From assembly GCA_964645005.1 (NCBI GenBank), contig CAZXYS010000006.1, positions 4,741 to 68,740 of the forward strand: DNA of 64,000 bases, given 5' to 3'. The notes beneath the pieces were generated by a model. That model saw only the letters and a program-made list of their open reading frames with translations. It did no database searches and had not been told where the DNA came from. This DNA comes from an uncultured Hyphomicrobiales bacterium (lineage in GTDB: Bacteria; Bacteroidota; Ignavibacteria; Kapaibacteriales; UBA2268). The translations under genes and the position numbers were made by a program. This document shows positions 1 through 64,000 of the stretch, one piece after another; the first letter of the stretch is position 1, and each line of letters opens with the position of its first letter.

Positions 1-105
1 TATTATAAGAAAACTATTCTCTTAGAATATTGATTAGGGTGCAATTTACGAAGTGAAATATACTAAATCCTATTATTAAAGAAAGCAAATGAAATTGAAA
101 CTTTA

Positions 106-2157
106 CTAAGTAATTTGTGGTAATATTATTTGTAAATTTAAATTTTTGGTTGGATAGCTGATCATTACCTCATTTGTACCGGAAATTGTATGGTCGATAT
201 CGCCGGAGATAATAAGGTTTTCAACAGACGGTTCTTCACGGATATCAATATCTATCATTTTGTTTCTAACAGGAATGGAACAGTTTGCTTTTTCCATACC
301 TTTTAATAATGACGGCTTTATCAAAATATGATCTTCCTGTGGTCTGAAGCCGATTATGTGATGCATAAACAGCATTATCATTTCTGCCCATATCCACGGT
401 GTTATCCCAACCTGTGGGAAGGGAGGTGATAATTTTTGACCGTACATTTCGAACCACGCAGCGGATTTTCCGCCGGGGAGCGCATTTAGCCAGTTAAGTA
501 TTTCTTCTGCCCGGTCAATTTTTCCGCTTTCAATGCAGGCTCGGGCAATAAATATTGATGGGAAAGTCCAGGCTCCGGGGGAATCCGGCTCGGAACTGAT
601 ATGATAGCGCCCGTAACCACCCGTTTGCCAATCCTGGTTCCAAAGACTTTCCAGACCGAGCAAGGTATTATTCGATAGATCCGAAAGCGGATCTATAAAA
701 TTATATACGATAGGTAGTGCCTGAGATGAATCCGGACAAAGAAAATGTTCCGTATTTTCGAACAAAGGCAGCTTGAATTTTGAGTTTTTAGCCAAAGCCT
801 GAAAGTCTTCGAAAGCCTCTTTATCCGGCTCTATTCTATACTGGATTGCTCCTGATAATTCTCGCCTTTTTATTAATCTATTGTTATTTATCATTGCATA
901 TTTGGGATTTGTCAGCATGTTTTGCTTTAGCTTCTTTGCGAACATTGTCCATCGTTGAGACAATTTATTTTCGGAAAATTTATTTGCAAAAAAAGCTGCT
1001 GCCTGGAGCCCTATCACAGTGAAAATTTGATAAGCCAGTTCAATTCCCGGTTTTATGCCGTGTGCTGAATGACGTTCCCAGAATTCACGGGCGTTGCATA
1101 GCATTCCTGATGGGGCATGATAAAATTCATCCTTCAATGGAAATTCCGCAGCTTTTTTAATAATATCCCAATTTTTTCGGATGATTCCCAAATCCCCTGT
1201 CCAGAGATAATAGGTTTTAAGAGCATATAAGAGTATCCCGTTTTGGTCTAATTCGACATCGTCCGGTTCCCTCTTTACGCCGGAATCGATGGTATCACCG
1301 TCTTTATTTACGAATTCGTTGAGCAGCCTGTTGAGTAGAATAGCAGCTTTTTCGTGGTGTCCGGCTAAAGTCAGCCCCATCGCCATAAAACTGTGATCGC
1401 GGACCCATTCATTGTTATACTGCCAGATGCTGGCGTCGACGATGCCCTTTTGTGATATGGCAGAATATAATTGATGTGATGATGCTCTAAAAAACCTGTT
1501 ACACTTGTCGTCGTGGAGGTCAATTCCGGCGCCTTGTTCCCAGTAGTTTATATAATCTTTGGAAATCTCAGCTTTAAATACCTCAGCTATTTTAACACAT
1601 GTATGTTCTTCATTTAACTTATATTCAAATGTAAATTCTTGCTGACTGTTGGGATGAAACTTTAATTCTCTATGGATAGTATAATCAGTAACGCCGGTCA
1701 TGAGATTAATTTTCACATATTTATCTGCTTTATTATCAATTCTAATATGTCTTATCAAAGCTGCCCCTGTATTATCCCGGCAGTAGAATCTTTCTTCAAA
1801 TTTCAAATTATCATAATTCCAGTTAAGGAGCACTTCGGGATATTCATTTTTGCTCCATTTTGCATTTATTTTTTCAGGAAAGAAGCTTTCATGTCCTTCT
1901 ATGTTGATTGCCAGCATAGTTTTTTCAAAGCCTGAATGAATATCATAGGTAAAAGAATCTCTCTTTTTGGAAAGCTTATCAGGGGGCATTATGATTACAC
2001 CGTACGGGCTGCCTCCTCCCAAGGGGGATATTTGGATAGCTGCTTTGATCAAGCCATTGCCCAGAAAGAAGTAGAAGGCATCTTTAAGTCTCGTGCACGC
2101 ATCGGGATGCCCAACATTCGGATCATCTTCGTAGAAATGTTCGCTTATGTCTATCAT
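106..2157 (-). CDS. Glycoside hydrolase, GH15-like (glucoamylase/trehalase-type (alpha/alpha)6 barrel with N-terminal beta-sandwich)
   Basis: 683 aa ORF. Size and two-domain layout fit bacterial GH15-related proteins. WVRDHSF and GYGRYHISSEPDSPGAWTF regions resemble the GH15 catalytic barrel. Family assignment from memory, not searched. Confidence 0.45.
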   Translation of the reverse strand: MIDISEHFYEDDPNVGHPDACTRLKDAFYFFLGNGLIKAAIQISPLGGGSPYGVIIMPPDKLSKKRDSFTYDIHSGFEKTMLAINIEGHESFFPEKINAKWSKNEYPEVLLNWNYDNLKFEERFYCRDNTGAALIRHIRIDNKADKYVKINLMTGVTDYTIHRELKFHPNSQQEFTFEYKLNEEHTCVKIAEVFKAEISKDYINYWEQGAGIDLHDDKCNRFFRASSHQLYSAISQKGIVDASIWQYNNEWVRDHSFMAMGLTLAGHHEKAAILLNRLLNEFVNKDGDTIDSGVKREPDDVELDQNGILLYALKTYYLWTGDLGIIRKNWDIIKKAAEFPLKDEFYHAPSGMLCNAREFWERHSAHGIKPGIELAYQIFTVIGLQAAAFFANKFSENKLSQRWTMFAKKLKQNMLTNPKYAMINNNRLIKRRELSGAIQYRIEPDKEAFEDFQALAKNSKFKLPLFENTEHFLCPDSSQALPIVYNFIDPLSDLSNNTLLGLESLWNQDWQTGGYGRYHISSEPDSPGAWTFPSIFIARACIESGKIDRAEEILNWLNALPGGKSAAWFEMYGQKLSPPFPQVGITPWIWAEMIMLFMHHIIGFRPQEDHILIKPSLLKGMEKANCSIPVRNKMIDIDIREEPSVENLIISGDIDHTISGTNEVMISYPTKNLNLQIILPQIT

Positions 2158-2297
2158 AATAATTAAATTTGATTAAACTAATTTTAAAAAATTATCGATT
2201 ATTAAATTAATCCTTAAAAGATTAATTTCAATTAGTTATTTTGTAGAATCTATATTATAACAGTATTAAAATAGTAAAACAAAAAAATTTCTTCTAC

Positions 2298-3578
2298 ATG
2301 AAGAAAATAATCAAAAAAATAATGTCTTCGCTGGAAAAGAAATATACGAATTTCATTGAATTCGTGAAACCTTACTCCAAGACAATTTTTATAGACAGCA
2401 CACTTGCAACAATTCTGTGCTTTGCTATAATGTTCGTTTTCCTTAATTTATTTTCTTCAAAATACTTTGAACCGTTCAAAGAAAGTTTCCGTGATTTTCA
2501 GATTACTGATATAACTTATTCGGATTTGAGGGATGATATTAGTGTCCGGGCTGATCCGAATATAGTGCTGATAGACGTCTGGAGATTGAATAAACCGGGG
2601 CTGGCTCAACTGATAAAACGATTGAATGATAACAACCCGGCTGTTGTTGCGATAGATAAGATATTTACAAAAGGGGATAATAAGCTGAATGATCTGGTAT
2701 TAGCTGATGCCCTGAAAAACACCGACAACCTTGTAATGGCATACAGGCTTTCGAATAACTCAGAGGGGGCTAAGTATTATGATGAAATGATAACCAGCGA
2801 TAGCATGTTTATCCAAAATGCCTCTATGGGATATTCAAATCTGATGTTCGGGAAAAACAAGGAAATCTCAACAGTAAGAGAATTTGTACCTAAACATTCT
2901 TTTAAAGGTAAAGAATTATTCTCTTTTGGAGTTCAAACGGCAAAGAATTATAATCCTGCGGTAGTGGAAAATTTATTCAGCAGAAATAAAAACAGAGAAA
3001 TAATAAATTATCGTGCGGATTGGAAGAAATTTACTTTTCTCGAAGGAATCAAAGTCCTCAAGGAAGATGTAGACAGAAATGTTATTGAAGGAAAGATCTT
3101 AATCTTAGGTGATGTAGGCGCTTTCAGAGAATATGAACTCCTCGAGGAATTATATTTCACACCTCTTAACGAGAGAATAGCCGGCAGGACACTGCCGGAT
3201 ATGTCGGGCGTGGAAATACATGCTAATATTGTGTCAATGATAAAAACCGGTGATTATTATGGAGAAATGCCACTTTGGATAGGTTTTTTATTGGCTGTTA
3301 TTTTATGTTATGTAAATATGTGGATTTTTAGTTACATTTGCATTAAGAATAAAACATGGTTCGAGATCAACAGCTTGTTGATCTTTCTCTTGGAATCAGT
3401 AGCATTGTTATATCTTACGGTTCAGATTTTTAACAAATATCATTATCAATGTACTTTTACCATAGCTCTTTTCGCAGTAGCATTATCAGTTTTCATATAC
3501 CAAATTTACAATGAAACATTTAAACCATTTTATCAAAGACTTAGTAATAAATTAAAAAATTCAAAGGTGTCGACATGA
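2298..3578 (+). CDS. CHASE2 extracytoplasmic sensor domain membrane protein without cytoplasmic output domain
   Basis: N-terminal TM, ~300 aa extracytoplasmic domain with the CHASE2-typical GVEIHANIVSMI motif, three C-terminal TM helices and no kinase/cyclase domain. Paralog of 5735-6922. Stop overlaps the next start (ATGA at 3575-3578). Confidence 0.65.
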   Translation: MKKIIKKIMSSLEKKYTNFIEFVKPYSKTIFIDSTLATILCFAIMFVFLNLFSSKYFEPFKESFRDFQITDITYSDLRDDISVRADPNIVLIDVWRLNKPGLAQLIKRLNDNNPAVVAIDKIFTKGDNKLNDLVLADALKNTDNLVMAYRLSNNSEGAKYYDEMITSDSMFIQNASMGYSNLMFGKNKEISTVREFVPKHSFKGKELFSFGVQTAKNYNPAVVENLFSRNKNREIINYRADWKKFTFLEGIKVLKEDVDRNVIEGKILILGDVGAFREYELLEELYFTPLNERIAGRTLPDMSGVEIHANIVSMIKTGDYYGEMPLWIGFLLAVILCYVNMWIFSYICIKNKTWFEINSLLIFLLESVALLYLTVQIFNKYHYQCTFTIALFAVALSVFIYQIYNETFKPFYQRLSNKLKNSKVST

Positions 3579-4561
3579 AAAAATATTTAGTTTTATTTAT
3601 GACAATGTTGTTGACCGCAGCAATAAATATTTTCGCGGCTGAACCTGATTTTAAAGTGCTGGCTTTAAATGGTGAACTTCAAATTAGCAAATCCGGCGGA
3701 AGTTGGGAACCTATTAAATCAAATACGGTGCTGCATGAGAAAGACAAGGTAAAATTGGGAAATAAAGCTTACCTCGGTCTGGTACACTCGAGTGGTAGAA
3801 CAGTGGAATTAAACAAAGAAGGTGTTTTCACCTGCAGGGAATTGAAAAAAATTGCCAATAAAAAAGGCAGTGAATTAACAAAGCGATTAGCAAAGTATGT
3901 CATTGATGAAATCGGCGACGCTGATGATCTCATGGCAACAGATGATTATCATGAATATATGGATGTCACCGGGTCCGTAGAAAGAGGATTGAGCTTAAAT
4001 GAAATTGAAAATATGAAAAAGGAAGCCGATAAAGAGAAAGGTTTCATCCTTGAATCAGGCAGATATATCGTTATGATCTCTCCCAAAAAGACAAGTTTAA
4101 TTGATCCGGAAGCAAGTATTCAGTGGTATGGGATCAAAGGTATAGATGAATATCAAATAACTTTCTACGACAGATTCGAAAGAAAAATTCTATCTGACAC
4201 TATTCAGGATACCGTTTATAATCCGGATATGTCCGGGGATGGTTTTGAACCCAATAAATATTATTTCTATACGGTTGCTGCCGTGAACCATCCAAGTATA
4301 AGATCTGAAGAGTGTGCCTTCACTATTTTAAATGAAGAAGAGCGGGAAATGATTCGCCAGGAACTTCGAAAATTGGAAGAAGAACTGGGTGAAGAAAGAA
4401 CCCCCCTTGAAAATCTTATGATAGCAGCTTTTTATGAGGATCACAAGTTATTTAATAAAGCTGAAAAATATTACCGAAAAGTCGCAATGGAGAATCCTGA
4501 AGTGGATAAATTCCAGGATATCTATAAAGCTTTTAATTATAAAAAAAGTAAAGGATATTGA
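3575..4561 (+). CDS. FecR-like secreted protein with Fn3-like middle and TPR-like C-terminus
   Basis: Signal peptide (MKKYLVLFMTMLLTAAINIFAA). N-terminal region resembles the FecR fold (LALNGELQISKSGGSWEPIKSNTVLHEKDKVKLG...LVHSSGRTVEL). Shares a conserved core with 4610-5689 (KYVIDEIGDADDLM...DYHEYM...GSVER). Confidence 0.5.
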   Translation: MKKYLVLFMTMLLTAAINIFAAEPDFKVLALNGELQISKSGGSWEPIKSNTVLHEKDKVKLGNKAYLGLVHSSGRTVELNKEGVFTCRELKKIANKKGSELTKRLAKYVIDEIGDADDLMATDDYHEYMDVTGSVERGLSLNEIENMKKEADKEKGFILESGRYIVMISPKKTSLIDPEASIQWYGIKGIDEYQITFYDRFERKILSDTIQDTVYNPDMSGDGFEPNKYYFYTVAAVNHPSIRSEECAFTILNEEEREMIRQELRKLEEELGEERTPLENLMIAAFYEDHKLFNKAEKYYRKVAMENPEVDKFQDIYKAFNYKKSKGY

Positions 4562-4609
4562 TCTTTAAACGTAATAATCATATACAAGCAAAAAATATAC
4601 TAAATATTA

Positions 4610-5689
4610 ATGATGCGGGTAAATAAAATGGCTGCAAAATATTTAAAATTAACGATATTTCCGGCTGCAGCAATGGTTTTGTTGATGCTGTTTAACTTAA
4701 GTGATTTAAAAGCTGGGAGTTACGAATTCAGGGCAATTGCTGTGAACGGCGACGTCGATTACAAAACCGGAAGCAGTGGGAACTGGAAAACCCTGAAAGT
4801 CGGTACTGAACTTCAGAAGAGTTACAGTATAAGATTAAAAAGATCATCTTATGCAGGTCTTGTTCATATTTCCGGGAAAACGCGGGAACTTGAAAAGAAT
4901 GGATCATATTCGGTTTCTGAATTGTCAAAACAGGTTTCCGTAAAGGAAAGTGGTCTTAATAAACGATTTACCAAATACGTGATAGACGAAATAAGCGACG
5001 CCGATGATCTAATGAGTTATGGTGATTACCATGATGACATGGGAACTGTCGGTTCGGTGGAAAGAGCGATCGACGAGGACTTCGAAGTTTCCGAAAAAAT
5101 CGGGAAATTAGGGAAAATGGATGATGAGACAAAGTCCTCATTGCGTGATGCCGACAAATTAGTATCATTGAAGAAGGAAATGATCAATATTCGTTTTCCA
5201 AGAAGCAGTTATATTATTGATGAAAAAATAGCTTTTTCGTGGCGTTCACACCCTGAAGTAAAGGAATACAAGTTAGTTATAAAGGATAAGGACAATCATA
5301 CTGTTTTCAGTAAAAAACTCAGAGATACGGCTTTAGCTGTCAATGTTCAGGAAACAGGTATTCAGCCGGGGAAGAATTACTACTGGAAAGTGAAGTCTGA
5401 CAAAATATCATCTTCGGAATACTGTATTTACAGGCACAGTGAAGAAACTTCACCTCAATTATTTGCCGAACTAAAAGAAATGAAAAGTAGTTATGCTACG
5501 GATAGAAGCGCATTGAACAATATAATTATGGCGTCGTTTTACGATGAACACAACATTATGCAGCGAGCTCTGCAATGTTATCAACGCGCTATGAAGTTAT
5601 CCTCCAAAACTAAAGAATATCAGAAGCTATATTCTCTATATTTGGGGCGTATTGGCTTACGTGAAGAAGCAAGAAAATTTGCTCAATGA
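4610..5689 (+). CDS. FecR-like secreted protein, paralog of 3575-4561
   Basis: Signal peptide. KYVIDEISDADDLMSYGDYHDDMGTVGSVER block is shared with the upstream paralog. C-terminal TPR-like helix (MASFYDEHNIMQRALQCYQRAMKL). Confidence 0.5.
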   Translation: MMRVNKMAAKYLKLTIFPAAAMVLLMLFNLSDLKAGSYEFRAIAVNGDVDYKTGSSGNWKTLKVGTELQKSYSIRLKRSSYAGLVHISGKTRELEKNGSYSVSELSKQVSVKESGLNKRFTKYVIDEISDADDLMSYGDYHDDMGTVGSVERAIDEDFEVSEKIGKLGKMDDETKSSLRDADKLVSLKKEMINIRFPRSSYIIDEKIAFSWRSHPEVKEYKLVIKDKDNHTVFSKKLRDTALAVNVQETGIQPGKNYYWKVKSDKISSSEYCIYRHSEETSPQLFAELKEMKSSYATDRSALNNIIMASFYDEHNIMQRALQCYQRAMKLSSKTKEYQKLYSLYLGRIGLREEARKFAQ

Positions 5690-5734
5690 ACTTTATAATC
5701 ATAAATTTCAAAGGGATTTCTAGAATAAACGCTA

Positions 5735-6922
5735 ATGAAGTATATATTTTCATTAAATAACATTATAAGCACTTTATTTGTTTATCTGGTCCTGGCACTT
5801 TTACCGTATTTCTTTGAGATTGATTTCCTCAATCCCATTGAGAATACTCTGGAGTCATTCAGCATTACGGATATGTACTTCTCACAACTGCAAAATCATG
5901 ATGAGATTCCGGTTGATTCGAACATTGTACTTGTTAATATTGGTGATCTTAAGCGTAGAGGTATTGCCAAGCAAATTGAAATAATAAGCCGTTACGATCC
6001 CAAAGTCATTGGCATAGATGCATTTTTCAGAGACGAAAAAGAGCCCATGCAGGATGTTCCTTTAATAAATGCAATTAAAAAATCAGAAAAAATTGTCCTT
6101 GTTACAAAGATAGCCAATTATGATAAGTCCAAGAAAACACATGACACTGTAGAAACATCACATGATAAATTCACCCAATCCGCTTATCAAGGTTACGCAA
6201 ATTTCTACATACCTAAAGATGATTTCCGAACCGTTCGAAAGTTTTCACCCAAAGAAAATCTTCACGATACGCTGCAATATTCATTTGCGGTGGAAGTCGC
6301 CCGTAATTATGATTCCGCTGCAGTTGACAGACTTCTCGAAAGAGATAACGGACTTGAAATAATCAATTTTCGAAGAGGTTACGACAAGTATATTACACTC
6401 AGTACAAAGGATGTTTTCGTTAAAAGAAATGAACTGGATTTTATTAAAGATAAAATTGTGCTGTTGGGATTCATGGGACCGAATCTCATCACACCTACGG
6501 ACGGAGACATATTCTTCACCCCTATGAATGATAATTTTGTCGGCAAAAGCTATCCGGATATGTATGGTGTTGAAGTTCATGCCAATATCATTTCAATGAT
6601 TCTTGACGGCAAATATTTCGAAATGATTCCGGACTGGCTCTCTTTTACTTTAACAATCCTGCTGGTTTATTTCAATATGGCTTTTTTTTCATATTTAAGG
6701 GATAAACGTGAGGGACTATATGAACCAATAAGTATTATTGCGACTTTTGGAGAGTTGATACTTGTATTTCTTTTTATACTCTGGTTCTTTTATTTATTCG
6801 GAATAGAGATAAGAGCCAGCGGAGTGTTTTTCGCTATCATTCTTCTTAAGCAGATCTATGAATTATATAATGATTCGATCAAGCAAATAGCAATAAATTT
6901 TTTCAAGCGAAGATTTCAGTAG
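5735..6922 (+). CDS. CHASE2 sensor domain membrane protein, paralog of 2298-3578, no output domain
   Basis: GVEVHANIISMILDGKYFEMIPDWLSF motif is near-identical to the one in 2298-3578. Same architecture: N-terminal TM, extracytoplasmic domain, C-terminal TM bundle. Confidence 0.65.
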   Translation: MKYIFSLNNIISTLFVYLVLALLPYFFEIDFLNPIENTLESFSITDMYFSQLQNHDEIPVDSNIVLVNIGDLKRRGIAKQIEIISRYDPKVIGIDAFFRDEKEPMQDVPLINAIKKSEKIVLVTKIANYDKSKKTHDTVETSHDKFTQSAYQGYANFYIPKDDFRTVRKFSPKENLHDTLQYSFAVEVARNYDSAAVDRLLERDNGLEIINFRRGYDKYITLSTKDVFVKRNELDFIKDKIVLLGFMGPNLITPTDGDIFFTPMNDNFVGKSYPDMYGVEVHANIISMILDGKYFEMIPDWLSFTLTILLVYFNMAFFSYLRDKREGLYEPISIIATFGELILVFLFILWFFYLFGIEIRASGVFFAIILLKQIYELYNDSIKQIAINFFKRRFQ

Positions 6923-7037
6923 AAGGGGTCTTTTAGAAATATTTTAAAAAAAATCTAATGCCGGTGGAAATAATTCTCTGACTTAATCATTTAGGTAGTA
7001 AAATAAAACACTGATTTTTAAATCAAAGGGTGGTTCT

Positions 7038-7967
7038 ATGGACATTATTGACGGAACATATGTAAGTATTAACAGAAGGCAGCTTTATATCAAACCTGCC
7101 GGCAGAGGCATTCCACCAGTTGTTATCGAACCCGGCTGGGGTAGTCTCTCTGCGGAATGGACATTCCTGCAAAACGATCTTTCGAAATATACATCCGTGA
7201 TCACTTACGATCGCGCGGGCTACGGCGAAAGCGCAGAAGCCAAACAACCAAGAACAAGTGATCAAATAACAGAGGAATTGAATACTCTGCTTGAAAATGC
7301 GCAGGTGCCGATGCCGATAATTTTATTAGGTCATTCGGCAGGTGGTTTCTATGTGCAGCATTTTGCGAGGAAGTATCCTGATAAAGTTGGAGGAGTGGTT
7401 CTGGTGGATTCAATATCGGACAAGGATAAAGAATTTGACAAACTCGATGCGCCAAATTATCAGAAATATGTGTCTGTTCCGGCTCGCATGGAAAATATCA
7501 GGAAATATCTTGATTATGACAAAGATCAATTTGAGCAAATGGCAGCACCGTTTCTTGAGAAACTCTATCCGAACTACCCGGAACCCATCAAAAAGCAACT
7601 TGTCGCTTACCAGACCGATCTGACTTTATATAAAACAATTATAGATGAATATGAAGCTTTTGATGAGAGTATGGAACAGTTACGCAATGCACCGGAATTT
7701 CCTTCAGTTCCTCTGAAAGTATTATCCCGCGATCCGCAGACAATGAAAAAGCTGACTATGGAATTGAATGTACCGGAAGAAGAAGCGCAAAAAGTGGAAG
7801 AACTCTGGCAGAAGCATATAAAAGAGCTTGCTGAGCTGTCTCCCAAGAATGAATTCATCATTGCCGAAGGCACCAGCCATAACATACATCTAGAGAAACC
7901 GGAATTGATAGTTGAGGCGGTTCGTTCGATAATAGATACACATGGAGGAATTTTCGAAATCGGCTAA
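7038..7967 (+). CDS. Alpha/beta-fold hydrolase
   Basis: GHSAGG nucleophile elbow (GxSxG) after an HGG-like oxyanion region. 309 aa. Confidence 0.7.
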   Translation: MDIIDGTYVSINRRQLYIKPAGRGIPPVVIEPGWGSLSAEWTFLQNDLSKYTSVITYDRAGYGESAEAKQPRTSDQITEELNTLLENAQVPMPIILLGHSAGGFYVQHFARKYPDKVGGVVLVDSISDKDKEFDKLDAPNYQKYVSVPARMENIRKYLDYDKDQFEQMAAPFLEKLYPNYPEPIKKQLVAYQTDLTLYKTIIDEYEAFDESMEQLRNAPEFPSVPLKVLSRDPQTMKKLTMELNVPEEEAQKVEELWQKHIKELAELSPKNEFIIAEGTSHNIHLEKPELIVEAVRSIIDTHGGIFEIG

Positions 7968-7990
7968 ATACCGGATACTTGAAAATATAA

Positions 7991-8070
7991 AAAACCCGGG
8001 AACTCAAAAAATCGGTTAGGAATTTTTTAACATAGCGGAATCCACCGATTCACGTCCCGGGTTTTTTATG
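7991..8070. terminator. Bidirectional terminator hairpin between convergent genes
   Basis: aaaaacccggga ... tcccgggtttttt 12-bp stem with flanking A/T runs. The loop has an inner aatcggt/accgatt stem. Lies between the convergent 3' ends at 7967 and 8143. Confidence 0.6.
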
Positions 8071-8142
8071 TACATACTACAAATACACATTACTTTCAAA
8101 AATGTTAGCTTAATTTTTTTATTTTTTTGATATTTTTTCAAT

Positions 8143-9726
8143 TTATTTTTTTAAACAACTCTTTACAATCCTATTTCCCTTGTATTCAAGGGAATAGAAG
8201 TATATTCCATGAGAGATACTCTCGGGTTTCCATGTTTCCACATGCATACCTGCATTTTGAATTCCATCAACGAGAGAATCTATTAATTCTCCGGTTGAAC
8301 TGTATATTTTCAATTTAACATGCGCAGTTTCAGGCAGAGTATATTTAATTGTGGTGAAAGAGTGAAACGGGTTAGGATAGCTTTGGTTCAGTGAAAATTG
8401 TTTCGGTTTTTGTCTGTACTTTACATCAACTACTGAAGTATCTAAATAAGGTGCTGCTATAACAGATGCCCTGCCGCCCAGCAGTGATGTGAAAACCGGA
8501 TATATTCTGCCGTTATAAGCAGCAATGTTATTATAATCACCTAAAAAGATCTGATCTTTAGCCTGGAAGGATTCCTCGCTTATCCTGAAATTTTCAAATG
8601 TTTCTCCGCCGTCGGTCGAGCGTGCAACAAATACATCTGTGTAGTTCTGCATTGACTTGCTATCGGCATAGTAAATAAAGTAAAGAAAACCGGTGTAGGG
8701 ATCGACATCCATCCAGCTCAGGAACTGGTGACCATCGGTTTCTTCGTGGATTATTTTGATATCACTCCACGTATCGCCGCCGTCCGTGGATTTAATAAGA
8801 TAAGCGTCAGTATCATCCGTTCCTTTCCTTTGATCGGTAAAATTGACGTAGATAGTACCTCTGTAGGGTGAATCGCTAATGTCACACTTGATTACCGGCA
8901 TACCGTTACATCTCCGGAAGCCGGGAACGTCGTACCACCAGCCGCCGGGTTGTTTTGCAATTATTTTGTCTTTGCCAAAGGTCTCTCCCCCGTCGGTGGA
9001 CATATCAAAATATAAATTTTCGTGTCCAGCCCAGCAGATATACACTTCTCCATTTATACCGACAACAGATACAGCACCTTCCATAGCTTCGTCGCCGTCC
9101 CTTGGGCTTCCAACCGTATCACTTATAACAATCGGTTCTTTCCAGCTTTTGCCGTGATCATCCGAATATGAGAACAAAATGCGAGTATGATGTGATGGAT
9201 CGGGTGTTTGACCAGGGAAGTAATACTTGTCAAACTCCGTCCAACTTAGATATAATCTGTCACTGAACTTGGAATCCGTCATGTCACATGTTATCCATTC
9301 CTTGTCGTGATCGGTAGATCTATCAGCCCCAATGCCGGTTCCGTCATCCCAGGTTATGCCGCCGTCCGTGGATTTCTGAATGACCATTCTATCTAACCAT
9401 GTTGGTCCGGGGACACCGGATAAATGCGCATAATACAAATTTCCCTTACTGTCGAAGGTAAGACTTGGATCACCCCAAACGCCGTAAGTGCTCTCCAGCT
9501 TTTCCTGTGTCCAGCTTTGTCCGGCGTCAAACGAAAAGAAATAGCCATGCAAGTTGGCGCCTGCTGCTATATTATCCGGGTCGGTGGGATTGACGGCAAC
9601 TGATACTTCATTGCCAAATCCCATGTGGATGTTATTAATCTGGGAATAGATCTGAATTGAATAGATGAAGGTAAGTAATATAACTGAAGTGTATTTAATA
9701 ATTTGATTCATTTTGTTTGTTTCCAC
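8143..9726 (-). CDS. BNR/Asp-box repeat beta-propeller protein (sialidase/glycosidase-like) with T9SS C-terminal sorting domain
   Basis: Five S-x-D-x-G-x-T-W/F Asp-box repeats (STDGGITW, SDDHGKSW, STDGGETF, STDGGDTW, STDGGETF). Signal peptide. C-terminal SYPNPFHSFTTIKYTL...GIYFYSLEY block is typical of Por/T9SS CTDs. Confidence 0.7.
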   Translation of the reverse strand: METNKMNQIIKYTSVILLTFIYSIQIYSQINNIHMGFGNEVSVAVNPTDPDNIAAGANLHGYFFSFDAGQSWTQEKLESTYGVWGDPSLTFDSKGNLYYAHLSGVPGPTWLDRMVIQKSTDGGITWDDGTGIGADRSTDHDKEWITCDMTDSKFSDRLYLSWTEFDKYYFPGQTPDPSHHTRILFSYSDDHGKSWKEPIVISDTVGSPRDGDEAMEGAVSVVGINGEVYICWAGHENLYFDMSTDGGETFGKDKIIAKQPGGWWYDVPGFRRCNGMPVIKCDISDSPYRGTIYVNFTDQRKGTDDTDAYLIKSTDGGDTWSDIKIIHEETDGHQFLSWMDVDPYTGFLYFIYYADSKSMQNYTDVFVARSTDGGETFENFRISEESFQAKDQIFLGDYNNIAAYNGRIYPVFTSLLGGRASVIAAPYLDTSVVDVKYRQKPKQFSLNQSYPNPFHSFTTIKYTLPETAHVKLKIYSSTGELIDSLVDGIQNAGMHVETWKPESISHGIYFYSLEYKGNRIVKSCLKK

Positions 9727-9834
9727 TATAATATTTTTTTAGTCAAAATAATGATATTCTGATAAAAAAGGAAATAAAAAAGCCGGTAGAAATTAATCGC
9801 CGGCTTTAATTCATATAATTTGATTTAATAAAGA

Positions 9835-12800
9835 TTATCTGCTAACAACAAAGCTCCTTGTCAGTACATTATCACCGGCGCTAAGCCTGAAGTAATACAC
9901 GCCGGGAGCTAAATCTTCAGTGTTGACATCTATTCCCAGGTTTCCTTTTCCTGCCAATCCATGCTTCACCATTTTCATGAATTTACCTTCGGCATTGTAT
10001 ATCTCCAAAGAGAATTTGGAAGGTTCAGGCAGATAAATATTTAATTTAGTTGAATTTGCCGCAGGATTGGGACTGTTCTGTTCCATGACCACACCGCCGG
10101 ACATTGTCCTGTCGGGAACTGATGATGGATCAATACCAACTCCGGATAAGTTCATTTCATAATTTTTGCCAGCCACGTCAGTCTTAACAATCAATTTGGC
10201 TTTTCTTATACCTTCTTTTTCAGGAGTGAACTGTAAGCGTACAATCCCCTTTTGATTTGGCTCCACATAATCCGGTTTGCCAAGGAAGAATCCAAATTCG
10301 TTTTCTTCGGTATCTTCCAAAGGTTGAATAGTCAGTTCAGTGAAATGTACATCAATTTCTCCGGTATTCTCAAATTCCACATTTTGCAGATCTTTACTTC
10401 CAATATTCGTGGTGTCGAATTCAACGTTCTCATCTGATAACAACTCGATGTTCTGGTCTGCATCATTAGGAACATATTTAAAATTAAAATTGCTTACCCA
10501 TGAATCAAATTCCCAGACCTTAACTTCAAACCCTGGATTAACAACAACTGCTCCGGACTGAGCTCCGACAGACTGTTCACTTAGCACAGGTGTCCAGCTT
10601 TCGCCCATGTCGTCAGTCCAATAAATTTCACCCCCTGAGCATAGAACGTAAAACTTATCACTTCGGGGCAATGAGAAGAAATGAACCGGCTGAAGGGCGA
10701 AATCAGAGAAATTAAATACGTTCTTTTTCCATGTTTTTCCGCCATTTGTTGTTGATGCTGCCAACTGTTCTCCCTCGTGATCCGATTCAGTATAGATGGC
10801 TATGCCGTTATTTTTATCATAAAAGCCTAATTTTAAAATAAAGCCATTATTATAAACTGTTGACTCATCCCATGAGGCACCTTTATTGCCGGATTTATAG
10901 ACTCTTCCTTTCGACGTTCCGAACCATACATCCGTACCTAAGCGGAAGTGGCTGCCGACAAATCCATTTTCGTCATTCAGCGGGGGAGGAATATTATCGA
11001 CACGTGACCAGTTTTTGCCGCCGTCAGTTGAGCGAGCAACACCCCAATCAGCACCAATAGGATCACCCAAAAACAATCCTTCCCTATCATCAAAAAATAT
11101 TATCTCGTTAATAAAATTAGTAATTCCCTGAATATTATTTACCTGCCAATTGTTCCCGCCATTAGTGGTCTTAAGTACTCTTGCATCGCCGCCGCTTGTC
11201 TTTGATGATACTGCAAAAGCTGTGTTTTTATCAATCGGTGCTATCGAGAAAAATGGATCTCCGTTTAGTGTATTGGTTGAAGAATTTGTACTGGGATTAT
11301 AGCGATAGTATACTGGTAATGTATAATATCCGTAGGCTAAAGCATATCCTGCAGCCCAAACGGAATTATCATCGGTCAATTTCGCTGAGGTCCATCTCAG
11401 GTTCATGTTGTTGGGATATTTGGTGACTGTTGACAAGCGATTGTTGCTGGTCATTAAAATGGGCAAATTTAATATCTCATAATCAACATAGTCGCTGCTT
11501 TCGTACGTTAGAGTAAGTTTAATTTGTCCTCTAAACCATGGATTCATCTCGTTTAGCTGCATCCTGAGTGTAAATTCCTTCGATTTATCTTTAGCCAGGA
11601 AACCAAGATTGAATTCAGTTTTATTGAATTCGACAAAATTATTAACGCTGGATAATTTTACTTTCAGATTCGAAGCATTTGCCAGATAGTTTGTTACTTC
11701 GATATTAACACTTGTTTTTTCGTAATCATTAATAGCATCAGAGCCGACGAATTCTACATTGGTAATAGCTATACCCGGTACATTTTTACCAGGATTATTG
11801 CCGTTATAGTCAAGTGCTTCAAAAGCGTTTATCCTGCCATAAAACAGAGGTTTATAAGCGGGATTGCTGGTCAGTACATCGTCAGATGTACTTCTGATCT
11901 GTTTCATAAGATGAATAGGGCTCCAATTAGGCTTAAAAGATTTCAACAGCGCCATAACCCCCGCTACTACAGGTGATGCCATTGATGTTCCGCTTTGATT
12001 ACCATAGCGGTTATTCATCAAAGTGGAATAAATGTTGTGCCCCGGAGCGTAGATATTAACCGAATTACCAATATTGGAAAAACCTGCCACACCATCATTG
12101 TTTGCGGTAGCTCCAACAGTGAAAACATTGTCATAAGCTGCCGGATACTGAGGATTTGTATCAATATTCTGAAAATTATCATTACCGGCTGCAACCACAA
12201 CTACGGCACCCATATCCATAGCTTGATTTATTACATCCTGCTCGGCAGGGCTGGAACCAGGTCCACCCCAGGAACAGTTAATAACGTCAGCGCCTAATTC
12301 CGCTGCATAGATGATTCCCTGATATCCATGTGTGATAGCCGGTCGTCCGCCCTCATCCCCGGATACTTTGACGGGAACAAATGAACAATTGAATCCCGGA
12401 GAAAGCACCCCGGTACTGTTATCCGTCACAGCAGCGGCACAGCCCGCAACATGAGTTCCATGATTGTTATTTGCGTCATTTGGTTTTACAATCGAGTCAT
12501 TTCTGGCAAGGTCCCATCCATGAACGTCATCCACATAACCGTTTTCATCATCATCTTTGCCATTATTGGGAATTTCGTTTGGATTTGTCCAGAGATTTTC
12601 TTTTAAGTCTTCGTGATCTGTGTCAGTACCTGAATCGACGATCCCTATCAAAATATCTTTGCTGCCTTTGGATATATCCCAGGCTTTTTTCAGTTCGATC
12701 TTGTTTGTCATCCATTGCCTGTTTTGGGATGGATCGTTAGGTGTATATTCAAATGGATATCTCATGAAAACCGGAACGGCATATACAATCTCAGGATTTT

Positions 12801-13287
12801 TCATAAGCTCTTTGCAGGCGTCATAAGCATCCACCGGTGAAGAATATTCCACCTTATATATTCTGCTTATACCGTGCTTGTCCGCCGATTTCAGATCGCC
12901 TTCTCCATATTTTGCGAATGGCTGGCGAATTTCCTTTATGTTAAGATCCTCGATCGAACTCTGCAATATCATCGAGCGAAAGCCTTTATCTTCCTTTGAT
13001 ATTTTATAGTATCCCTTAGTTTTTATATGGATAGTGTTTTCCTGATAATATTCCTTGTCAACTATAGGGATATTGTAGATTTTTGCAGGCTTGTATGTGT
13101 TTGGTCCTGTTTTTACTCCTGGTATTACTATCTTATAGGCAATCTTTTGCCCGTCGCCGGGAATATATTTCGGGGAATCGTTCTTTTTTCCCTGATAACT
13201 TAATGGTGAGAGTGAGAAGAGAGGGATTGTAAGAATAAATCCCATTAATACTGTCAAAGATATAAATATTCGTCTAAAGTCTTTCAT
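9835..13287 (-). CDS. Subtilisin-family (S8) serine peptidase with C-terminal BNR-like propeller and T9SS sorting domain
   Basis: Catalytic triad motifs GIVDSGTD (Asp), HGTHVAG (His), GTSMASPVVAG (Ser). Later Asp-box-like repeats (TTNGGNNWQ, STDGGKNWS, TTNGGKTWK, TDDMGESWT). C-terminus NSPNPAANSTKLNIYL...GVYYFRL matches a T9SS CTD. Confidence 0.85.
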   Translation of the reverse strand: MKDFRRIFISLTVLMGFILTIPLFSLSPLSYQGKKNDSPKYIPGDGQKIAYKIVIPGVKTGPNTYKPAKIYNIPIVDKEYYQENTIHIKTKGYYKISKEDKGFRSMILQSSIEDLNIKEIRQPFAKYGEGDLKSADKHGISRIYKVEYSSPVDAYDACKELMKNPEIVYAVPVFMRYPFEYTPNDPSQNRQWMTNKIELKKAWDISKGSKDILIGIVDSGTDTDHEDLKENLWTNPNEIPNNGKDDDENGYVDDVHGWDLARNDSIVKPNDANNNHGTHVAGCAAAVTDNSTGVLSPGFNCSFVPVKVSGDEGGRPAITHGYQGIIYAAELGADVINCSWGGPGSSPAEQDVINQAMDMGAVVVVAAGNDNFQNIDTNPQYPAAYDNVFTVGATANNDGVAGFSNIGNSVNIYAPGHNIYSTLMNNRYGNQSGTSMASPVVAGVMALLKSFKPNWSPIHLMKQIRSTSDDVLTSNPAYKPLFYGRINAFEALDYNGNNPGKNVPGIAITNVEFVGSDAINDYEKTSVNIEVTNYLANASNLKVKLSSVNNFVEFNKTEFNLGFLAKDKSKEFTLRMQLNEMNPWFRGQIKLTLTYESSDYVDYEILNLPILMTSNNRLSTVTKYPNNMNLRWTSAKLTDDNSVWAAGYALAYGYYTLPVYYRYNPSTNSSTNTLNGDPFFSIAPIDKNTAFAVSSKTSGGDARVLKTTNGGNNWQVNNIQGITNFINEIIFFDDREGLFLGDPIGADWGVARSTDGGKNWSRVDNIPPPLNDENGFVGSHFRLGTDVWFGTSKGRVYKSGNKGASWDESTVYNNGFILKLGFYDKNNGIAIYTESDHEGEQLAASTTNGGKTWKKNVFNFSDFALQPVHFFSLPRSDKFYVLCSGGEIYWTDDMGESWTPVLSEQSVGAQSGAVVVNPGFEVKVWEFDSWVSNFNFKYVPNDADQNIELLSDENVEFDTTNIGSKDLQNVEFENTGEIDVHFTELTIQPLEDTEENEFGFFLGKPDYVEPNQKGIVRLQFTPEKEGIRKAKLIVKTDVAGKNYEMNLSGVGIDPSSVPDRTMSGGVVMEQNSPNPAANSTKLNIYLPEPSKFSLEIYNAEGKFMKMVKHGLAGKGNLGIDVNTEDLAPGVYYFRLSAGDNVLTRSFVVSR

Positions 13288-13603
13288 GCTGTTAAACCCA
13301 TATTTTTTTTAAAAATATTTTTTTCAATATAATTTTGAACTTATCGACGTTATTGCCATAAATCCTATTTTATTATTATAAATAGGTTGTATTAAGTAAA
13401 ATGGCTCAGTTTTTTTCTAACTACTTTATTTAAATAAAAAAACTAATGTTATAATATTTAAAATTATGGTTTTGAGCCATGTATTATTAATGTAAAATTA
13501 TAAAATAACTTTTTTCAATGATTAAAACAATAGTAAGAAATACTAAATACAATTTTTGATGAAAACATTACTATAATCCATTTCAACATCAACAGAAATG
13601 ATT

Positions 13604-13611
13604 ATATTTGT
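13604..13611 (+). promoter_or_regulatory. Possible Bacteroidetes-type -7 element (TAnnTTTG) upstream of ugd
   Basis: tatatttg sits 61 nt upstream of the ugd ATG in a 380-bp AT-rich divergent intergenic region. No clear -33 TTG partner found. Confidence 0.2.
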
Positions 13612-13671
13612 ATCTGTTTAAAAGCGTAAGCATTAAAGAGCTTTTTTTCTTTACTTTACAGCGGGTTAATT

Positions 13672-15021
13672 ATGGCTTATAACATTGCAGTGATTGGAAC
13701 AGGATACGTAGGGCTTGTAACGGGAACTTGCTTTGCAGCAACGGGTAACAATGTATATTGTGTTGACATTGACGAAGAGAAAATTAAACTGCTTCGCGAA
13801 GGCAAAAGCCCTATTTACGAAATCGGCCTGGAGAGAATGATCGAAAGAAATTTGCGTGAAAAAAGACTGCATTTTACGCTCGATTTGAAACAGGCTGTGC
13901 TTAATTCAAAGCTCATATTTCTTTGTTTGCCTACGCCTCCGACAGAGGACGGCTCTGCTGATTTGCAGCATGTGCTGAAAGTCGCCGAAGATATAGCTGA
14001 AATAGCCAAAGAAAATCATGACCCAAACGGTAAAATAGTTGTAAATAAAAGTACTGTTCCAGTTGGAACATCTGAAAAGGTCAGGAATATATTCAAAGAG
14101 AAAGCGCCCAAAGCCAAGCTTGAGGCAGTCAGCAATCCGGAATTCCTTCGCGAGGGCTTTGCTGTGGAGGATGCTATGAAACCGGAACGAATCATTGTCG
14201 GAGCAGATAATGAACAAGTTGTTGAGATCATGCGCGAGCTCTATCAGCCTTTCGTTCGCAGCGGCAATCCGATCTATATAATGGATGAAAAGAGTGCAGA
14301 GATAACCAAGTATGCTGCGAATTCATTCCTCGCTGCGAAGATCTCTTTCATGAACGACCTTTCGGCTTATTGTGAAAATGTCGGAGCGGACATCGAGAAG
14401 ATACGTCTCGGTATTGGCTCGGACAGCCGGATTGGCAAGAGGTTTCTTTTTGCCGGCATAGGTTACGGCGGTTCGTGCTTTCCGAAGGATGTCCGTGCAC
14501 TGATACATTCCACTCAAGAAGCAGGCACTCCCGTTGAAATTGTTGAAGCGGCACACAGGGTGAATTCAAATCAGCTTACCCGCTTCCTTGGAAGAATAAA
14601 TAATAGATTCAACGGCGATCTTAAAGACCGCCGGATCGCTATCTGGGGACTTTCTTTCAAACCCAATACCGATGATACGCGTGAAGCACCTGCTTTCAGA
14701 ATAATCGACTGGCTGCTGGACAAGAACGCCGACGTAAAGGTTTACGACCAGGAAGCCATGGATAATACCCGCAAGCATTTTGGCAGTAAGATAATTTATG
14801 CTGAGGATATGTATGATTGTCTCGATGCGGCTGAAGCACTAATAATTGCTACGGAATGGAATGTCTTCCGCAATCCTTATTTTAACAAAATGAAAGAGCT
14901 TTTGAAGAATCCACTGATCTTTGATGGAAGAAATCTCTTCGATCCGATAGAAATGGCTGAAGAAGGCTTCGAGTACTACTGTATCGGAAGGAAAACTATT
15001 AAACCGGGAAACAAGAAATAA
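13672..15021 (+). CDS. ugd: UDP-glucose 6-dehydrogenase
   Basis: N-terminal NAD Rossmann IAVIGTGYVGLVTG. Catalytic-Cys region GIGYGGSCFPKDV. Length 449 aa. Family-typical C-terminal UDP-binding domain. Confidence 0.85.
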   Translation: MAYNIAVIGTGYVGLVTGTCFAATGNNVYCVDIDEEKIKLLREGKSPIYEIGLERMIERNLREKRLHFTLDLKQAVLNSKLIFLCLPTPPTEDGSADLQHVLKVAEDIAEIAKENHDPNGKIVVNKSTVPVGTSEKVRNIFKEKAPKAKLEAVSNPEFLREGFAVEDAMKPERIIVGADNEQVVEIMRELYQPFVRSGNPIYIMDEKSAEITKYAANSFLAAKISFMNDLSAYCENVGADIEKIRLGIGSDSRIGKRFLFAGIGYGGSCFPKDVRALIHSTQEAGTPVEIVEAAHRVNSNQLTRFLGRINNRFNGDLKDRRIAIWGLSFKPNTDDTREAPAFRIIDWLLDKNADVKVYDQEAMDNTRKHFGSKIIYAEDMYDCLDAAEALIIATEWNVFRNPYFNKMKELLKNPLIFDGRNLFDPIEMAEEGFEYYCIGRKTIKPGNKK

Positions 15022-15065
15022 CATAAGATTTTAGATTTAACCTATTTATTTCATTAGAAAAAATG

Positions 15066-15146
15066 AAAATACACTTAAGTGTCATTGCGAGCAAAGTTGA
15101 GCGAAGCGAAATCCTGCTTTAGCAGGGCAGGAATCTGATAAATACT
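15066..15146. repeat. Short palindromic intergenic repeat (family 2, 'gtcattgcgagcgaagcgaa' type)
   Basis: gtcattgcgagcaaagttgagcgaagcgaaatcctgctttagcagggcaggaatctgat. Related copies at 52985-53105 and 54812-54900. Contains a cctgc/gcagg hairpin. Probably doubles as the ugd terminator. Confidence 0.6.
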
Positions 15147-15373
15147 GGCTGCCTCGCAACGTTAAAAAAGATTTTATTCGGAATGTCGATCTTATGGATC
15201 ACCCTCAATGAAGCCGAAGGCTAAGGGGTGGTTCTGCTAAATTGATAAAATTAATCTGGTTATATAGTAGTTCTATTGTTTAAATTCAATTTTAGTATGC
15301 AAAAATTTAATAAAACACTCAAAAAAGCTATTTTTGTAGGTTTAAATATTGAACGATCAAATTCGGAAAGTAC

Positions 15374-16249
15374 ATGGAGCATATATATAATATTTTCAGG
15401 GGGATGGCAATAGGTATAGCCAATGTTATCCCCGGGGTTTCGGGCGGAACAATGGCTGTTATTCTCGGCATTTACGAAAGGCTGACCGAAGCTGTCGGGA
15501 ATTTCGTTATAGACAAAAAAAACAGGCTCAGGAATATCATTTTACTGGTGACTATAGGAATTGGCGCGGTTATAGGTGTGATACTCTTCGCCAGATTTTT
15601 CTCATTTCTGTTGACAACGGAACTGACTGAACAGGCGACATATCTGTTTTTCGTCGGCTTGATTATAGGCTCAATTCCTTTCATAATCAAGCTTCACAGC
15701 GATATGAAGATTAACGGCACAAGATTGTTTTTAGCTATTATAGCGATAGGATTGATCTTGCTGACAACTTTCTTCGAAGGTTCCGGCGACGTGACAAGTA
15801 ACCTCGAAGTGAAAGACACCTGGCTGGGCTTTATGAAAATAACGGACATTGATCTGCTCTATGGCTTTTGGCTGTCAGTTTGCGGCTTGCTGGGCGCGGG
15901 CTCAATGGTGCTGCCGGGCTTTTCCGGCTCTGCGCTGCTGATAAGTCTTGGCGAGTATAATAATGTTCTCTTTTTCGTAGATCAGAGAATGATTGTCCCT
16001 GTAGGTTTTTTAGTTCTGGGAGTTATACCCGGTATAATTATATTCGCTAAAGTTATAAGTATTTTTCTCAAAAAATTCCCTTCCGAGACCTATTATTTTA
16101 TTATCGGACTATTGATAGCGTCTAATTATCAGATCTACACTGAAATCAAAGATATACTGGATTATTCTTTTTTCGCAATAATTTTGAGTATATTTACCTT
16201 TGTGGCGGGATTCGCTCTTGCGTATTTTTCGAGTAAAATCAACAACTAA
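15374..16249 (+). CDS. DUF368 family membrane protein (PopT-like putative undecaprenyl-phosphate translocase)
   Basis: Internal two-fold repeat with hallmark motifs IPGVSGGTMAVILGIYERL and LPGFSGSALLISLGEY. Polytopic membrane protein. Confidence 0.75.
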   Translation: MEHIYNIFRGMAIGIANVIPGVSGGTMAVILGIYERLTEAVGNFVIDKKNRLRNIILLVTIGIGAVIGVILFARFFSFLLTTELTEQATYLFFVGLIIGSIPFIIKLHSDMKINGTRLFLAIIAIGLILLTTFFEGSGDVTSNLEVKDTWLGFMKITDIDLLYGFWLSVCGLLGAGSMVLPGFSGSALLISLGEYNNVLFFVDQRMIVPVGFLVLGVIPGIIIFAKVISIFLKKFPSETYYFIIGLLIASNYQIYTEIKDILDYSFFAIILSIFTFVAGFALAYFSSKINN

Positions 16250-16252
16250 AAA

Positions 16253-17422
16253 ATGGCTGGGAGCAAGAAAATACTGTACGTTTGGAAAAGCCCTTATCCG
16301 TGGGATGTTCGGATTGAGAAGATCTGCACTTCTCTGGCGGAAAACGGCTGTGAAGTGCATATCTTAGCTCTTCGTGAAGAACGGCAGCCGCAGACGGAGA
16401 AGATCGGCAATTTGAACATCATACGCACCAAGTTCATAAAAGGCAGCAAGAAAAGCATCCCTGTTTCAATGAATCCCTTCTGGAAAACTGAAATCTCAAA
16501 AGCTGCAAGAGAGATACAGGCGGACCTGATAATAGTCCGTGAAATTATGCTCGCAGAACTCTGCTCAAATATTGCTCGTCAGTTGGATATACCGGTGATT
16601 ATGGATATGGCGGAGCACTATCCGGCGGCGATGAAGGATTTTAATAAATACTATAAAAATCTGATCAATAGAGTCTCTGTTCATTATTTGAAACTGCCTG
16701 ATAAAATCGAGAAAAAAAGTACAATAAGAATGGATGGCATTTTATCCGTAAGCAAGGAAAACAGCCTTAGATTAATAAAAAATAACTATTATCCCCCAAA
16801 AAATATAATTGAAGTGCACAATACTCCCAAGCTCGATTGGTTTAGTGATATTCGAAAAGGCTGCCAGAAGTCTCCGGTCGTGTATGCTTATCACGGTCAT
16901 TTCAGTAATGTGAGAAATCTTGATATTTTAATTAAATCTTTTATAATTGCAGCTAAGACCGATAAAAATATTAGATTAGTAATGGCTGGAACAGGTGAGA
17001 ATTTTAAAGAGATTTCAGATATCAGGGAAAATTCCGATGTTAAAGACAGAATTACTCTCACGGGTTTTTATAATCACAAAGATACAAAGAAGTTATATTC
17101 TGAGATGGATATAGGGATTCTTCCATATAAAAATAATGAGTTTATAAATAATATAATCTCTAATAAATTATTTGATTACATGGCTTGCGGAAAACCGGTG
17201 ATTGTTTCAGAGGCTTATCCGATGATACGAATAATGGAAGAAACAAATGCCGGTATAATAACAGACTGCAATAATCCCGATACTTTAGCTCAAAAAATGT
17301 TAGAGATCAAAAATATGGATCTTGAAAGCATGTCCCATAACGGTATAAAAGCTGCAGAGACAAAATATAATTGGACAGTAGATGAGCAAAAAATGATCGA
17401 TTTCTTTAAGAGGTATATATAA
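16253..17422 (+). CDS. Glycosyltransferase family 4 (group 1)
   Basis: C-terminal GT-B donor-binding signature (FINNIISNKLFDYMACGKPVIVSE). 389 aa. Stop overlaps the next start by 1 nt. Confidence 0.7.
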   Translation: MAGSKKILYVWKSPYPWDVRIEKICTSLAENGCEVHILALREERQPQTEKIGNLNIIRTKFIKGSKKSIPVSMNPFWKTEISKAAREIQADLIIVREIMLAELCSNIARQLDIPVIMDMAEHYPAAMKDFNKYYKNLINRVSVHYLKLPDKIEKKSTIRMDGILSVSKENSLRLIKNNYYPPKNIIEVHNTPKLDWFSDIRKGCQKSPVVYAYHGHFSNVRNLDILIKSFIIAAKTDKNIRLVMAGTGENFKEISDIRENSDVKDRITLTGFYNHKDTKKLYSEMDIGILPYKNNEFINNIISNKLFDYMACGKPVIVSEAYPMIRIMEETNAGIITDCNNPDTLAQKMLEIKNMDLESMSHNGIKAAETKYNWTVDEQKMIDFFKRYI

Positions 17423-17910
17423 TGGCGCAATTTGTATCAAATACTGTTCAGGTGCATATTTACGCATTTGATCATGATGATCAGGTATTACATCTGCTGC
17501 TGCAACGTGCTGACGATAATCCGCTTTACCCGTTGTTATGGCAGGCATTGACCGGAACTATTGAAACGGGTGAGACTGCCCTGCAAACCTCAGTCAGAGA
17601 GATCAAAGAAGAGACCTCGCTGTCACCAATAAAAATGTGGACTGTACCTTACATTACTTCATTTTTCGATCCCTATTCTGACAGAGTGAATTTTTCACCT
17701 GTTTTCGGTGCTCTGGTTGAATATCACGAAAACATCATACTTTCAGGAGAACATAAGGACTTTATCTGGTTAAAATATGAAGAAGCTTTAAAAAAACCGG
17801 AGCTGCCAACTCATGTAGAAGGGACAAAAGTTTTTCAAAAATATATTATTGAATCAAAAGGACATAGTAAATTTGAGATTCCCGAAATATATTTCAAACA
17901 ATTGATCTAA
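17422..17910 (+). CDS. NUDIX hydrolase
   Basis: Nudix box GTIETGETALQTSVREIKEETSL (Gx5Ex7REUxEExGU pattern). Confidence 0.75.
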   Translation: MAQFVSNTVQVHIYAFDHDDQVLHLLLQRADDNPLYPLLWQALTGTIETGETALQTSVREIKEETSLSPIKMWTVPYITSFFDPYSDRVNFSPVFGALVEYHENIILSGEHKDFIWLKYEEALKKPELPTHVEGTKVFQKYIIESKGHSKFEIPEIYFKQLI

Positions 17911-17913
17911 ATT

Positions 17914-18777
17914 ATGGATGATTACAAAATAGCAGCGGTTTTAATAACTCACAACAGACTGAATTTCTTAAAAGAGCTTGTTAATGGATTGAAAAATCAG
18001 ACGCGAAAGCCAGACAAGATTTTCGTTATAGATAATGCCAGCACCGACGGTACCGAAGAATGGCTTGTAAATCAGGAAGGTTTGACTGTTATCAGACAGG
18101 ATAATTTGGGCAGTTCGGGAGGTCAATATACTGGGATTAAAAAAGCTTATGAGCAGAATTATGATTGGATCTGGGTGATGGATGATGATGTCGAACCTGA
18201 ACCGGATTGCCTTGAAAAACTGCTCAACGTTAATAACGATAAAGCTTTGGTAAGAGCACCTTTAAGATATACACCCGAGAATAAGCCTTTTTTGTATGAA
18301 GCCATAAGCTATAATCTGACAAATCCTTTTAAGAGTTTTTGGATAGAGATTGTCTCAGAAGAGCATCTCAATTTGGAAGAAATTCCAGCCGCCGGAATTA
18401 CCTTCGAAGGACCATTAATCCATAAAGAAGTTGTCAAAAAGGTTGGCTTGCCGGAAAAGAAATTTTTTATATTCGCTGATGATACGGAATTTTTTATCCG
18501 GGTGATGAAGCAAAATTATAACTCAATAATTGTTAAAAATGCTGTCTTAAGAAGAAAGTTAACTTTTGATGCTTACCCTAAGAATTTCACATGGAAGCAC
18601 TATTACACAATAAGAAATCTGACCGCTATAGATGTATTGCATGGCAGCGCTGCAGTGCGCTTATTGCGCCCTGTCGGTTATCTAATCAAGTGGTTGTTCA
18701 GATGCCGCAAACCGAAAGATATAGCTGTTGTCTTCAAGGCTTTTATAGATGGTTATTTCTATAAGTCTGATAATTGA
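17914..18777 (+). CDS. Glycosyltransferase family 2
   Basis: N-terminal AAVLITHNRLNFLKELVNGL ... IDNASTDGT (GT-A fold with DxD-like WVMDDDVEP). Confidence 0.75.
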   Translation: MDDYKIAAVLITHNRLNFLKELVNGLKNQTRKPDKIFVIDNASTDGTEEWLVNQEGLTVIRQDNLGSSGGQYTGIKKAYEQNYDWIWVMDDDVEPEPDCLEKLLNVNNDKALVRAPLRYTPENKPFLYEAISYNLTNPFKSFWIEIVSEEHLNLEEIPAAGITFEGPLIHKEVVKKVGLPEKKFFIFADDTEFFIRVMKQNYNSIIVKNAVLRRKLTFDAYPKNFTWKHYYTIRNLTAIDVLHGSAAVRLLRPVGYLIKWLFRCRKPKDIAVVFKAFIDGYFYKSDN

Positions 18778-18962
18778 TTATCACTTTTTTTATTCAAAAT
18801 CAAAAATTTTTGCGACAAAAACAAATTTGATGTGTTATTCAGATAAATTTTTATGTTAATTTGTTTTTCTGCATTTGAATATAAATGTTAAGAAAAATTT
18901 CAGAAATATTAACATAATCTTTATATTCGTAAAATTTTTTCAAAAATAAGAGGATTTATTTA

Positions 18963-21476
18963 ATGATGATCACAAAAAAATTAAATTGCTTACTCACTTC
19001 ATTAATATTAATTTTAATTTTCAGTTCAAACGCCTTCTCGGAAAACAAAAATGTAGAGCAATTCCAGTATCTTTCTCCCGTACCTGATGCTGTTTTTGTT
19101 TCACCATTTAATGATCTGATCATTAGATATGGTGAGGAGCTTGATGAATCAACCGTTAGCGCGGATCTTATCGAAGTGACTGCTTCGATTAGCGGCGTCC
19201 ACGATGGAGAAGTTATTTTACTGGAAGATAAGAAAACTATGCTCTTCCAGTTTTTCAACAGTTTCGAATATGATGATACCGTAACAGTATCATTGTTGCC
19301 GGGAATAAAGACTTCAGGCGGAGCTCCCGTACCGGAAATGACTTATACTTATTATGTATCAAGTTTCAGTTATTACTATGGGACACAAGCACCACCCGAT
19401 GATCCGACTGATAATGATATCCCTGATATTATGAAAGCAGGGGATGCAGGTAAAGTCAAAAATGACGAATTACTTTTTGACAAAACGGAATACCTCGAGA
19501 GCAGGCATCTCCCAGATGATTTTCCTCCAATGAAAGTAGATCGATACGGAGAACCCAACCCTGGATATTTGATGCTTACTCCTTTTGCCTGGAAAGATTC
19601 AGTTCTGGGTAATTATATCGTAATGATGGATAATTGGGGAACTCCTGTTTTTTATAAAAGCTATCCTGATTCCGTATTTAGCGCGGAATTCAAAATCCAT
19701 CCTAACGGTTATGTAACTTTTTTTGATGCAACTAAAAGGCACTTCGCTATTTATGACAGTTCCTTCAACAAAATCGGACACATAAAACATAGGAACGGTT
19801 ACCTGAACGATTTTCATGAACTTCTTGTCACTGAAGATAACCATAAATGGGTAATGACCTATGATCACCAGTGGGTGGATTTGACCGATTCACTCGAAGG
19901 GGGAATGCCAAACACCGAATTAGTTGGACTGATTATCCAGGAGCTTGATGAAAATGACAATGTTATCTTCCAATGGAGAAGCTGGGATAACTTTTCTATC
20001 TTTGATGCACATTTGCCAGGTGTGAGATATGATACCAATGCCTCAACTATTGATTATGTCCACGGCAATGCTATAGAAATTGAATCTGACACTGCTGTTC
20101 TTATATCCAGCAGAAATCTATCGGAGATAACAAAAATAGACCGTAGAACCGGGGAGATTATCTGGCGATTCGGTGGAAAGAACAATAGTTTCGATATTCA
20201 AAATGATGACAGAGTTCTTTCCTGGCAGCATGATTGCCGGCGATGGTCCAATGGCAATCTCTCTGCATTTGATAACGGTGTGCACCATGATAATCCTTAC
20301 TCCGGTGCTGTGGAATACAAAATTGATGAAGAAAATATGACGGCAGAATTGATATACAGACATATAATCGATGAAGATCATTTAGCTCGTGTTACGGGAA
20401 GTTCCAGGCACCTTGATAATGGCAATTTACTTGTAAGCTGGGGTTCTGCAAGATTTCCGAATATATCTGAGTATGATTCTCTTGGCAACAGAGTCCTGGA
20501 TGTTTCGTATCCTTCAATAAATTATAGAACTTATAGATATCCCTGGAAGACTACGCTATTCGGAACTGATATCGAGATGATTGATTACCAGAGTTTTGTT
20601 ATCGGCGATCCGGTTAAAAATAATATTACTTTGAGTACTGATTCATCGGATAACATTGAAATTAGCAGCTATCATACTAATTATGATGCTTTCAGTATAA
20701 CTGAAGATATCCCTCTGGATATTCCCGGAGAAGGTTCAACAGAAATTGAACTTATTTTTGATCCGCAGGAAAATGGATATTATGAAGATGTTCTAACCCT
20801 TAACCATGACTATGAGACATCTAGAATTGCCCGGCAGGTACATTTGAAAGCTATTGTTTTCAATAGTATGGATCCGGTAAGTTTAAGCTTCGAACCTCAG
20901 GATAGCTCCGAAAATGTACCGGTTGATAAGAAAATAGTGATTAATTTCTCCGAAGCTGTCCAAACCGAAGAAGGAAATAAATTAACACAATTAAATGCAG
21001 CCGGCTTTATTATGCTTGAAGACAGCGCCACCGGCGAAACTGTGCCTTTCTCCGCAACTATTTCCGGATTGAAAAAGACAATTACTGTTAAGCCTGACAA
21101 TCCTTTTGATAGTGCTTCAACTTATTATGTTGGTATCAAAGATGGATTAATGGATTACAGAGATGAAGCAGTAGTAGTTGACAGCGCTAAGTTTTCCACA
21201 CCGGAATATCCTTCCTCAATTTATGAGGAACCTGTCTCGGAAATAAAGCTTTATCCGAATCCGGCAAATGACCAAATCTATCTGGAAAATGAAAGTAATC
21301 TGCTCATTGAAAAGGTAGACATAGTGAATTCCTTTGGCAAAAAGGTCAGGCAATTACAAAATATAACCGGCACTCTCAATAAGATCGAAATGTCAGGTCA
21401 ATCTCCAGGTTTGTATTTTGTAAGGATTTTCACATTCGACGGCAAAATCTACAGATATAAATTTATCAAAAGGTGA
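18963..21476 (+). CDS. Arylsulfotransferase (ASST)-like beta-propeller protein with Ig-like domains and T9SS C-terminal sorting domain
   Basis: Central region IDRRTGEIIWRFGGKNNSFDIQNDDRVLSWQHDCRRWSNGNLSAFDNGVHH resembles the ASST family (PF05935) propeller. Signal peptide. C-terminal KLYPNPANDQIYLEN...GLYFVRIF matches a T9SS CTD. Confidence 0.55.
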   Translation: MMITKKLNCLLTSLILILIFSSNAFSENKNVEQFQYLSPVPDAVFVSPFNDLIIRYGEELDESTVSADLIEVTASISGVHDGEVILLEDKKTMLFQFFNSFEYDDTVTVSLLPGIKTSGGAPVPEMTYTYYVSSFSYYYGTQAPPDDPTDNDIPDIMKAGDAGKVKNDELLFDKTEYLESRHLPDDFPPMKVDRYGEPNPGYLMLTPFAWKDSVLGNYIVMMDNWGTPVFYKSYPDSVFSAEFKIHPNGYVTFFDATKRHFAIYDSSFNKIGHIKHRNGYLNDFHELLVTEDNHKWVMTYDHQWVDLTDSLEGGMPNTELVGLIIQELDENDNVIFQWRSWDNFSIFDAHLPGVRYDTNASTIDYVHGNAIEIESDTAVLISSRNLSEITKIDRRTGEIIWRFGGKNNSFDIQNDDRVLSWQHDCRRWSNGNLSAFDNGVHHDNPYSGAVEYKIDEENMTAELIYRHIIDEDHLARVTGSSRHLDNGNLLVSWGSARFPNISEYDSLGNRVLDVSYPSINYRTYRYPWKTTLFGTDIEMIDYQSFVIGDPVKNNITLSTDSSDNIEISSYHTNYDAFSITEDIPLDIPGEGSTEIELIFDPQENGYYEDVLTLNHDYETSRIARQVHLKAIVFNSMDPVSLSFEPQDSSENVPVDKKIVINFSEAVQTEEGNKLTQLNAAGFIMLEDSATGETVPFSATISGLKKTITVKPDNPFDSASTYYVGIKDGLMDYRDEAVVVDSAKFSTPEYPSSIYEEPVSEIKLYPNPANDQIYLENESNLLIEKVDIVNSFGKKVRQLQNITGTLNKIEMSGQSPGLYFVRIFTFDGKIYRYKFIKR

Positions 21477-21526
21477 TGAAATTGGAATTTCGGAGCTGTA
21501 AAAAATATTAATCTGCAATTCCTATA

Positions 21527-21665
21527 CATAATCAAACCGGATTTTGCATTAGGACATAAACAATCTCTTGTTCCCCCTCATCACCAGCCCTTCTCCCGCC
21601 GGGAGGAGGGTGTTAGTGATGAGGGAATTCTTATAATGAATTTTCTCATCTAACACTTTTGTAAG
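21527..21665 (+). repeat. MITE-like hairpin repeat, family 1, short copy A
   Basis: aacccggattttgcat...ccccctcatc.ccagcccttctcccgccgggag...gatgagggaattcttataatgaattttc. Related to copies at 24079-24262, 28780-28965 (reverse) and a partial copy at 53262-53320. Confidence 0.7.
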
Positions 21666-21889
21666 CAAAGGTCTCCCATAGGTTTATAAAAATCCATGGA
21701 TTATATAAGAATCCAATCCGCCCTTGCCACGCTTGAGCGTGGTTTCCGCTTGGCTATAACTGCGCTCGGACACCCCTCAAAGAGGGGAATTCAATCAGAT
21801 GTAACATCTGACGGGAAGTTCTGAGGTGAGTTAGCAGCTTTTTGCCACAAATACAATTTTTGTATTGTGAATCCGGGTTAAAAAATCCC

Positions 21890-21948
21890 CCTCTTTCTGC
21901 TTCATGAATTTTTAAAAGAGGGAGATAAAATTTAAAAAATTTTTAGAT
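21890..21948 (-). terminator. Rho-independent terminator of dxs
   Basis: On the minus strand: ctccctctttt...agaaagaggggga hairpin followed by a T-run, immediately 3' of the dxs stop. Confidence 0.45.
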
Positions 21949-23901
21949 TTATTTATAGCTGTGAACTGCTTCCGATTCTACCTTTTCAGGGATATTATAT
22001 AATTTTCTTACGTAAGAAGCTATACCCGCTGCATCCAAACCGAGTTCGTGATGCAGTTCTTCCTGCGTGCCGTGCTGGATTATTTTATCCGGTATGCCAA
22101 GGATATGCACTTCCGGTTTGAACTTCATATTTCTGTTCTGAGCATAATTCTCAAGAACAGCAGAACCGAATCCACCAATAGCCTGGGCATCCTCGACGGT
22201 GATTACTCTGTCAAAACGGACTGCTAATTCATCCAGCATCTTTCCGTCGATCGGTTTTACGAAGCGAGGATTGATCACTTCCGCAGAAACTCCATCTTTT
22301 TCAAGTTCTTCAGCGGCTTTGACTGCCTCATGGAGCATTTTTCCAAGCCCGAGTATAGCAATATCATCTCCCTCGCGGATTTTTTGGGATTTCCCAAGAG
22401 GTATTTCTTTCATTGGACCTTCCTTTACTCCCAAGCCTTCGCCACGAGGATAGCGGATTGCAGCCGGACCGCTTTTATAATGATAAATGGCGGAATAAAG
22501 CATGTCTCTCAATTCCTGTTCATTTGTCGGTGCCATAAGGATCATGCCCTGCACCACACGCAAATATGCAATATCCAGAACTCCGTGGTGTGTAGCTCCG
22601 TCGGCTCCTACAAGCCCGCCTCTGTCCAAGGCAAAGACTACGGGGAGCTTTTGCAGAGCAACATCATGCACGATGTGATCATACGCCCTTTGCAGGAAAG
22701 TTGAATATATGGCACAAACCGGCTTCATGCCCTGTTTTGCAAGCCCTGCTGCAAATGTAACAGCGTGTCCTTCAGCAATTCCTACATCAAATATCCTTTC
22801 AGGGAATTCCTCCTGAACAATATCAAGGCTTGTACCATCCGGCATTGCTGCTGTTATCCCGACAATTTTAGGATTCATTTTGCAAAGCTCGATCATGGCT
22901 TCGCCAAAAACCTTTTGATATTTTTTAGGTTTGTTGTTTTTGCCGGTTGATATTGCCTTACCGGAATCTTTATCGATCTTGCCGATAGCATGAAGAAATT
23001 TCGGGTCTTTCTCTGCCGGTGGATAGCCATAGCCTTTTTTTGTGATAGTGTGTAACAGGATTGGTCCGTTCATTTCTTTGATCAAATTGAACATCCGAAC
23101 CAGCTTCTGCACATTGTTGCCATTGTTGGGACCAAAATATTTAAAGCCGAAAGCTTCAAAAAGCATACCCGGTGTAACAACGGATTTGAAGCCTTTTTCA
23201 AATCTGGAGGCAACAAAGCGTATCCTGTCGCCGAGTTCATCCATCTTTCCGGTTAAATCCCAAATGTTGTCGCGAATTTTCTGTATCGGAGTCGATGCAA
23301 ATACCTCGTTGAAATAATTTGAAAGTGCCGAAACATTAGGTGCGATGGAAGCATCATTGTCATTAAGGACTACAGTCAGATTACGTTTCTGAACGCCGCA
23401 GTTATTCATAGCTTCAAAAGCAAGTCCTCCTGTCATAGCGCCATCGCCGATAACCGAAACCACACGGTAATCGTCTTCCTGTATATCGCGAGCTGCCGCC
23501 ATTCCGAGAGCAGCAGAGATACTTGTGCTTGCGTGACCGGCACCGAAGGTATCATATTCACTTTCGGTCGGTTTTAAAAAGCCGGATAAACCGCCTTTCT
23601 GTCTAATTGTATGTAGTTGATCCCTCCTGCCGGTGATTATCTTATGGGGATAACCCTGATGTCCGACATCCCAGATAAGCTTATCTGCAGGTGTGTCGTA
23701 AACATAGTGCAGAGCAACAGTGAGTTCCACAACTCCCAAACCGGCGCCAAAATGACCTCCGGTTTTAGTAATCGTTTCGATCAAATATTCGCGAACTTCA
23801 TCGCAAACTCTGGGTAACTCTGTAACCGGCAATTCTCTCAGATCTGCCGGTGAATTGATGTCAAACAAATATTTATAGTTGAACTTTTTTAAGTTTGCCA
23901 T
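21949..23901 (-). CDS. dxs: 1-deoxy-D-xylulose-5-phosphate synthase
   Basis: 650 aa. TPP-binding GDGAMTGGLAFEAMNN. N-terminal HxGxxLG-type motif (HFGAGLGVVELTVALHY). Transketolase-like C-terminal domain. Confidence 0.9.
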   Translation of the reverse strand: MANLKKFNYKYLFDINSPADLRELPVTELPRVCDEVREYLIETITKTGGHFGAGLGVVELTVALHYVYDTPADKLIWDVGHQGYPHKIITGRRDQLHTIRQKGGLSGFLKPTESEYDTFGAGHASTSISAALGMAAARDIQEDDYRVVSVIGDGAMTGGLAFEAMNNCGVQKRNLTVVLNDNDASIAPNVSALSNYFNEVFASTPIQKIRDNIWDLTGKMDELGDRIRFVASRFEKGFKSVVTPGMLFEAFGFKYFGPNNGNNVQKLVRMFNLIKEMNGPILLHTITKKGYGYPPAEKDPKFLHAIGKIDKDSGKAISTGKNNKPKKYQKVFGEAMIELCKMNPKIVGITAAMPDGTSLDIVQEEFPERIFDVGIAEGHAVTFAAGLAKQGMKPVCAIYSTFLQRAYDHIVHDVALQKLPVVFALDRGGLVGADGATHHGVLDIAYLRVVQGMILMAPTNEQELRDMLYSAIYHYKSGPAAIRYPRGEGLGVKEGPMKEIPLGKSQKIREGDDIAILGLGKMLHEAVKAAEELEKDGVSAEVINPRFVKPIDGKMLDELAVRFDRVITVEDAQAIGGFGSAVLENYAQNRNMKFKPEVHILGIPDKIIQHGTQEELHHELGLDAAGIASYVRKLYNIPEKVESEAVHSYK

Positions 23902-24078
23902 AGTATCCGTTTTTTAATGAACATATTGTGGTTGACTTAACTTTAGTTTTCTTGTGCCTGTTTCTTTTTAGATCGAACCAACAGTTAATTATACAATTTA
24001 CAAATTTTAGTGACGATTTATATAAGTTATATGTTTTAATGTTTTGTAATTAATTCGGATAACTGAAAAATTATTATG

Positions 24079-24262
24079 AACCCGGATTTTGCATCAGAAC
24101 AAAAACAATCTCTTATTCCCCCTCATCCTCAGCCCTTCTCCCGCCGGGAGGGGTGTAAGAATTTCTTTTTACTCTGAAAGTCCCTTCTCCACTTGGGAGA
24201 AGGGTTTTAGGAATGAGGGAATTCTTATAATGAATTTTCCGGGTTAATGCTATTTTTGTATT
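24079..24262 (+). repeat. MITE-like hairpin repeat, family 1, full-length copy B (~180 bp)
   Basis: Long imperfect palindrome ccctcatcctcagcccttctcccgccgggagg ... cccttctccacttgggagaagggttttaggaatgaggg. Lies in the dxs/pcm divergent intergenic region. Confidence 0.7.
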
Positions 24263-24399
24263 TTGAATTTGGGTTAATTCAAATTCATGCCTTTTGAGAA
24301 AAATAATTTGTATAATAGATCTAATATTTTTATAACTTTATCCTCTTTGTAAATAATTATCAAAAAAATAGTCATATTAATCAGTTCAAATAATGTAAA

Positions 24400-25149
24400 A
24401 TGTATGATATGACCCTATTAGAAAAAATTGGCAGCAAGGCTGTGCTATTCCTGTTTTTTCTGTCGAGTGTAATCAATTGCGGTAAGAGCAACGGCAATGG
24501 CGACAGTAATAGCTTCGAAAAACAGCGAATACAAATGGTGCAGGAGCAAATAAGAGCTCGTGGAATTTATGATGTGAAAATACTCGAAGCGATGCGAAAA
24601 GTTCCTCGTCATTTATTTGTACCGGAATCTTACAGAAACAGAGCCTACGGAGATTCTCCCCTTCCTATTGGAGAGGGACAGACAATATCCCAACCTTATA
24701 TCGTGGCTTTCATGTCGGAAAAGTTGAATCCGAAGAAAAATGAAAAAGTCCTTGAAATCGGCACTGGCTCAGGCTATCAGGCTGCAATTCTTGCCGAACT
24801 GTGCGACAGTGTTTTTTCCATCGAGATCTTTGAATCGCTGGGGAATAAAGCAAGGGGAACGCTCAATGAACTTGGCTGTGACAATGTTTTGGTCAAGATC
24901 GGCGACGGCTACAAAGGCTGGAAAGAACATGCCCCTTTTGATGCAATAATTGTTACCTGCTCGCCTTCTCATATCCCGGAACCTCTCAAGGAGCAGCTTG
25001 CCGAAGGGGGCAGAATGATAATCCCTGTCGGTGAAACATTTACCCAGAAATTAGTCCTGCTCACAAAGGAAGACGGAAAAATTACCAAAAATTCAGTTCT
25101 GCCGGTTCGCTTCGTACCGATGATCGATGACAGAGGTAAAAAATATTGA
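24400..25149 (+). CDS. pcm: Protein-L-isoaspartate O-methyltransferase with N-terminal lipoprotein-type signal
   Basis: MVQEQIRARGIYDVKILEAMRKVPRHLFVP...GEGQTISQPYIVAFM...VLEIGTGSGYQAAILAEL (SAM motif I). N-terminal hydrophobic segment ending in a Cys (LFLFFLSSVINCG). Confidence 0.85.
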   Translation: MYDMTLLEKIGSKAVLFLFFLSSVINCGKSNGNGDSNSFEKQRIQMVQEQIRARGIYDVKILEAMRKVPRHLFVPESYRNRAYGDSPLPIGEGQTISQPYIVAFMSEKLNPKKNEKVLEIGTGSGYQAAILAELCDSVFSIEIFESLGNKARGTLNELGCDNVLVKIGDGYKGWKEHAPFDAIIVTCSPSHIPEPLKEQLAEGGRMIIPVGETFTQKLVLLTKEDGKITKNSVLPVRFVPMIDDRGKKY

Positions 25150-25323
25150 TTTGACAAATATATAAGGTGTTAACATGAAAAAGCTATTGAGTGTTATTAT
25201 CTTATAAACTCTGATCTCCGGTAACAAAGAGTTAACGCAGCCTTAGCGATGATGAAGATACATTAGAAGCACGTGGATATTTAGGTATTTCATTAATCGG
25301 AAGGACGGCATTCCGTACTCGGG

Positions 25324-25701
25324 CTAAGGACTGACATTAGTGAGCCGGATTAGATGAGCCGGACATTCCCGGCAGTCTGAAGAACCAAAACCCTTTACCG
25401 GCACTTCGGAATTTTGTCGATTCAATAATTCTCCGTTTAGTTCACATTCAATCTTCTTTTTTGAGGGGAATTTCTTAATATCAATGATCTCAACATTGTC
25501 ATCAGCAAGTAGAAAGTCTATATGCCAGTGTTGTTTTTTGTCTTTCCGTTGATGACGTTGAACTCTCTTTTCCAGTCCTCTCATTGCACTGCCGGTATAT
25601 ACATATTTACCGGCAGGGAACCGGCATTGACCAAGTGAGCCAATTTTTACCTTGATTTCCTTTTTAATATTAATTATCAACTGATAGGCGCCGGAGTTCA
25701 T
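25324..25701 (-). CDS. DUF123 / GIY-YIG-superfamily small protein
   Basis: GAYQLIINI...GKYVYTGSAMRGLEKRVQRH...HWHIDFLL...GFGSSDCRECPAHL matches the DUF123 hallmark blocks. 4-nt overlap with the upstream SDR gene. Confidence 0.6.
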   Translation of the reverse strand: MNSGAYQLIINIKKEIKVKIGSLGQCRFPAGKYVYTGSAMRGLEKRVQRHQRKDKKQHWHIDFLLADDNVEIIDIKKFPSKKKIECELNGELLNRQNSEVPVKGFGSSDCRECPAHLIRLTNVSP

Positions 25702-26405
25702 TGATCTTTCTCTGGTTTCCAGTTTTTCATAAACAGGTCGAAAAGGAAATTAGGCAGTACCTTTACTAATTTTGTAGAAAAAGCCATGGGAAATGGGAAA
25801 CTGATTACTTGTTTTTTTCTTTGAATACCTTTTGCAATAATTTTTGCTGCCTTATCAGCTTCCATAAGAAAAGGCATGTGGAATTGATTCTTTGCTGTAA
25901 TGTTTGATTTTACAAATCCCGGTCTGATCGTGATAACTCTAATTCCATGTCTTTTCAATTCCACTCTGGCGGATTCCAGAATATATGCTGCGGCTGCTTT
26001 ACTCGCGCTGTAGGTTGACGAGCCTGGGAAGCCTCTGGCATCAGCTAAAGAACCTATACCTGCTATAATTCCTCCGCCTTGCTTTATCATAGCCGGAACT
26101 AAAAATTCCAAAGCGTAAACTATACCGTTAATATTAATATCCATCACTTTATGAAATTGGTCATTATTCCAACTTTGGAATAAATTATAGCCGCCAACTC
26201 CGGCATTGAGTATCGCCAGATCAATCCTTTCCATTATATCGAAAGCCGAATTGATAGTATCCCGAACTGCTTTCCTATCAGTTACATCGCATATTTTGTA
26301 ATGGGCTTTACCACCTTTTGAGCGTATCTTCTCACATACTTCAATGAGTGCTTTCTTGTCTCGGGCAGCCAAGAAAAGCTCGGCTCCCTGCGAGGCATAT
26401 TCCAT
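25698..26405 (-). CDS. Short-chain dehydrogenase/reductase (SDR), probably starting at a non-canonical ATT codon at 26459
   Basis: NAGVGG and YSASKAA (YxxxK) motifs. The cofactor motif TGGSKGIGKALA is encoded in-frame upstream of the first ATG, with no ATG/GTG/TTG between it and an in-frame TAA at 26481-26483. AGGTGG lies 10 nt upstream of the ATT at 26457-26459. Confidence 0.8.
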   Translation of the reverse strand: MEYASQGAELFLAARDKKALIEVCEKIRSKGGKAHYKICDVTDRKAVRDTINSAFDIMERIDLAILNAGVGGYNLFQSWNNDQFHKVMDININGIVYALEFLVPAMIKQGGGIIAGIGSLADARGFPGSSTYSASKAAAAYILESARVELKRHGIRVITIRPGFVKSNITAKNQFHMPFLMEADKAAKIIAKGIQRKKQVISFPFPMAFSTKLVKVLPNFLFDLFMKNWKPEKDQ

Positions 26406-26495
26406 TGCAAGCGCTTTGCCTATTCCTTTGGAACCGCCTGTAATAAAGACTTTTTTAATGTCGATAATTCCACCTAATATTTACCGGGATACTGA

Positions 26496-27707
26496 TTATC
26501 TCTTCTTCAATTTCATGAATTTTCTTTTTCCGACTTTGATCATTTTCTCTTCAGATAGATCAATATTATGACCGGGGTCACTGACTTTTTCCTCATCCAC
26601 GGAAACCGCATTCTGCAACAACAATGTCCGGGCTTGCTTCTTTGATGGCGCTAGACCTGTCTGAACCAGCATATCCGTAATATTGATCTCGTCTGAATCA
26701 ATTTTATACTCGGGGATATCATCAGGAATGCCTTTGTCCTGGAACATACGGTTGAATTCGTCGTGGGCTGATTTTGCGGCTTCTTTATCATAGTATAATT
26801 CAACAATTCGCATGGCTGTTTTGACTTTAGCATCACGTGGGTGGATAGTATTATTTTTCAAGCCGGCTTCCATTTCCGCTATTTCATCCTCGCCTGCGAA
26901 AGCTCCGTATCTGAAATATGGAATTATCAAATTGTCCGGTATAGACATTACTTTGCCGAACATATCTTTTGGCAATTCGGTGAGAGCTATGTAATTATCC
27001 AGAGATTTACTCATCTTCTCGACACCGCTGGTTCCTTCGAGTATAGGCATGGTGAGTATGCACTGGGCATCTTTATCGTATGCCTGTTGGACTTCGCGAG
27101 CCAGCAGGAGATTGAACTTCTGGTCAGTGCCGCCAAGCTCTACATCGGATTCTATTGCTGCGGAATCCATAGCCTGCGCCAGCGGATACAGAAACTCATG
27201 CAGGCTGATAGGCTGCCCTCCCTTATATCTCTTTTCGAAATCGTCACGCTCAAGTAACTGGGCAACCGTAACCTGGGCAGCAAGATTTATAACTTCGGCA
27301 AAGTTCATTTTTGAGAGCCACTCGGAGTTATAGCGTACCTCGAGATTATTTTTTGAAAGCACTGCAGTTGCCTGAGCAAGATAAGTCTCACCGTTGATCT
27401 TTGTTTCTTCCATGGTCAACTGTGGGCGGGTTTTATTCCTGCCGGAGGGGTCGCCGATCATAGCCGTAAAATCACCTATGATAAGCACTGCCTTATGCCC
27501 GAGATCCTGAAATTGCCTCATTTTTTGCAATACAACTGCATGCCCAAGATGTAGATCAGGCTTGCTGGGATCGCAGCCTAATTTTATGATGAGCGGTTTG
27601 TTATTTTTCTTTGAGCGTTCAAGCTTTTTCTCAAGTTCTTCTTCCGGCAGCAATTCAACTACACCGGATTTAATCACATCCATTTGCTCTTTTACCGATG
27701 GAACCAT
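26496..27707 (-). CDS. tyrS: Tyrosine--tRNA ligase
   Basis: Class I HIGH variant (PDLHLGHAVVL). KMSKS present (KMSKSLDNYI). C-terminal S4-like domain. 403 aa. Confidence 0.9.
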   Translation of the reverse strand: MVPSVKEQMDVIKSGVVELLPEEELEKKLERSKKNNKPLIIKLGCDPSKPDLHLGHAVVLQKMRQFQDLGHKAVLIIGDFTAMIGDPSGRNKTRPQLTMEETKINGETYLAQATAVLSKNNLEVRYNSEWLSKMNFAEVINLAAQVTVAQLLERDDFEKRYKGGQPISLHEFLYPLAQAMDSAAIESDVELGGTDQKFNLLLAREVQQAYDKDAQCILTMPILEGTSGVEKMSKSLDNYIALTELPKDMFGKVMSIPDNLIIPYFRYGAFAGEDEIAEMEAGLKNNTIHPRDAKVKTAMRIVELYYDKEAAKSAHDEFNRMFQDKGIPDDIPEYKIDSDEINITDMLVQTGLAPSKKQARTLLLQNAVSVDEEKVSDPGHNIDLSEEKMIKVGKRKFMKLKKR

Positions 27708-27872
27708 TTCTATATCCCAATTTTTAACATCAAAAAAACAAAATTAATAAATTTTCAGTATATTGATGAATTATGATTAGTAGTATTGCAAATAATCTAA
27801 TTTTGTTAAATACATAATTTTTGCAATATTAATAAATCTTAAAATTATTTTTAACAAAATTGGAAAATAACT

Positions 27873-28547
27873 ATGTGTGGTAGATTTGCGCTGTCGCCGC
27901 AGACTGGCGATATAGAGAAGCTGGTGCCCGGATTGCGGGTGGAAGTTGACATTCCGCCGCGGTATAATATTGCGCCGACGCAGGATGCAGCTTCAATTCT
28001 CAATGATGATCAGAAAGCGGTGAGTTACCTGCGCTGGGGGCTTATCCCATTCTGGGCGAAGGATCCGGCAATTGGCAATAGGATGATAAATGCCAGAGCG
28101 GAAACAGTTACGGAGAAACCGGCGTACAAAGGTCCGTTCAAGAAAAAGCGTTGTTTGGTGCTTGCTACGGGCTATTACGAATGGAAGAAAGAAGCGGGCA
28201 GCAAGAGGAAAATTCCTTATTTCATCAGGCTGAAGTCGCAAAAGCCGTTCACTTTTGCGGGGCTGTGGGATAACTGGACTGATGAGAACGGAAAGGATGT
28301 GCAGTCCTGCACCCTGATCACAACGGAAGCGAATGATGTTACGTCTGAAATACATCATCGGATGCCGGTCATTATTTCGCCGGAAGCGAGGATGGATTGG
28401 CTGGACAGCGTCGCTGCTGATGTAGAGAAACTTAGCAGCCTGCTGGTGCCCTACGAGGAGGAGCCGATGGAGGCTTATGAAGTTTCAGCGCTGGTGAATA
28501 ATCCGGGTAATGATACGCCGGAGTGTATCAAGCCGGTGGATGGGTGA
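27873..28547 (+). CDS. SOS response-associated peptidase (SRAP; YedK/HMCES family abasic-site processing protein)
   Basis: Begins MCGRF (catalytic Cys2). 224 aa. Conserved WGLIPFWAKD and ETVTEKPAYK blocks. Confidence 0.85.
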   Translation: MCGRFALSPQTGDIEKLVPGLRVEVDIPPRYNIAPTQDAASILNDDQKAVSYLRWGLIPFWAKDPAIGNRMINARAETVTEKPAYKGPFKKKRCLVLATGYYEWKKEAGSKRKIPYFIRLKSQKPFTFAGLWDNWTDENGKDVQSCTLITTEANDVTSEIHHRMPVIISPEARMDWLDSVAADVEKLSSLLVPYEEEPMEAYEVSALVNNPGNDTPECIKPVDG

Positions 28548-28779
28548 AAGATTAATTGGAGTGGTTCTTAAATCGTTATTGTCTATCCTTCGACATCGCC
28601 CAGCTAAAGCAGGATTTCGCTTCATAAAAAAAGTAGAGACATACCCCTGGTCTGTCACAAAAAAAAGGTTATACTTGGGTGGAGTTGAAGTGCGGCACGA
28701 TTTCCACAATTATGAAACAGCCTCATCTATAACATATTACTTTTTTATAAAAATTTTGGTATTTTTATCCCGGAAAATT

Positions 28780-28965
28780 CATTATAAGAATTCCCTCATC
28801 CCTAAATCCCTTTTCCCAAGTGTAGAAGGGACTTTCAGTGTAATAAGAAATTCTTACACCCTTCTCCCGCCGGGAGAAGGGCTGGGGATGAGGGGGAAAA
28901 GAGATTGTTTATGTTCTAATGCAAAAATCAGGGTTTAATGTAACATCCGGATTAAGATGACGCTT
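28780..28965 (-). repeat. MITE-like hairpin repeat, family 1, full-length copy C (inverted)
   Basis: Its reverse complement aligns along its length with copy B (aatccggatgttacat...ccccctcatccccagcccttctcccgccgggagaagggtgtaagaatttctt...gggatgagggaattcttataatgaattttccgg). Confidence 0.7.
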
Positions 28966-29034
28966 CTGAGACACCATCTTGGGAATAATGGAAATATTCT
29001 TAAATTTTATATAATGAAAAACTACGTCTACGTA

Positions 29035-32000
29035 CTATGGCAAAATAACTATCTTAGCCACAGATTTTCTTGATTGCTTATTTACGGATAAGAAATACAG
29101 CCCCGGCTGTAAATCATTTATTTTGGAAATGTTCACAGTCCTTGTATTTCGCCCTGAATCATAAAACCTGCTGCCGCTTGAATAGATCTCATTACCCATA
29201 GCATCCCTCAGTTTAATGTTAACGTATCCAGCCTCCGGATTTTCAAAAGTGACCATAAATATATCCACCGCCGGATTAGGATAGACTTTGAGATTTAAAT
29301 CTTTAGCGGAACTGTATTCCATCACCCCGGTGTACACCGAATTCTTTCTGCCCGGCGTGCCGTTCATTACGTACGATGCCTGCCACGACTCGGGCAGCGA
29401 ATTGTCCAGCCCCGGGTTCTTCAATTCCATTGTCAATCCGGTTTCAACACAGTTTCCCGGCCAGGGGGAAGAGGGCAGATATTCCACTTTGTCGACAAGC
29501 TCGTCATTGGAATCATATAATCTTACCGCATCATCAGTCCCAAATCCGTAAGTGAAATCCTTAGGATAATGCTCAACATTGGGATGCACACTCTCGAAAT
29601 TATTTATATCCCTGCAAATAACCATGTATTCATCACTTTTGATATTCGTTTCCTGGTCAAAAATGAAGATATGGGAATCATCGTCATCTTTAATCTTCCA
29701 GCCGCTGATATTGATATCGTAATCATCAGCATTGTACAGTTCAATCCAGTCTTTGCTGTCCCTTTCGTCGGGCGGAGACTTATACATTATTTCGTTTATG
29801 ATAATTTTGCCTTCATATTGATGGATTTTATCCTCGAATTCAGCTTTCAATGTGACATTCTCAGGTAAATTAACTTTTAACTGCGGCAAACGTGCTTCCA
29901 TAGTATCGGAGAATATGGAGCGATCGCTGATCCATCGCTTGAATTCCATGCCTTCCGGGGGGGTTGCTTCCAATTCAACCGGCACTCCCTGGAAATAGAT
30001 TCCATTCCACGGAAACTCGTCAATGTTAATTGAATTCACTCTGATCTCACCGCCAGTGTGATTTGCATTTATTTCAAGTTTTGCTGTTCCGGTTAAGTTG
30101 AAATACTCAGCATAATGATCAGGTAAATAATTTAAACGAAGCTCATAGAATTTTTTTATTGACTCAATTTCATCTTCCCAATCAATAGCTGCTGAATCCC
30201 ACCTTTTTCTGTGCCTAATGATTTGTGGTCTGATAATATTTGCCAGACTATCTACTATTGGTACAACATTTTCAGCCTGCAGTACCGTGTTCATTAAATC
30301 CGCACTTTTATTGATGAATTTATGCCTAAACACCATGTTTTCCAAAAACTTACTAAAAATTGTCGGGAACGGCCATTTTTGTTTTAAAGTAAACTTAAGC
30401 ATATTATGGTTAAGCATGTATGCCCGGGAAGTACCGTCAAGATCATTTAGAATCCACCGCCATTTCCCATCTAATGAATCTGAGCGCCAATATTTTAGAT
30501 TTTTATAGGGCCAATCAAGATTTGTATTATAGAATTCAATGATGGCGTATTCCATAATGTTTTCAATATCTACACTTCTATTAATAAATTCATAGGAACC
30601 TGGTTTGTTAAAATCCATAGTTTCAATACTGTCATACATATTAAATAACTTAATTCCATCGCCATGTAATCTACCGTTAGCATCTTCATACAAATCAATT
30701 GTGTTTTTTGGGATGTCATATTTTAGACTGATTTGATCTTCATGTATTCTCTCTCTTATATTTTCGATCCCCCAGTATTCGCCATTCAGGAAAACAATGG
30801 CGGGGCTAAAAGCCATTGCATCAAGATTGTGGAAATCTTCTGCCAAAACAGCACAAATCCCATCTCTTATTATGCTGCTTTTCCATTCCGTACCGCCGTT
30901 ACGAACAATTAGGTGATCATATTTGTCCATTCCTTTATCCCCGAAAAAGGGATAATCAAAATATTTTTCACCGTAAATACTTCGCGCGTATAATCTCACT
31001 GATTTTTGCGGATGATATCTTGATGCATGACCGTGTACTCTCGCCCCCGCCCCCGATTCATACTTTAATTCCTTATCATCTCCCCATAACTCGAAATTGA
31101 CCGGTATTTCAATATCTTTGAATAAGTTATCTTTCACGAAAATGCCGTTCTCCTTGTTCCATAGATCCTCCGGGTCAGCAGACAAAGATATTACCTGCAA
31201 CGGAATGTCTTCATCAATGAAGTAAGTGTTGGATACTATCCTGCCGGGTAAAAGCGCATCATTGAATGCTCTGGCTCTTATAAGTGTCGTCGTATCGATT
31301 GTGATCGTTTCGCCGGTATATCGTATCGAGCCGCTGTCAGGCTCAGAGCCGTCTTTTGTATAATAGATATTAGCTTTATCATCATTGACACTTAATGTTA
31401 CCGTTTTATTCCCTTCGAACCAGCCGCCTTTATTTGAAAATATAGGGTCTGCGGTTCTTCCGGGGCAGCCTTGTAAATTTTCTTTTTCTGGTGTTGGATT
31501 CGGGCAAAATGAAAATTCGCCTTCTCCATCGGGGAATCTACTATAGGAAATATCCGTTATCTGATCGGTAAATATGACTTTATCTATTAATTCACCTCTC
31601 GAATTCCATAGAAATAACGATTCTGATTGTCTGTTAAGTTTAAAATCCGTATGTAATTCTCGTGATAAATAGCTTCTGCCTTCTTCGCCGGCGTTGAATT
31701 CAATGTGTTTGAATTTCTCAGGTGAAAAATCTTCCCCGTTGATTTTCAATTCCGAAACCGTTAGTTTTGACATTTGATCTCTATTACCGCTTCCAAAGGC
31801 TATACCAAGATAGATCGTGCCTTCCGGCATTGGAAGATTAATTTCAGCGCCGCAGTACCAGTGTACTCCGTCAGCATTAATGTATCCAAAAAGAGAATCC
31901 CCCCTGCGCTTTAACTTTATGTAGTAACTTGGATATTCCACTTCGACATTCCAAAAAGGCACTATCTTGGGCCATTCTCTTTCTCTGGTCCTGAAATGGA

Positions 32001-32538
32001 ATTTGTAGCCCTTCATTCGCGGGCTTTCGCATACCATAGCGCCATACCTGCAATCTTCAGTCAATTTCTCCCGTACCATCAGACCTGCTTTTGCATTATC
32101 CGCAGCGAAGCGCATAGCATTGAATTTTGCCTCTATTTCAAAATCCCCCTGAATTTCAATATAGTCAAACCTGATGCCGTCAGTTCCATCATAATATCCA
32201 AAGCCCCAGCCGGAGGACTCCATGATATAATTATCCGTGCCTCTTCTGTCCAGTCCCGAAGCATAAACCATCAATCTCTCACCCGGTTCAACTCTTCTGT
32301 CAGGAATTTCCCATGCTTCCTCAAAATTATTATTATCGCTTACCCTGTATCCCTTTAAATTGACCGGACTATCACCGTTGTTGTATAGCTCAAACCAGTC
32401 AGGGGTCTCCATATTTTCATCATAGTAGCAGCTATGGTTGGAGGCTGCGATTTCGTTGATTTTGATATCGGCTGCTGTACTGTCAATTACAATAACGATC
32501 AATGATAGGAATAGTACAAATCTCCGCTTTAATTTCAT
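29035..32538 (-). CDS. CotH kinase-family protein flanked by lamin-tail domains, with T9SS C-terminal sorting domain (LTD-CotH-LTD-CTD), paralog 1
   Basis: N-terminal LTD (IKINEIAASNHSCYYDENMETPDWFELYNNGDSPVNLKGYRVSDN). Central CotH-like region (LIVRNGGTEW...VFLNGEYWGIENIRE...WRWILNDLDGT). Second LTD (IINEIMYKSPPDERDSKDWIELYNADDYDINISGWKIKDDD). C-terminal KVYPNPAVDIFMVTFEN...GLYFLSV CTD. Confidence 0.7.
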   Translation of the reverse strand: MKLKRRFVLFLSLIVIVIDSTAADIKINEIAASNHSCYYDENMETPDWFELYNNGDSPVNLKGYRVSDNNNFEEAWEIPDRRVEPGERLMVYASGLDRRGTDNYIMESSGWGFGYYDGTDGIRFDYIEIQGDFEIEAKFNAMRFAADNAKAGLMVREKLTEDCRYGAMVCESPRMKGYKFHFRTREREWPKIVPFWNVEVEYPSYYIKLKRRGDSLFGYINADGVHWYCGAEINLPMPEGTIYLGIAFGSGNRDQMSKLTVSELKINGEDFSPEKFKHIEFNAGEEGRSYLSRELHTDFKLNRQSESLFLWNSRGELIDKVIFTDQITDISYSRFPDGEGEFSFCPNPTPEKENLQGCPGRTADPIFSNKGGWFEGNKTVTLSVNDDKANIYYTKDGSEPDSGSIRYTGETITIDTTTLIRARAFNDALLPGRIVSNTYFIDEDIPLQVISLSADPEDLWNKENGIFVKDNLFKDIEIPVNFELWGDDKELKYESGAGARVHGHASRYHPQKSVRLYARSIYGEKYFDYPFFGDKGMDKYDHLIVRNGGTEWKSSIIRDGICAVLAEDFHNLDAMAFSPAIVFLNGEYWGIENIRERIHEDQISLKYDIPKNTIDLYEDANGRLHGDGIKLFNMYDSIETMDFNKPGSYEFINRSVDIENIMEYAIIEFYNTNLDWPYKNLKYWRSDSLDGKWRWILNDLDGTSRAYMLNHNMLKFTLKQKWPFPTIFSKFLENMVFRHKFINKSADLMNTVLQAENVVPIVDSLANIIRPQIIRHRKRWDSAAIDWEDEIESIKKFYELRLNYLPDHYAEYFNLTGTAKLEINANHTGGEIRVNSINIDEFPWNGIYFQGVPVELEATPPEGMEFKRWISDRSIFSDTMEARLPQLKVNLPENVTLKAEFEDKIHQYEGKIIINEIMYKSPPDERDSKDWIELYNADDYDINISGWKIKDDDDSHIFIFDQETNIKSDEYMVICRDINNFESVHPNVEHYPKDFTYGFGTDDAVRLYDSNDELVDKVEYLPSSPWPGNCVETGLTMELKNPGLDNSLPESWQASYVMNGTPGRKNSVYTGVMEYSSAKDLNLKVYPNPAVDIFMVTFENPEAGYVNIKLRDAMGNEIYSSGSRFYDSGRNTRTVNISKINDLQPGLYFLSVNKQSRKSVAKIVILP

Positions 32539-32630
32539 TTCTCTACCCTTATTTTAATAATAACCTATATCTGTTACACCGTATCAAATCGCCATAATTA
32601 TAGTAATATTATTTTTCCTATCCCTTAATG

Positions 32631-35600
32631 TTATGGTAATACAATTATCTTTTTTACTACTTTTTCATGTGCTTTATTTACGGACAAAAAATATGTTCCT
32701 GAATTGTTGGCGGTAATTTTTGAAATATTCATAGAAATATCTGTTATGCCCTTCTTATAAAAGTGTTTTCCTGTGGAATAAATCTTATTGCCCAATACAT
32801 CATGCAACTCGATTACAACATGTCCCGAATTAGGATTTTCTATCGAGATATTTATCCTATCTGTTGCAGGGTTGGGATATATTTCCAAACTCAAACCAGA
32901 TATTGTCCTGTAGTCGAGAATGCCTACATAGACCGAATTCTTTCTGCCCGGCGTGCCGTTCATTACGTACGATGCCTGCCACGACTCGGGCAGCGAATTG
33001 TCCAGCCCCGGGTTCTTCAATTCCATTGTCAATCCGGTTTCAACACAGTTTCCCGGCCAGGGGGAAGAGGGCAGATATTCCACTTTGTCGACAAGCTCGT
33101 CATTGGAATCATATAATCTTACCGCATCATCAGTCCCAAATCCGTAAGTGAAATCCTTAGGATAATGCTCAACATTGGGATGCACACTCTCGAAATTATT
33201 TATATCCCTGCAAATAACCATGTATTCATCACTTTTGATATTCGTTTCCTGGTCAAAAATGAAGATATGGGAATCATCGTCATCTTTAATCTTCCAGCCG
33301 CTGATATTGATATCGTAATCATCAGCATTATACAATTCAATCCAGTCTTTGGAATCATTCTCGCCGGGCGGCGATTTATACATTATTTCGTTTATGACAA
33401 TTTTACCGTCATTTTGAAGCTCTGCTTTCTTGAATTTTGCTTTTAAATTCACAGAGTTTGGCAATGAAACAGTAATTTTGGGCTCAAAAGCATCAAGAGT
33501 ATCTTCGAAAATTGACCTGTCGCAAACCCATTTGTGAAAAATCAAATTATCTGTCGGTTCAGCTTCAATTTGAACGGGCACATCTTGAAAATAAATGCCA
33601 TTCCACGGGAATTCAGATATAGTAATATCATTTATCTTTATTTGCCCGTTTGATGGTTCAGTGTTTATTTTCAAATTTGCTATACCGCTTAATTCGAAGA
33701 AATCTACATAGTGTTTTGGAAAATGTTCTAATCTATGGTTTATATAATATTTAATGGCAAAAATCTCTCCTTCCCAATTAATTGCGGAAGTATCCCATTT
33801 TCTGCGATGCCTTTGTAAATTTGGTTTTATAATATCAACTAAACTGTCAACAATAGGCAATACATTGGTAGGTTGCAAAACCGTGTTTATAAATTCGGCA
33901 GTTTTATTAATAAATTTATTTTTGAATTTAGGATTTTTAAAAAAATTAAGTAAGATATCTGAAAAGGGACATTCTTTATGAGAAAGACGCTTAAAACAAT
34001 CATACTCGGCATTTCCCAAATAACCGAAGGTCCAGTCCAAATCATTTAATATCCATCTCCATTTGCCATCTAATGAATCAGAACGCCAGAATTTGAGATT
34101 TTTATGTGGCCAATCAAAATTGCCGGTATATAATTCCATAATTACATATTCCATGATATTATTGATATCCACATTTCTCTCAATAAAATCATAGGCTTCG
34201 TCCGCCTCAAAGTCAATTATCTTAATGCTATCAAGCAAACTATACAATTCTTTACCGTCCCCATGTAGTAATACGTTCGAATCTTCATACAGATCTATTG
34301 ATTTAGTTGGTATATCATGTTTCAAATGTAAATAATCTTCGTGGACTCTTTCTCTTATCTTTTCGATTCCCCAATACTCTCCATTAATAAACATTATAAC
34401 CGGCGTAACAGCCAATGCATCCAGATTTGAGAAATCATCGGCTAATATCGCGCAAATAGCATCTCTTATCAGGCTCTCTTTCCATTCGTTCCCACCATTA
34501 CGCAGTACAATGTGATTATATTTCTCCAGTCCTTTATCCCCGAAGAAAGGATATGAAAAATACTTGTCACCATAAATATTTCTGGCATATAATCTCATGC
34601 ACTTCTGGGGAAAACTTGTTGAACCTTGTCCATGTAATTTTGCTCCGGCTCGGGTTTCATATTTTAAGCTTTTATCAACTCCCCACAATTCAAAATTCAC
34701 CGGTATCTCTATATCAGCAGATATATTGCTATCATGGAAAATTCCTATTTCTTCATCCCAAAGGTCCTTTGGCTCAACAGCTATGGAAACTGTCGGTAAA
34801 GGAAATTCTTCTTCAATAAAGTAAGTATTCGATACAATGCGGCTGTTTAAAAGTTTATCATTGAAAGCTTTAGCCCTGATACAGGTTGTTGTATCGAGCA
34901 CAATAGTTTCACCTGTGTATTTGCTCGAGTTAATATCCGGTTCTGAGCCGTCTTTGGTATAGTAAATATCTGCATCTTGATCCGGCGAACTTATAGATAT
35001 CGTGGCTTTTCCTTCAAACCATCCGCCTTCATTTGAGAAAACCGGATCGGGGGTTTTTCCGGCAATTCCTTTGTCATTCTCTTTCTCGGGACTGGGTTTT
35101 GTGCAATAAGAGAAGTCTCCGCTGCCGTCAGGAAATCTGCCATAAGAAACATCCGTATACTGTTCCGAGAAAACAACTTTATCGAGCAATTCTCCTTTGG
35201 CATTCCATAAAAATAATGACTCTTTTTCTCTGTTTAGCTTGAAATCTGTATGCAATTCATTCGAATAATAGCTTCTCCCTTTTTTGCCTGTATTGAATTC
35301 TATAGAATGAAAATTTTCAGGTAAAAACTCTTTTCCATTAATTTTCAAATTAGTAACAGTCAATTTTGATATATGATTATAAGCACCACTCGTTAAAGCA
35401 ACTCCTAAATATACAGTATCCTGTTCCATTTGTAATTTTGCCCTTGCATCACAAGTCCAATGTACACCATCAGTACTAATATAGCAGAAAAGTGAATCAC
35501 CTTCCCTTTTAAATCTCATAAGATAGCTTGGATATTCAGCCAGAAAATTCCATAACCGGGATCTAATTGGTAACTTACCTTCATCGCTTCTATAAATAAA

Positions 35601-36188
35601 CCTGTATGCCTTTGTCACTTGGTTTTCACAAACCAGTGCAGCATATTTGCTGTCATCAGTCAATTTCTCTCTTACCATTAAACCGGCTTTGCTTTCGGGC
35701 AATGTTAATCTTAAAGCATCAAATCTTACATGTATCTCAAAATCGCCGCTTATCTTAATATAACTAAATCCAAACCCATCAATTTTATGCTTAAAAGAGA
35801 ATCCCCAGCCGGAGGACTCCATGATATAATTATCCGTGCCTCTTCTGTCCAGTCCCGAAGCATAAACCATCAATCTCTCACCCGGTTCAACTCTTCTGTC
35901 AGGAATTTCCCATGCTTCCTCAAAATTATTATTATCGCTTACCCTGTATCCCTTTAAATTGACCGGACTATCACCGTTGTTGTATAGCTCAAACCAGTCA
36001 GGGGGCTCCATATTTTCATCATAGTAGCAGCTATGGTTGGAGGCTGCTATCTCATTGATTACTATTTCTGCAATTGCACTTGAGCAGCAAATTATGAAAA
36101 AAAGTGTTCCTATTAAAATTTTCCACATTAGATACATAGATCCATTCCTTCTTTTGTTACAATGATCATTATAAACCGTAATAGTCAA
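32631..36188 (-). CDS. CotH kinase-family protein flanked by lamin-tail domains with T9SS C-terminal sorting domain, paralog 2
   Basis: Same architecture as 29035-32538. N- and C-terminal LTDs are nucleotide-identical to paralog 1 over ~265 bp and ~400 bp. The central CotH region and the CTD are diverged. True start is probably an internal Met (MYLMWKILIGTLFFIICCSSAIA signal, near 36137). Confidence 0.7.
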   Translation of the reverse strand: MTITVYNDHCNKRRNGSMYLMWKILIGTLFFIICCSSAIAEIVINEIAASNHSCYYDENMEPPDWFELYNNGDSPVNLKGYRVSDNNNFEEAWEIPDRRVEPGERLMVYASGLDRRGTDNYIMESSGWGFSFKHKIDGFGFSYIKISGDFEIHVRFDALRLTLPESKAGLMVREKLTDDSKYAALVCENQVTKAYRFIYRSDEGKLPIRSRLWNFLAEYPSYLMRFKREGDSLFCYISTDGVHWTCDARAKLQMEQDTVYLGVALTSGAYNHISKLTVTNLKINGKEFLPENFHSIEFNTGKKGRSYYSNELHTDFKLNREKESLFLWNAKGELLDKVVFSEQYTDVSYGRFPDGSGDFSYCTKPSPEKENDKGIAGKTPDPVFSNEGGWFEGKATISISSPDQDADIYYTKDGSEPDINSSKYTGETIVLDTTTCIRAKAFNDKLLNSRIVSNTYFIEEEFPLPTVSIAVEPKDLWDEEIGIFHDSNISADIEIPVNFELWGVDKSLKYETRAGAKLHGQGSTSFPQKCMRLYARNIYGDKYFSYPFFGDKGLEKYNHIVLRNGGNEWKESLIRDAICAILADDFSNLDALAVTPVIMFINGEYWGIEKIRERVHEDYLHLKHDIPTKSIDLYEDSNVLLHGDGKELYSLLDSIKIIDFEADEAYDFIERNVDINNIMEYVIMELYTGNFDWPHKNLKFWRSDSLDGKWRWILNDLDWTFGYLGNAEYDCFKRLSHKECPFSDILLNFFKNPKFKNKFINKTAEFINTVLQPTNVLPIVDSLVDIIKPNLQRHRRKWDTSAINWEGEIFAIKYYINHRLEHFPKHYVDFFELSGIANLKINTEPSNGQIKINDITISEFPWNGIYFQDVPVQIEAEPTDNLIFHKWVCDRSIFEDTLDAFEPKITVSLPNSVNLKAKFKKAELQNDGKIVINEIMYKSPPGENDSKDWIELYNADDYDINISGWKIKDDDDSHIFIFDQETNIKSDEYMVICRDINNFESVHPNVEHYPKDFTYGFGTDDAVRLYDSNDELVDKVEYLPSSPWPGNCVETGLTMELKNPGLDNSLPESWQASYVMNGTPGRKNSVYVGILDYRTISGLSLEIYPNPATDRINISIENPNSGHVVIELHDVLGNKIYSTGKHFYKKGITDISMNISKITANNSGTYFLSVNKAHEKVVKKIIVLP

Positions 36189-36210
36189 GCATGTGTTATT
36201 TTTTATTTAG

Positions 36211-36885
36211 TTAATGCAACTCAAAGCTGTACTTATAATAAAAAGCCAGAATTCTCTCAATATCCGGCTCCTCAATATTGAATTCATTTTCATAGCGGTA
36301 GAAGATATCCAATTCATGACCATTGTCCAGATTAATCTCCACACCGACAGATAATTTGTATTTTAGAAAGCGGTCACCTTCATCCCAATTGAATCTGTAA
36401 AAGGCTTCGCTGCTCAAATACGGATTTACCGGACCTTTGAGATTGTAGTCTATCGCGAACTTATTGCGCCAGAAAACTCGATTATTATCGTCCACGCGAT
36501 ATTCTTTATCATAGCGGGAGCGAAGCTGAAATTCGAATCTATCTATTTCATATTCAAGATAGATTGTAGGTCGCAATTCATGCTGCTTTTTGTCAGTATA
36601 AAGATTATACCTGTAAGCTAAAGCCAGATCAACATATTTATGCAGATCGTATTGAAAACCATAGGATGCAATGCTGTTCTTCATATTTTTGCCGCTGTTT
36701 CGCAATCTTATCTCCTGTTCATATTCAAAATCAAGATCTTTGGATAGTTCAAATTCAATTTGCATTCCCATCCAGAATTCATTTTCATTATCCTGCGACT
36801 GTGCCGTAACAATACTGAAAATTATTAAACAACTGCAAAAAAATACTTTTCTTAAATATATATTCCTGTAATTTATAACATACAT
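36211..36885 (-). CDS. Putative outer-membrane beta-barrel protein (DUF2490-like)
   Basis: Signal peptide, then alternating hydrophobic/aromatic beta-strand-like segments rich in Tyr/Phe/Arg/Glu (YRYNLY, YLEYEIDRFEFQLRSRYDKEYRV). 21-22 bp gaps to both neighbours in the operon. Confidence 0.35.
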   Translation of the reverse strand: MYVINYRNIYLRKVFFCSCLIIFSIVTAQSQDNENEFWMGMQIEFELSKDLDFEYEQEIRLRNSGKNMKNSIASYGFQYDLHKYVDLALAYRYNLYTDKKQHELRPTIYLEYEIDRFEFQLRSRYDKEYRVDDNNRVFWRNKFAIDYNLKGPVNPYLSSEAFYRFNWDEGDRFLKYKLSVGVEINLDNGHELDIFYRYENEFNIEEPDIERILAFYYKYSFELH

Positions 36886-36906
36886 TATAAAATACGCTTT
36901 CTGATT

Positions 36907-37515
36907 TTATTCATAATAAAATATCTTGACATTAGCCGTATCCTGCAGGAAGTCGATCCTGCCGATTTCATATCTGTGAATATTTAACCCTGTACGCTTT
37001 TTCAGATCATCCAGCAAAAGCGCATTATTCTCCGGTTTGATCAGTTCAATTTTCTCATAAGTAATATTCTTGCTAACTTCATTTTTTATCCAGGTCTTCT
37101 CAAGGAATAAAGCAAACGCAGCTATCAATACATTTACAAATAAGATGTTAACCAGCCCGATTTTCTGATTAGCTAAAGCATTGATAATAGCGACGCTTAT
37201 AGAAATAAATAGATAGGTCATTTCCTTGATTGGCACAGTTTCCGTTCTGTACCTGAGTATCGAAAAAATTGCAAACAGCCCGAAAGCAAATCCTATACTC
37301 AGATTGACACTGTTAAGCAGAAAACATACTATAAATACAGCAAGATTGAATAAGACCATCGTAAAGAGATAGTCCCTGTTTTGGGTTATTCTGAAATAGA
37401 TCTGCTTGGTGATGAAATAAACAAATATAAGATTCAGTATAAATCTTGGAATGAATTCCTTAATAAATGAAAATTCAAATAATTCATATTCTGCCATACT
37501 ATTTTGCCCCCACAT
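36907..37515 (-). CDS. DUF4956 family membrane protein
   Basis: Three-to-four TM helices followed by LRYRTETVPIKEMTYLF, which I recall as DUF4956-typical. Overlaps the VTC gene stop. Confidence 0.55.
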   Translation of the reverse strand: MWGQNSMAEYELFEFSFIKEFIPRFILNLIFVYFITKQIYFRITQNRDYLFTMVLFNLAVFIVCFLLNSVNLSIGFAFGLFAIFSILRYRTETVPIKEMTYLFISISVAIINALANQKIGLVNILFVNVLIAAFALFLEKTWIKNEVSKNITYEKIELIKPENNALLLDDLKKRTGLNIHRYEIGRIDFLQDTANVKIFYYE

Positions 37516-38280
37516 TACTTTTACAAATTTTTCGAATAGAAATTAGCTTGGACTTCAATCGATTGTATTTCACCTCGGGAACTGTCAATACCGTTCCAAT
37601 ACAATATTTGCTGAATGAAGCGGGTTTTATACCATATTCTTTCACAATATTGGCAAATCGGGAATTTTGATTCTTTCCCGGAAATTTAACCTCCGCTACT
37701 ACTAATCTCTCTAACCTGTTTTCATTTATTGAGTTTTCGAAATAGAGTTCATAGTCGAGTGTTACTTTTTCAGGGATGTTTTTATGAAGCAATGTAATTC
37801 TGTGATAGCTAACCTTTAGCTTTGAATGCAATCTATCGGTATCAATATTGAAAGTCTCCAAAGCTGTTTTTTTCAAAGCCCCGTTAATTCTCTCATTGAA
37901 CTGACCCTGAGGTTCTCTGTATTTTATAACTCTCTTCTTATTATTTTTATATTTTATCTCGAGGAATGTTCTATTTGACTCAACATAGGTTCTATAACGA
38001 ATCTTAATTCTATTTTGCTTGCCATTCACATGATTAGTGAATAAAAAATGATCTTCGGTATCAAAATAGTGATTTTCTATGGAGAAATGCCTTAAGCCAT
38101 CGATATCCAAAATCATATAGTCTCTTTGTAGGTTGGCAAGCAATTCCGGCAGTAAACTTACATTGAAGAAATACTTTTGCTCATACCTGTTGATAAGCTT
38201 TTGGCATCGAGTTGCTCAAGACTCGTTGGCTTGAAAGCACTTAGCATTCTTTTTGTTTCCCTATTTACCTTATTACCCAT
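37499..38280 (-). CDS. VTC (polyphosphate-polymerase/CYTH-like) domain protein, interrupted by an apparent -1 frameshift at an A4 run (~38199-38206)
   Basis: Downstream frame encodes ...LINRYEQKYFFNVSLLPELLANLQRDYMILDIDGLRHFSIENHYFDTED... (VTC N-terminal block). The only ATG starts (38280, 38247) are in the +1 frame, giving MGNKVNRETKRMLSAFKPTSLEQLDAKS before a TAA. The track ORF 37499-38143 starts at an internal TTG. Confidence 0.6.
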
Positions 38281-38669
38281 TTACTATTATTAACACATTA
38301 ATTCGATTTTTTTCTTTACAAAATACTAAAAAAAATGTGAACAGAAACATAAATTACCTGCTAACACAGTGTGTTTCTGATTTTCGAAAATTATGTCAAA
38401 TAGGATAAATAGGCTCTATATCAAAACCCTGATTCGTTTTGTTGAAAATCAATTCCACAAATACAATTAATACTTTTGTTTATATATTTAAAATTTTTCA
38501 TCAATCATTGCCCTTTTTAAAATTCACTATAAAATCAATATAGTAAATTTTTTACATAAAGCAAAATTATTTTTAGAGTAATTATTCTTTTTTTTGAATG
38601 TGTTAATAAAATGATTATATTTATCATACGTATTAGAAATAAAAAGATGATAATTTATATCATAAAAAG

Positions 38670-38894
38670 GTGGTAAAAATGCGCACTACAATCAACGTAA
38701 GAGATGATATTATCAGTGATATTATTGAATATTATGATGCAAAATCAAAAACCGAAGCCGTAAACAAGGCATTGGAAGATTTTGCTATGGACTTGAAAAG
38801 AAAAAAAATAATTGAGATCAGAGGCAAGATTGATATTGAAGATGATTTGGATGAATTGAAGAAAAAAGAAATCCAGGAGTTGAAAGAATTATGA
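38670..38894 (+). CDS. vapB: Type II antitoxin (VapB-like)
   Basis: 74 aa, charged C-terminus. Directly precedes the PIN toxin gene and overlaps it by 4 nt. Confidence 0.6.
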   Translation: MVKMRTTINVRDDIISDIIEYYDAKSKTEAVNKALEDFAMDLKRKKIIEIRGKIDIEDDLDELKKKEIQELKEL

Positions 38895-39274
38895 ATGAGC
38901 TTGTTATGATTGACTCAAGCTGCTGGATAGAGTATCTAAGAAATAGTGATCAAAAAATTGCTGATACCGTTGTTGATTTAATACAAAATCATCAGGCATG
39001 TATTTGTGGCATTATTGAAATGGAGATCGTACAAGGTATTCGGAATAAAAAACAAGCTGAATTAGTGTCTAATCTCTTCGATATACTCAAATATTATACT
39101 ATTGTTAGAGAAGATTTCATTAATGCCGGGAAAAGAATAATTGAAATGAAGAAAAAAGGTATTATAGTTGCTACTTCCGATTGCCTTATAGCTGAAATCT
39201 GTATAAAAAATAATCTTAAACTCTACACGAAAGATAAAGATTTTAATTACTTTCAAAAACTTAAACTTTATTAA
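38891..39274 (+). CDS. vapC: PIN-domain toxin (VapC family ribonuclease)
   Basis: 127 aa. MIDSSCWIEYL (first acidic residue), EMEIVQG, and ATSDCLIAEICIKNNLKLYTKDKDF (C-terminal acidic residues) match PIN domain topology. Confidence 0.75.
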   Translation: MNELVMIDSSCWIEYLRNSDQKIADTVVDLIQNHQACICGIIEMEIVQGIRNKKQAELVSNLFDILKYYTIVREDFINAGKRIIEMKKKGIIVATSDCLIAEICIKNNLKLYTKDKDFNYFQKLKLY

Positions 39275-39333
39275 ACCCATATTTTGCAATAGAATAAACA
39301 TATATTAGAATAAATAACTTAATCCTAAGAACT

Positions 39334-39389
39334 AAACCACCCCTTCTTTCCCCCGCCTTAGTAAGGAGGGGATACAGGGGTGGTTTTTC
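39334..39389 (+). terminator. Hairpin terminator after vapC
   Basis: aaaccacccc ... ggggtggttttt palindrome followed by a T-run. Confidence 0.5.
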
Positions 39390-39570
39390 TAATTCTTTTA
39401 AAGGCACTATGTTCGTAAAAGTGAGTAGTTATAATGAAATATCCGGGTTTAACTCAATAAATTTATATTCACCATTATGTTACGAATATCGTAATAACAT
39501 TTTCCTTACAAAATATTAAAATTCTACCCCCGTCGAAATATTAAATTTTTCCATAAATACAAGGCATACA

Positions 39571-40533
39571 ATGGAAGAACTACAGATCTATCCCGAAATC
39601 GAACCGTTTAACACAGGCGAATTGAAAGTTTCGGATTTACACACTCTTCACTATGAAGAGGCGGGCAATCCCAACGGCATACCGGCAGTATTCCTGCATG
39701 GCGGTCCAGGCGCCGGACTTAATGATGCTTATCGCAGATTCTTCGATCCGAATGTCTATCATGTTATACTCTTCGACCAGCGCGGCTCGGGTCAAAGTAC
39801 TCCCCACGCCGAGTTGAAAGAAAACACAACCTGGCATCTCGTCGAAGATATGGAAAAGCTCCGCACACATTTTGGCTTTGATAAATGGCTCGTCTTCGGT
39901 GGAAGCTGGGGCAGCACACTTGCTCTCTCTTACGCAGAGAGTCATCCGGAAAATGTATCAGCACTTGTCCTGAGAGGGGTTTTCCTCGGCAGGAAATTTG
40001 AATTAGACTGGCTATATCAGGATGAAGGCGTCGCCCGCCTCTATCCCGACAATTACGAAGAATTTGTCAATTTCATCCCGGAAAACGAACGAGGCGATAT
40101 GATCAATGCCTATTACAAGCGCTTAATTGCCGACGACGAAGATCTCCAGCTAAAAGCGGCAAAGATCTGGAGCATCTGGGAAGCTGGCATATCCAAACTT
40201 GTCCCCGACCAGAATCTCATCGAAGAATTTGGCGATCCGCATACTGCTCTTTCAATAGCAAAAGTGGAATGTCATTATTTTGTAAACAATTTGTTTTTGG
40301 AAACCGAAAACTACCTGCTGGACAATGCTCATAAGATTAAGGATATACCAGCGGTGATAGTTCAGGGGCGTTATGATGTAGTCTGCCCGCCTCGCTCGGC
40401 ATGGGATCTTCATAAAGCACTCCCGAAATCAGATCTGCGGATTATGCAAACCTCAGGCCATTCCCAGCTTGAAGTTGGCATTTCCAATGAACTGGTAAAG
40501 GCTGCTGATGAGTTGAAAACAACATTGCAATAA
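39571..40533 (+). CDS. pip: Proline iminopeptidase (prolyl aminopeptidase, S33)
   Basis: N-terminus YPEIEPFNTGELKVSDLHTLHYEEAGNPNGIPAVFLHGGPGAG is near-canonical for Pip. Nucleophile GGSWGSTLAL. 320 aa. Confidence 0.9.
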   Translation: MEELQIYPEIEPFNTGELKVSDLHTLHYEEAGNPNGIPAVFLHGGPGAGLNDAYRRFFDPNVYHVILFDQRGSGQSTPHAELKENTTWHLVEDMEKLRTHFGFDKWLVFGGSWGSTLALSYAESHPENVSALVLRGVFLGRKFELDWLYQDEGVARLYPDNYEEFVNFIPENERGDMINAYYKRLIADDEDLQLKAAKIWSIWEAGISKLVPDQNLIEEFGDPHTALSIAKVECHYFVNNLFLETENYLLDNAHKIKDIPAVIVQGRYDVVCPPRSAWDLHKALPKSDLRIMQTSGHSQLEVGISNELVKAADELKTTLQ

Positions 40534-40740
40534 AGTGCTAAATGTTTTATCTCGTTAACATTTGTGTTCAAATTTTTTACAACAAATAATGGCAGATTTA
40601 CGTTTATATAAATGAAACTAAATTAAAATCCTGGCTTAAAAAGCAGGTCTGGTTTCAGTAAAAACTTGGGAGTAATGATGTTAGGTGAGACATTAACATA
40701 AAAATTTTCCTTCCTTCCTCCCCCCGAGCAAGGTAAGGCT

Positions 40741-40796
40741 GCATCCGTCCCCCAGCGGATGCGCAAAGGAGGCTTGACCCTGGCCTCCTTTTTTTA
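40741..40796 (+). terminator. Rho-independent terminator after pip
   Basis: gcatccg...cggatgc stem, then aaaggaggc...gcctccttttttt stem with a T-run. Confidence 0.6.
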
Positions 40797-40984
40797 TTTA
40801 AAGAGAAAATTACGAAGTTTTAAAACATCTGCCAAATTAAAATTGATTAATATACATATTTGTGTCTTATGGAAATTCATAAATCCAATAATTTATAAAA
40901 ATTGTTTATAAACTCTTTATAATTGATTTTATCATTAAAAAATCTTAGTTTCCATTCTAAAAATTACAACAAACTCGGGGATCC

Positions 40985-42499
40985 ATGCAGGCAAAACGAA
41001 AGAAATCGCAAATAGCAGGACTGATTGCTGGTCCGGTTTTATTTGTTTCGATAATTTTATGGAATTTTGCACCGGATAATCCCGAAGCCGTACGCACGGC
41101 AGCCTGTGCCGCTTGGATGGCTGCATGGTGGATGACGGAAGCCATCCCGCTGGCAGCTACAGCATTATTTCCCTTGATCTTATTCCCCATCCTGGGCATA
41201 GCAACAGGAAAAACCATTGCCCCCGTTTACTTTAACAGCACCATATTTCTCTTTATCGGTGGATTCCTGATCGCCATCTCTATGGAACGATGGAATTTAC
41301 ACAAGCGTATCTCCCTTCTGATTATAAGATTCATTGGTACGGGGTTGTCCCGTTTGATACTGGGATTTATGATCGCATCGGCATTTTTATCAATGTTCAT
41401 TTCCAATACGGCAACGGCAATAATGATGCTTCCTATCGGCTTGGCTATTATCAGTAAAATGGAAGATGATTACTCTACTGAAAATGTCCATTCATTTGCC
41501 GCAGCCCTGATGCTGGGCATCGCTTATGCTGCATCTGTCGGCGGAGTTGCGACTCTCGTCGGCACTCCGCCAAATCTTGTTTTTCGCCAGATATTCGCAA
41601 ACACTTTTCCGGGCGGTCCCGAGATAAGCTTCGGAACATGGATGATCTTCGGCTTACCGCTGTCCATGGTAATGCTTATCTTTGTTTGGATAATGCTGAC
41701 GAAGGTATTATTCAGATTTTCAAAAGATATTCGTGTTGACCGTTCCGTGGTCGATAAAGAATATAGAGAACTCGGCAAAACGAGCTACGAAGAGAAGGCA
41801 GTGCTCGTAGTATTTGTATTAACAGGCTTACTCTGGATATTCAGAAAAGAGATAGATGCGGGCTTTTTATCAATCCCCGGATGGTCAGGATTACTGGACA
41901 TTGGTGATTTCATCGACGATGGAACTGTTGCCGTCTTTATGGCGGCAGCCCTGTTCCTGATCCCTGCCAAATCAAACAATAACGCCGTTGCAATTCTCGA
42001 CGAAAATGCCTTCGGAAAACTTCCCTGGCACATCATCATTCTCTTTGGCGGAGGTTTTGCTCTGGCGGAAGGCTTTCAATTATCAGGACTATCCCAGGTA
42101 TTGGGAAAACACTTTGCAGCTTTGCAGGGAGTGAATATTTTTATTCTGGTTTTAATCATTACTGCAGTAATAGTACTGTTAACAGAACTAACCTCCAATA
42201 CCGCAACCACGCAAACACTATTGCCGATCCTCGCATCCGTAGCTGTCGGATTGAAACTGAATCCTATGCTATTGATGATACCGGCAACAATAGCGGCTTC
42301 TTATGCCTTTATGCTGCCCGTAGCTACACCGCCGAATGCTATTGTTTTTGGCTCCGGCAGGATAAGAATAGCTGAAATGACCTATGCAGGGGTGCTCATT
42401 AATATTTTCGGTGTGCTTTTAATTACTTTGATGTTTTATTTTCTGGGCAGCTTTGTCTTTAATATCGATCTGACCACCTGCCCCTCGTGGGCGGAATGA
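40985..42499 (+). CDS. DASS/SLC13-family sodium-coupled anion (sulfate/di- or tricarboxylate) symporter
   Basis: 504 aa polytopic protein. Duplicated SNTA(T)T motifs (FISNTATAIMMLPI and TSNTATTQTLLPI) are typical of DASS hairpin loops. Confidence 0.75.
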   Translation: MQAKRKKSQIAGLIAGPVLFVSIILWNFAPDNPEAVRTAACAAWMAAWWMTEAIPLAATALFPLILFPILGIATGKTIAPVYFNSTIFLFIGGFLIAISMERWNLHKRISLLIIRFIGTGLSRLILGFMIASAFLSMFISNTATAIMMLPIGLAIISKMEDDYSTENVHSFAAALMLGIAYAASVGGVATLVGTPPNLVFRQIFANTFPGGPEISFGTWMIFGLPLSMVMLIFVWIMLTKVLFRFSKDIRVDRSVVDKEYRELGKTSYEEKAVLVVFVLTGLLWIFRKEIDAGFLSIPGWSGLLDIGDFIDDGTVAVFMAAALFLIPAKSNNNAVAILDENAFGKLPWHIIILFGGGFALAEGFQLSGLSQVLGKHFAALQGVNIFILVLIITAVIVLLTELTSNTATTQTLLPILASVAVGLKLNPMLLMIPATIAASYAFMLPVATPPNAIVFGSGRIRIAEMTYAGVLINIFGVLLITLMFYFLGSFVFNIDLTTCPSWAE

Positions 42500-42637
42500 T
42501 ATAAAAAGTTCATCTTTTATCCTTTCTGTGATTGAATTTATTTCAAAATTCACAATGAATCATGTAAAAATGTATTTTTTTTACGCTCATTCCTTTCATA
42601 AATTTGTTGATTGTAGTTTTATTAATGATAAAAATCT

Positions 42638-43894
42638 ATGAATGTGAATAAAGCTCTGATCATTGCATATTACTTTCCGCCAATGGGATTGAGCGGAGTG
42701 CAGCGGACTATGAAGTTTGTCAAATATTTGCCGGATTTTGACTGGAATCCTATTGTACTGGCAGCAAATCCGTCTTCATATTATGCTTATGACGATACTC
42801 TACTGACAGAACTTGACAGAGAAGAAATTGAAATTCATTATACAAATAAAAAAGGTGGATCAGGAAAAAAGCAGAAAAAGTTCCCATCATATTTTAAGCA
42901 AAAGTTAGGTAAAGCCGTACTTCAATCCTTACGCCAACCAGACAGTAAAAAAACATGGATGAAAGAAGCATTGGAGCTTGGCAGGAAAATCCTAAAACGA
43001 CAGCGTATCAACGCTATCTTTGCCACTGCTCCTCCTTTTACTGATTTCCTGGTCGCCGGACAATTGGCTAAGGAATTCGGACTGCCATATATTGTGGACT
43101 ACCGGGATATTTGGGTCGATAATCCATTTAATTTTTATCTGACCCCATTCCATAAAAATCATAGCATCAGGCTTGAAGAAGGTATCCTGACACACTCGGA
43201 AAGAGCAATTGTAACTACCAGATTTGCTAAGGAATTGCTTTTAAAAAGATACAGCATACTTTCGCATAACGATATAAAGATAATACCTCAAGGGTATGAC
43301 CCCTCGGATTTTAATGTTGATATTATTGAAAAAAATCCTGAAAAATTCGTAATTACTCATACCGGATTGTTCCAGGATGACCGGACTCCGAAGTATTTTT
43401 TAAAAGCCTTGGAGTCTTTACTTGACAGTGATAAAGAAGCTCGGGATAAGATTGAAATAAGATTTGTAGGGCTTATGCGAACTTCTCATTTAAAAATGTT
43501 CAAAAAGTATAAATATAATGACAATATCAAAACAACCGGCTATGTTAATCATAAATCGGCGGTGAAACAATTACTGGAATCCGACGTCTTATGGCTGATG
43601 TTGAACGACAAATTCCGCTCCCCGGGCAAGATTTACGAGTATTTCGGAGCGGGCAAACCACTTCTGGTAACCGCGCCGGAAGGAGCAATGAGATCAACTG
43701 CTGAACAAAGCGGCGCTGCGATCTGTTGTGACCCTGATGATATTAAAGGGATTAAACTTTCATTGATAGAATTATTTGAAAAATGGAAAAACAATAATTT
43801 ACCTGAGTATAAGGACAATTTCAGAGAAAAATTCGACAGAAAAACACTTACTGGGGACTTGGCAAGAGAATTAGCGTTGATTGCTGAAATTTAA
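42638..43894 (+). CDS. Glycosyltransferase (GT-B, family 4-like)
   Basis: C-terminal KIYEYFGAGKPLLVTAPEGAMRSTAEQSGAAICCDP resembles the GT4 donor-binding end. The N-terminal domain is atypical. Confidence 0.5.
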   Translation: MNVNKALIIAYYFPPMGLSGVQRTMKFVKYLPDFDWNPIVLAANPSSYYAYDDTLLTELDREEIEIHYTNKKGGSGKKQKKFPSYFKQKLGKAVLQSLRQPDSKKTWMKEALELGRKILKRQRINAIFATAPPFTDFLVAGQLAKEFGLPYIVDYRDIWVDNPFNFYLTPFHKNHSIRLEEGILTHSERAIVTTRFAKELLLKRYSILSHNDIKIIPQGYDPSDFNVDIIEKNPEKFVITHTGLFQDDRTPKYFLKALESLLDSDKEARDKIEIRFVGLMRTSHLKMFKKYKYNDNIKTTGYVNHKSAVKQLLESDVLWLMLNDKFRSPGKIYEYFGAGKPLLVTAPEGAMRSTAEQSGAAICCDPDDIKGIKLSLIELFEKWKNNNLPEYKDNFREKFDRKTLTGDLARELALIAEI

Positions 43895-44014
43895 TTTGTT
43901 ATTTTTAATAATAACATTATTTTAGCATTATCTTATTTCTTACAAAAAATAACAAACAATATTAAAGGTCGATCACAACTAATTATATTATTAACCAATA
44001 TTATCGGAGGAGAT

Positions 44015-45208
44015 ATGAAAATCTTCAAAATTATTTCTGTTTTAGCTTTAATGGCATTCTTGCCTTTGTTTTTCAATGGATGCAGCGAGGATACTACCGG
44101 TCCTGTAGGAAATCCCTACATTGCCAGCCTTTCGGATTATATCGCTAATATCGGCGATACAATTACTATCTACGGCGAAGACTTCGGCGAAGAAGGCGAT
44201 GGTCTTGTTGAGTTTAATGGAACTTCAGTTCCGCTTGTAGGGGTAGTAAGTTGGACCCCTACTCAGATTAAAGTCGTGGTACCTAATGGCGCTACTTCCG
44301 GTCCTGTAATAGTCGAAAGGGGACAGGAACAAAGTAACAGCGTAAATTTCATCGTCGGTTCCAAAATACCTCCGACACCGGAAAATGCAAGTGCTCTTTC
44401 GGTAGATGCAAATACCGTAAAGCTATACTGGGATGCACCAACGGTTAATGGCACCAATGTAGAAGATCTCAATAATATCTTTGCCAATTACTTTATTGAA
44501 GTTTACGACGAAAATCAGAATATTGTCGAATCCGCAAGTGCAGCAAGTGCACCTTACGATATAGAAAATCTTACCGAAGGCGAAGTTTACACATTCATGA
44601 TTTACGTTGTTTATGAAAATGGCAACAAATCAGCCCCACCCGCAGAAGTAATGTGGTCACCTGCAACTAGATACGCCGGTCCTTTCAAACTATACGAATC
44701 AGAAACAAGTCAATATGGAAGTGGTTTGGACTTCTTTAACACCACCGAAAATGGTCCGAAAGTTGTAAAAGTTTCGGAGGCTGAAAGTTGGAACATTGGA
44801 ATTTATACTTTCAATGATGTATTAAAATTCGGATCCGCTTCTGAACTTGAATATTCCGCTTTCAGTACTAATCCTCCGCAATCAGCCGACATGAGCGAAG
44901 ACTTCTGGACAGGCGGCGATCTGGACAATGCATTCAGTGAATCAGCTCTTGACGGAGTTAATTTTGGCGAAATGGCATTGGATATGTTGGATTTCTTCGG
45001 TGCTGCTGATACACCCGGAGACGTTATATTCGTTTTCCGCACAATGGAACCCGGAGAATCAGACTATAACTATGTAAGAGTATTGTTAATGTACGACGAT
45101 GCAAACGATACATTCTTCAAAGGACAAGCGCCAGACAGATACGTAGAAGTTAAAATCTCTTATCAGAAGGAAGCTGGCGTACCATACGCCAAGCAGCCAA
45201 ATAGTTAA
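44015..45208 (+). CDS. Lipoprotein with IPT/TIG-like and fibronectin-III-like domains
   Basis: Lipobox LFFNGC. IPT-like segment (IANIGDTITIYGEDFG...GPVIVERG). Fn3-like segment (PENASALSVDANTVKLYWDAP). Confidence 0.4.
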   Translation: MKIFKIISVLALMAFLPLFFNGCSEDTTGPVGNPYIASLSDYIANIGDTITIYGEDFGEEGDGLVEFNGTSVPLVGVVSWTPTQIKVVVPNGATSGPVIVERGQEQSNSVNFIVGSKIPPTPENASALSVDANTVKLYWDAPTVNGTNVEDLNNIFANYFIEVYDENQNIVESASAASAPYDIENLTEGEVYTFMIYVVYENGNKSAPPAEVMWSPATRYAGPFKLYESETSQYGSGLDFFNTTENGPKVVKVSEAESWNIGIYTFNDVLKFGSASELEYSAFSTNPPQSADMSEDFWTGGDLDNAFSESALDGVNFGEMALDMLDFFGAADTPGDVIFVFRTMEPGESDYNYVRVLLMYDDANDTFFKGQAPDRYVEVKISYQKEAGVPYAKQPNS

Positions 45209-45232
45209 AAAATATGTTAAATAATTTTTTCA

Positions 45233-45790
45233 GTGGTAAATATGAAAAAATTAATAGTTTTATTCTCGATTTTAGGCATACTCTTCCTGAGCGAATCAAT
45301 CGCTCAGGAAGAAAAAGCCACAAAAAAGAAGTTGGAAATCCAAAAGAAGGAACAGACTTCTGAAGAAAAGCCTGAAAAGGCAACAAAGAAGAAGTTGGAT
45401 TTCGAATCCATCAAGAAAAAACAAGAAAAAAGCACTGCTAAAAAAGTCACACCAAAACAGCCTTCAGGGAAAGAACCGGTCCTGGAACTCCGCCCCGGTG
45501 CTAAGAAACCTATACCCGGAGAAGTTGTTAGCTTAAAAGCTCTTGTTAGCGAATCTGAAGCTTCGATTAACGAAGGACAAGCCCGTTCACTCGTTAACGA
45601 TGGACAACCGCTGCTATTCAGGGATAAAAACGGCAACATCTACTGGGTTTACAATGTTTACGGTAAAATACCCTATGAAAAGATGATCAGCTATGCCGGT
45701 AAACAGTTTAGCATTGTCGGCGATGTCAGGGAAGTTAACGGAGTCAAAGTTATCGTTGCTTCCAAATACGTTAGCAGTTCGGTACATTAA
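45233..45790 (+). CDS. Secreted hypothetical protein with Lys/Glu-rich low-complexity linker and conserved C-terminal ~70-aa domain
   Basis: Signal peptide. Repeated EKATKKKL units. C-terminal domain is paralogous to 45828-46262 (...NGNIYWVYNVYG...VKVIVASKYV). Confidence 0.4.
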   Translation: MVNMKKLIVLFSILGILFLSESIAQEEKATKKKLEIQKKEQTSEEKPEKATKKKLDFESIKKKQEKSTAKKVTPKQPSGKEPVLELRPGAKKPIPGEVVSLKALVSESEASINEGQARSLVNDGQPLLFRDKNGNIYWVYNVYGKIPYEKMISYAGKQFSIVGDVREVNGVKVIVASKYVSSSVH

Positions 45791-45827
45791 TCAATAAATT
45801 TATTGATAATAAACAGGTGAAATAGTT

Positions 45828-46262
45828 ATGACTAATAAATTATTGATTCTCTTATCAATGATATTTATTCTCTTTGCCTTTACATTCTGCGGAGAAGGAG
45901 AAGAGAAAGAAAAACCGGAAGAACCGCAGACCGAAGAAATGCAGGAGCCTGAAACTTTAGAACCCGCAAAACCTGACTTCACTGAAACACCGCTGAAAGG
46001 AAAGGTTGTCTGTTTAACAAAAATGCTCATCGGCGAGGAAGAAACCGTTGATGTTGAAAAGGCAGTAAATCTGGCAAATAAAGGTTTCCCAGTGGTCGTG
46101 AAATCTCAGGATAACGGTGAGATCTATTTTATTTGTAATCCCGACGGCTCTTTTGCAGCAAAAAAACTTGCCCGGCATGCAGACGAGGAAATAGTTGAAG
46201 TATACGGGGAATACAAAGAAATCAAAGATTTGAAAGTAGTTCTGGCAAGTAAGATTCAGTAA
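45828..46262 (+). CDS. Secreted/lipoprotein hypothetical protein, paralog of 45233-45790 C-terminal domain
   Basis: Signal with Cys (FAFTFCGEG). Acidic linker. C-terminal ...NGEIYFICNPDG...LKVVLASKIQ aligns to the neighbour. Confidence 0.4.
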   Translation: MTNKLLILLSMIFILFAFTFCGEGEEKEKPEEPQTEEMQEPETLEPAKPDFTETPLKGKVVCLTKMLIGEEETVDVEKAVNLANKGFPVVVKSQDNGEIYFICNPDGSFAAKKLARHADEEIVEVYGEYKEIKDLKVVLASKIQ

Positions 46263-46322
46263 ACCTTCGACTCCGCTTAGGATGACCGAACCGTGTCAAA
46301 GTGAGCGGAGTCGAACTGTGAC
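46262..46322. repeat. Short palindromic repeat (family 2b, 'ttcgactccgctcaggatgac' type), left copy flanking GIY-YIG gene
   Basis: cttcgactccgcttaggatgac...gtgagcggagtcgaac. Related copies at 46645-46700, 57062-57125 and 59352-59425. Confidence 0.6.
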
Positions 46323-46342
46323 ATTATCAATTTCAGCAGGTA

Positions 46343-46579
46343 ATGAAAACTTATTGTGTCTATATTCTAATATGTTCAGATAATTTTTATTTTACCGGAG
46401 TTACAAATAATCCGGGAAAAAGAATTAATGAACGCAATTCTGGTTTGAGTGAGGATAAATATACTTTTTCAAGACGACCGGTTAAATTAGTTTTTTCTGA
46501 ATATTTTACGAATATAGATGATGCTATTAGACTCGAGAAGCAAATCAAAGGCTGGTCAAAAAAAAAGAAGCAGTTATAA
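46343..46579 (+). CDS. GIY-YIG nuclease-family small protein (YhbQ/UPF0213-like)
   Basis: 78 aa. CVYILICSDNFYFTGVTNNPGKRINERN (GIY...YIG-like) and RRPVKLVFSEYF...AIRLEKQIKGWSKKKK. Confidence 0.7.
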   Translation: MKTYCVYILICSDNFYFTGVTNNPGKRINERNSGLSEDKYTFSRRPVKLVFSEYFTNIDDAIRLEKQIKGWSKKKKQL

Positions 46580-46644
46580 ACAATGATTTTAAGACTTTAA
46601 AGACAGAATCTAAATGCAAAAATAAAACATATCACAAACATTAT

Positions 46645-46700
46645 AACAAGTAGTCATCCTTCGACTCCGCTCAGGATGACATCCTAAGATTCTGTCCTGG
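46645..46700. repeat. Short palindromic repeat (family 2b), right copy flanking GIY-YIG gene
   Basis: gtcatccttcgactccgctcaggatgac. Same orientation as the copy at 46262-46322. Confidence 0.6.
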
Positions 46701-46738
46701 CAGGATTTATATTATACAATCAGCAATTAGCAGGCACC

Positions 46739-47806
46739 ATGAACGAAAAAAATATTAAAGTAATAAAGAACATCCTCACCGGATTTCTCTTTGTGCTTGT
46801 TATATATCTTATGTCGGAACTGGCATCTATACTTATCCCGCTCGTTCTGGCATTTCTATTTGCAGGATTGTTCATGCCGTTGATAAACTTTTTCAACAAG
46901 AAGAAAGTACCCCGCTTTCTCTTTCTGCCGATCGTTGTTATCATAACGTTAGGCGTTTTGTTTGGCATAGTTCAACTATTCATACAGACCGCATCTCAGA
47001 TTCAAGCGCAGCAGGAATTCCTCATATTTCAGCTAAACAAAAAATTTAACACGGTTTTCGATTGGATCAACGGCATTCTATCAAATAATATCAACTATGA
47101 GCTAAGTTTTGAAGGAGTCACCTCTTTATTGAATCCTGACAGTATCTCAAATTTAGCCAAGAATTTAGCTGTTTCCATAGGCTCTTTTACGGGTTCTTTT
47201 CTTATGTTTTCATTGTATTACATATTTCTACTGGCGAGTCTTGCAAACTACGATAAATTTATTAATTACGTAGCGGGCAGTGGTAACGAACAATTTGTGC
47301 AAAGCTTCGAAAAGATCAAAGACACAATTATTTCTTACATTGGTGTCAAAACATTTGTAAGCATACTTACCGGAGTTTTTGCTTATGTAATACTAATTAT
47401 TTTCGGCGTTAAATTTGCATTTTTCTTTGCCTTTTTGACATTTTTGCTGAATTACATTCCAAGCATTGGTTCCACTGTAGCAGTAGTGTTCCCGGCACTT
47501 ATGGGGATTATCCAGTTTGATTCGATCAATTTAATTCTATTTATGGTCATATTATTAACTGCTGTTCAGGCAAGTCTGGGCAATGTTGTCGAGCCAATCC
47601 TGCAGGGACGAACTATGAAAATGAGTCCCCTCATTATAATTTTCGGACTTGTCTTCTGGGGATATATTTGGGGAGTTACAGGGATGTTTCTGTCAGTTCC
47701 TCTAATGGTGATTTTAAAAATTGTTTTGGAAATGAATCCTTCAACAAGAATCTTCGCAAGAATGATGGAAAAACCGCAAAAGGAGCCTAAATCTGCTAAA
47801 CAATAA
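46739..47806 (+). CDS. AI-2E family transporter (UPF0118/PerM-like)
   Basis: 355 aa polytopic. C-terminal GYIWGVTGMFLSVPLMVILKIV matches the AI-2E family conserved block. Confidence 0.75.
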   Translation: MNEKNIKVIKNILTGFLFVLVIYLMSELASILIPLVLAFLFAGLFMPLINFFNKKKVPRFLFLPIVVIITLGVLFGIVQLFIQTASQIQAQQEFLIFQLNKKFNTVFDWINGILSNNINYELSFEGVTSLLNPDSISNLAKNLAVSIGSFTGSFLMFSLYYIFLLASLANYDKFINYVAGSGNEQFVQSFEKIKDTIISYIGVKTFVSILTGVFAYVILIIFGVKFAFFFAFLTFLLNYIPSIGSTVAVVFPALMGIIQFDSINLILFMVILLTAVQASLGNVVEPILQGRTMKMSPLIIIFGLVFWGYIWGVTGMFLSVPLMVILKIVLEMNPSTRIFARMMEKPQKEPKSAKQ

Positions 47807-48099
47807 CAGCTTGTCTATTTTCTCTACTTTTGGTTATTACCTGTATTGCAGCTATTATTCGAATTATTGTATTATTCATTATAACTTATGGATTTACGTT
47901 AGAATAAACAACTTGACTTAAAGAATTTAACACCCCTCGTAGTGAAGCCGCCGATTTAATAATTAAATTTGTATCTAAATCTTCCGATAACAAAATTATC
48001 AATGAAATTTTTTTCATGTTTTACCATTAATTAGTTAATTTTGAGAATATTTTTGGAACAGAAATTGCAGATTAGTGACAAAATAAACGGGCTTGACTA

Positions 48100-48825
48100 T
48101 TGAGTAAAAGAAAGGATAAGAAAATTGTAGTGTATTGCGATTTCGACGGGACCATAACTAAGAAGGATATAGGTGACGAACTGTTCAAGGTTTATGGCAA
48201 ATTCCAGCCATATAACCAGGAATTAAGAAAAGGTAAGTTTAGCATAACAAAATACTGGCAAATTCAATGCCGGGAGCTTGACCCCGGTATTGATGCGTTT
48301 ACTATAGCGCAATTTGCCCGCGAATGCGAAACAGACCCATATTTCAAGGAGTTCACCCAATACTGTGAAACCAATAACATTGCTCTCTCAATAGTCAGCG
48401 ACGGATTCGAAGAATACATCTATCCAATACTTGAAAAGGAAGGTCTTTCCCATCTGCCCGTTTACTGCAACAGGATGGATTTTACTGAAGATAGGATCAG
48501 ACCTGTCTTTCCCGGGGCGGATGAATCATGCGAGTGCCCCTGCGCTTCCTGCAAGCGTAATGCGGTTTTATCAAATACGCCCCCGGAAAGTATAATTGTC
48601 TTTATCGGCGACGGGCATTCAGACTACTGCGCTGCAGAACACGCGGACATTGTATTCGCTAAGAAAGAGCTTGCAGCTTACTGTAATGACAATCGGATAC
48701 CTCATTATCCGTTCAAGACTTTCTTCGATGTCCTGAGAATTTTTAAAAAAATTGTTAATAATAATGACATTAGAATCAGGCATCAGGCAAAACTCAAAAG
48801 AATTAAAGCATTCGAAATAGAATGA
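48100..48825 (+). CDS. HAD-superfamily subfamily IB phosphatase (MtnX-like)
   Basis: Motif I DFDGTIT near the N-terminus. Motif IV-like GDGHSDYCAA. Cys-rich insert ESCECPCASCKRN. Starts at TTG. Confidence 0.6.
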   Translation: MSKRKDKKIVVYCDFDGTITKKDIGDELFKVYGKFQPYNQELRKGKFSITKYWQIQCRELDPGIDAFTIAQFARECETDPYFKEFTQYCETNNIALSIVSDGFEEYIYPILEKEGLSHLPVYCNRMDFTEDRIRPVFPGADESCECPCASCKRNAVLSNTPPESIIVFIGDGHSDYCAAEHADIVFAKKELAAYCNDNRIPHYPFKTFFDVLRIFKKIVNNNDIRIRHQAKLKRIKAFEIE

Positions 48826-48884
48826 TAAATCAATAAGTTTAGAGAATCTCAGAATTTTATGATTAACGCAAAATCGATCTTTAA

Positions 48885-50471
48885 ATGAAAAAAAGCATAT
48901 ACATAGTTTTAGCAATAATACTCTTATTTTCAACAAATTTTGCTCAGGAGCAAAGCGAAGCGGACTTAAGAAAAACCGTTATCGACTCTGTCTGGGTAAA
49001 TAATGCTTTAATTCCCGAGACAAAATATGACGATATAGTTATGGCGGCGGATGATTCCATAACTTTTCGTTATCATCTCGAAGCCGGCGAGAAACAGAGG
49101 ACCAGACTGCTCTTCAGAATAATTCTTAAGACCGGCAACGATTCTTCAAATCATGTTTACAGACTCAGGACATTCAAATTCAAGAAAATGCCTGAAGATA
49201 AATATACACTAAAGATAAAAGCTTTTGACCCAAGGGGCATCTGGAAAGCTGAACCTGCGTTTTTGCAATTCATTGTTGATAATGAAAAAGCCGAAATGCA
49301 AAGACGCCTGGACAGCTTAGAACGCGAACAGGCAATAAAAGACAGTCTCCTGGCAGAAAGCAAAAAGAAAGAAAATTCAGGCAGAATCTTTGATTTTTCT
49401 TCAACAGAACTTATCATTTTTTCTGTAATTTTGTTTACTTTATTTATATTAATTCTTTTTGTCATTATTTTCTACAAAAGAAGACAAAAAGCGGCACAAA
49501 ACAAAACAAAAAAAGCATTACAAGAACTAGATTCATTAAGAGAGGATGCACAAATGAATCAGGAAGAAAAGAACATCAGTGAAAGCGAACATCAAAAACT
49601 ACTGAAGGAAAATAACGATCTTCAGGCTGAGTTAAAAGCCTTACGTGCGCAAATCGATGGAATGCAGACCCGGGGCGAAGAACTGCAAAATCAAAACAAA
49701 GAACTGCAGGAACAAGTTAAGCGCCTGACAAATATGAAGGAAGAACTCGAAGACCTGCAAAACCAGAAAGATGAGTTATTTGCTGTAATAATCCATGATA
49801 TCAAAAATCCGGCAGCACTCATAAAGAGTCTTGTTGATCTGCTGCGCTCCTATGACCTGACAGCAAATGAGCAGCAGGATATAATGAACGATATCTTCGA
49901 AACAACCACACGAATAGTTGCCTTATCGCAGGAAGTCTCGAAGATTCTTGCCCTCGAAGGAGGCAGGCTGAAAATGGACTTCGAGCAACTACAGGTGAAC
50001 GATATATGCGACCACATTTACCGCACAAATAAATACGCAGCGGATGAAAAAGATATTCAATTATCCCTGGACCTTGATGAAGAACTGCCTGAAGCCGAGG
50101 TCGATGCCCAAAAAGTCGAGGAAGTTCTTGATAATCTGGTTTCTAACGCTGTCAAATTCACCCAAAAAGGGGGTGATGTGCAAATCCGTTCTCACCACAA
50201 AAATGGTGAAATAGTGATTGACGTTAGTGATAACGGACTTGGACTCGCCGAGGAAGATATTAAGGAGGCATTCAAACGCGGAGCTAAACTCAGTGCCCAG
50301 CCTACGGGGGGTGAATCATCCACCGGTCTGGGGTTGTGGATAGTCAAAAAACTCATAGAAGCTCATAAAGGGCGTGTCTGGGTCAAGAGTTCCGTTGGAA
50401 AGGGCTCGACCTTTTCCTTCTCTCTTCCAATAGTCCGTGAAGTAGAAGAAGAAGTGATAGTTGAACCTTGA
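48885..50471 (+). CDS. Sensor histidine kinase (signal peptide, extracytoplasmic domain, 1 TM, coiled coil, HisKA + HATPase_c)
   Basis: H-box AVIIHDIKNP. N/G boxes LVSNAVKFT, DNGLGL, GGESSTGLGLWIVKK. No adjacent response regulator. Confidence 0.85.
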   Translation: MKKSIYIVLAIILLFSTNFAQEQSEADLRKTVIDSVWVNNALIPETKYDDIVMAADDSITFRYHLEAGEKQRTRLLFRIILKTGNDSSNHVYRLRTFKFKKMPEDKYTLKIKAFDPRGIWKAEPAFLQFIVDNEKAEMQRRLDSLEREQAIKDSLLAESKKKENSGRIFDFSSTELIIFSVILFTLFILILFVIIFYKRRQKAAQNKTKKALQELDSLREDAQMNQEEKNISESEHQKLLKENNDLQAELKALRAQIDGMQTRGEELQNQNKELQEQVKRLTNMKEELEDLQNQKDELFAVIIHDIKNPAALIKSLVDLLRSYDLTANEQQDIMNDIFETTTRIVALSQEVSKILALEGGRLKMDFEQLQVNDICDHIYRTNKYAADEKDIQLSLDLDEELPEAEVDAQKVEEVLDNLVSNAVKFTQKGGDVQIRSHHKNGEIVIDVSDNGLGLAEEDIKEAFKRGAKLSAQPTGGESSTGLGLWIVKKLIEAHKGRVWVKSSVGKGSTFSFSLPIVREVEEEVIVEP

Positions 50472-50495
50472 TAAGAAATAACATTATCTTATGAA

Positions 50496-51284
50496 TTAGA
50501 ATCTTACACTCAAATAGATACCATTATTGAATACCGAAAGACTATAAAGTTTGTCTTTTGTGTGATGCAGGTCCGGCACAAAATATCCTATCAGGCTCCC
50601 AATAACCGCCCCGGTCAGGATATCTGAAGGGAAATGCTTCCCTGAAGCGTACCTCAAATACCCAACCAAACCTGCTAATGACAGGCTCGATCCCCATATA
50701 ACATAATTCCATTCCTCATCATCAACATAATCCTGAAATATCTTAGATAAAAATACCGCGCTCGCAAATGATACTGTAACATGCCTTGAAATGAAGGATT
50801 CCTTGGTTTCTCGTCCCTGCTTTGTTAGTAAAGATACTTCATTATTATAGGCATAGGGTCTGATCCTTTGGACTGTTCCTTTGAAAACAAGCGGAATGGA
50901 ACTACTTAGTATAACAGTTTGCATATATATCACTGAAACAGGGATTAGATCCGAGCGAATTTTCTCATTCAAAGTTAATAACACTGGGGCAGCGCCTAAT
51001 CCAAACATAAGATAATCACTGAGCTCAGACAGCTCCGGCGACCAATTATAGCAGGCTGATCTATCAAACCGATTAACATCACTTATATTTAACTCATTTA
51101 TTTCCGGAACTGACAATGGCTCAATATCATTTTCCAAAATCAATCCGGTTATTCCGATTGCAGCGCCTCCTGTAAATATAACTACCTCCTTAAGCGGCTT
51201 TAATTCATAAGGTCCGTTAGAAAATAGAGTATTAATTTGCATCATCATTATTATGATAATGGCGAGGTATCTATAAAATCCCAT
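50496..51284 (-). CDS. PAP2-family membrane phosphatase
   Basis: PAP2 motifs KGTVQRIRP (KxxxxxxRP), SFISRH (PSGH variant), LRYASGKHFPSD (SRxxxxxHxxxD). Confidence 0.7.
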   Translation of the reverse strand: MGFYRYLAIIIIMMMQINTLFSNGPYELKPLKEVVIFTGGAAIGITGLILENDIEPLSVPEINELNISDVNRFDRSACYNWSPELSELSDYLMFGLGAAPVLLTLNEKIRSDLIPVSVIYMQTVILSSSIPLVFKGTVQRIRPYAYNNEVSLLTKQGRETKESFISRHVTVSFASAVFLSKIFQDYVDDEEWNYVIWGSSLSLAGLVGYLRYASGKHFPSDILTGAVIGSLIGYFVPDLHHTKDKLYSLSVFNNGIYLSVRF

Positions 51285-51351
51285 CAGCTTACTTCCATAT
51301 TTTCAATAACTGATATTTAATGAAATTAATTTGTTCGTTCATCGATTTAGC

Positions 51352-52899
51352 TTAAATGAACATCTTAAGTTTTTCCCAGAGTTCATCCAAAGGCAGCTTC
51401 GGATTTGTACAAATGTAAATATTTCGGTTGTTTTCGTAAGGCATACAGTAATCACATTTAAACTCGCCGCTCTTGTAAATCAGCTTGAAATACTGCTTCA
51501 ACTCTTCCTCGTCGCCGCCGAGCACGATGAAAGTCTTCCATACCCTGTCACCATAGCCCCAGAGCCAGTAATTATTATGCGCGGAAATCACTTTGGGCAA
51601 TTCGTATTTATCGCTGTAGTATTCCATAGCGCCGGCTTCACCGTAGTTTTGCGCAAATATCACGCTGCGGCGCTGCGCCGATCGAGGCAATTCCTTATAT
51701 ACTTCCGAAACAGTCTTCGCCATTTTTTCCCAGCCGTGCATATCTGCATAGAATTGATGCAGCTTCTGCGTTTCCTTGCTTTCATGATTTGTAAAAGATA
51801 TGCCAATAGTATTTGAGTAAGCTATAAATTTCTCAACCGGCAGGAACGGCAGTGTGTATGGCGCTAATATCAAGCCAAAGATAATCAGGACCGCCGGCAG
51901 AGCGAATTTTATCCATTTGTACGAGCTTTCTATCAATCCCTCAAATTTCACGGCGCCCGCTGTGAGCAGAATAGGATAAGCCGCGGCTATGTACTCAGGC
52001 TTGCTGTGCCAGTTGATAAACAAAATCACAAACGTAACGGCAAAAATGATCCCCAGCGGCATATATCTCTTATCATTTTTTGTCAGGAAAAGAAAATGCA
52101 GTCCCGCACCTGCGATGATAATATTTATCGGATTCATATATATTATTTGTCCCATGATGAAATCAAAAGCTGTCACACCGCTGTTTTTTATCTGAGTGGC
52201 ATTCCTGATAAATTCGATATGGGCAAAGTCATGACTGATATTCCAGATGATATAAGGCGTGAAGATCGCAATAGCAGCCACAGCACCGAAGTAAAACCAC
52301 TTGTTCTTAAACCATTTTCGCTGGTCGGTCACAGCCAGAGCCGCGATCAAGCCAATTGCAAACCAGACCATGCTGACTTTGTTCATCATCCCCAGACCAA
52401 CGATTATACCCAGATCCAGCCACAGCTTCTGGTCATTTTCCTTTAAAATCACCGTAAACAAATAAGCCGCAGCTATCCAAAATAACACATCAAGGCTATT
52501 AATTGAATAAATTGTATTAAAAGCCAGAAATATCGGCGCCAAAATAACAGCAAGACAAGTAAGAACAACCGCGAATATTTTTCCGCCCATTTTGTAGGTC
52601 AAAAGTCCCGCGAAATAAACGGACATGGCACCAAAGACAGCGGGTATCATCCTGATAATGAACACAGAATCGCCAATAAATGGTTTAAGTCTTGCCAGAA
52701 GATAGACAGACAGCGGCGGCTGATCGACATAGCCCCAGTCGAGCCGGTCGGCACAGGCAAGATAATAAAGCTCATCGCGGAAAATACCGTAACCTGCAAA
52801 AGCATTTGTCAGTAAATGAATTGCCAGTTTTATAAGAGCAAAAATTATTAAGATCAGGATGACATTGGTTGGTTTTAACGAGTTTTTAGTTGCTTTCAT
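51352..52899 (-). CDS. Membrane glycosyltransferase, ArnT/PMT-like (GT83/GT39 family)
   Basis: 515 aa, >10 TM helices. N-terminal loop FRDELYYLACADRLDWGYVDQPPL resembles the DE-containing first periplasmic loop of ArnT/PMT enzymes. Confidence 0.65.
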   Translation of the reverse strand: MKATKNSLKPTNVILILIIFALIKLAIHLLTNAFAGYGIFRDELYYLACADRLDWGYVDQPPLSVYLLARLKPFIGDSVFIIRMIPAVFGAMSVYFAGLLTYKMGGKIFAVVLTCLAVILAPIFLAFNTIYSINSLDVLFWIAAAYLFTVILKENDQKLWLDLGIIVGLGMMNKVSMVWFAIGLIAALAVTDQRKWFKNKWFYFGAVAAIAIFTPYIIWNISHDFAHIEFIRNATQIKNSGVTAFDFIMGQIIYMNPINIIIAGAGLHFLFLTKNDKRYMPLGIIFAVTFVILFINWHSKPEYIAAAYPILLTAGAVKFEGLIESSYKWIKFALPAVLIIFGLILAPYTLPFLPVEKFIAYSNTIGISFTNHESKETQKLHQFYADMHGWEKMAKTVSEVYKELPRSAQRRSVIFAQNYGEAGAMEYYSDKYELPKVISAHNNYWLWGYGDRVWKTFIVLGGDEEELKQYFKLIYKSGEFKCDYCMPYENNRNIYICTNPKLPLDELWEKLKMFI

Positions 52900-52984
52900 A
52901 TCATATTTTTTTAATATGCCCGAATTTTTTTCAAAAATATGAAATTATATATAAATCTACATATTGCTTTAAAAATAAACTATC

Positions 52985-53105
52985 AAATAGATTTGCAAAA
53001 GAGTCATTTCGAGGAGCGAAGTTGAGCTTTGCGAAATCCTGCTTGAGCAGGGCGGCGAAGCAATCCCGAAATTCAAGAGATTGCTTCGCTTCGCTCGCAA
53101 TGCCA
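52985..53105. repeat. Short palindromic repeat (family 2a), tandem/complex copy
   Basis: gagcgaagttgagctttgcgaaatcctgcttgagcagggcggcgaagcaatcc...gattgcttcgcttcgctcgcaatgcc. The perfect gcgaagcaatc/gattgcttcgc hairpin gives the spurious DCFASLAM-type ORF at 52890-53111. Confidence 0.6.
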
Positions 53106-53261
53106 GTTTAATGTCTTTTTAATTGGGAATATTGAAAATCCTATATTAAGTAAATGCTGTTTCACATTGGAAATTAATTCTTTCTTTTGTTAAAAGGTTA
53201 AGTTAAAGCCGGAAATTTCCGGTAAGTTAACCGCTAATTTCTAAACCACAACATTTCAGGT

Positions 53262-53320
53262 ATTTAGACGAACCGCCCTCATTTAGGGATGAGGGAATTC
53301 TTCTAATGAATTTTCAGGGC
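53262..53320 (+). repeat. MITE-like repeat family 1, partial copy D
   Basis: ccctcatttagggatgagggaattcttctaatgaattttcaggg matches the 3' arm of copies A-C. Confidence 0.55.
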
Positions 53321-53368
53321 TTATATGTTTTATTCAGTAAACTGAATCTTAAGATTGACTTCTATTAC

Positions 53369-54727
53369 TTATTCACCTTCATAACCTCGTTTTTTGTCGT
53401 AGGAGCGGACAGCTTTTTGGTAAATTATCAGCGAAACCGCCGATACCGCGCCGATACACGCAAATACGAACCAGAGGTAATAAGAATGCTCGTAATAAGG
53501 GGCAAGCTGCTCCTGTGTTAAGCCGGCAAGTTCCGGTTTATTGGGATTGGGACAGAAAGCGTCCAGCAGGAAGCCCGATATACCGAATCCTATCAGATTG
53601 GCAAAAAACGAGTGGAGGTGGGAGAAGCCCAGATACAGTCCCTCCTCTCCTTTAGGAGCCTGTTTCGAGAAATACTCAAGATATCGCGGACTTATGAAGC
53701 ACTCGGCAAGCCCCTGAAACGCAATTCCGGTGATCATCATCACAACTACCGGATGTAAAGAGAAAAAGCCGAATATTGACATCGAATTGCCTACAGACTG
53801 CTCGAGGAAGTAGCCGGATGACATAAGCAATGCTGATACAGGCATTATAAACATTCCTGCTGTCAGTGATGTTATTGCTCGAAATCTGCTCATAAGATTG
53901 GTAACAAGAACAACAAAGAGCATGACCGTTAGTGGATTGACGTTTGCAACCCATTCCGGGGCAGCCTGCTCTCCTGCAAGCCGCAGTACGTATTTAGGCA
54001 TAGTCGCGTACATCTGATGCTGGATCATCCAGAAACCACTGACTATCAAAATCAAAAACAACAGGCGCGGTTTCGTCATAACGACTACGAATGAGCGCCA
54101 GACATCTTTAAGCGATTTACCTTCTCCCTCCGTATCAATGCTTTTATAAAAAATGATTACCGCAATAAGAGCTAAAAATGTTAGAATCGCAGATACAAAC
54201 ATAACTTCTTTCAAGCCCAGCGCAAGCCTGACAGGATATGCAAATGTCTTGCCTGAAAATGCGCCTATGTTGACTACGAGATAGAATATGGAATAGCCGC
54301 GTGCTCTGTTTTGCGTAGTTGTGCTTTTAGCAACGGTTCCGGTTATAAGTGATTTGATGAAAGCGCCTCCTATCATAAGCAAGACATAAGCCGGCAGAAC
54401 CGTCAGCTTGTATGGAAGGGCTGCCAGAGTGAAATAAGCAATTGTTTGCAATGCAAAAGCCAGGATAATGGCTTTCCTGAATCCCATTTTGTCGGAGTAA
54501 GCGCCAACAAATGTGGGTAGAAAGTATACACCTGCACTGAAGAATGCCCCGATAATACCAGCTAATTCATCACTGTAGCCTACAACTCTCGATAAATACA
54601 GTGATATCGAGATGAACATCGCATAAAATGCTGCCCGCTCGAGTAACTCAGATGCGTTTGCCGTCCAGAAAGTCCGTGGGAAGTGCCATTTGCCTTTCTT
54701 TTCGGATGCTTCTAGATTTTCTGCCAA
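53369..54727 (-). CDS. MFS transporter, POT/PTR2-like (proton-dependent oligopeptide transporter family)
   Basis: 452 aa, 12-14 TM. N-terminal FPRTFWTANASELLERAAFYAM resembles the POT signature (ExxERFxYY-like). Confidence 0.55.
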   Translation of the reverse strand: MAENLEASEKKGKWHFPRTFWTANASELLERAAFYAMFISISLYLSRVVGYSDELAGIIGAFFSAGVYFLPTFVGAYSDKMGFRKAIILAFALQTIAYFTLAALPYKLTVLPAYVLLMIGGAFIKSLITGTVAKSTTTQNRARGYSIFYLVVNIGAFSGKTFAYPVRLALGLKEVMFVSAILTFLALIAVIIFYKSIDTEGEGKSLKDVWRSFVVVMTKPRLLFLILIVSGFWMIQHQMYATMPKYVLRLAGEQAAPEWVANVNPLTVMLFVVLVTNLMSRFRAITSLTAGMFIMPVSALLMSSGYFLEQSVGNSMSIFGFFSLHPVVVMMITGIAFQGLAECFISPRYLEYFSKQAPKGEEGLYLGFSHLHSFFANLIGFGISGFLLDAFCPNPNKPELAGLTQEQLAPYYEHSYYLWFVFACIGAVSAVSLIIYQKAVRSYDKKRGYEGE

Positions 54728-54811
54728 AGTTCTCCTCCGTTTATTTATGGATGATGTTCTATTTAGCCGCTTCTATTGTAGAGGAGCCTGTCTCAAAAGT
54801 TAATTAATGTC

Positions 54812-54900
54812 ATTCCTGCTAATGTCTTTAGATCCTGCTTTAGCAAGGTAGGAATCTGATGAATTCGGGATACTTCGCTGCGCCCAGGATGACGTTACTA
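54812..54900. repeat. Short palindromic repeat (family 2a)
   Basis: gtcattcctgc...atcctgctttagcaaggtaggaatctgat...gcccaggatgac. Confidence 0.55.
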
Positions 54901-54936
54901 AGGTTTTCACACTTTTAGGACAAGCACATATCAAAA

Positions 54937-57036
54937 TCATTCTCCCTTAGTATATTTATCCAAAAACTCGAAGAATTCCTTGCTCCATACGATAAATTCC
55001 TGCGGATGCGCAATGAAATGCGTCTCCTCAGGGAAATAGACCAGCTTCGACGGTATGTCTTTCACCTGCGCAACTGTAAATGCTTCCAGACTTTGAGTAT
55101 ACGGTACGCGGTAATCGTGTTCCCCCGTGCTGATCATTATAGGTGTATCCCATTTATCCGCATAAGTATGGGGTGAATGCTTTACGTATTGCTCTTTGTT
55201 TTTTTCTTTCCAGTAAGGTCCGCCGTATTCCCAGTTGGGGAACCATAATTCTTCGGTAGAGCCGTACATGCTTATGAAATCAAATACCCCGCAATGGGAA
55301 ACGAATGCCTTGAAGCGCCCATCGTGATTTCCAGCCAGCCAGAATACGGCATAACCGCCGGCGCTGGCTCCAACTGCACAGAGTTTTTCTTCGTCAATAT
55401 ATTTTTCTTTTTTCATTTCATCCGTTGCTGCCAGAATGTCCTCCATCGGCTGCCCGCCCCAGTCTAGGCTGATGGCGTCGTTCCATTCCTGCCCAAAGCC
55501 GGGAAGCCCGCGGCGGTTTGGCGCAACAACGACGTAACCATGGGAAGCCATCAAATACAGGTTCCAGCGATAATGGAATCGGGGCGTAATGGTTGACTGC
55601 GGTCCGCCCTGACAATATGTGATCATCGGATATTTTTCAGAGGGATTGAAATTTGGCGGATAGAGTACCCAGCAATGTACTTTCTTTCCGTCAGTGCTTT
55701 CGATCCATTTCTGCTCGACATTGACGGGATACAATTGTGCGAATTCAACTTCATTTATCTGCGTGACGGGTTTAATTTCTTCGGATTCAAGGTTCATCTT
55801 GTAGAATTCCACCGGGCGCTGGAATCGCTGGCGTCCGTAAATGATCTCTTTACCGCCGGGAGTTACGGATAGTCCGCCGCCATGGCGGTAGACACCGTCG
55901 GTGATTTTTTCCCATTTGCCGTCCGTAGTTACATTGTAGATCTGTATAGTACCTTCATCGCCGGCAGTGAAATAAAGTGAATTCCCATCCGGTGCCCAGG
56001 TGAATTCATATACCCATTGGTTGAGTGTTTTGGTCAGGTCGGTGATCTGACCTGTTTCGCGGTCGTAGATCATCAGACGGATCTTGTCAGCTTCAAAGCC
56101 GGCGCGGCGCTGGCTTGTGAAAGCGATGTAATCGCCGTCAGGTGAATAAAGCGGCGCCTTGTCAAAGCCGGGCATATCTTTTGTAATATTTTTAGTTTTA
56201 TTTTTTTCTATATCCACTATGTAAATATCAGAATTGGTGCTTTCGACAAAATTATCGGCTTTTTTGGATGTATAAGCTATTTCTTTGCCGTCGGGAGCCC
56301 AGCAGATCTCTTCTGCGCCGCCCCATGGTTTTAGCGGGGTGTCATATTTTTCATTGGGCATGAGATCTTTAGGTTCGCCGCCGTCAACAGGCTGGATGAA
56401 TAAATGGGAATACTTTTTATCTGTCCATTCGTCCCAGTGGCGCACAGGGAGATCCTCATAAATCCTAATGTTAGCTTTAGGATATTTGGGATATTTTTCG
56501 TCGAGTGATTTTTCGAGCTTGACTTCCGAAGTGAATGAATAATACTTGCCATCGGGAGAAAAGGCGAAGTTAGATATGCCGTTGGGCATGTCGGTGACTT
56601 TTTCAGGCTCGCCGTTGGGAAAATCCATAACGTAAGCCTGAGCATTGTCGCCGCGGGTAGATATAAATGCGATCTTCTTGCTGCCGGGCGACCATCGTGG
56701 ATTATAATCGTAGGCGTCGGATTTGGTGATCTTTTTCATTATACCGCCTTCGATTGGCGATGAGTAAATAAATTTGCTGAAAGAATTTTCCGTTATTTCA
56801 GGATAAGTCTTAACATAAATGATATTTTTCCCGCCGGGTGACAGCTGCAGATCGCTGAGACGGTGCATTGTCATTAAATTGAATGCAGTAAAAAGGTCTT
56901 TTGATATTTTATATTTGGCTGTTCCCGGGGCAGATTCCGTTTTTAATTTCTGGCAAAAAAGATTATTGCCAAAAAAAAAGATAATTGTTATTAAAACAAT
57001 TGCCGATATTTTTATTTTCATCTTTGTCTCCTTCAA
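54937..57036 (-). CDS. S9-family serine peptidase (prolyl oligopeptidase/acylaminoacyl-peptidase-like) with N-terminal beta-propeller
   Basis: Signal peptide. PD40/TolB-like propeller repeats (SPDGK, APDGK). C-terminal alpha/beta hydrolase with nucleophile GASAGGY and HD dyad (GEHDYRVP). Confidence 0.8.
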   Translation of the reverse strand: MKETKMKIKISAIVLITIIFFFGNNLFCQKLKTESAPGTAKYKISKDLFTAFNLMTMHRLSDLQLSPGGKNIIYVKTYPEITENSFSKFIYSSPIEGGIMKKITKSDAYDYNPRWSPGSKKIAFISTRGDNAQAYVMDFPNGEPEKVTDMPNGISNFAFSPDGKYYSFTSEVKLEKSLDEKYPKYPKANIRIYEDLPVRHWDEWTDKKYSHLFIQPVDGGEPKDLMPNEKYDTPLKPWGGAEEICWAPDGKEIAYTSKKADNFVESTNSDIYIVDIEKNKTKNITKDMPGFDKAPLYSPDGDYIAFTSQRRAGFEADKIRLMIYDRETGQITDLTKTLNQWVYEFTWAPDGNSLYFTAGDEGTIQIYNVTTDGKWEKITDGVYRHGGGLSVTPGGKEIIYGRQRFQRPVEFYKMNLESEEIKPVTQINEVEFAQLYPVNVEQKWIESTDGKKVHCWVLYPPNFNPSEKYPMITYCQGGPQSTITPRFHYRWNLYLMASHGYVVVAPNRRGLPGFGQEWNDAISLDWGGQPMEDILAATDEMKKEKYIDEEKLCAVGASAGGYAVFWLAGNHDGRFKAFVSHCGVFDFISMYGSTEELWFPNWEYGGPYWKEKNKEQYVKHSPHTYADKWDTPIMISTGEHDYRVPYTQSLEAFTVAQVKDIPSKLVYFPEETHFIAHPQEFIVWSKEFFEFLDKYTKGE

Positions 57037-57061
57037 TATATTATTTTTAAAAATATTTGCC

Positions 57062-57125
57062 CTTTGTCACAGTTCGACTCCGCTCACTGTAGCAGAGCCA
57101 GCCGCTCTAGGCAGAGTCGAAGGAA
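57062..57125. repeat. Short palindromic repeat (family 2b)
   Basis: gtcacagttcgactccgctcactgt...gagtcgaaggaag. Lies between the two S9 peptidase genes. Confidence 0.55.
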
Positions 57126-57170
57126 GTTATTTCAATTTAAAAACAAAATTTTGATTCTCCCTTAAAATTA

Positions 57171-59237
57171 TCATGATTTATTCTTACAATATAGCTCGAG
57201 AAATCTGAAGAATTCCCTGTACCAGAGAATTTTTTCCTGGGGATGAGTTATCCAGTGGATCTCATCGGGATAAACAATGATACGGGAAGGAACATTGTTC
57301 ATCTGCGCTGCCGTGAAAGCCTCAAGGCTCTGTGTATAAGGCACGCGATAATCCTTTTCGCCGGTAATAATGAGTATTGGAGTATCCCAGTTCTTTACGA
57401 AACGGTGCGGGGAATTCTCGTCGTAGAATCTTTTGTGCTGGCGCTCCCAGTAAGGACCGCCATTATCCCATAGCGGGAACCACATTTCCTCAGTCGAACC
57501 GAATTTACTTTCCATATTGAACATACCGCAGTGTGAGACGAAGGTGCTGTAAAGCCCGTCGTCATTTCCTTCCAGGAAGAAGGCGGCATAGCCGCCTGCG
57601 CTTCCTCCGATGGCAGCGAGTCTTGTCTCATCGACATAAGGTTCTTTTGCGAGAGCTTTAGTGGCTGCCATGATGTCATCCATTGGCTGCCCGCCGTAAT
57701 CCATGCGTATGGAGTCGATCCATTTCTGTCCGAATCCCATGCAGCCGCGGCGGTTCGGAGCCAGCACTATATATCCTTCGGAAGCCATGGTCAGGAAATT
57801 CCAGCCGTAGCTAAAATAAGGAGTGACCGGCATCTGCGGTCCGCCCTGGCAGTAAGTTATCATTGGATATTTTTTGCTGGGATCAAAATTCGGGGGGTAT
57901 ACAACCCAGCAATGAACATTGGCGCTGTCGGTAGAGGTTATCCAGCGTGCTTCCACTTTGCCTATGTCAATGTTTTTATAAGCGTCGTCATTTAAATGAG
58001 TGATTTGTTTCATCGTGCCGGTGGATGTATTCATGGCGTACAACTCAGTCGGGTGCATGTAATCTTCGCGGCTTAAGATGACTGTATTACCGTCGGGGGT
58101 AACCTCAAGAGCTCTTGCGGCATGGTAATAGCTGCCTTTTGTTACCACTTTGGCTGTGCCGCTCCTTGTTATATGCCATAGCTGGGTAGTGCCGTCATTA
58201 TTTCCGGCAGAAAAATACAGTGCATCGCTGCGTGGTGTCCATGCCATAGTTCCGACATGCTGATCTACATCTTTGGAGAGTTCGCCGATTCTGCTGCTGC
58301 TTCTGGTGTGCAGCATTAATCTGACCCGGTCGGATTCATAACCTGCGCGTTTCTGGCTGTGGAATGCTATATAATTACCGTTGGGGGGATATACCGGATA
58401 TTTGTCGAATCCGGGCATTCCCTGAGTGATATTCTTTGCCTTGCCGCCGTAAACCGGTACTACGTATATATCGGAATTGGTACTGGTTTCGAAATCACTA
58501 ACTTTCTTGCAGGTATAAGCGATCTCGGTGCCGTTAGGTGACCAGGCAATCTGTTCATGCCCGCCGAAAGGGACGAGCGGAGTGTCGAATTTTTCCATTT
58601 CCATGAGGTCGCGGGGTTCGCCTCCTTCGGCAGGGATCACGAAAAGATGTCTGTATTTCTCGTCGATGTAGTGGTCCCAGTGTCTGATCGGCAGGTCATC
58701 GTAGATATAAGCATTGACATCCGGCAGATCTTTGTGAGTTTCATGGATAGTCTGCTCGAGTTTTACATCCGAACAGAAAGCAAGATGCTTGCCATCGGGG
58801 GACCATGAAAGAAATGATACGCCATTTTCCATATTGGTTATCTTACGGGGTTCGCCGCCGTCCATATCCATTATGTAAACCTGAGGTTTACCGTCGCGGT
58901 CGGAGATGAACGCAACTTTATCCGCTTTGGGTGACCAGACGGGGTTGTAATTATGGTCACCTGTTCTGGTTAGTTGGATAGCTTCGCCGCCTGAGACGGG
59001 CTGCATAAACACCTGCTTTGTATAAGTATTATTTTCAAAATCGGGGAATGTAACGGTATAAAGGAGTTTCTTCCCGTCCTGCGAGATGTTAACATCACTG
59101 ATCCTTTTGAGAGAAAGTAATTTCTCAGGGGTGAGGATTTCGCTCGTTAATAAGCGAGGCACTATTATTAGCGCTATTACGAATATGAATAATTTTGACT
59201 TCATTGTCCAAATCCTTATAATGTTTAAAATTTTCAA
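57171..59237 (-). CDS. S9-family serine peptidase, tandem paralog of 54937-57036
   Basis: Same architecture. GGSAGGY nucleophile, GEKDYRVP. Long colinear blocks shared with the paralog (YPMITYCQGGPQ, TYVVLAPNRRG-like). Confidence 0.8.
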   Translation of the reverse strand: MKILNIIRIWTMKSKLFIFVIALIIVPRLLTSEILTPEKLLSLKRISDVNISQDGKKLLYTVTFPDFENNTYTKQVFMQPVSGGEAIQLTRTGDHNYNPVWSPKADKVAFISDRDGKPQVYIMDMDGGEPRKITNMENGVSFLSWSPDGKHLAFCSDVKLEQTIHETHKDLPDVNAYIYDDLPIRHWDHYIDEKYRHLFVIPAEGGEPRDLMEMEKFDTPLVPFGGHEQIAWSPNGTEIAYTCKKVSDFETSTNSDIYVVPVYGGKAKNITQGMPGFDKYPVYPPNGNYIAFHSQKRAGYESDRVRLMLHTRSSSRIGELSKDVDQHVGTMAWTPRSDALYFSAGNNDGTTQLWHITRSGTAKVVTKGSYYHAARALEVTPDGNTVILSREDYMHPTELYAMNTSTGTMKQITHLNDDAYKNIDIGKVEARWITSTDSANVHCWVVYPPNFDPSKKYPMITYCQGGPQMPVTPYFSYGWNFLTMASEGYIVLAPNRRGCMGFGQKWIDSIRMDYGGQPMDDIMAATKALAKEPYVDETRLAAIGGSAGGYAAFFLEGNDDGLYSTFVSHCGMFNMESKFGSTEEMWFPLWDNGGPYWERQHKRFYDENSPHRFVKNWDTPILIITGEKDYRVPYTQSLEAFTAAQMNNVPSRIIVYPDEIHWITHPQEKILWYREFFRFLELYCKNKS

Positions 59238-59351
59238 GGATAAGAATTTGGCAAATTAAAAAAAGGGGATAAAAATCCCCAAATTTTTTAGCAAAGCTGT
59301 AAATTAAAGTTTTTATTTGGAAAAAATTAAAAAGGCTTTCCCCGGAAATGG

Positions 59352-59425
59352 GTAGTTATTGTCACACTTCGACTTTGCTAAGTGTGACCTGCTGCTGTTA
59401 TCCTGAGCGAAGTCGAAGGTTGGCA
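59352..59425. repeat. Short palindromic repeat (family 2b)
   Basis: gtcacacttcgactttgctaagtgtgac...tatcctgagcgaagtcgaagg. Confidence 0.55.
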
Positions 59426-59593
59426 AAAGAAAAATAAACAAATATGACTTTTGGGAATATCTTTTTACTCAGCCTCTTGTTGATCAATATACCCCTTAAA
59501 TAAAAATTGCCTCCCAAAGGAGGCATTCTTTATTGCTTTTTTAATTTTTTTCGGAAATATTAATACTTATTAACTTAACCCAGTTAATGATCC

Positions 59594-59716
59594 TTACAGA
59601 AATATTCCGAAAATGACTACTGCGAAAATTACCATTAGGAAAAGTAAAGAAGTCATTATGTCCGTTACATACCGTGCCGGTGTCTTTGTGTTCTTTTTCA
59701 TAGATGCCTCTTTCAT
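59594..59716 (-). CDS. Possible small (40 aa) membrane protein
   Basis: MKEASMKKNTKTPARYVTDIMTSLLFLMVIFAVVIFGIFL. AGGAG lies 9-10 nt upstream of the ATG. Hydrophobic C-terminal helix. Below the ORF-track length cutoff. Confidence 0.3.
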   Translation of the reverse strand: MKEASMKKNTKTPARYVTDIMTSLLFLMVIFAVVIFGIFL

Positions 59717-60067
59717 TTTTTATTACTCCTAACTGAGATGTTTAAAAATTGTTTTTAAAAGCATTTATAATATAACAATGCTGCAAGACAGTTTCAATAG
59801 CATTTTTAATGATTTTAATGTAGTATTTTTTTGATGCTTTGTAGTAATATTACTACATGAAAATTTCTTATTGTAATTACGTATAATTAAATACTGAGTT
59901 TAGTACAAATCTTATACCCAAATTGATCAATTCGCAGACAGAGAAAAAAAATCAATTTTAAATTAAGCTGTAGTAATGGTTTTCGTACAAATTTTATTGA
60001 AAAAAGATTTTTTTAAGTAAATTTGTACGCAGCATAAATTGAATGATTTACATAACGGAATAATTTT

Positions 60068-63000
60068 ATGAAAATTATTAAAACTCTGATAATAATACCC
60101 CTTGCTTTCATTGCAATTATAATTAATTGTTATGGACAGAACTCACTGACAGTTTTCGACTATGATCAATCTAACTATCCAAATATCAGAGCATTGTTTT
60201 ATGCTTTCGATGAAAATTCGGGAATAATAAAGAGTCTATCGGCAGGGGACTTCAATATATCGGATAATGGTGTCTCAGTGCCTGCTGCCAATGTTGAGTG
60301 TCCGGGAACAAATGAGGAGCATGCAAATTCAGTAGTCATTGCTTTCGACCTTGCTCTGAATAATTACGAGGGAGGTACTACCAATTTTAAAGCGGCGCAG
60401 TTGCTAGGGAAAGAGCTCATCGAGCGGCTGGATCTCGATACCTCGGAGTGCGCTGTAACAAGTTTTGATTATATAAGCTATCTGAACCAGGAATTCACAT
60501 CAGATCCGGACATGCTTTTTAGAGCTATAGATTCCCTGCCTTCGGCGAGAGGCTCTTATTTTGATAAAGGATTGCTTTCATTGCCGGCAGGAGCTATACC
60601 TGTTGCTGAGAAAGGTGACGACGAGAAGTCCATTATTCTGATAACCGATGGAATAGGCGCTGTGAATGTGGACAGCGTAGTTGCTCAGGCAGCAAAAAGC
60701 AATGTCAGACTATTTACAATTGGACTGGGAAATGAACTGCCCGATGGTTTAAAAAGTGTCTCAGAACAGAGCGGCGGCAGATGGGTGGAAAACATTCAAC
60801 CGCAGCAGGATATGAGCAGTACCGCGGCGATATTACGTGCGTTTATGCAGGGGAGTCAGCCCTGTGAATTGACGTGGAACAGTCCGCTGGATTGCGATGA
60901 TGAGCATTTTGTTGAAATTGAAATTCCTTCACGATCCGTATCCTCGACATTCACATATTCAGTGCCGGAAGGTAACAAACCATATATAGAAGCCCGCCCG
61001 TCGAACATTGCTTTTAAAGCGATTTTGCATCCGGCGACTGAGGTCAGGAGTGTCTTCATTACCGCGCGTTATGCGGATATACATATTGACAGTATGAAAG
61101 TTACGGATACATCCAATAAATTTTCGATAGTTTCCGGGACAGAATTAGAAGATTATACTCTGAAAAAAGATGCTCAGCATGAAGTAAAAGTGAAATTCAC
61201 ACCGGTAGAAGGTGATTCAGCTCTGATATTTTCAAAATTGATAATTTATTCTAACGCCTGCTTCGGTGAAGAAATTAGAATGACAGCAGGTTTCCCGAAC
61301 CGACCGCCCCGTAATAAGACCATTGAGATTGTGTCGCCCAATGGCGGGGAGACATTGTTCGCTGGTGATACGGCTGCAGTAAAATGGGACGGATTGCTGG
61401 AAAGAGATGTCATTCTTCTTGAATATACTACTGATAATGGTCAGTCATGGGATACGCTCGCCAAAGACGTTAACGGATTAAAATATAATTGGAAAGTGCC
61501 GGATGAATATAGTGATTCATGCTATGTTCGTGCTGTTCAGTTGTGGCCCAACAATGTCGGAAAAACTATGGACCTCAGACATTATCGGGCTGTTAACTCC
61601 GCATTTTTCAATAGTGATCAGAATCTGGTAGTTACATCATGTAAAGATAAAATGGGGCGCCTCTGGAATGCAAATAACGGCAAAGAATTAGTAAGGTATA
61701 AAGGGCACACCGATGAGGTCCTGTGGGCGGAATTCAGTCCGGATGACCAATTAGTTGTAACCGCAAGCTCTGACAGCACTGCAAAGATCTGGAAACGGGA
61801 AACGGGTGAACTGCTATATACATTATCAGGTCATGAAGGGGAAGTCAGATCAGCCTGTTTCAGCCCTGACGGCGAAAAGGTGCTTACCACAAGCGCCGAT
61901 AGGACAGCTATTCTCTGGGATGCGGAAACCGGTGAACAGATCAAAGTTCTGCTGTCTTCCGATAAACCATTGTACTTTGCCTGTTTTGATCCCGCAGGCG
62001 AAAAAGCAGTTATATCCGGTGTTGGAAAGTATGTGAAAGTATTGAAGGTTGAAGATAGTGAAGTTGTCAGCGAATTCGATACCGAATTGGATTTCAATAT
62101 AATGTCCCATGTAAATTACAGCCCTGATGGCAGCAGGTTGGCAGCATCAAGCCAGATAGGACCAACAATTATTTGGGATGTGACAACTGAACAAAAGATA
62201 CTGGAAGTAACCCACTTCGATTCTCTGGGGAATCCTTCGCCTATTTTATTCTCGTCATTTGACCAGACCGGCGATACGTTACTGACTGCCGGCTTTGACA
62301 ACAAGATAAGAATGTGGCATGTCCATCAGAATACGTCCGAACCGATACTGACTTTTGAAGAGCACACAAGCTCTGTAAAGTCCGCAGTGTTCAATTTTGA
62401 CGGGATGCGTGTACTAACGGCAAGTTCGGATTCTACAGCAAAGATTTGGAACAGGGCTCAGCGCGACCTGCAAACTGACAGATCGGACGACAGATTCAGT
62501 ATAGCGAAAGCCGAGGCAATAGCCTTCAATGTGGATTTTGATAAAGTATTGATGGGAGAAGTTGTAGATACTCTTGTAAGTGTATTTGCCGTCAATACAA
62601 CAAAATATCCGTTTATGGTCAGAAATATTGAGATCCAAAGTGATGATACCGGAGATTTTTCAATTCTTGGTGATAATGAACCTTATGTATTGCAGCCTGG
62701 GGACACCTCATCGATTGAACTTCGCTTCGAACCACAACTGGTTGGAACGAGGAATGCACGAATAGTGATAACATATCCCAACGGTACTGCCGAAGCTGAA
62801 TTGACAGGCGAAGGGATTTATCCGGATCTACTTGCAACCAACAAGTATATTTACTTCAGAGAGATTGAACTGGGTGATTTCAAGGATTCTGTTGTCAGCG
62901 CTATTGTACAAAATAAAAGTGGTACAGCTCTACAGGTGACGGAGATCAATATTCTTGGTCCTGATACGGAGCATTTTGACATTATATCAGGCGGTCAAGG

Positions 63001-63841
63001 ATTCACTCTTGCACCAAATGACAGTCATGAAATGACGCTGCGCTTCACACCTGAAAAACTTGGCAGATTGAACAGCCAGCTTCAATTTTTACATACAGGC
63101 AAAGAGAAGGATACACGTGTATTTCTTTTCGGCGAAGGTGTGCCTATGGTAGTCGATACGGCTACGATTGCGATTGATACGCTATTCAAAGCCTATCCCG
63201 GTGACGAAATACAGATGCCTATTTACATTAAGGATATCAGCTCCAGGGGTATACCGCCCAATGTGACAGGCTTTAATGCTGCGCTGAGGTTTAATTCCAC
63301 TTTGCTGGAACCTCTGCAGCCGCTCGATGTAGAAAATGATGAAATTGTAGGTACCGAGAGGATCATTACTATGAATCTGCCTCTTGATGAAGACAATGAT
63401 GGTATCCTGACTACCATTAACTTTAAAGTGGGATTGGGAAATGACACTACATCCCCTATTATTTTGGAGAACATTGCGCCGATCGGCAGCGGCAAAATGA
63501 TAATTTACCGCGAGTTAGGCACTTTCAATCTTCTCGGTGTCTGTCATGAAGGGGGCGCCCGGCTATTTGATTCGGAAGGCAGAATATCCCTAATGCATAA
63601 TTACCCCAATCCATTTGAGGAATCAACGACGATCGAGTTTGAAACTGCCGAGAAGGGCATAACAAAGCTGTATATAACCGATATGATGGGAAATACTGTC
63701 AGAACTATTGTAAACGAGAAGCTTGAACCGGGGCAGCACCGCATCAGCATAGATTCAAGGGGTCTGCCGTCCGGTGTATACTTCTACAACCTAAAGACGC
63801 CGACTGTGGTTATTACCAGAAGGATGCATATAGAGAGGTAG
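60068..63841 (+). CDS. Giant secreted vWA - WD40 propeller - Ig-like repeat protein with T9SS C-terminal sorting domain
   Basis: Signal peptide. vWA-like segment (VVIAFDLALNNY...IILITDGIG). At least 7 WD40 repeats (GHTDEVLWAEFSPDDQLVVTASSDSTAKIW, GHEGEVRSACFSPDGEKVLTTSADRTAILW, ...). C-terminal Ig/ASH-like domains. NYPNPFEESTTIEFE...GVYFYNLK matches a T9SS CTD. Confidence 0.75.
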   Translation: MKIIKTLIIIPLAFIAIIINCYGQNSLTVFDYDQSNYPNIRALFYAFDENSGIIKSLSAGDFNISDNGVSVPAANVECPGTNEEHANSVVIAFDLALNNYEGGTTNFKAAQLLGKELIERLDLDTSECAVTSFDYISYLNQEFTSDPDMLFRAIDSLPSARGSYFDKGLLSLPAGAIPVAEKGDDEKSIILITDGIGAVNVDSVVAQAAKSNVRLFTIGLGNELPDGLKSVSEQSGGRWVENIQPQQDMSSTAAILRAFMQGSQPCELTWNSPLDCDDEHFVEIEIPSRSVSSTFTYSVPEGNKPYIEARPSNIAFKAILHPATEVRSVFITARYADIHIDSMKVTDTSNKFSIVSGTELEDYTLKKDAQHEVKVKFTPVEGDSALIFSKLIIYSNACFGEEIRMTAGFPNRPPRNKTIEIVSPNGGETLFAGDTAAVKWDGLLERDVILLEYTTDNGQSWDTLAKDVNGLKYNWKVPDEYSDSCYVRAVQLWPNNVGKTMDLRHYRAVNSAFFNSDQNLVVTSCKDKMGRLWNANNGKELVRYKGHTDEVLWAEFSPDDQLVVTASSDSTAKIWKRETGELLYTLSGHEGEVRSACFSPDGEKVLTTSADRTAILWDAETGEQIKVLLSSDKPLYFACFDPAGEKAVISGVGKYVKVLKVEDSEVVSEFDTELDFNIMSHVNYSPDGSRLAASSQIGPTIIWDVTTEQKILEVTHFDSLGNPSPILFSSFDQTGDTLLTAGFDNKIRMWHVHQNTSEPILTFEEHTSSVKSAVFNFDGMRVLTASSDSTAKIWNRAQRDLQTDRSDDRFSIAKAEAIAFNVDFDKVLMGEVVDTLVSVFAVNTTKYPFMVRNIEIQSDDTGDFSILGDNEPYVLQPGDTSSIELRFEPQLVGTRNARIVITYPNGTAEAELTGEGIYPDLLATNKYIYFREIELGDFKDSVVSAIVQNKSGTALQVTEINILGPDTEHFDIISGGQGFTLAPNDSHEMTLRFTPEKLGRLNSQLQFLHTGKEKDTRVFLFGEGVPMVVDTATIAIDTLFKAYPGDEIQMPIYIKDISSRGIPPNVTGFNAALRFNSTLLEPLQPLDVENDEIVGTERIITMNLPLDEDNDGILTTINFKVGLGNDTTSPIILENIAPIGSGKMIIYRELGTFNLLGVCHEGGARLFDSEGRISLMHNYPNPFEESTTIEFETAEKGITKLYITDMMGNTVRTIVNEKLEPGQHRISIDSRGLPSGVYFYNLKTPTVVITRRMHIER

Positions 63842-64000
63842 ATGTCGGGTGTGGGCTGTCAGGGAGCCGGATCAGGGATTGGCTGCGAGAATTATGCATA
63901 GCTGCTTTTGGAAATAGGAAAATTATTAGATTCAATGAATTTTAAATTTGAATTAGTCAGTTCCAAATAATGTCAGGATTTTAATAGGATTTTTTCTAAC

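What the first reader, a model, noticed from the sequence alone, without database searches (positions are those of the whole stretch)
2298..6922. Mirror-ordered duplicated module of output-less CHASE2 sensors and FecR-like secreted partners (A-B-B'-A', all same strand)
CHASE2 normally serves as the extracytoplasmic sensor of kinases, cyclases or GGDEF proteins. Here two paralogous CHASE2 membrane proteins (2298-3578, 5735-6922) end right after their C-terminal TM bundle with no output domain. Each sits next to a paralogous signal-peptide protein with a FecR-like N-terminus (3575-4561, 4610-5689); the first pair is translationally coupled by an ATGA overlap. The gene order A-B-B'-A' on one strand cannot come from a simple tandem duplication. 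That suggests either two duplication/rearrangement events or selection for the central FecR-FecR juxtaposition. The output partner of this sensory pair, if any, is not encoded locally. The module may signal through protein-protein contacts with a kinase or cyclase elsewhere, or serve a non-signalling role such as an envelope scaffold.
Basis: partly seen in the sequence, partly recalled or inferred. Interest (0 to 1): 0.7.

Follow-up and report, generated by a model that had tools for sequence, protein, structure and literature searches.

The report
Output-less CHASE2 sensor-partner operon, rearranged
These four genes are one rearranged copy of a widespread but undescribed Bacteroidota/Ignavibacteria operon that pairs membrane CHASE2 sensor proteins lacking any output domain with a dedicated family of periplasmic partner proteins, and those partners are not FecR-like but carry an adhesin "retention-module" fold.

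Summary
The sequence-level observation holds. There are four same-strand ORFs at the stated coordinates: two CHASE2 proteins (A1, A2; Pfam 76 and 94 bits) that end 17-23 residues after their last TM helix, and two signal-peptide proteins (B1, B2). Both paralog pairs align end to end at about 30% identity, and A1/B1 overlap by ATGA.

Two parts of the interpretation fail.
- **The "mirror" order is not a duplication signature.** The paralogs are old. In 30 of 30 other two-CHASE2 loci the order is A2-A1-B1(-B2...). The window alone has A2 moved to the 3' end, and independent assemblies reproduce that order.

The real finding is a conserved module. In 64 of 68 evaluable species genomes a B gene sits next to the stand-alone CHASE2 gene(s). 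The B family has at least 672 clusters and no Pfam model. CHASE2-B and CHASE2-CHASE2 fusion ORFs exist. Function is inferred only: a periplasmic co-receptor complex that signals to a partner encoded elsewhere.

The parts
2298..3578 (+). A1: stand-alone CHASE2 membrane protein (426 aa), orthologue of the second CHASE2 gene of the conserved operon
   Evidence: ORF. PF05226 76 bits, residues 92-333. Falls in a 32-member clade where 30 other members are the second CHASE2 gene of their locus.
2385..2441 (+). A1 TM1 (residues 30-48), preceded by a Lys-rich cytoplasmic N-terminus
   Evidence: Kyte-Doolittle hydropathy 2.28.
3273..3506 (+). A1 C-terminal three-TM bundle (residues about 326-403). Only 23 residues follow, including the conserved YNETFKP tail motif at 3504-3527.
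   Evidence: Hydropathy peaks at residues 326, 360 and 385. The tail motif is conserved in A2 and in the fusion proteins.
3575..4561 (+). B1: exported partner protein (328 aa), start codon overlapping the A1 stop (ATGA)
   Evidence: AF2 model pLDDT 84.6. Orthologues 36-40% identical in L009, L095 and L097.
3650..3832 (+). B1 N-terminal beta-domain (residues 26-86), the most conserved part of the family. It has the fold of the LapA/MpIBP retention-module domain.
3968..3985 (+). B1 conserved linear motif TGSVER (residues 132-137) inside a low-confidence helical linker. The B2 equivalent, VGSVER, is at 5048-5065.
   Evidence: G133, V135 and R137 are at least 90% conserved across 146 family representatives. 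The model has pLDDT below 50 at residues 127-139. Coordinates.
4088..4327 (+). B1 central FN3/Ig-like beta-sandwich (residues 172-251)
   Evidence: Foldseek hits to FN3 domains, E about 1e-4, probability 1.00. Model strands.
4334..4549 (+). B1 C-terminal TPR-like helical hairpins (residues 254-325)
   Evidence: Sub-threshold TPR_1/TPR_8 hits in 24 of 44 members. The family profile hits TPR chains in PDB at E 7.5e-6.
4610..5689 (+). B2: second exported partner protein (359 aa), orthologue of the last B gene of multi-B operons. N-domain 4727-4912, FN3 5204-5434, TPR-like 5441-5677.
   Evidence: 39% identical to L009 g4 and L095 g9617, against 29-32% to B1. B tree. Domain mapping.
5735..6922 (+). 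A2: stand-alone CHASE2 membrane protein (395 aa), orthologue of the first CHASE2 gene of the conserved operon, here displaced to the 3' end
   Evidence: PF05226 94 bits, residues 44-311. 49-62% identical to first-position genes in L009, L095, L097 and L093. Clade of 34 whose other members are 30 first-of-two genes, two single-CHASE2 loci and L093.
6635..6868 (+). A2 C-terminal three-TM bundle (residues about 301-378), followed by a 17-residue tail that carries the LYNDSIKQ motif (6863-6886)
   Evidence: Hydropathy. Y329, E330, E376 and S381 are invariant in the A2-type alignment.

Best explanation
The four genes are one copy of a conserved operon of the Bacteroidota/Ignavibacteria/Kapabacteria (FCB) lineage. 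I could find no description of it in the literature library searched.

Shown:
- The operon encodes stand-alone CHASE2 membrane proteins with the layout TM, periplasmic CHASE2 domain, three TMs, short tail.
- It also encodes one to four copies of a dedicated periplasmic partner of about 300 aa. The partner consists of a Sec signal peptide, a beta-domain with the LapA/MpIBP retention-module fold, a helical linker with a conserved TG(S/A)VER motif, an FN3 domain and TPR-like hairpins.
- In one sub-lineage the CHASE2 gene duplicated once (A2, then the more divergent A1) and the partner gene duplicated in tandem (B1...B2). This gave the canonical order A2-A1-B1-B2.
- The window carries all four orthologues, but A2 has been relocated from the 5' to the 3' end. 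The 'mirror' order is therefore a lineage-specific rearrangement, not a mirrored duplication.

Inferred:
- The conserved N-terminal domain and linker motif of B dock onto the periplasmic CHASE2 domains of an A2/A1 hetero-oligomer.
- The more variable FN3/TPR part of each B paralog recognises a ligand or an envelope component.
- The state of the complex is passed through the three-TM bundle, the conserved cytoplasmic loop and the tail motif ((Y/F)E.Y..S.KP) to a signalling protein encoded elsewhere.
- On this reading the module is a co-receptor or accessory sensor without an enzymatic output of its own.
For: Anatomy:
- CHASE2 HMM hits, topology and short tails.
- B architecture from an AF2 model with pLDDT 84.6.
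- FN3 and TPR.

Obligate pairing:
- 64 of 68 evaluable species-representative genome loci have a B gene beside the CHASE2 gene(s), in unrelated flanking contexts.
- Start/stop overlaps recur in other loci.

Physical association:
- L046 is a single 750-aa ORF: CHASE2, three TMs, the retained B signal-anchor, then the B domains.
- L017 is an 825-aa fusion of an A2-type and an A1-type CHASE2 protein with 8 TMs.

Age and order of the paralogs:
- Orthologue identities of 36-54% against 29-33% for paralogs.
- NJ trees put window A1 with 30 second-position genes and window A2 with 30 first-position genes. B1 groups with first-B genes and B2 with last-B genes.
- L009, L095 and L097 show A2-A1-B1-(Bx-)B2.
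- The window order is real, being reproduced in two independent assemblies.

Family size and conservation pattern:
- B has 672 representatives of 50%-identity clusters at E <= 1e-30, all about 300-345 aa among the best 150.
- The N-domain and the TG.VER motif are the conserved core, and FN3/TPR are more variable.

Precedent for CHASE2 receptors working with envelope partner proteins:
- LysM-FecR protein next to a CHASE2 histidine kinase in Burkholderia and Pseudomonas (PMC5192318).
- The outer-membrane protein NsrA feeding the CHASE2 cyclases CyaD1/D2/K in Sinorhizobium meliloti (PMC13001267).
Against: - There is no direct evidence that A and B bind each other.
- Each fusion ORF is a single observation in a MAG and could be an assembly or frameshift artefact.
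- Four loci with enough flanking sequence lack a recognisable B gene (L038, L073, L075, L080).
- No cytoplasmic or membrane output partner was identified. Response-regulator and kinase genes occur within 4 kb in only 10 loci, which I judged unremarkable without testing it statistically.
- The retention-module similarity is structural only (11-12% identity) and rests on a predicted model. The NCBIfam score is 14.9 bits against a cutoff of 50.
- The only cytoplasmic domain ever seen fused to a family member is a cNMP-binding domain (L007). That is an input domain, and it would fit a model in which the CHASE2 protein is itself the effector just as well.
Confidence: 0.55

Rival explanations
1. Non-signalling envelope complex. 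The CHASE2 proteins are inner-membrane anchors, and the B proteins are periplasmic struts or plugs. Their retention-module-like domain, FN3 spacer and TPR hairpins would tether or gate another envelope component such as an outer-membrane channel, peptidoglycan or the T9SS/gliding machinery. No information would flow to the cytoplasm.
For: - There is no output domain.
- The B N-domain's only structural relative is a periplasmic plug/anchor domain of RTX adhesins (10.1101/198937).
- FN3 and TPR are typical scaffold modules.
- An LD-carboxypeptidase (Peptidase_S66) gene is adjacent in 7 loci.
- The proteobacterial CHASE2 partner carries a peptidoglycan-binding LysM domain (PMC5192318).
Against: - In every experimentally studied case found in the literature search, CHASE2 is a sensor domain.
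- The cytoplasmic loop and tail motifs of A are conserved, which a purely periplasmic scaffold would not need.
- One family member carries a cytoplasmic cNMP-binding domain.
- No conserved outer-membrane or T1SS gene lies in the neighbourhood.
Confidence: 0.25
2. A sensory module made by duplication events that produced a mirror order A-B-B'-A', with FecR-like partners and selection for the central FecR-FecR junction.
For: The gene order in the window is real, and the pairs are paralogous.
Against: - No FecR signal by HMM, hhalign or fold search.
- The paralogs predate the lineage, and orthologues elsewhere are ordered A2-A1-B1-B2 in 30 of 30 loci.
- B-B adjacency is ancestral and comes from tandem copies, 1-4 per locus.
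- In the closest relative, A2 still follows xth as in the canonical operon.
Confidence: 0.04
3. The CHASE2 genes are decaying remnants of CHASE2 kinases or cyclases that lost their output domains, so the module has no function.
For: They end where the linker to an output domain would begin.
Against: - The listed relatives have a uniform length of about 375-460 aa, out of 1198 protein clusters and 466 genome relatives.
- There are many invariant residues.
- Operon structure and translational coupling are conserved.
- Orthologues have been retained since an old duplication.
Confidence: 0.02

Closest known systems
CHASE2-containing receptors (Pfam PF05226), e.g. the Sinorhizobium meliloti adenylate cyclases CyaD1/CyaD2/CyaK, which act with the outer-membrane protein NsrA (PMC13001267)
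   Same: The same extracytoplasmic domain, scoring above Pfam's threshold. The same membrane layout: TM, ectodomain, three TMs. Perception through a separate envelope protein.
   Different: Here nothing follows the last TM except 17-23 residues. There is no cyclase, kinase, GGDEF or Ser/Thr-kinase domain. The partner is a soluble periplasmic protein, not an outer-membrane beta-barrel.
Proteobacterial LysM-FecR (COG4254) + CHASE2 histidine kinase operons (Burkholderia 'BiofilmReg' RR-PBP-HK-DUF4136; the related P. aeruginosa PAO1 PBP + HK pair) (PMC5192318)
   Same: A signal-peptide protein encoded right next to a CHASE2 membrane protein as a conserved unit. This is the closest known logic.
   Different: That partner has PF04773 and LysM domains and lies upstream of the CHASE2 gene. 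The CHASE2 protein there is a PAS-HisKA-HATPase kinase with a cognate response regulator. Here the partner has no FecR or LysM, lies downstream, occurs in 1-4 copies, and the CHASE2 protein has no output.
Retention module of LapA-like RTX adhesins (MpIBP N-terminal domain, PDB 5ix9; NCBIfam NF033682) (10.1101/198937)
   Different: About 12% identity and an HMM score below the cutoff. B is a 300-aa Sec-exported protein, not the N-terminus of a giant T1SS adhesin. There is no LapG-type TAAG site, and no LapB/C/E, LapD or LapG genes are nearby.
DUF928 (PF06051), found next to a CHASE2 sensor gene in Nostoc punctiforme (PMC5587647)
   Same: Weak, collinear, nearly full-length matches of the DUF928 profile to the FN3 plus helical part of several B proteins. 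Both are neighbours of CHASE2 genes.
   Different: All matches are below Pfam's threshold (best E 7e-4; 7 of 146 and 5 of 44 members). Homology is unproven.

Membership tests
CHASE2 (PF05226) | Profile HMM score above Pfam's gathering threshold | tested here: met
   A1 76.1 bits and A2 94.1 bits against a cutoff of 26.3. All 120 listed A2 homologues carry PF05226.
CHASE2 (PF05226) | Extracytoplasmic location between an N-terminal TM and a C-terminal multi-TM segment | tested here: met
   Hydropathy gives 1 + 3 TMs with Lys/Arg-rich N-terminus, TM2-TM3 loop and C-tail. This is prediction only. No PhoA/LacZ data exist.
CHASE2 receptors as usually described (kinase, cyclase, GGDEF or STK output) | Cytoplasmic output domain after the TM bundle | tested here: not met
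   17-23 residue tails. No second Pfam or NCBIfam domain.
FecR (PF04773) | Profile HMM match | tested here: not met
   No hit at E <= 1 for B1 or B2. Not among the 25 families listed by member count for 44 members or 146 members.
FecR (PF04773) | Profile-profile or fold similarity to genuine FecR domains | tested here: not met
LapA-type retention module (NF033682; PDB 5ix9) | Fold of the N-terminal plug domain | tested here: met
LapA-type retention module (NF033682; PDB 5ix9) | HMM score above the curated cutoff | tested here: not met
   14.9 bits against a cutoff of 50, E 0.024. The N-domain profile does not find 5ix9 by sequence.
LapA-type retention module (NF033682; PDB 5ix9) | Sits at the N-terminus of a giant T1SS RTX adhesin with a LapG dialanine site and lapBCE/lapDG genes | tested here: not met
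   B is 300-360 aa with a Sec signal peptide. No such genes occur among the recurrent neighbours.
DUF928 (PF06051) | Profile HMM score above the gathering threshold (26 bits) | tested here: inconclusive
   Best about 15 bits in the 10 members scanned individually. Best E 7e-4 among 146 members. The matches are collinear over profile positions 33-178 of 184.
TPR | TPR repeat HMM match | tested here: inconclusive
   Sub-threshold TPR_1/2/8 hits in 24 of 44 members. The family profile hits designed and natural TPR chains in PDB at E 7.5e-6 to 1e-4. The model shows four helices in hairpins.

The most novel reading that the evidence does not exclude
The output-less CHASE2/B module is a self-contained envelope switch that works like the Lap system rather than like a classical sensor. 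On this reading the retention-module-like domain of B plugs or engages an envelope pore or partner. The conserved TG(S/A)VER linker motif is a regulated cleavage or release site. The CHASE2 hetero-oligomer plays a LapD-like role as the inner-membrane protein that holds or releases B, in some lineages under cyclic-nucleotide control through a fused cNMP-binding domain. That would be a new type of inside-out periplasmic control system in Bacteroidota, and a first non-receptor function for CHASE2.
Probability: 0.08. Interest if true: 0.8.

Novelty: new variant of a known kind. Interest (0 to 1): 0.45.

Why it matters
CHASE2 is one of the common bacterial extracytoplasmic sensor domains for which no ligand, no solved structure and no mechanism is established. 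This work shows three things:
- Across a whole phylum-level lineage, the standard form of CHASE2 is an output-less membrane protein.
- That protein is almost always encoded with a dedicated periplasmic partner family. The family is large, has no Pfam model, and is built on an adhesin retention-module fold.
- Fusion ORFs give a testable hypothesis for how the parts assemble.

This offers a compact system of two to four small genes, present in cultured Cytophagales such as Hymenobacter translucens, Rapidithrix thailandica and Rhodocytophaga aerolata. It could be used to ask how CHASE2 domains perceive signals through partner proteins and how a sensor without an output domain transmits information.

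It also corrects the annotation idea that these partners are FecR-like. And it shows that the eye-catching mirror order is an ordinary rearrangement.

Tried and rejected
- **FecR hypothesis.** Tested four ways and rejected: Pfam on B1/B2, Pfam on 44 and 146 family members, hhalign against a genuine FecR alignment, and fold searches (with showing that FecR structures are in PDB).
- **AFDB fold search.** The library was not available.
- **Whole-protein Foldseek against PDB.** It returned only generic FN3 hits, so the N-domain was modelled separately.
- **Sequence search of PDB.** The CHASE2 profile found no solved structure. The B N-domain profile gave only spurious helical hits.
- **Local output partner.**
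  - No kinase or cyclase in the flanking window ORFs scanned, 106-21476.
  - REC/PAS/kinase genes lie within 4 kb in only 10 loci, which I treated as unremarkable without a statistical test.
  - The xth gene immediately upstream in 18 loci is a DNA-repair gene, so I treated it as lineage synteny.
- **Internal terminators.** None lies in the intergenic gaps of the module.
- **Assembly artefact as the cause of the unusual order.** Rejected.
- **Truncated-pseudogene idea.** Rejected on conservation.
- **Literature.** Searches for CHASE2 in Bacteroidota, and for DUF928, found nothing describing this module.


Full report
**1. What is in the sequence.**

- A1, 2298-3578, 426 aa
- B1, 3575-4561, 328 aa
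- B2, 4610-5689, 359 aa
- A2, 5735-6922, 395 aa

A1 and B1 overlap by ATGA. The other gaps are 48 and 45 nt, and no terminator-like hairpin lies in any gap.

Pfam CHASE2 (PF05226) hits A1 at 76 bits and A2 at 94 bits, against a cutoff of 26.3. A1 and A2 align over 378 residues at 30% identity (E 2e-68). B1 and B2 align over 329 residues at 29% identity (E 1e-50).

Hydropathy gives each A protein one N-terminal TM, a roughly 280-residue ectodomain and three closely spaced TMs. Only 23 (A1) or 17 (A2) residues follow. The N-terminus, the TM2-TM3 loop and the tail are Lys/Arg-rich, which fits an N-in, C-in topology with CHASE2 outside.

B1 and B2 start with hydrophobic signal sequences that lack a lipobox cysteine. 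The gene order is not an assembly artefact: independent Logan assemblies of runs SRR7048228 and SRR7048218 reproduce it.

**2. The partners are not FecR-like.**

- PF04773 does not hit B1 or B2 even at E <= 1.
- It is not among the 25 most frequently matched families listed for 44 homologues or for 146 further representatives.
- hhalign of the B N-domain profile, or of the whole-family profile, against an alignment of 14 genuine PF04773 proteins gives 0.1-0.2% probability. That FecR alignment is shallow, so this test alone is weak.

An AlphaFold2 model of B1 built on the family alignment is confident (pLDDT 84.6). It shows, in order:
- a signal helix
- a seven-strand beta-domain (residues 26-86)
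- a helical, partly disordered linker (87-161)
- a beta-sandwich (172-251)
- four helices (254-325)

The sandwich is an FN3/Ig-like domain (Foldseek E about 1e-4). The helices are TPR-like.

5ix9 is the template used to model the LapA "retention module", a periplasmic plug that keeps the adhesin stuck in its TolC-like pore (10.1101/198937). A weak NCBIfam retention_LapA hit falls on the same residues of B1.

Solved FecR-domain structures exist (6ovk/6ovm, 4m0n/4m0h) but are absent from both hit lists.

**3. The real unit is a conserved CHASE2-B module.**

The single-sequence, word-indexed search found only 44 B homologues. An exhaustive profile search found 672 representatives of 50%-identity clusters at E <= 1e-30 and 1426 at E <= 1e-10. 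The best 150 are all 276-359 aa. No Pfam family covers them.

A2-type stand-alone CHASE2 proteins number 1198 clusters. The scan of the species-representative genome collection confirmed 466 relatives. The 80 loci retrieved come from Kapabacteria, Ignavibacteria, Cytophagales, Flavobacteriales and Chitinophagaceae.

I classified all ORFs in those 80 loci with HMMs built from my alignments. Of the 68 loci with enough flanking sequence, 64 have a B gene directly beside the CHASE2 gene(s). The flanking genes differ from locus to locus, so the pairing is not mere synteny.

The arrangements seen are:
- A-B, in most Cytophagales and many Ignavibacteria
- divergent B/A, in six Flavobacteriales loci
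- A2-A1 followed by one to four B genes, in the lineage closest to the window

Start/stop overlaps between consecutive genes recur, for example in L005, L010 and L095.

Two fusion ORFs point to physical association:
- L046 encodes CHASE2, three TMs, a retained B signal-anchor and the B domains in one 750-aa ORF. That layout places the B part back in the periplasm.
- L017 encodes an A2-type plus an A1-type CHASE2 protein in one 825-aa, eight-TM ORF.

Each is a single MAG observation.

**4. The "mirror order" is a rearrangement.**

Each window gene has clear orthologues elsewhere:
- In L009 the four genes are 51% identical to A2, 48% to A1, 36% to B1 and 39% to B2, in that order. Each is 29-32% identical to the other window paralog.
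- L095 is xth-A2-A1-B1-B2.
- L097 is A2-A1-B1-Bx-B2.

Neighbour-joining trees agree:
- Window A1 lies in a 32-member clade in which 30 other members are the second CHASE2 gene of their locus.
- Window A2 lies in a 34-member clade whose other members are 30 first-of-two genes, two single-CHASE2 loci and L093's A2. That clade groups with the 52 single-copy CHASE2 genes.
- B1 groups with "first B" genes and B2 with "last B" genes. Both B clades are confined to two-CHASE2 loci.

So the CHASE2 gene duplicated once, with A1 as the more divergent copy. B duplicated in tandem. The order A2-A1-B1-B2 then became fixed. In the window only A2 is out of place.

In the closest relative found (L093, A2 62% identical), A2 still follows xth as in the canonical operon, but a convergent gene follows it rather than A1. 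The window itself contains no xth. The A2|A1 junction was therefore broken in this lineage. The exact path cannot be reconstructed from the data at hand.

B-B adjacency is ancestral and needs no special selective explanation.

**5. How it probably works (inference).**

The most conserved parts of B are the N-terminal domain (F26, A30, G33, Y66, G68, L69, G74, E78) and a TG(S/A)VER motif in the otherwise poorly ordered linker. The FN3 and TPR parts vary more. Copy number of B varies from 1 to 4 per module.

The A proteins keep invariant residues in three places:
- the ectodomain
- the cytoplasmic TM2-TM3 loop (WYEP)
- a short post-TM tail, (Y/F)E.Y..S.KP

The simplest model has four steps:
1. 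The constant N-domain and linker of B dock on the CHASE2 ectodomains of an A2/A1 hetero-oligomer.
2. The variable FN3/TPR parts supply specificity.
3. The TM bundle and the short cytoplasmic motifs relay the state to a protein encoded elsewhere.
4. The module therefore acts as an accessory sensor or co-receptor.

Published CHASE2 systems also rely on envelope partners. A LysM-FecR protein sits next to a CHASE2 kinase in Burkholderia and Pseudomonas (PMC5192318). The outer-membrane protein NsrA feeds the CHASE2 cyclases of Sinorhizobium meliloti (PMC13001267).

I found no local output gene. The window's flanking ORFs from 106 to 21476 encode a protein with no Pfam match, a hydrolase, T9SS-secreted proteins and glycosyltransferases. 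Kinase or response-regulator genes lie near the module in only 10 loci, which I treated as unremarkable without a statistical test.

The main rival is a non-signalling envelope scaffold or tether. It is favoured by three observations:
- the plug-like fold of the B N-domain
- the scaffold-type FN3 and TPR domains
- an adjacent LD-carboxypeptidase gene in seven loci

One Cytophagales-type member has a cNMP-binding domain fused to the cytoplasmic end (L007). This shows that the cytoplasmic face matters, but it fits either model.

**6. Comparison with known systems, and novelty.**

The A proteins are bona fide CHASE2 family members that lack the output domain of the described receptors. The B proteins are not members of FecR. 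They share a fold, but not family membership, with the LapA/MpIBP retention module.

B proteins also show weak, collinear, sub-threshold matches to DUF928. DUF928 is reported next to a CHASE2 gene in Nostoc punctiforme (PMC5587647). That lead is unresolved.

No paper in the searched library describes stand-alone CHASE2 proteins of Bacteroidota or this partner family.

I classify the module as a new variant of a known kind: a CHASE2 sensor plus a secreted partner, but without an output domain and with a new partner family.

**7. Verdict.**

- Observation: partly confirmed. Everything holds except FecR.
- Interpretation: partly supported.
- Interest: moderate, 0.45. This is a well-supported, phylum-wide, uncharacterised sensor-partner module with a testable assembly model, but no demonstrated function and no deeply surprising mechanism.

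Noticed in passing
L046:7001-9253 (MAG Bacteroidota bacterium SSF3, JAIBAE010000060.1): A single 750-aa ORF fuses a CHASE2 protein (with its three TMs) to a complete B protein. The B signal peptide is retained as a further TM segment. This is Rosetta-stone-type support for an A-B complex.
   Followed up: partly
L017:130-2607 (MAG Bacteroidetes bacterium clean1621, DAHXMP010000108.1): An 825-aa ORF fuses an A2-type and an A1-type CHASE2 protein (8 TM segments). No recognisable B gene lies in the 4 kb downstream.
   Followed up: partly
L007:6278-7996: A family member of 572 aa carries a C-terminal cNMP_binding domain (PF00027) after the TM bundle and is still followed by a B gene. It is the only cytoplasmic domain seen fused to this CHASE2 subfamily.
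   Followed up: no
L001:4757-5578 and 17 other loci (e.g. L011, L015, L095): An exodeoxyribonuclease III-like gene (Exo_endo_phos) sits immediately upstream of A2 on the same strand in 18 loci, at 0-60 nt in most and up to 337 nt. It is absent from the whole 64-kb window, although the closest relative L093 keeps it.
   Followed up: partly
L001:8949-9986, L034:10359-11438 and five other loci including Flavobacteriales (L053, L057, L070, L082): A Peptidase_S66 (LD-carboxypeptidase) gene lies directly next to the module in seven loci from two distant lineages. This may hint at a cell-wall connection.
   Followed up: no
L051, L054, L069, L085, L087, L090 (just downstream of B): A small NfeD-like membrane protein gene overlaps or abuts the B stop codon in 6 loci of a high-GC lineage. 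An SPFH/band-7-like gene follows about 450-550 nt downstream in 5 of them.
   Followed up: no
L038:9305-10975 (OW818676.1, complete 4.2-Mb chromosome): Here A2-A1 is followed, with a start/stop overlap, by a 556-aa ORF that does not match the B profile. It may be an alternative partner.
   Followed up: no
window:106-2157 (- strand): A 683-aa ORF diverging from the module has no Pfam match at E <= 1e-5.
   Followed up: no
window:8143-9726, 9835-13287, 18963-21476: Three large proteins with type IX secretion C-terminal sorting domains lie just downstream of the module: a BNR/sialidase-like protein, an S8 subtilase with a sortilin-like domain, and an arylsulfotransferase with Big_5.
   Followed up: no
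L014-L016, L020, L023, L029, L032-L034, L040, L041, L081 (record titles): Many MAGs titled 'uncultured Hyphomicrobiales bacterium' carry this FCB-type operon, and their proteins are most similar to Kapabacteria/Ignavibacteria. The record titles look taxonomically wrong.
   Followed up: no
P0024 residues 138-302; P0019 residues 195-306: Weak but collinear, nearly full-length matches of Pfam DUF928 (profile positions 33-178 of 184) to the FN3 plus helical part of B proteins. DUF928 is reported next to a CHASE2 gene in Nostoc punctiforme (PMC5587647).
   Followed up: partly

What the first reader, a model, noticed from the sequence alone, without database searches (positions are those of the whole stretch)
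13672..18777. Compact glycoconjugate cluster: ugd - DUF368 (PopT-like Und-P translocase) - GT4 - Nudix - GT2
UDP-glucose dehydrogenase (13672-15021) is followed by a tight operon (15374-18777, overlapping stops and starts). The operon holds a DUF368 protein (a family recently shown to recycle or flip undecaprenyl phosphate), two glycosyltransferases and a Nudix hydrolase. A Nudix enzyme embedded between glycosyltransferases is likely to act on a nucleotide-sugar or on a diphosphate-lipid carrier. Together with the PAP2 + ArnT-like pair at 50496-52899, this points to a UDP-GlcA-derived lipid-linked glycan or lipid A modification route that uses its own carrier-lipid translocase.
Basis: partly seen in the sequence, partly recalled or inferred. 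Interest (0 to 1): 0.55.

Follow-up and report, generated by a model that had tools for sequence, protein, structure and literature searches.

The report
Carrier-lipid flippase, glycosyltransferase and Nudix operon
This is a real four-gene operon (a DUF368/PopT-like lipid-carrier flippase, two sugar-adding enzymes and a small Nudix hydrolase); its flippase-GT4-Nudix core recurs in at least 18 loci of Kapabacteria/Ignavibacteria-type bacteria, with a DedA flippase often replacing DUF368, and it most likely serves a surface-sugar pathway rather than the proposed glucuronic-acid or lipid A route.

Summary
All five ORFs lie at the stated coordinates, and every family call is confirmed: Ugd, DUF368/PF04018, GT4, Nudix and GT2. 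The last four genes are tightly coupled, with a 3-nt gap, a 1-nt overlap and another 3-nt gap.

The genes are clustered in relatives, not scattered. Across about 50 related loci from Kapabacteria/Ignavibacteria-type MAGs, the gene directly upstream of the GT4 is a polyprenyl-phosphate flippase in 23 of 45 readable cases: DUF368 in 10 and DedA in 13, with both present in tandem in 3 loci. The triad flippase-GT4-Nudix is contiguous in 18 loci. It stays together when it moves to new genomic sites.

In most relatives the module is the tail of a long operon: Wza-Wzi-GT2-PGT-PpgS-like GT2-GT2/PGT fusion-accA.

Ugd is never adjacent to the module in relatives, and here it sits behind a 352-nt gap with its own promoter-like motif. 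The PAP2 + GT-C pair is real but lies 32 kb away and is never linked to the module. The Nudix groups with ApnA/NTP/NudB-type enzymes, not with nucleotide-sugar hydrolases, and its substrate remains unknown.

I rate this a new variant of a known kind, of moderate interest.

The parts
13672..15021 (+). UDP-glucose/GDP-mannose dehydrogenase family gene (Ugd-like). It is a neighbour, not a conserved part of the module.
   Evidence: It matches the three Pfam domains. TIGR03026 scores 440.8 bits against a cut-off of 189.8, and TuaD scores 498.7 against 700. It is never adjacent to the module in relatives.
15022..15373 (+). Intergenic spacer of 352 nt. It holds a repeat-like element (about 15060-15250) and a Bacteroidota-type -7 motif, TATTTTTG, at 15329-15336. 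It is the likely start of the operon's own transcript.
   Evidence: Sequence read. The motif scan found 91 sites against 70.7 expected. Three independent assemblies break at 15155. There is no Rfam hit, and the RNA fold is not significant (z -1.17).
15374..16249 (+). DUF368 / PopT-like polytopic membrane protein, a putative polyprenyl-phosphate flippase.
   Evidence: PF04018 scores 133.6 bits. The NCBIfam PopT model aligns full length at 123.7 bits, below the 400-bit cut-off. About 8 hydrophobic segments are present. 3493 homologues were found.
16253..17422 (+). Soluble GT4 (GT-B) glycosyltransferase, the anchor gene of the conserved module.
   Evidence: PF00534 and PF13439 match. The AF2 model has pLDDT 93.7 and a GT-B fold, with MshA/BshA/SPS/PglA/PimA as structural neighbours. 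A flippase gene lies directly upstream in 23 of 45 readable loci.
17422..17910 (+). Small single-domain Nudix hydrolase of a module-specific subfamily with a C-terminal LPSH(K/R)EG motif.
17914..18777 (+). Soluble GT2 (GT-A) glycosyltransferase, GlfT1/rhamnosyltransferase-like, with a DDD motif.
   Evidence: PF00535 scores 83.4 bits. The best NCBIfam matches are GlfT1 (83.3 bits, cut-off 330) and the rhamnosyltransferase model (51.5 bits). The best PDB matches are galactofuranosyltransferases. No TM segment is present. A GalE-like SDR epimerase replaces it in L093 and L094.

Best explanation
Genes 15374-18777 form one operon. It is a relocated copy of a module conserved in Kapabacteria/Ignavibacteria-type Bacteroidota: a polyprenyl-phosphate flippase (DUF368 here; DedA, or both, in relatives), then GT4, then a small Nudix, then GT2 (or an SDR epimerase).

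In most relatives this module is the 3' end of a long surface-polysaccharide operon. That operon carries Wza, Wzi, a PgaC-like GT2, a Bac_transf phosphoglycosyltransferase, a PpgS/AglJ-like polyprenyl-P-sugar synthase, a GT2/PGT fusion and accA.

Proposed mechanism (inferred). The soluble GT4 and GT2 add sugars from nucleotide-sugars to a polyprenyl-(di)phosphate-linked glycan on the cytoplasmic face. After export and transfer, the freed undecaprenyl phosphate is returned to the inner leaflet by the DUF368 protein, so the pathway keeps its own carrier supply. The Nudix is a co-translated accessory pyrophosphatase with a nucleotide-type substrate, controlling or cleaning a nucleotide-linked metabolite of the pathway.

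Shown here: the family memberships, the folds, the translational coupling, the conserved synteny and the interchange of DedA with DUF368. Inferred: all substrates, the direction of flipping and the role of the Nudix. Ugd next door may supply UDP-GlcA in this organism, but it is not part of the conserved unit.
For: - Family assignments are confirmed.
- The gene junctions are tight.
- The same cassette is found at 48-60% DUF368 identity in L004/L005, L006, L007, L093 and L094.
- The GT4-anchored metagenome scan shows DUF368 (10 loci) or DedA (13 loci) directly upstream of the GT4. The triad flippase-GT4-Nudix is contiguous in 18 loci, and Nudix or GT2 lies directly downstream in 28 of 45 loci.
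- The unit stays intact in unrelated surroundings: the window, L094, L110, L127 and L175.
- In the GT4 tree, DUF368-linked and DedA-linked members are interleaved.
- The upstream operon in relatives is annotated by Pfam/NCBIfam as Wza, Wzi, PGT and PpgS-like.
- A standalone DUF368 relative lies two genes from BacA/UppP in L091, which fits a carrier-cycle role.
- Distant GT4 relatives sit beside AsnB-like genes, as in PEP-CTERM EPS loci.
- Published precedent exists: DUF368 in archaeal agl clusters, and DedA/UptA in the B. subtilis LTA-glycosylation regulon (10.1101/2022.02.03.479048).
Against: - No biochemical data exist for any of the four proteins.
- The window itself has no PGT, Wzx/Wzy, Wza, accA or DedA, so the pathway context is borrowed from relatives.
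- The top structural neighbours of the GT4 (MshA, BshA, sucrose-phosphate synthase) use small soluble acceptors. Lipid-acceptor enzymes (PglA, PimA, WaaG) score equally or slightly lower.
- In some loci GT4-GT2 sits among plain housekeeping genes such as prs, rplY, gmk and sucD.
- The DUF368 protein scores far below the PopT equivalog cut-off (123.7 against 400 bits).
- Cassette-linked DUF368s are not a distinct clade from standalone ones (52% identity without a cassette, 48% with one). The flippase may simply be the cell's general one.
- The Nudix is absent from the module in 7 or more loci where GT4 is followed directly by GT2.
Confidence: 0.55

Rival explanations
1. Glycolipid or small-glycoside route. 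The GT4 (with PimA/PIG-A/MshA/BshA-like logic) glycosylates a membrane lipid head group or a small phosphorylated acceptor. The DedA/DUF368 protein then moves that product, rather than free undecaprenyl phosphate, across the membrane. The Nudix and the GT2 or epimerase tailor the product or its precursor.
For: - Foldseek ranks MshA, BshA and sucrose-phosphate synthase first (TM 0.75-0.79), with PimA among the hits.
- Weak NCBIfam hits point to GlcN-PG synthase and MGlcDAG synthase.
- The minimal triad stands alone, without any PGT or polysaccharide genes, in L175, L094 and the window.
- GT4-GT2 also occurs among housekeeping genes.
Against: - Both flippase families have been shown experimentally only to handle polyprenyl phosphates (PMC9876793; 10.1101/2022.02.03.479048).
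- The commonest context is a PGT/Wza/Wzi operon.
- Foldseek ranking of GT-B enzymes depends strongly on the domain-opening angle, and the differences here are small.
Confidence: 0.2
2. Conserved synteny without a shared pathway. The flippase is the cell's general Und-P recycler for peptidoglycan. The Nudix is a housecleaning enzyme (NudB-, ApnA- or RppH-like). Both simply ride in an old envelope operon together with accA.
For: - accA, an unrelated fatty-acid gene, is embedded in the same operon.
- Wider FCB homologues of the Nudix sit in a different conserved array, with a PfkB kinase and an IF-2B/MtnA-type isomerase.
- The Nudix is closest to NudB in sequence (E 1.6e-15, against 2.3e-7 for the next NCBIfam model).
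- Cassette-linked and standalone DUF368 proteins are not phylogenetically separate.
Against: - The triad remains contiguous and translationally coupled after relocation to at least five unrelated genomic sites.
- The module's Nudix is a distinct subfamily with its own invariant C-terminal LPSH motif. It was found only next to module genes. All five Nudix-anchored loci of this type (L010-L013, L090) have DedA, GT4, GT2 or accA adjacent, whereas the roughly 13 general-type loci have none of them directly adjacent (in L014 a DedA gene lies about 750 nt upstream).
Confidence: 0.15
3. A UDP-GlcA-derived, lipid-linked glycan or lipid A modification route uses Ugd, the cassette and the PAP2 + ArnT-like pair at 50496-52899.
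For: - Ugd is adjacent on the same strand.
- The GT-C (PMT_2) and PAP2 genes are real and would release polyprenyl phosphate outside the membrane.
- In L094 an LmtA-like lipid A methyltransferase homologue lies directly upstream of DUF368.
- Relatives carry a PpgS-like polyprenyl-P-sugar synthase in the same operon.
Against: - No Ugd, PAP2 or GT-C homologue occurs in any of the 174 fetched loci.
- Ugd is separated by 352 nt that hold a promoter-type motif and a repeat element.
- The pair is 32 kb away, on the other strand, with unrelated genes in between.
- The cassette GT2 is not of the ArnC/GtrB type.
- No ArnA/ArnB/ArnD-type genes are present in the window.
Confidence: 0.1

Closest known systems
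PopT / DUF368 undecaprenyl-phosphate translocases (S. aureus PopT, V. cholerae VCA0040)
   Same: The same Pfam family (PF04018). The match to the NCBIfam PopT model runs full length. The protein is polytopic.
   Different: The score is far below the equivalog cut-off (123.7 against 400 bits). Here the gene is the first gene of a glycosyltransferase/Nudix operon, whereas the characterised bacterial members are described as standalone genes (PMC9876793; one search found no operon context).
DUF368 genes in archaeal N-glycosylation (agl/aglB) clusters, and DedA/UptA co-regulated with csbB-yfhO in B. subtilis (Roney and Rudner, 10.1101/2022.02.03.479048)
   Same: A carrier-lipid flippase gene is embedded in a glycan pathway operon. 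Both flippase families appear in that role.
   Different: This is a bacterial FCB lineage. The partners are a GT4, a Nudix and a GT2 rather than an oligosaccharyltransferase or a GT-C. DedA and DUF368 alternate or coexist in one and the same slot.
E. coli colanic acid cluster with the Nudix WcaH/Gmm (GDP-mannose mannosyl hydrolase) among glycosyltransferases
   Same: A Nudix gene sits between glycosyltransferase genes of a surface polysaccharide pathway. (The colanic acid context is from my own knowledge; GDPMH as a Nudix enzyme is from PMC7729866.)
E. coli NudB (dihydroneopterin triphosphate diphosphatase)
   Different: The score is below the equivalog cut-off (56.9 against 103 bits). The C-terminal motif is LPSH(K/R)EG instead of SWSNRQA. 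No locus shows a folate gene context.
PEP-CTERM/XrtA exopolysaccharide GT4 (TIGR04063 stp3) and GlfT1/WbbL-type GT2 enzymes
   Same: TIGR04063 is the best NCBIfam match for the GT4 (70 bits, full length). Distant GT4 relatives are followed by AsnB-like genes, as in those loci. The GT2 best matches GlfT1 and rhamnosyltransferases, which act on polyprenyl-PP-linked primers (the acceptor type is from my own knowledge).
   Different: All scores are far below the curated cut-offs (70 against 442, and 83 against 330). No exosortase or PEP-CTERM genes and no glf gene are seen.

Membership tests
DUF368 / PopT polyprenyl-phosphate transporter | Match to Pfam PF04018 above the gathering score | tested here: met
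   133.6 bits against a cut-off of 26; residues 13-256.
DUF368 / PopT polyprenyl-phosphate transporter | NCBIfam PopT (NF052563) or Vibrio-type (NF052564) equivalog cut-off | tested here: not met
   123.7 and 93.5 bits against a cut-off of 400. The alignment is full length (4-288 of the protein to 5-276 of 277 model positions).
DUF368 / PopT polyprenyl-phosphate transporter | Polytopic membrane protein | tested here: met
   About 8 hydrophobic 19-residue segments with Kyte-Doolittle score of 1.6 or more.
DUF368 / PopT polyprenyl-phosphate transporter | Undecaprenyl-phosphate translocation activity | not testable with these tools
   This needs complementation and MX2401 or amphomycin assays. 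No solved structure is available for comparison.
CAZy GT4 (retaining GT-B) | Glycos_transf_1 C-terminal domain, Glyco_transf_4 N-terminal domain and a GT-B fold | tested here: met
   PF00534 scores 76.4 bits and PF13439 scores 32.2 bits. The AF2 model has pLDDT 93.7, and its neighbours are all GT4 enzymes: MshA, BshA, SPS, PimA, PglA and WaaG.
CAZy GT4 (retaining GT-B) | EX7E motif | tested here: inconclusive
   Read by eye from alignment A6. The second acidic position is an invariant Asp (D308, in the stretch DYMACGKP). The first position (residue 300) is not conserved.
BshA / MshA (low-molecular-weight thiol GT4) | Equivalog score | tested here: not met
   BshA TIGR03999 scores 40.1 bits against 273.7. 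MshA scores 25.1 bits against 462.5.
Nudix hydrolase superfamily | Nudix box GX5EX7REUXEEXGU with the catalytic REx2EE | tested here: met
   PF00293 scores 53.9 bits. The box reads G45-TIETG-E51-TALQTSV-R59-E60-I-K-E63-E64-T-S-L. Ser replaces the last Gly in the window only; relatives have Gly. The Nudix fold is predicted with pLDDT 94.2.
NudB (dihydroneopterin triphosphate diphosphatase) | NCBIfam NF006961 equivalog cut-off | tested here: not met
   56.9 bits against a cut-off of 103. The C-terminal motif differs.
Nucleotide-sugar Nudix hydrolases (Gmm/WcaH, ADPRase, NudF, UDP-X) | Specific sequence or closest-fold similarity | tested here: not met
CAZy GT2 (inverting GT-A) | Glycos_transf_2 domain with a DXD motif | tested here: met
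   PF00535 scores 83.4 bits. The motif MDDDVEP is visible in the translation.
Polyprenyl-phosphate sugar synthases (ArnC / GtrB / DPM1 / PpgS type GT2) | Match to those models, usually with C-terminal TM helices | tested here: not met
   There is no ArnC/PpgS/AglJ hit apart from AglJ at 20.8 bits. No TM segment is present. By contrast, the 235-aa GT2 of L093 does match AglJ, PpgS and ArnC.
UDP-glucose 6-dehydrogenase | Nucleotide-sugar dehydrogenase family model, and the TuaD equivalog | tested here: inconclusive
   The family model TIGR03026 is met (440.8 bits against 189.8). The TuaD equivalog is not met (498.7 bits against 700).
Arn-type lipid A modification pathway | ArnA/B/C/D plus ArnT acting together, and conserved linkage with the module | tested here: not met
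   Only a PMT_2 GT-C and a PAP2 gene are present, 32 kb away. No homologue of them or of Ugd occurs in the 174 related loci.

The most novel reading that the evidence does not exclude
The module-specific Nudix (LPSH subfamily) is a cytoplasmic pyrophosphatase for polyprenyl diphosphates. Its substrate would be newly made Und-PP, or stalled Und-PP-sugar intermediates. It would work side by side with the DedA/DUF368 flippase to regenerate undecaprenyl phosphate on the inner leaflet. That would supply the missing cytoplasmic arm of the carrier-lipid cycle, because all known Und-PP phosphatases face outward.
Probability: 0.08. Interest if true: 0.85.

Novelty: new variant of a known kind. Interest (0 to 1): 0.42.

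Why it matters
Carrier-lipid flippases of the DedA and DUF368 families were identified only in 2022-23. How they are dedicated to particular glycan pathways is still largely unknown.

This module gives a natural experiment. Two unrelated flippase families occupy the same operon slot, directly upstream of one conserved GT4, across a whole bacterial lineage. That is independent genomic support for their functional equivalence, and for the existence of pathway-linked carrier recycling in Gram-negative FCB bacteria.

The module also defines a small Nudix subfamily that is strictly tied to a flippase and glycosyltransferases. Its substrate is unknown and could be tested cheaply in vitro. If that substrate turned out to be a lipid diphosphate, it would bear on how Und-PP is dephosphorylated on the cytoplasmic side. 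If it turned out to be an ordinary nucleotide, the module would be a routine polysaccharide operon with an accessory housecleaning enzyme.

Tried and rejected
- An Rfam scan of 13000-19200 at E up to 1 found nothing. RNA folding of the intergenic element was not significant (z -1.17).
- The sigma-70 promoter and terminator scan was uninformative: 26 sites against 19.8 expected.
- I looked for Nudix fusion proteins as Rosetta-stone evidence, using a profile against 1.84 billion representatives. The top 150 hits are all single-domain proteins.
- The word-based homologue search for the Nudix found only 8 proteins, so I used a profile and locus scans instead.
- A PDB sequence search for DUF368 found no solved relative.
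The organism is inferred only from its relatives, which are Kapabacteria, Kapaibacterium and Ignavibacteria MAGs.
- I considered BshA/MshA-type thiol synthesis for the GT4 and rejected membership on equivalog scores.
- I considered a pterin-glycoside route (NudB-like enzyme plus GTs). No folate or pterin genes occur in any locus, so I dropped it.
- I considered T9SS cargo-anchoring glycan, because of the flanking CTD proteins. CTD proteins are so common here (at least 6 in the window) that adjacency carries no weight.
- Literature searches for Nudix + undecaprenyl and for DedA + Nudix found no relevant precedent.

Full report
**Observation.** Pfam confirms each family:
- Ugd matches all three UDPG_MGDP_dh domains.
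- The 291-aa protein matches PF04018 (VCA0040-like undecaprenyl-phosphate translocase-like) at 133.6 bits.
- The 389-aa protein matches Glycos_transf_1 and Glyco_transf_4.
- The 162-aa protein matches NUDIX.
- The 287-aa protein matches Glycos_transf_2.

NCBIfam places the proteins near, but below, the equivalog cut-offs: TuaD 498.7 against 700, PopT 123.7 against 400, NudB 56.9 against 103 and GlfT1 83.3 against 330. The four downstream genes are joined by a 3-nt gap, a 1-nt overlap (TAATG) and another 3-nt gap. The DUF368 protein has about eight hydrophobic segments, and the other three proteins have none.

**Boundaries in the window.** Ugd is separated from DUF368 by 352 nt. That spacer carries a repeat-like element. 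Three independent assemblies of the same organism all break at window position 15155, inside the element. The spacer has no Rfam match and no significant RNA fold.

A TAnnTTTG motif is the -7 element of Bacteroidota promoters (from my own knowledge). One copy lies 38-45 nt upstream of the DUF368 start codon, and another lies 62-69 nt upstream of ugd. The motif occurs 91 times in the window against 70.7 expected. By my own reading of the hit list against the ORF list, it sits upstream of about nine of sixteen + strand unit starts.

The flanking genes are unrelated: T9SS cargo proteins and dxs. The window contains no accA, DedA, phosphoglycosyltransferase, Wza or Wzi gene.

**Conservation, anchored on DUF368.** Homologues with 55-60% identity lie in the same cassette.
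- L004/L005: GT2/PGT fusion-accA-DUF368-GT4-Nudix-GT2.
- L006: the same, up to the Nudix.
- L093: Wza-Wzi-GT2-PGT-GT2-GT2/PGT-accA-DedA-DUF368-GT4-Nudix-SDR epimerase.
- L094: LmtA-like methyltransferase, then DUF368-GT4-Nudix-epimerase.
- L007, a Kapabacteria MAG at 48% identity: accA-DedA-DUF368-GT4-Nudix-GT2.

Other DUF368 genes at 46-52% identity stand alone. One exception sits two genes from BacA/UppP.

**Conservation, anchored on the Nudix.** I scanned GTDB species genomes with a Nudix profile, then annotated the loci by tblastn and ORF calling. This gave L010 (accA-Nudix-GT2), L011 and L012 (accA-DedA-Nudix) and L013 (accA-DedA-GT4, then an opposite-strand kinase, then Nudix-GT2). The closest Nudix relative, at 58% identity, forms a bare Nudix-GT2 pair (L090).

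More distant homologues (35-43% identity) come from Chlorobiota, Marinimicrobia and other Bacteroidota. They lie in a different conserved array, with a roughly 1155-aa protein that matches no Pfam family, a PfkB kinase and an IF-2B/MtnA-type isomerase. Their C-terminal motif is WxGQR, like the SWSNRQ of E. coli NudB. The module-linked subfamily has LPSH(K/R)EG instead.

**Conservation, anchored on the GT4.** A metagenome scan returned 80 loci. Together with the earlier loci, 52 GT4 genes were classified.
- Directly upstream: DedA in 13 loci, DUF368 in 10, accA in 7, another gene in 15, and a contig end in 7.
- DedA and DUF368 occur in tandem in 3 loci.
- Directly downstream: Nudix-GT2 in 14 loci, GT2 alone in 7, Nudix-epimerase in 2, and GT2-Nudix in 1.
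- The triad flippase-GT4-Nudix is contiguous in 18 loci. One is a complete 4.49-Mb genome, where DedA-GT4-Nudix stands by itself (L175).

In a neighbour-joining tree of the GT4 proteins, the DUF368-linked and DedA-linked members are interleaved. This fits an ancestral tandem followed by differential loss, or repeated swaps. Distant GT4 relatives (30-33% identity) form a separate clade followed by asparagine-synthase-like genes, as in PEP-CTERM exopolysaccharide loci. In a few loci GT4-GT2 sits among housekeeping genes.

**Claims that fail.**
- No Ugd, PAP2 or GT-C homologue occurs in any of the 174 loci held, about 1.95 Mb in total. The ugd link and the link to the PAP2 + PMT_2 pair at 50496-52899 (real) therefore have no comparative support.
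- The cassette GT2 is GlfT1/rhamnosyltransferase-like and soluble. It is not an ArnC/GtrB/PpgS-type polyprenyl-phosphate sugar synthase.

**The Nudix.**
- Single-sequence and profile searches put it with NudB, Ap4A hydrolases and NudI.
- A confident AF2 model (pLDDT 94.2) has generic small-Nudix neighbours. By Foldseek these are the NrtR Nudix domain, MutT1, NudB and Ap4A hydrolases.
- Nucleotide-sugar hydrolases rank lower: NudF 14.3, ADPRase 14.2, UDP-X diphosphatase 13.3 and Gmm 13.1.
- A profile search of 1.84 billion representatives found 84 proteins at E of 1e-30 or better, and no fusion proteins among the best 150.
- NudB is reported to hydrolyse IPP, DMAPP, GPP and FPP (PMC6058358). 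This keeps a lipid-diphosphate substrate conceivable, but no paper connects a Nudix with undecaprenyl diphosphate or with DedA.

**The GT4.** The AF2 model (pLDDT 93.7) is a GT-B fold. Its best Foldseek matches are MshA, BshA and sucrose-phosphate synthase (TM 0.75-0.79), followed by PglA (0.75), PimA (0.70) and WaaG (0.69). This does not discriminate between soluble and lipid acceptors.

**Interpretation.** The best-supported reading is a lineage-specific surface-glycan module that carries its own polyprenyl-phosphate flippase.
- This is analogous to DUF368 in archaeal agl clusters and to UptA in the B. subtilis LTA-glycosylation regulon.
- What is new is the bacterial FCB setting, the alternation of DedA and DUF368 in one slot, and a dedicated Nudix subfamily.
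- Substrates and the role of the Nudix are inferred, not shown.
- The most novel reading not excluded is that the Nudix is a cytoplasmic polyprenyl-diphosphate pyrophosphatase. I give it about 8%.

**Verdict.** I rate this a new variant of a known kind, with moderate interest (0.42).

Noticed in passing
window 15060-15250 (also 53085-53110, - strand): A repeat-like intergenic element lies between ugd and DUF368. Three independent Logan assemblies of the same organism all start at window position 15155, inside the element, which suggests a multi-copy sequence and possibly the rearrangement junction that placed the cassette next to ugd. The core CATTGCGAGC recurs at 53094 (-). There is no Rfam hit, and the fold z-score is -1.17.
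   Followed up: partly
window 29035-38143 (- strand): Two tandem proteins of about 1170 aa each combine CotH kinase, lamin-tail and chitobiase-C domains with a T9SS C-terminal sorting domain. They are followed by DUF2490, DUF4956 and VTC-domain genes, an unexplained and possibly polyphosphate-related cluster.
   Followed up: no
window 50496-52899 (- strand): A PAP2 phosphatase and a 515-aa GT-C (PMT_2/ArnT-like) glycosyltransferase form a co-oriented pair 67 nt apart. This is a separate polyprenyl-P-sugar-dependent periplasmic glycosylation unit with no conserved link to the cassette.
   Followed up: partly
L093 1-9346; L007 1-6358; L098, L133, L139-L141: In relatives, accA (acetyl-CoA carboxylase alpha subunit) is embedded in the polysaccharide operon. 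In L093 its start overlaps the 3' end of a 650-aa gene that fuses a GT2 domain to the N-terminal part of a phosphoglycosyltransferase.
   Followed up: partly
L014 3423-3890; L019, L022, L023, L028: The wider FCB Nudix family (C-terminal WxGQR motif) has its own conserved array: a roughly 1155-aa protein with no Pfam hit, the Nudix, a PfkB kinase and an IF-2B/MtnA-type isomerase. This suggests a ribose-phosphate or nucleoside salvage role. In L014 a DedA gene also lies about 750 nt upstream.
   Followed up: partly
L094 9222-9848: A homologue of the Leptospira lipid A 1-phosphate methyltransferase LmtA (220 bits against a cut-off of 325) sits directly upstream of DUF368-GT4-Nudix-epimerase. This is the only hint of a lipid A connection.
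   Followed up: no
L110 3488-4114; L155 1713-2339: A YceI-like protein follows GT4-GT2 in two loci (Pfam hit for the L110 protein). The family is described as polyisoprenoid-binding (from my own knowledge).
   Followed up: no
window 2298-6922: Two CHASE2-domain proteins are interleaved with two ORFs that match no Pfam family.
   Followed up: no
whole window: The motif TAnnTTTG occurs 91 times against 70.7 expected. By my reading against the ORF list, it lies upstream of about nine of sixteen + strand unit starts. Together with the many T9SS C-terminal domain proteins, this fits a Bacteroidota-type (Kapabacteria/Ignavibacteria-like) organism with sigma-ABfr-type promoters.
   Followed up: partly

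What the first reader, a model, noticed from the sequence alone, without database searches (positions are those of the whole stretch)
21527..28965. ~180-bp MITE-like hairpin repeat family in at least four intergenic copies
Copies sit at 21527-21665 (short form missing ~70 internal bp), 24079-24262, 28780-28965 (inverted) and a partial copy at 53262-53320. All share an aacccggattttgcat head and a long imperfect palindrome (ccctcatcc.cagcccttctcccgccgggag ... cccttctcc.cttgggagaagggttttagg.atgaggg). None encodes a protein. The head, the palindrome, the internal-deletion derivative and the mixed orientations fit a non-autonomous mobile element. All copies are intergenic; two lie in terminator or convergent positions and one (24079-24262) is in the dxs/pcm divergent promoter region. 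They could affect transcript termination or stability.
Basis: seen in the sequence. Interest (0 to 1): 0.5.

Follow-up and report, generated by a model that had tools for sequence, protein, structure and literature searches.

The report
BoxC-type triplex repeats in MITE-like shell
The repeats are real, but their GC-rich palindrome is a local version of a known, very widespread bacterial repeat (E. coli BoxC, also called PIT or triplex motif) carried inside short AT-rich arms that look like a miniature transposon; this is a modest extension of something known, not a new kind of element.

Summary
The window holds five related non-coding elements: two full copies of about 170 nt (24079-24247 +, 28767-28938 -), one single-hairpin form (21534-21645), one stub (53276-53321), and a new divergent member (39271-39452) that shares only the termini.

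The GC-rich core is not specific to this lineage. It is a 10-triad variant of the BoxC / PIT / TMECO / HPG1-2 motif: a C-rich arm, a G-rich arm, then a second G-rich block that can form an intrastrand triplex or a G-quadruplex. Its 23-nt signature occurs in more than 120 stretches of species-representative genomes from about ten phyla, and in 10 viral contigs.

The AT-rich arms end in imperfect inverted repeats (TTAAACCCGGA...TCCGGGTTTAA). The same head recurs next to the same core in another Bacteroidota MAG.

The MITE reading is only partly supported. I found no clear target-site duplication, no transposase in the window and no empty site. Terminator or promoter roles are not supported. The host is an FCB-group bacterium, probably Kapabacteria-like. 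Novelty: a new variant of a known kind. Interest is low to moderate.

The parts
24079..24247 (+). Full-length element c2 (169 nt). Left arm: AACCCGGATTTTGCAT...AACAATCTCTTATTCC. Core A: CCCTCATCCTCAGCCCTTCTCCCgccGGGAGGGG, a reversed triplex motif that is degenerate in this copy. AT-rich spacer. Core B: CCCTTCTCCacttGGGAGAAGGGttttaGGAATGAGGG. Right arm: AATTCTTATAATGAATTTTCCGGGTTAA.
   Evidence: Folds as an outer stem plus two inner hairpins. Perfect 8-nt terminal inverted repeat. Lies between divergent dxs and pcm.
28767..28938 (-). Full-length element c3 (172 nt), inverted relative to c2 and 93% identical to it. A degenerate second copy of the head (AATCCGGATGTTACAT) abuts it at 28938-28953.
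   Evidence: (I1, I4, I6-I8). Lies between convergent SRAP and CotH/T9SS genes.
21534..21645 (+). Single-hairpin form c1 (112 nt), with the same arms. The core is one hairpin flanked by both outer-stem halves: CCCTCATCAC...GTGATGAGGG. The A/T pair in that stem is a double change that keeps pairing. The right terminus has diverged and lacks CCGGG.
   Evidence: It is about 51 nt shorter than c2/c3. The junction lies in the 13-16 nt direct repeat GGGAGAAGGGTKT that both inner hairpins share.
53276..53321 (+). Stub c4 (46 nt): only the outer stem, closed on itself (CCCTCAT-TTA-GGGATGAGGG), plus the right arm. It has no left arm.
39271..39452 (+). Divergent member c5 (182 nt). It has the same termini (TTAAACCCATATTTTGCAATAGAA ... 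TTATAATGAAATATCCGGGTTTAA) but an unrelated GC-rich hairpin core (AAACCACCCC...GGGGTGGTTT).
   Evidence: 16 of 22 terminal positions match as an inverted repeat.
28859..28894 (+). Perfect class II purine-motif intrastrand-triplex candidate inside c3: CCCTTCTCCC-gcc-GGGAGAAGGG-CTG-GGGATGAGGG. It has 10 allowed triads and no mismatch. It is also a canonical G-quadruplex pattern.
   Evidence: No such site in 60 shuffles of the window.
24182..24219 (+). Triplex-motif candidate inside c2: CCCTTCTCCa-ctt-GGGAGAAGGG-TTTTA-GGAATGAGGG, with one mismatch in each of two blocks.
21575..21610 (-). Triplex-motif candidate inside c1: CCCTCCTCCC-ggc-GGGAGAAGGG-CTG-GTGATGAGGG, with one mismatch in each of two blocks.

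Best explanation
The window carries a small family of non-coding dispersed repeats, each made of two modules.

(1) Core. The GC-rich core is an inverted doublet of a BoxC/PIT/TMECO-type motif; in c1 it is a single hairpin flanked on both sides. The motif is a C-rich arm, a G-rich arm and a second G-rich block (CCCTTCTCCC - loop - GGGAGAAGGG - CTG or TTTTA - GGGATGAGGG). As single-stranded DNA this can form a hairpin, a purine-motif triplex or a G-quadruplex. The motif class is known and occurs across bacterial phyla. In the doublet the two outer G/C blocks pair with each other, giving a three-way junction.

(2) Shell. Lineage-specific AT-rich arms end in imperfect inverted repeats (TTAAACCCGGAtTTTgCAT ... 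ATGAAtTTTCCGGGTTTAA).

Most likely the whole unit of about 170 nt behaves as a non-autonomous mobile element: a MITE-like shell with a structured cargo. It would be moved in trans by an enzyme encoded elsewhere in the genome. It lands in AT-rich intergenic DNA and then decays. The stub c4 looks like such a truncation. The single-hairpin form c1 could come from slippage between the repeated hairpin arms, but it could equally be the ancestral form.

What is shown: the repeat family, its anatomy, the identity of the core with the known motif class, intergenic placement, lack of strand preference, and the independence of termini and core.

What is inferred: mobilisation through the termini, the deletion mechanism, and the absence of any host function.

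The confidence of 0.55 is for the whole statement. It is about 0.9 for the identity of the core and about 0.45 for mobilisation through the termini.
For: Family and anatomy:
- Copies and boundaries.

The core belongs to the known motif class:
The phyla include Chloroflexota, Cyanobacteria, Alpha-, Beta- and Gammaproteobacteria, Planctomycetota, Bacteroidota, Acidobacteriota, Verrucomicrobiota, Armatimonadota, Myxococcota and CPR.
- It also occurs in 10 viral contigs.
- 116 of 133 instances carry the hairpin partner GGGAGAAGGG, which the search pattern did not require. 37 form the same outer-stem doublet with a TTA-type motif.
- Published descriptions match. BoxC = PIT = TMECO has the pattern CCCTCNCCC-N3-6-GGGNGAGGG-N3-GGGNGAGGG, with loop types TTA and CCG. 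Inverted doublets always pair one of each type. The motif is always intergenic with no strand bias, and palindromic doublets often lose internal pieces while keeping a hairpin (PMC4666352).
- The same sequences were described as the HPG1/HPG2 G4-hairpin-duplex switch (PMC5100583).
- The E. coli hrpB-mrcB doublet was read directly.

Triplex potential in the window:
- My scan finds only three candidates in 64 kb, all inside the copies, against none in 60 shuffles.

Placement:
- Instances in other genomes are 74% intergenic, against 13% for random positions.
- Orientation counts are 26 same/same, 26 opposite/opposite, 20 between convergent genes and 7 between divergent genes.

Shell as a separate module:
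- c5 keeps the termini with a different core.
- L087, a Bacteroidota MAG, has the head TTAAACCGGATTTTG 51 nt upstream of a single-hairpin core like c1.
- Two NCBI-derived predicted proteins are read-through translations of further copies.
Against: - No consistent target-site duplication.
- The inverted termini are short. They are degenerate in c1 and c3 and absent on one side of c4.
- No transposase or RAYT in the window.
- No empty site and no genome-wide copy count could be obtained. The element-specific tail has no exact match in 185,579 species genomes, and the JGI metagenome scan gave only two chance matches.
- The Logan contigs break about 30 nt inside c2 and c3. A 31-mer shared between those two copies explains this, so the breaks do not prove further copies.
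- For E. coli BoxC no link to mobile elements was found (PMC4666352).
- The single-hairpin form could be ancestral rather than a deletion product, since L087 has that form.
Confidence: 0.55

Rival explanations
1. A BoxC/BIME-like mosaic repeat that no transposase moves through its ends. The GC core would be the unit that spreads or is maintained, by hairpin-specific ssDNA transposition of the REPIN/RAYT type, by gene conversion, or by template switching at replication forks. The AT-rich arms would be co-amplified flanking sequence.
For: - The core keeps its primary sequence across phyla while the flanks differ between genomes.
- The inverted doublet of two slightly different units mirrors REPIN architecture and the E. 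coli A+B doublets.
- There is no TSD.
- A double change in the outer stem of c1 (C-G to A-T) keeps the palindrome. Templated quasi-palindrome correction would produce this.
Against: - c5 shares the termini but not the core.
- L087 shares the head as well as the core, at a similar spacing (51 nt, against 42 nt in c2).
- Similarity among copies ends exactly at the short inverted repeats.
- The core has no GTAG-type tag, and the window has no Y1 transposase.
Confidence: 0.25
2. A host-serving DNA structural switch (hairpin, triplex or G-quadruplex) that modulates replication, recombination or local supercoiling. It would act as a hotspot of local genome instability, as proposed for E. coli TMECO.
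For: - c3 contains a perfect 10-triad triplex and G4 pattern.
- Published work shows triplex and G4 formation in vitro and raised local variability around E. coli TMECO sites (PMC4666352, PMC5100583).
- The motif is depleted between divergent genes, 7 against 20 between convergent genes.
Against: - Most window copies have lost the G-runs or triads. Only one of the possible motifs is perfect, two have mismatches and the rest fail the scan. That argues against selection for the structure here.
- In E. coli the triplex was not detected in duplex DNA or in vivo (PMC4666352).
Confidence: 0.1
3. An RNA-level element: a transcription terminator, a 3'-UTR stabiliser or a small RNA.
For: - Very stable folds as RNA on either strand.
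- Two copies lie between convergent genes.
Against: - No T-run after the stems, and the terminator scan calls nothing inside the copies.
- No Rfam family at the gathering thresholds, and none credible at E up to 10.
- Element orientation relative to flanking genes is inconsistent in the window and unbiased in 79 intergenic cases elsewhere.
- One copy sits between divergent promoters.
- E. coli PIT elements showed no promoter or terminator activity (cited in PMC4666352).
Confidence: 0.05

Closest known systems
E. coli BoxC = PIT elements = TMECO intrastrand triplex motif = HPG1/HPG2 G4-hairpin-duplex switch (Bachellier 1990s; Hoyne & Maher 2000, 2002; Holder et al. 2015, PMC4666352; Kaplan et al. 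2016, PMC5100583)
   Same: - Three-block C-arm / G-arm / second G-block architecture with allowed purine-motif triads.
- Two loop-2 types: TTA-like and CCG/CTG-like.
- Inverted doublets that combine one of each type.
- Strictly intergenic, with no strand bias.
- Very high sequence conservation with variable hairpin loops.
- Shorter single-hairpin forms that still fold occur alongside the doublets.
- Canonical G4 pattern on the G-rich strand.
   Different: - Stems are 10 nt (CCCTTCTCCC / GGGAGAAGGG / GGGATGAGGG) instead of 9 nt (CCCTCNCCC / GGGNGAGGG), so the published literal pattern is not matched.
- The doublet here is 'divergent': the third-strand blocks lie outside and pair as an outer stem. 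The E. coli hrpB-mrcB doublet is 'convergent', with those blocks in the centre.
- The host is an AT-rich FCB-group bacterium.
- The motif sits inside conserved AT-rich arms with terminal inverted repeats.
MITEs (for example Correia/NEMIS, Nezha, Chunjie, RUP). This comparison is from general knowledge and was not tested against those sequences.
   Same: - Size under 200 nt and non-coding.
- Intergenic, in both orientations.
- Terminal inverted repeats and strong fold-back structure.
- Family members that share termini but differ inside.
- Shorter and truncated forms (c1, c4).
   Different: - No demonstrable target-site duplication.
- Perfect TIRs are only 8-11 nt.
- No cognate IS identified.
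- The interior is a pan-bacterial motif, not sequence derived from an IS.
REP / BIME / REPIN elements mobilised by RAYT (Y1) transposases. This comparison is from general knowledge.
   Same: - Short GC-rich imperfect palindromes.
- Inverted doublets of two non-identical units forming a larger hairpin.
- Intergenic and multi-copy.
   Different: - No GTAG or CGTC tag.
- No RAYT in the window.
- REP sequences are species-specific, whereas this core is nearly identical across phyla.
Repetitive G4/triplex elements of Methanomicrobiaceae (Chashchina et al. 2021, PMC8044849)
   Same: - Intergenic repeated G4 pattern with an adjacent complementary C-tract, in hairpin/triplex/G4 equilibrium.
- Enriched between tail-to-tail genes and rare between head-to-head genes. 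My counts show the same, 20 against 7.
   Different: - They are archaeal.
- The C-tract lies 3' of the G-rich part rather than 5'.
- The sequences are unrelated.

Membership tests
BoxC / PIT / TMECO triplex motif | Three consecutive blocks Y - loop (3-6) - R - loop (about 3) - H on one strand. Y pairs with R, and H lies antiparallel to R with only G*G.C, A*A.T and T*A.T triads, at most one mismatch. | tested here: met
   One search finds three instances: 28859-28894 (perfect, 10 triads), 24182-24219 and 21575-21610 (one mismatch in each of two blocks). Loop 2 is 3-5 nt. No such site in 60 shuffles.
BoxC / PIT / TMECO triplex motif | The literal published pattern CCCTCNCCC N3-6 GGGNGAGGG N3 GGGNGAGGG. 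| tested here: not met
   The window blocks are CCCTTCTCCC / GGGAGAAGGG / GGGATGAGGG, each one A.T position longer. This is a sequence variant, not TMECO sensu stricto.
BoxC / PIT / TMECO triplex motif | Always intergenic, with no strand bias. | tested here: met
   All five window copies are intergenic. In other genomes 93 of 125 instances are intergenic, against 13% for random positions, with 26 co-oriented and 26 anti-oriented.
BoxC / PIT / TMECO triplex motif | Two loop-2 types (TTA and CCG); inverted doublets combine one of each. | tested here: met
   In c2 and c3, core A has CTGA/CTG and core B has TTTTA/ATTTA. 37 of 133 instances elsewhere pair the CYG-type unit with a TTR-type unit. However, the orientation of the doublet differs from the E. 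coli example.
BoxC / PIT / TMECO triplex motif | Forms a triplex or G4 as single-stranded DNA in vitro. | not testable with these tools
   Only sequence compatibility was checked.
MITE | Short, non-coding and multi-copy. | tested here: met
   Elements are 46-182 nt, with five copies in 64 kb. No Pfam-bearing ORF overlaps them. ORF 28510-28938 reads through c3 and is probably spurious, but it was not tested against Pfam. The genome-wide count is not obtainable.
MITE | Terminal inverted repeats at the exact limits of the repeated unit. | tested here: inconclusive
   Perfect over 8 nt in c2 and 8 nt in c5, with 15-16 of 22 positions matching overall. Degenerate in c3, lost on the right of c1, and c4 has no left end.
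MITE | Target-site duplication. | tested here: not met
   TA or TTAA flanks both ends only in c5, and c3 is one mismatch away. c2 and c1 show none. With five old copies, 6-9% diverged, this is weak negative evidence.
MITE | A cognate autonomous element with the same termini. | not testable with these tools
   None of the 39 window ORFs of at least 150 aa qualifies. The rest of the genome could not be reached.
MITE | Presence/absence polymorphism (empty sites). | not testable with these tools
   All Logan contigs come from the same strain and break in the elements. The nearest dxs homologues are 67-68% identical.
REP / REPIN (RAYT-associated) | Conserved GTAG/CGTC-type tag next to the palindrome, and a RAYT gene. 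| tested here: not met
   The copies have no such tag. The window has no Y1 transposase. RAYT absence applies to the window only.
Intrinsic terminator | A GC-rich stem followed directly by a T-run. | tested here: not met
   The terminator scan of 21000-29500 reports nothing inside c1, c2 or c3.
Any Rfam RNA family | A match at the gathering score. | tested here: not met
   0 matches in the window. At E up to 10 there are only sub-threshold chance hits.

The most novel reading that the evidence does not exclude
The BoxC/triplex-motif doublet may itself be a pan-bacterial mobile module, REPIN-like and moved as a single-stranded hairpin by an enzyme not yet identified. Here it would be caught as 'cargo' inside an unrelated MITE shell in an AT-rich genome, where its borders are unusually sharp. 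That would explain why a 23-nt sequence is nearly identical from Chloroflexota to Legionella to phages. It would also give a handle on how these motifs spread, which the papers read here leave unexplained.
Probability: 0.12. Interest if true: 0.65.

Novelty: new variant of a known kind. Interest (0 to 1): 0.3.

Why it matters
BoxC/PIT/triplex-motif repeats have been known for about 30 years, and the papers read here (2015, 2016, 2021) give no accepted function or dispersal mechanism. This window contributes three small points.

1. It shows a 10-triad sequence variant in an FCB-group (Kapabacteria-like) genome. The same 23-nt signature occurs in at least ten phyla and in viral contigs.
2. The motif can sit inside a longer unit with its own inverted termini. 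Those termini also occur with a different core (c5) and in a second Bacteroidota genome (L087), so core and shell are separable modules.
3. A practical point: these elements break short-read assemblies, and they generate spurious ORF calls such as P0001 and P0002.

None of this changes what is known about bacterial repeats. It mainly shows that the 'MITE' is largely a known motif in a local wrapper.

Tried and rejected
- **Element-specific tail in public collections.** The exact 26-nt tail has 0 hits in genome contigs. A 20-nt version in metagenome contigs gave only two chance or coding matches.
- **BLAST of c2.** Against plasmids there was one 32-nt core hit, in an Aeromonas chromosome record with no annotation. 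Against phages there was nothing.
- **Rfam.** Nothing at gathering thresholds, and nothing credible at E up to 10.
- **Literature search with the window's own 9-10-mers.** Only primer noise. The search with the related CCCTCACCC/GGGAGAGGG variants found the key paper.
- **Translated-ORF trick.** Searching read-through translations of the element found two predicted proteins from NCBI contigs, but their DNA and accessions could not be retrieved.
- **Empty-site search.** Exact-protein look-ups of dxs, pcm, SRAP and the hydrolase next to c5 all returned contigs from one study and one strain. For dxs, pcm and SRAP the contig ends lie about 30 nt inside c2/c3 (L001 also ends inside c1; L002 and L003 end outside any element). 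The hydrolase contigs end 80-95 nt inside c5. I first read these breaks as evidence for extra copies. I rejected that, because c2 and c3 share an exact 31-mer.
- **dxs homologue search.** It aimed to find relatives for synteny comparison. The nearest are 67-68% identical, too far for comparing intergenic DNA.
- **G-U wobble asymmetry.** In outer stems of other genomes CCCTCAtCCCC pairs with GGGGTGAGGG, which could hint at an RNA strand. I did not pursue it, because orientation relative to genes is unbiased and the window copies use Watson-Crick pairs.
- **Integron attC, CRISPR, group II intron and hammerhead readings.** Considered from memory and dropped, because their defining motifs are absent from the sequence.

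Full report
**1. Observation**

The four reported copies are real. The 15-mer GATGAGGGAATTCTT occurs with 0-1 mismatch exactly four times; all other hits have 3 mismatches. The repeat finder links the copies through direct family D5/D9 and inverted pairs I1 and I3-I8.

Alignments give sharper limits:
- c1: 21534-21645 (+)
- c2: 24079-24247 (+)
- c3: 28767-28938 (-)
- c4: 53276-53321 (+)

Identities are c2/c3 93%, c1/c3 94% and c1/c2 91%. The short form lacks about 51 nt, not about 70.

Searching for the head and the tail separately turned up a fifth element at 39271-39452. It has the same termini, TTAAACCCATATTTTGCAATAGAA ... TTATAATGAAATATCCGGGTTTAA. Its GC-rich hairpin core is unrelated.

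**2. Anatomy**

A full copy reads as follows:
- left arm: (TT)AAACCCGGATTTTGCATyAGAACAwAAACAATCTCTT
- core A: CCCTCATCCnCAG-CCCTTCTCCC-gcc-GGGAGAAGGG
- an AT-rich spacer of about 28 nt
- core B: CCCTTCTCC-actt-GGGAGAAGGG-(t/a)TTTA-GGrATGAGGG
- right arm: AATTCTTATAATGAATTTTCCGGGTT(TAA)

The outer blocks CCCTCATCC and GGATGAGGG pair with each other, and each CCCTTCTCCC/GGGAGAAGGG pair forms an inner hairpin. The result is a three-way junction. The full c2 copy folded as RNA gives -66 kcal/mol with z = -5 on either strand; the cores folded as DNA give z -3.5 to -5.2.

- c1 has one hairpin flanked by both outer blocks.
- c4 has only the outer stem, closed on itself, plus the right arm (DNA z only -1.75).

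**3. Context and host**

- dxs and pcm are confirmed.
- c1 and c3 lie between convergent genes, c2 between divergent genes, and c4 and c5 between co-directional genes.
- Five window proteins carry T9SS C-terminal sorting domains.
- GC content is 0.33-0.43.
- The best named dxs homologues, at 64-66% identity, are labelled Kapabacteria.

The host is therefore an FCB-group bacterium, probably Kapabacteria-like. No ORF of at least 150 aa in the window is a transposase or Y1/RAYT protein.

**4. The core is a known, pan-bacterial motif**

The element-specific tail has no exact match in 185,579 species genomes and only chance matches in JGI metagenomes. The core behaves very differently.

- CCCTTCTCCCGCCGGGAGAAGGG followed by CCGGGGATGAGGG occurs in a GC-rich viral contig.
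- The 23-nt signature CCCTCATCnnCnGCCCTTCTCCC occurs in 10 viral contigs.
The hosts are Chloroflexota, Cyanobacteria, Alpha-, Beta- and Gammaproteobacteria (including Aeromonas, Legionella and Ectothiorhodospira), Planctomycetota, Bacteroidota, Acidobacteriota, Verrucomicrobiota, Armatimonadota, Myxococcota and a CPR lineage.
- Of 133 instances, 116 have the hairpin partner GGGAGAAGGG (at most one change) after a loop of variable length, although the pattern did not demand it.
- 37 are followed by an inverted, related unit (CCCCTCTCCC-loop-GGGAGAGGGG-TTr-GGGTGAGGG), giving the same outer-stem doublet as in the window. 16 form the opposite, convergent doublet.

A literature search with the related 9-mers led to Holder et al. 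2015 (PMC4666352). This is the BoxC repeat of E. coli, rediscovered as PIT elements (Hoyne & Maher 2000, 2002) and as the triplex motif TMECO.

What that paper reports:
- The pattern is CCCTCNCCC N3-6 GGGNGAGGG N3 GGGNGAGGG, with type A (TTA) and type B (CCG) second loops.
- E. coli K-12 has 23 copies, always intergenic and without strand bias.
- Inverted doublets always combine A and B.
- 3610 copies were found in 262 proteobacterial genomes, and related GC-rich motifs are abundant in cyanobacteria.
- The triplex forms in vitro from single strands but was not seen in duplex DNA or in vivo.
- No promoter or terminator activity was found.
- The motif is associated with local sequence variability.
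- In palindromic doublets, small internal deletions usually leave a hairpin.

Kaplan et al. 2016 (PMC5100583) describe the same sequences as HPG1/HPG2, a G-quadruplex-hairpin-duplex switch. Chashchina et al. 2021 (PMC8044849) describe archaeal analogues enriched between tail-to-tail genes.

I also read the E. coli hrpB-mrcB doublet directly.

**5. Membership test on the window**

A scan of both strands of the 64 kb looked for the class II purine-motif architecture, with stems of at least 8 nt and at most one mismatch per block. It finds three sites, all inside the copies:
- 28859-28894: perfect, 10 triads, loop 2 CTG
- 24182-24219: loop 2 TTTTA
- 21575-21610

None appears in 60 shuffles.

The blocks are one A.T position longer than the published literal pattern, so this is a sequence variant, not TMECO sensu stricto. 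The doublet orientation (third-strand blocks outside) is the reverse of the E. coli example, although both orientations occur in other genomes.

Most of the possible motifs in the five copies have lost G-runs or triads. That argues against selection for triplex or G4 formation in this genome.

**6. Function**

- Crude gene calls around the 125 instances on loci of at least 3 kb put 74% in intergenic DNA, against 13% for random positions.
- Orientation relative to neighbouring genes is 26 same/same, 26 opposite/opposite, 20 convergent and 7 divergent. There is no strand preference, and promoter-containing spacers are mildly avoided.
- In the window, no terminator-like site is called inside the copies and promoter-like sites are at shuffle level.
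- There is no Rfam match.

A strand-specific RNA role is therefore unlikely. A DNA-level, largely neutral or selfish element is the better reading.

**7. Is it a MITE?**

For:
- Similarity among copies stops at short inverted repeats. AACCCGGA/TCCGGGTT is perfect in c2 and TTAAACCC/GGGTTTAA is perfect in c5. About 15-16 of 22 terminal positions match.
- c5 keeps the termini with a different interior.
- L087, a Bacteroidota MAG, has TTAAACCGGATTTTG 51 nt upstream of a single-hairpin core of the c1 type and a recognisably related tail. It was the only such head next to a core in about 1 Mb of fetched loci.
- Two predicted proteins from NCBI contigs are read-through translations of further copies.

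Against, or untestable:
- There is no consistent target-site duplication.
- The termini are degenerate in c1 and c3.
- No transposase lies in the window.
- The rest of the genome and any close relative are out of reach.
- All Logan contigs come from one strain. For dxs, pcm and SRAP several end about 30 nt inside c2 and c3 (L001 also ends inside c1; L002 and L003 end at about 21763, outside any element). The shared 31-mer of c2 and c3 explains the breaks, so they do not show extra copies. Contigs next to c5 end 80-95 nt inside it.

The single-hairpin c1 could be a slippage deletion between the 13-16-nt direct repeat GGGAGAAGGGTKT. It could equally be the ancestral form, since L087 has that form.

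**8. Verdict**

The element is a dispersed, probably mobile, non-coding repeat, but its palindrome is a variant of the long-known BoxC/PIT/triplex-motif class, and the MITE features are suggestive, not demonstrated.

My confidence:
- about 0.9 that the core belongs to that class functionally and architecturally
- about 0.45 that the 170-nt unit is mobilised through its inverted termini

Novelty: a new variant of a known kind. Interest: about 0.3.

Noticed in passing
window 46258-46326, 46652-46681, 57065-57088, 59357-59421: A second, unrelated small repeat family. These are hairpins of the type GTCAyCCTTCGACTCCGCTCAGGATGAC, in both orientations and sometimes as inverted pairs, all in intergenic DNA (D16, I2, I17, I25).
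   Followed up: partly
window 15103-15128 and 28598-28623: A third small repeat: 26 nt, 96% complementary (GAAGCGAAATCCTGCTTTAGCAGGGC). One copy lies just downstream of the UDP-glucose dehydrogenase gene. The other lies between the SRAP stop codon and c3 (I13).
   Followed up: no
window 29035-36188: Tandem pair of paralogous genes of about 1170 aa (CotH kinase, lamin-tail and T9SS sorting domains). DNA repeats with a 3.6-kb period are up to 96% identical over 300 nt, which suggests recent duplication or gene conversion (D1-D4).
   Followed up: partly
window 54937-59237: Two adjacent paralogous S9 prolyl-oligopeptidase genes with PD40 propellers. DNA repeats with a 2.24-kb period are 70-78% identical (D10, D13, D15).
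   Followed up: no
window about 21716-21790: Two independent Logan contigs (L002, L003) both end at about window 21763. This is a hairpin-rich stretch downstream of dxs (CCACGCTtgAGCGTGG, CCCCTCaaaGAGGGG) that is not part of c1. It may be another repeat or a point of strain variation.
   Followed up: no
L006, L013, L014, L015 (viral contigs): The triplex-motif core occurs in GC-rich phage contigs. Several copies sit directly upstream of start codons, so that the G-rich arm (GGGAGAAGGGAG or GATGAGGGAG) lies at Shine-Dalgarno distance. The 2015 paper reported no link of the E. coli motif to phages.
   Followed up: no
L027, L043, L083, L110, L135: In other genomes the same core occurs in tandem or clustered arrays with their own conserved flanks. 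Examples: a 53-nt period in a Chloroflexota MAG, a 156-nt period in flavobacterium SCB49, 7 copies in 8 kb in a Sedimenticolaceae MAG, and 2 copies 398 nt apart in Legionella moravica. The core therefore appears as a module inside different lineage-specific repeats.
   Followed up: partly
window 28510-28938 (+); P0001, P0002; L140 850-1104: Gene callers produce spurious ORFs that read straight through these elements, with peptides such as ...PHPQPFSRREKG... and ...KIHYKNSLIPK....
   Followed up: partly
window 39150-39273: The DNA just upstream of c5 looks like the 3' end of a small gene ending ...KDKDFNYFQKLKLY*. From memory it may be a PIN/VapC-like toxin; this was not tested.
   Followed up: no
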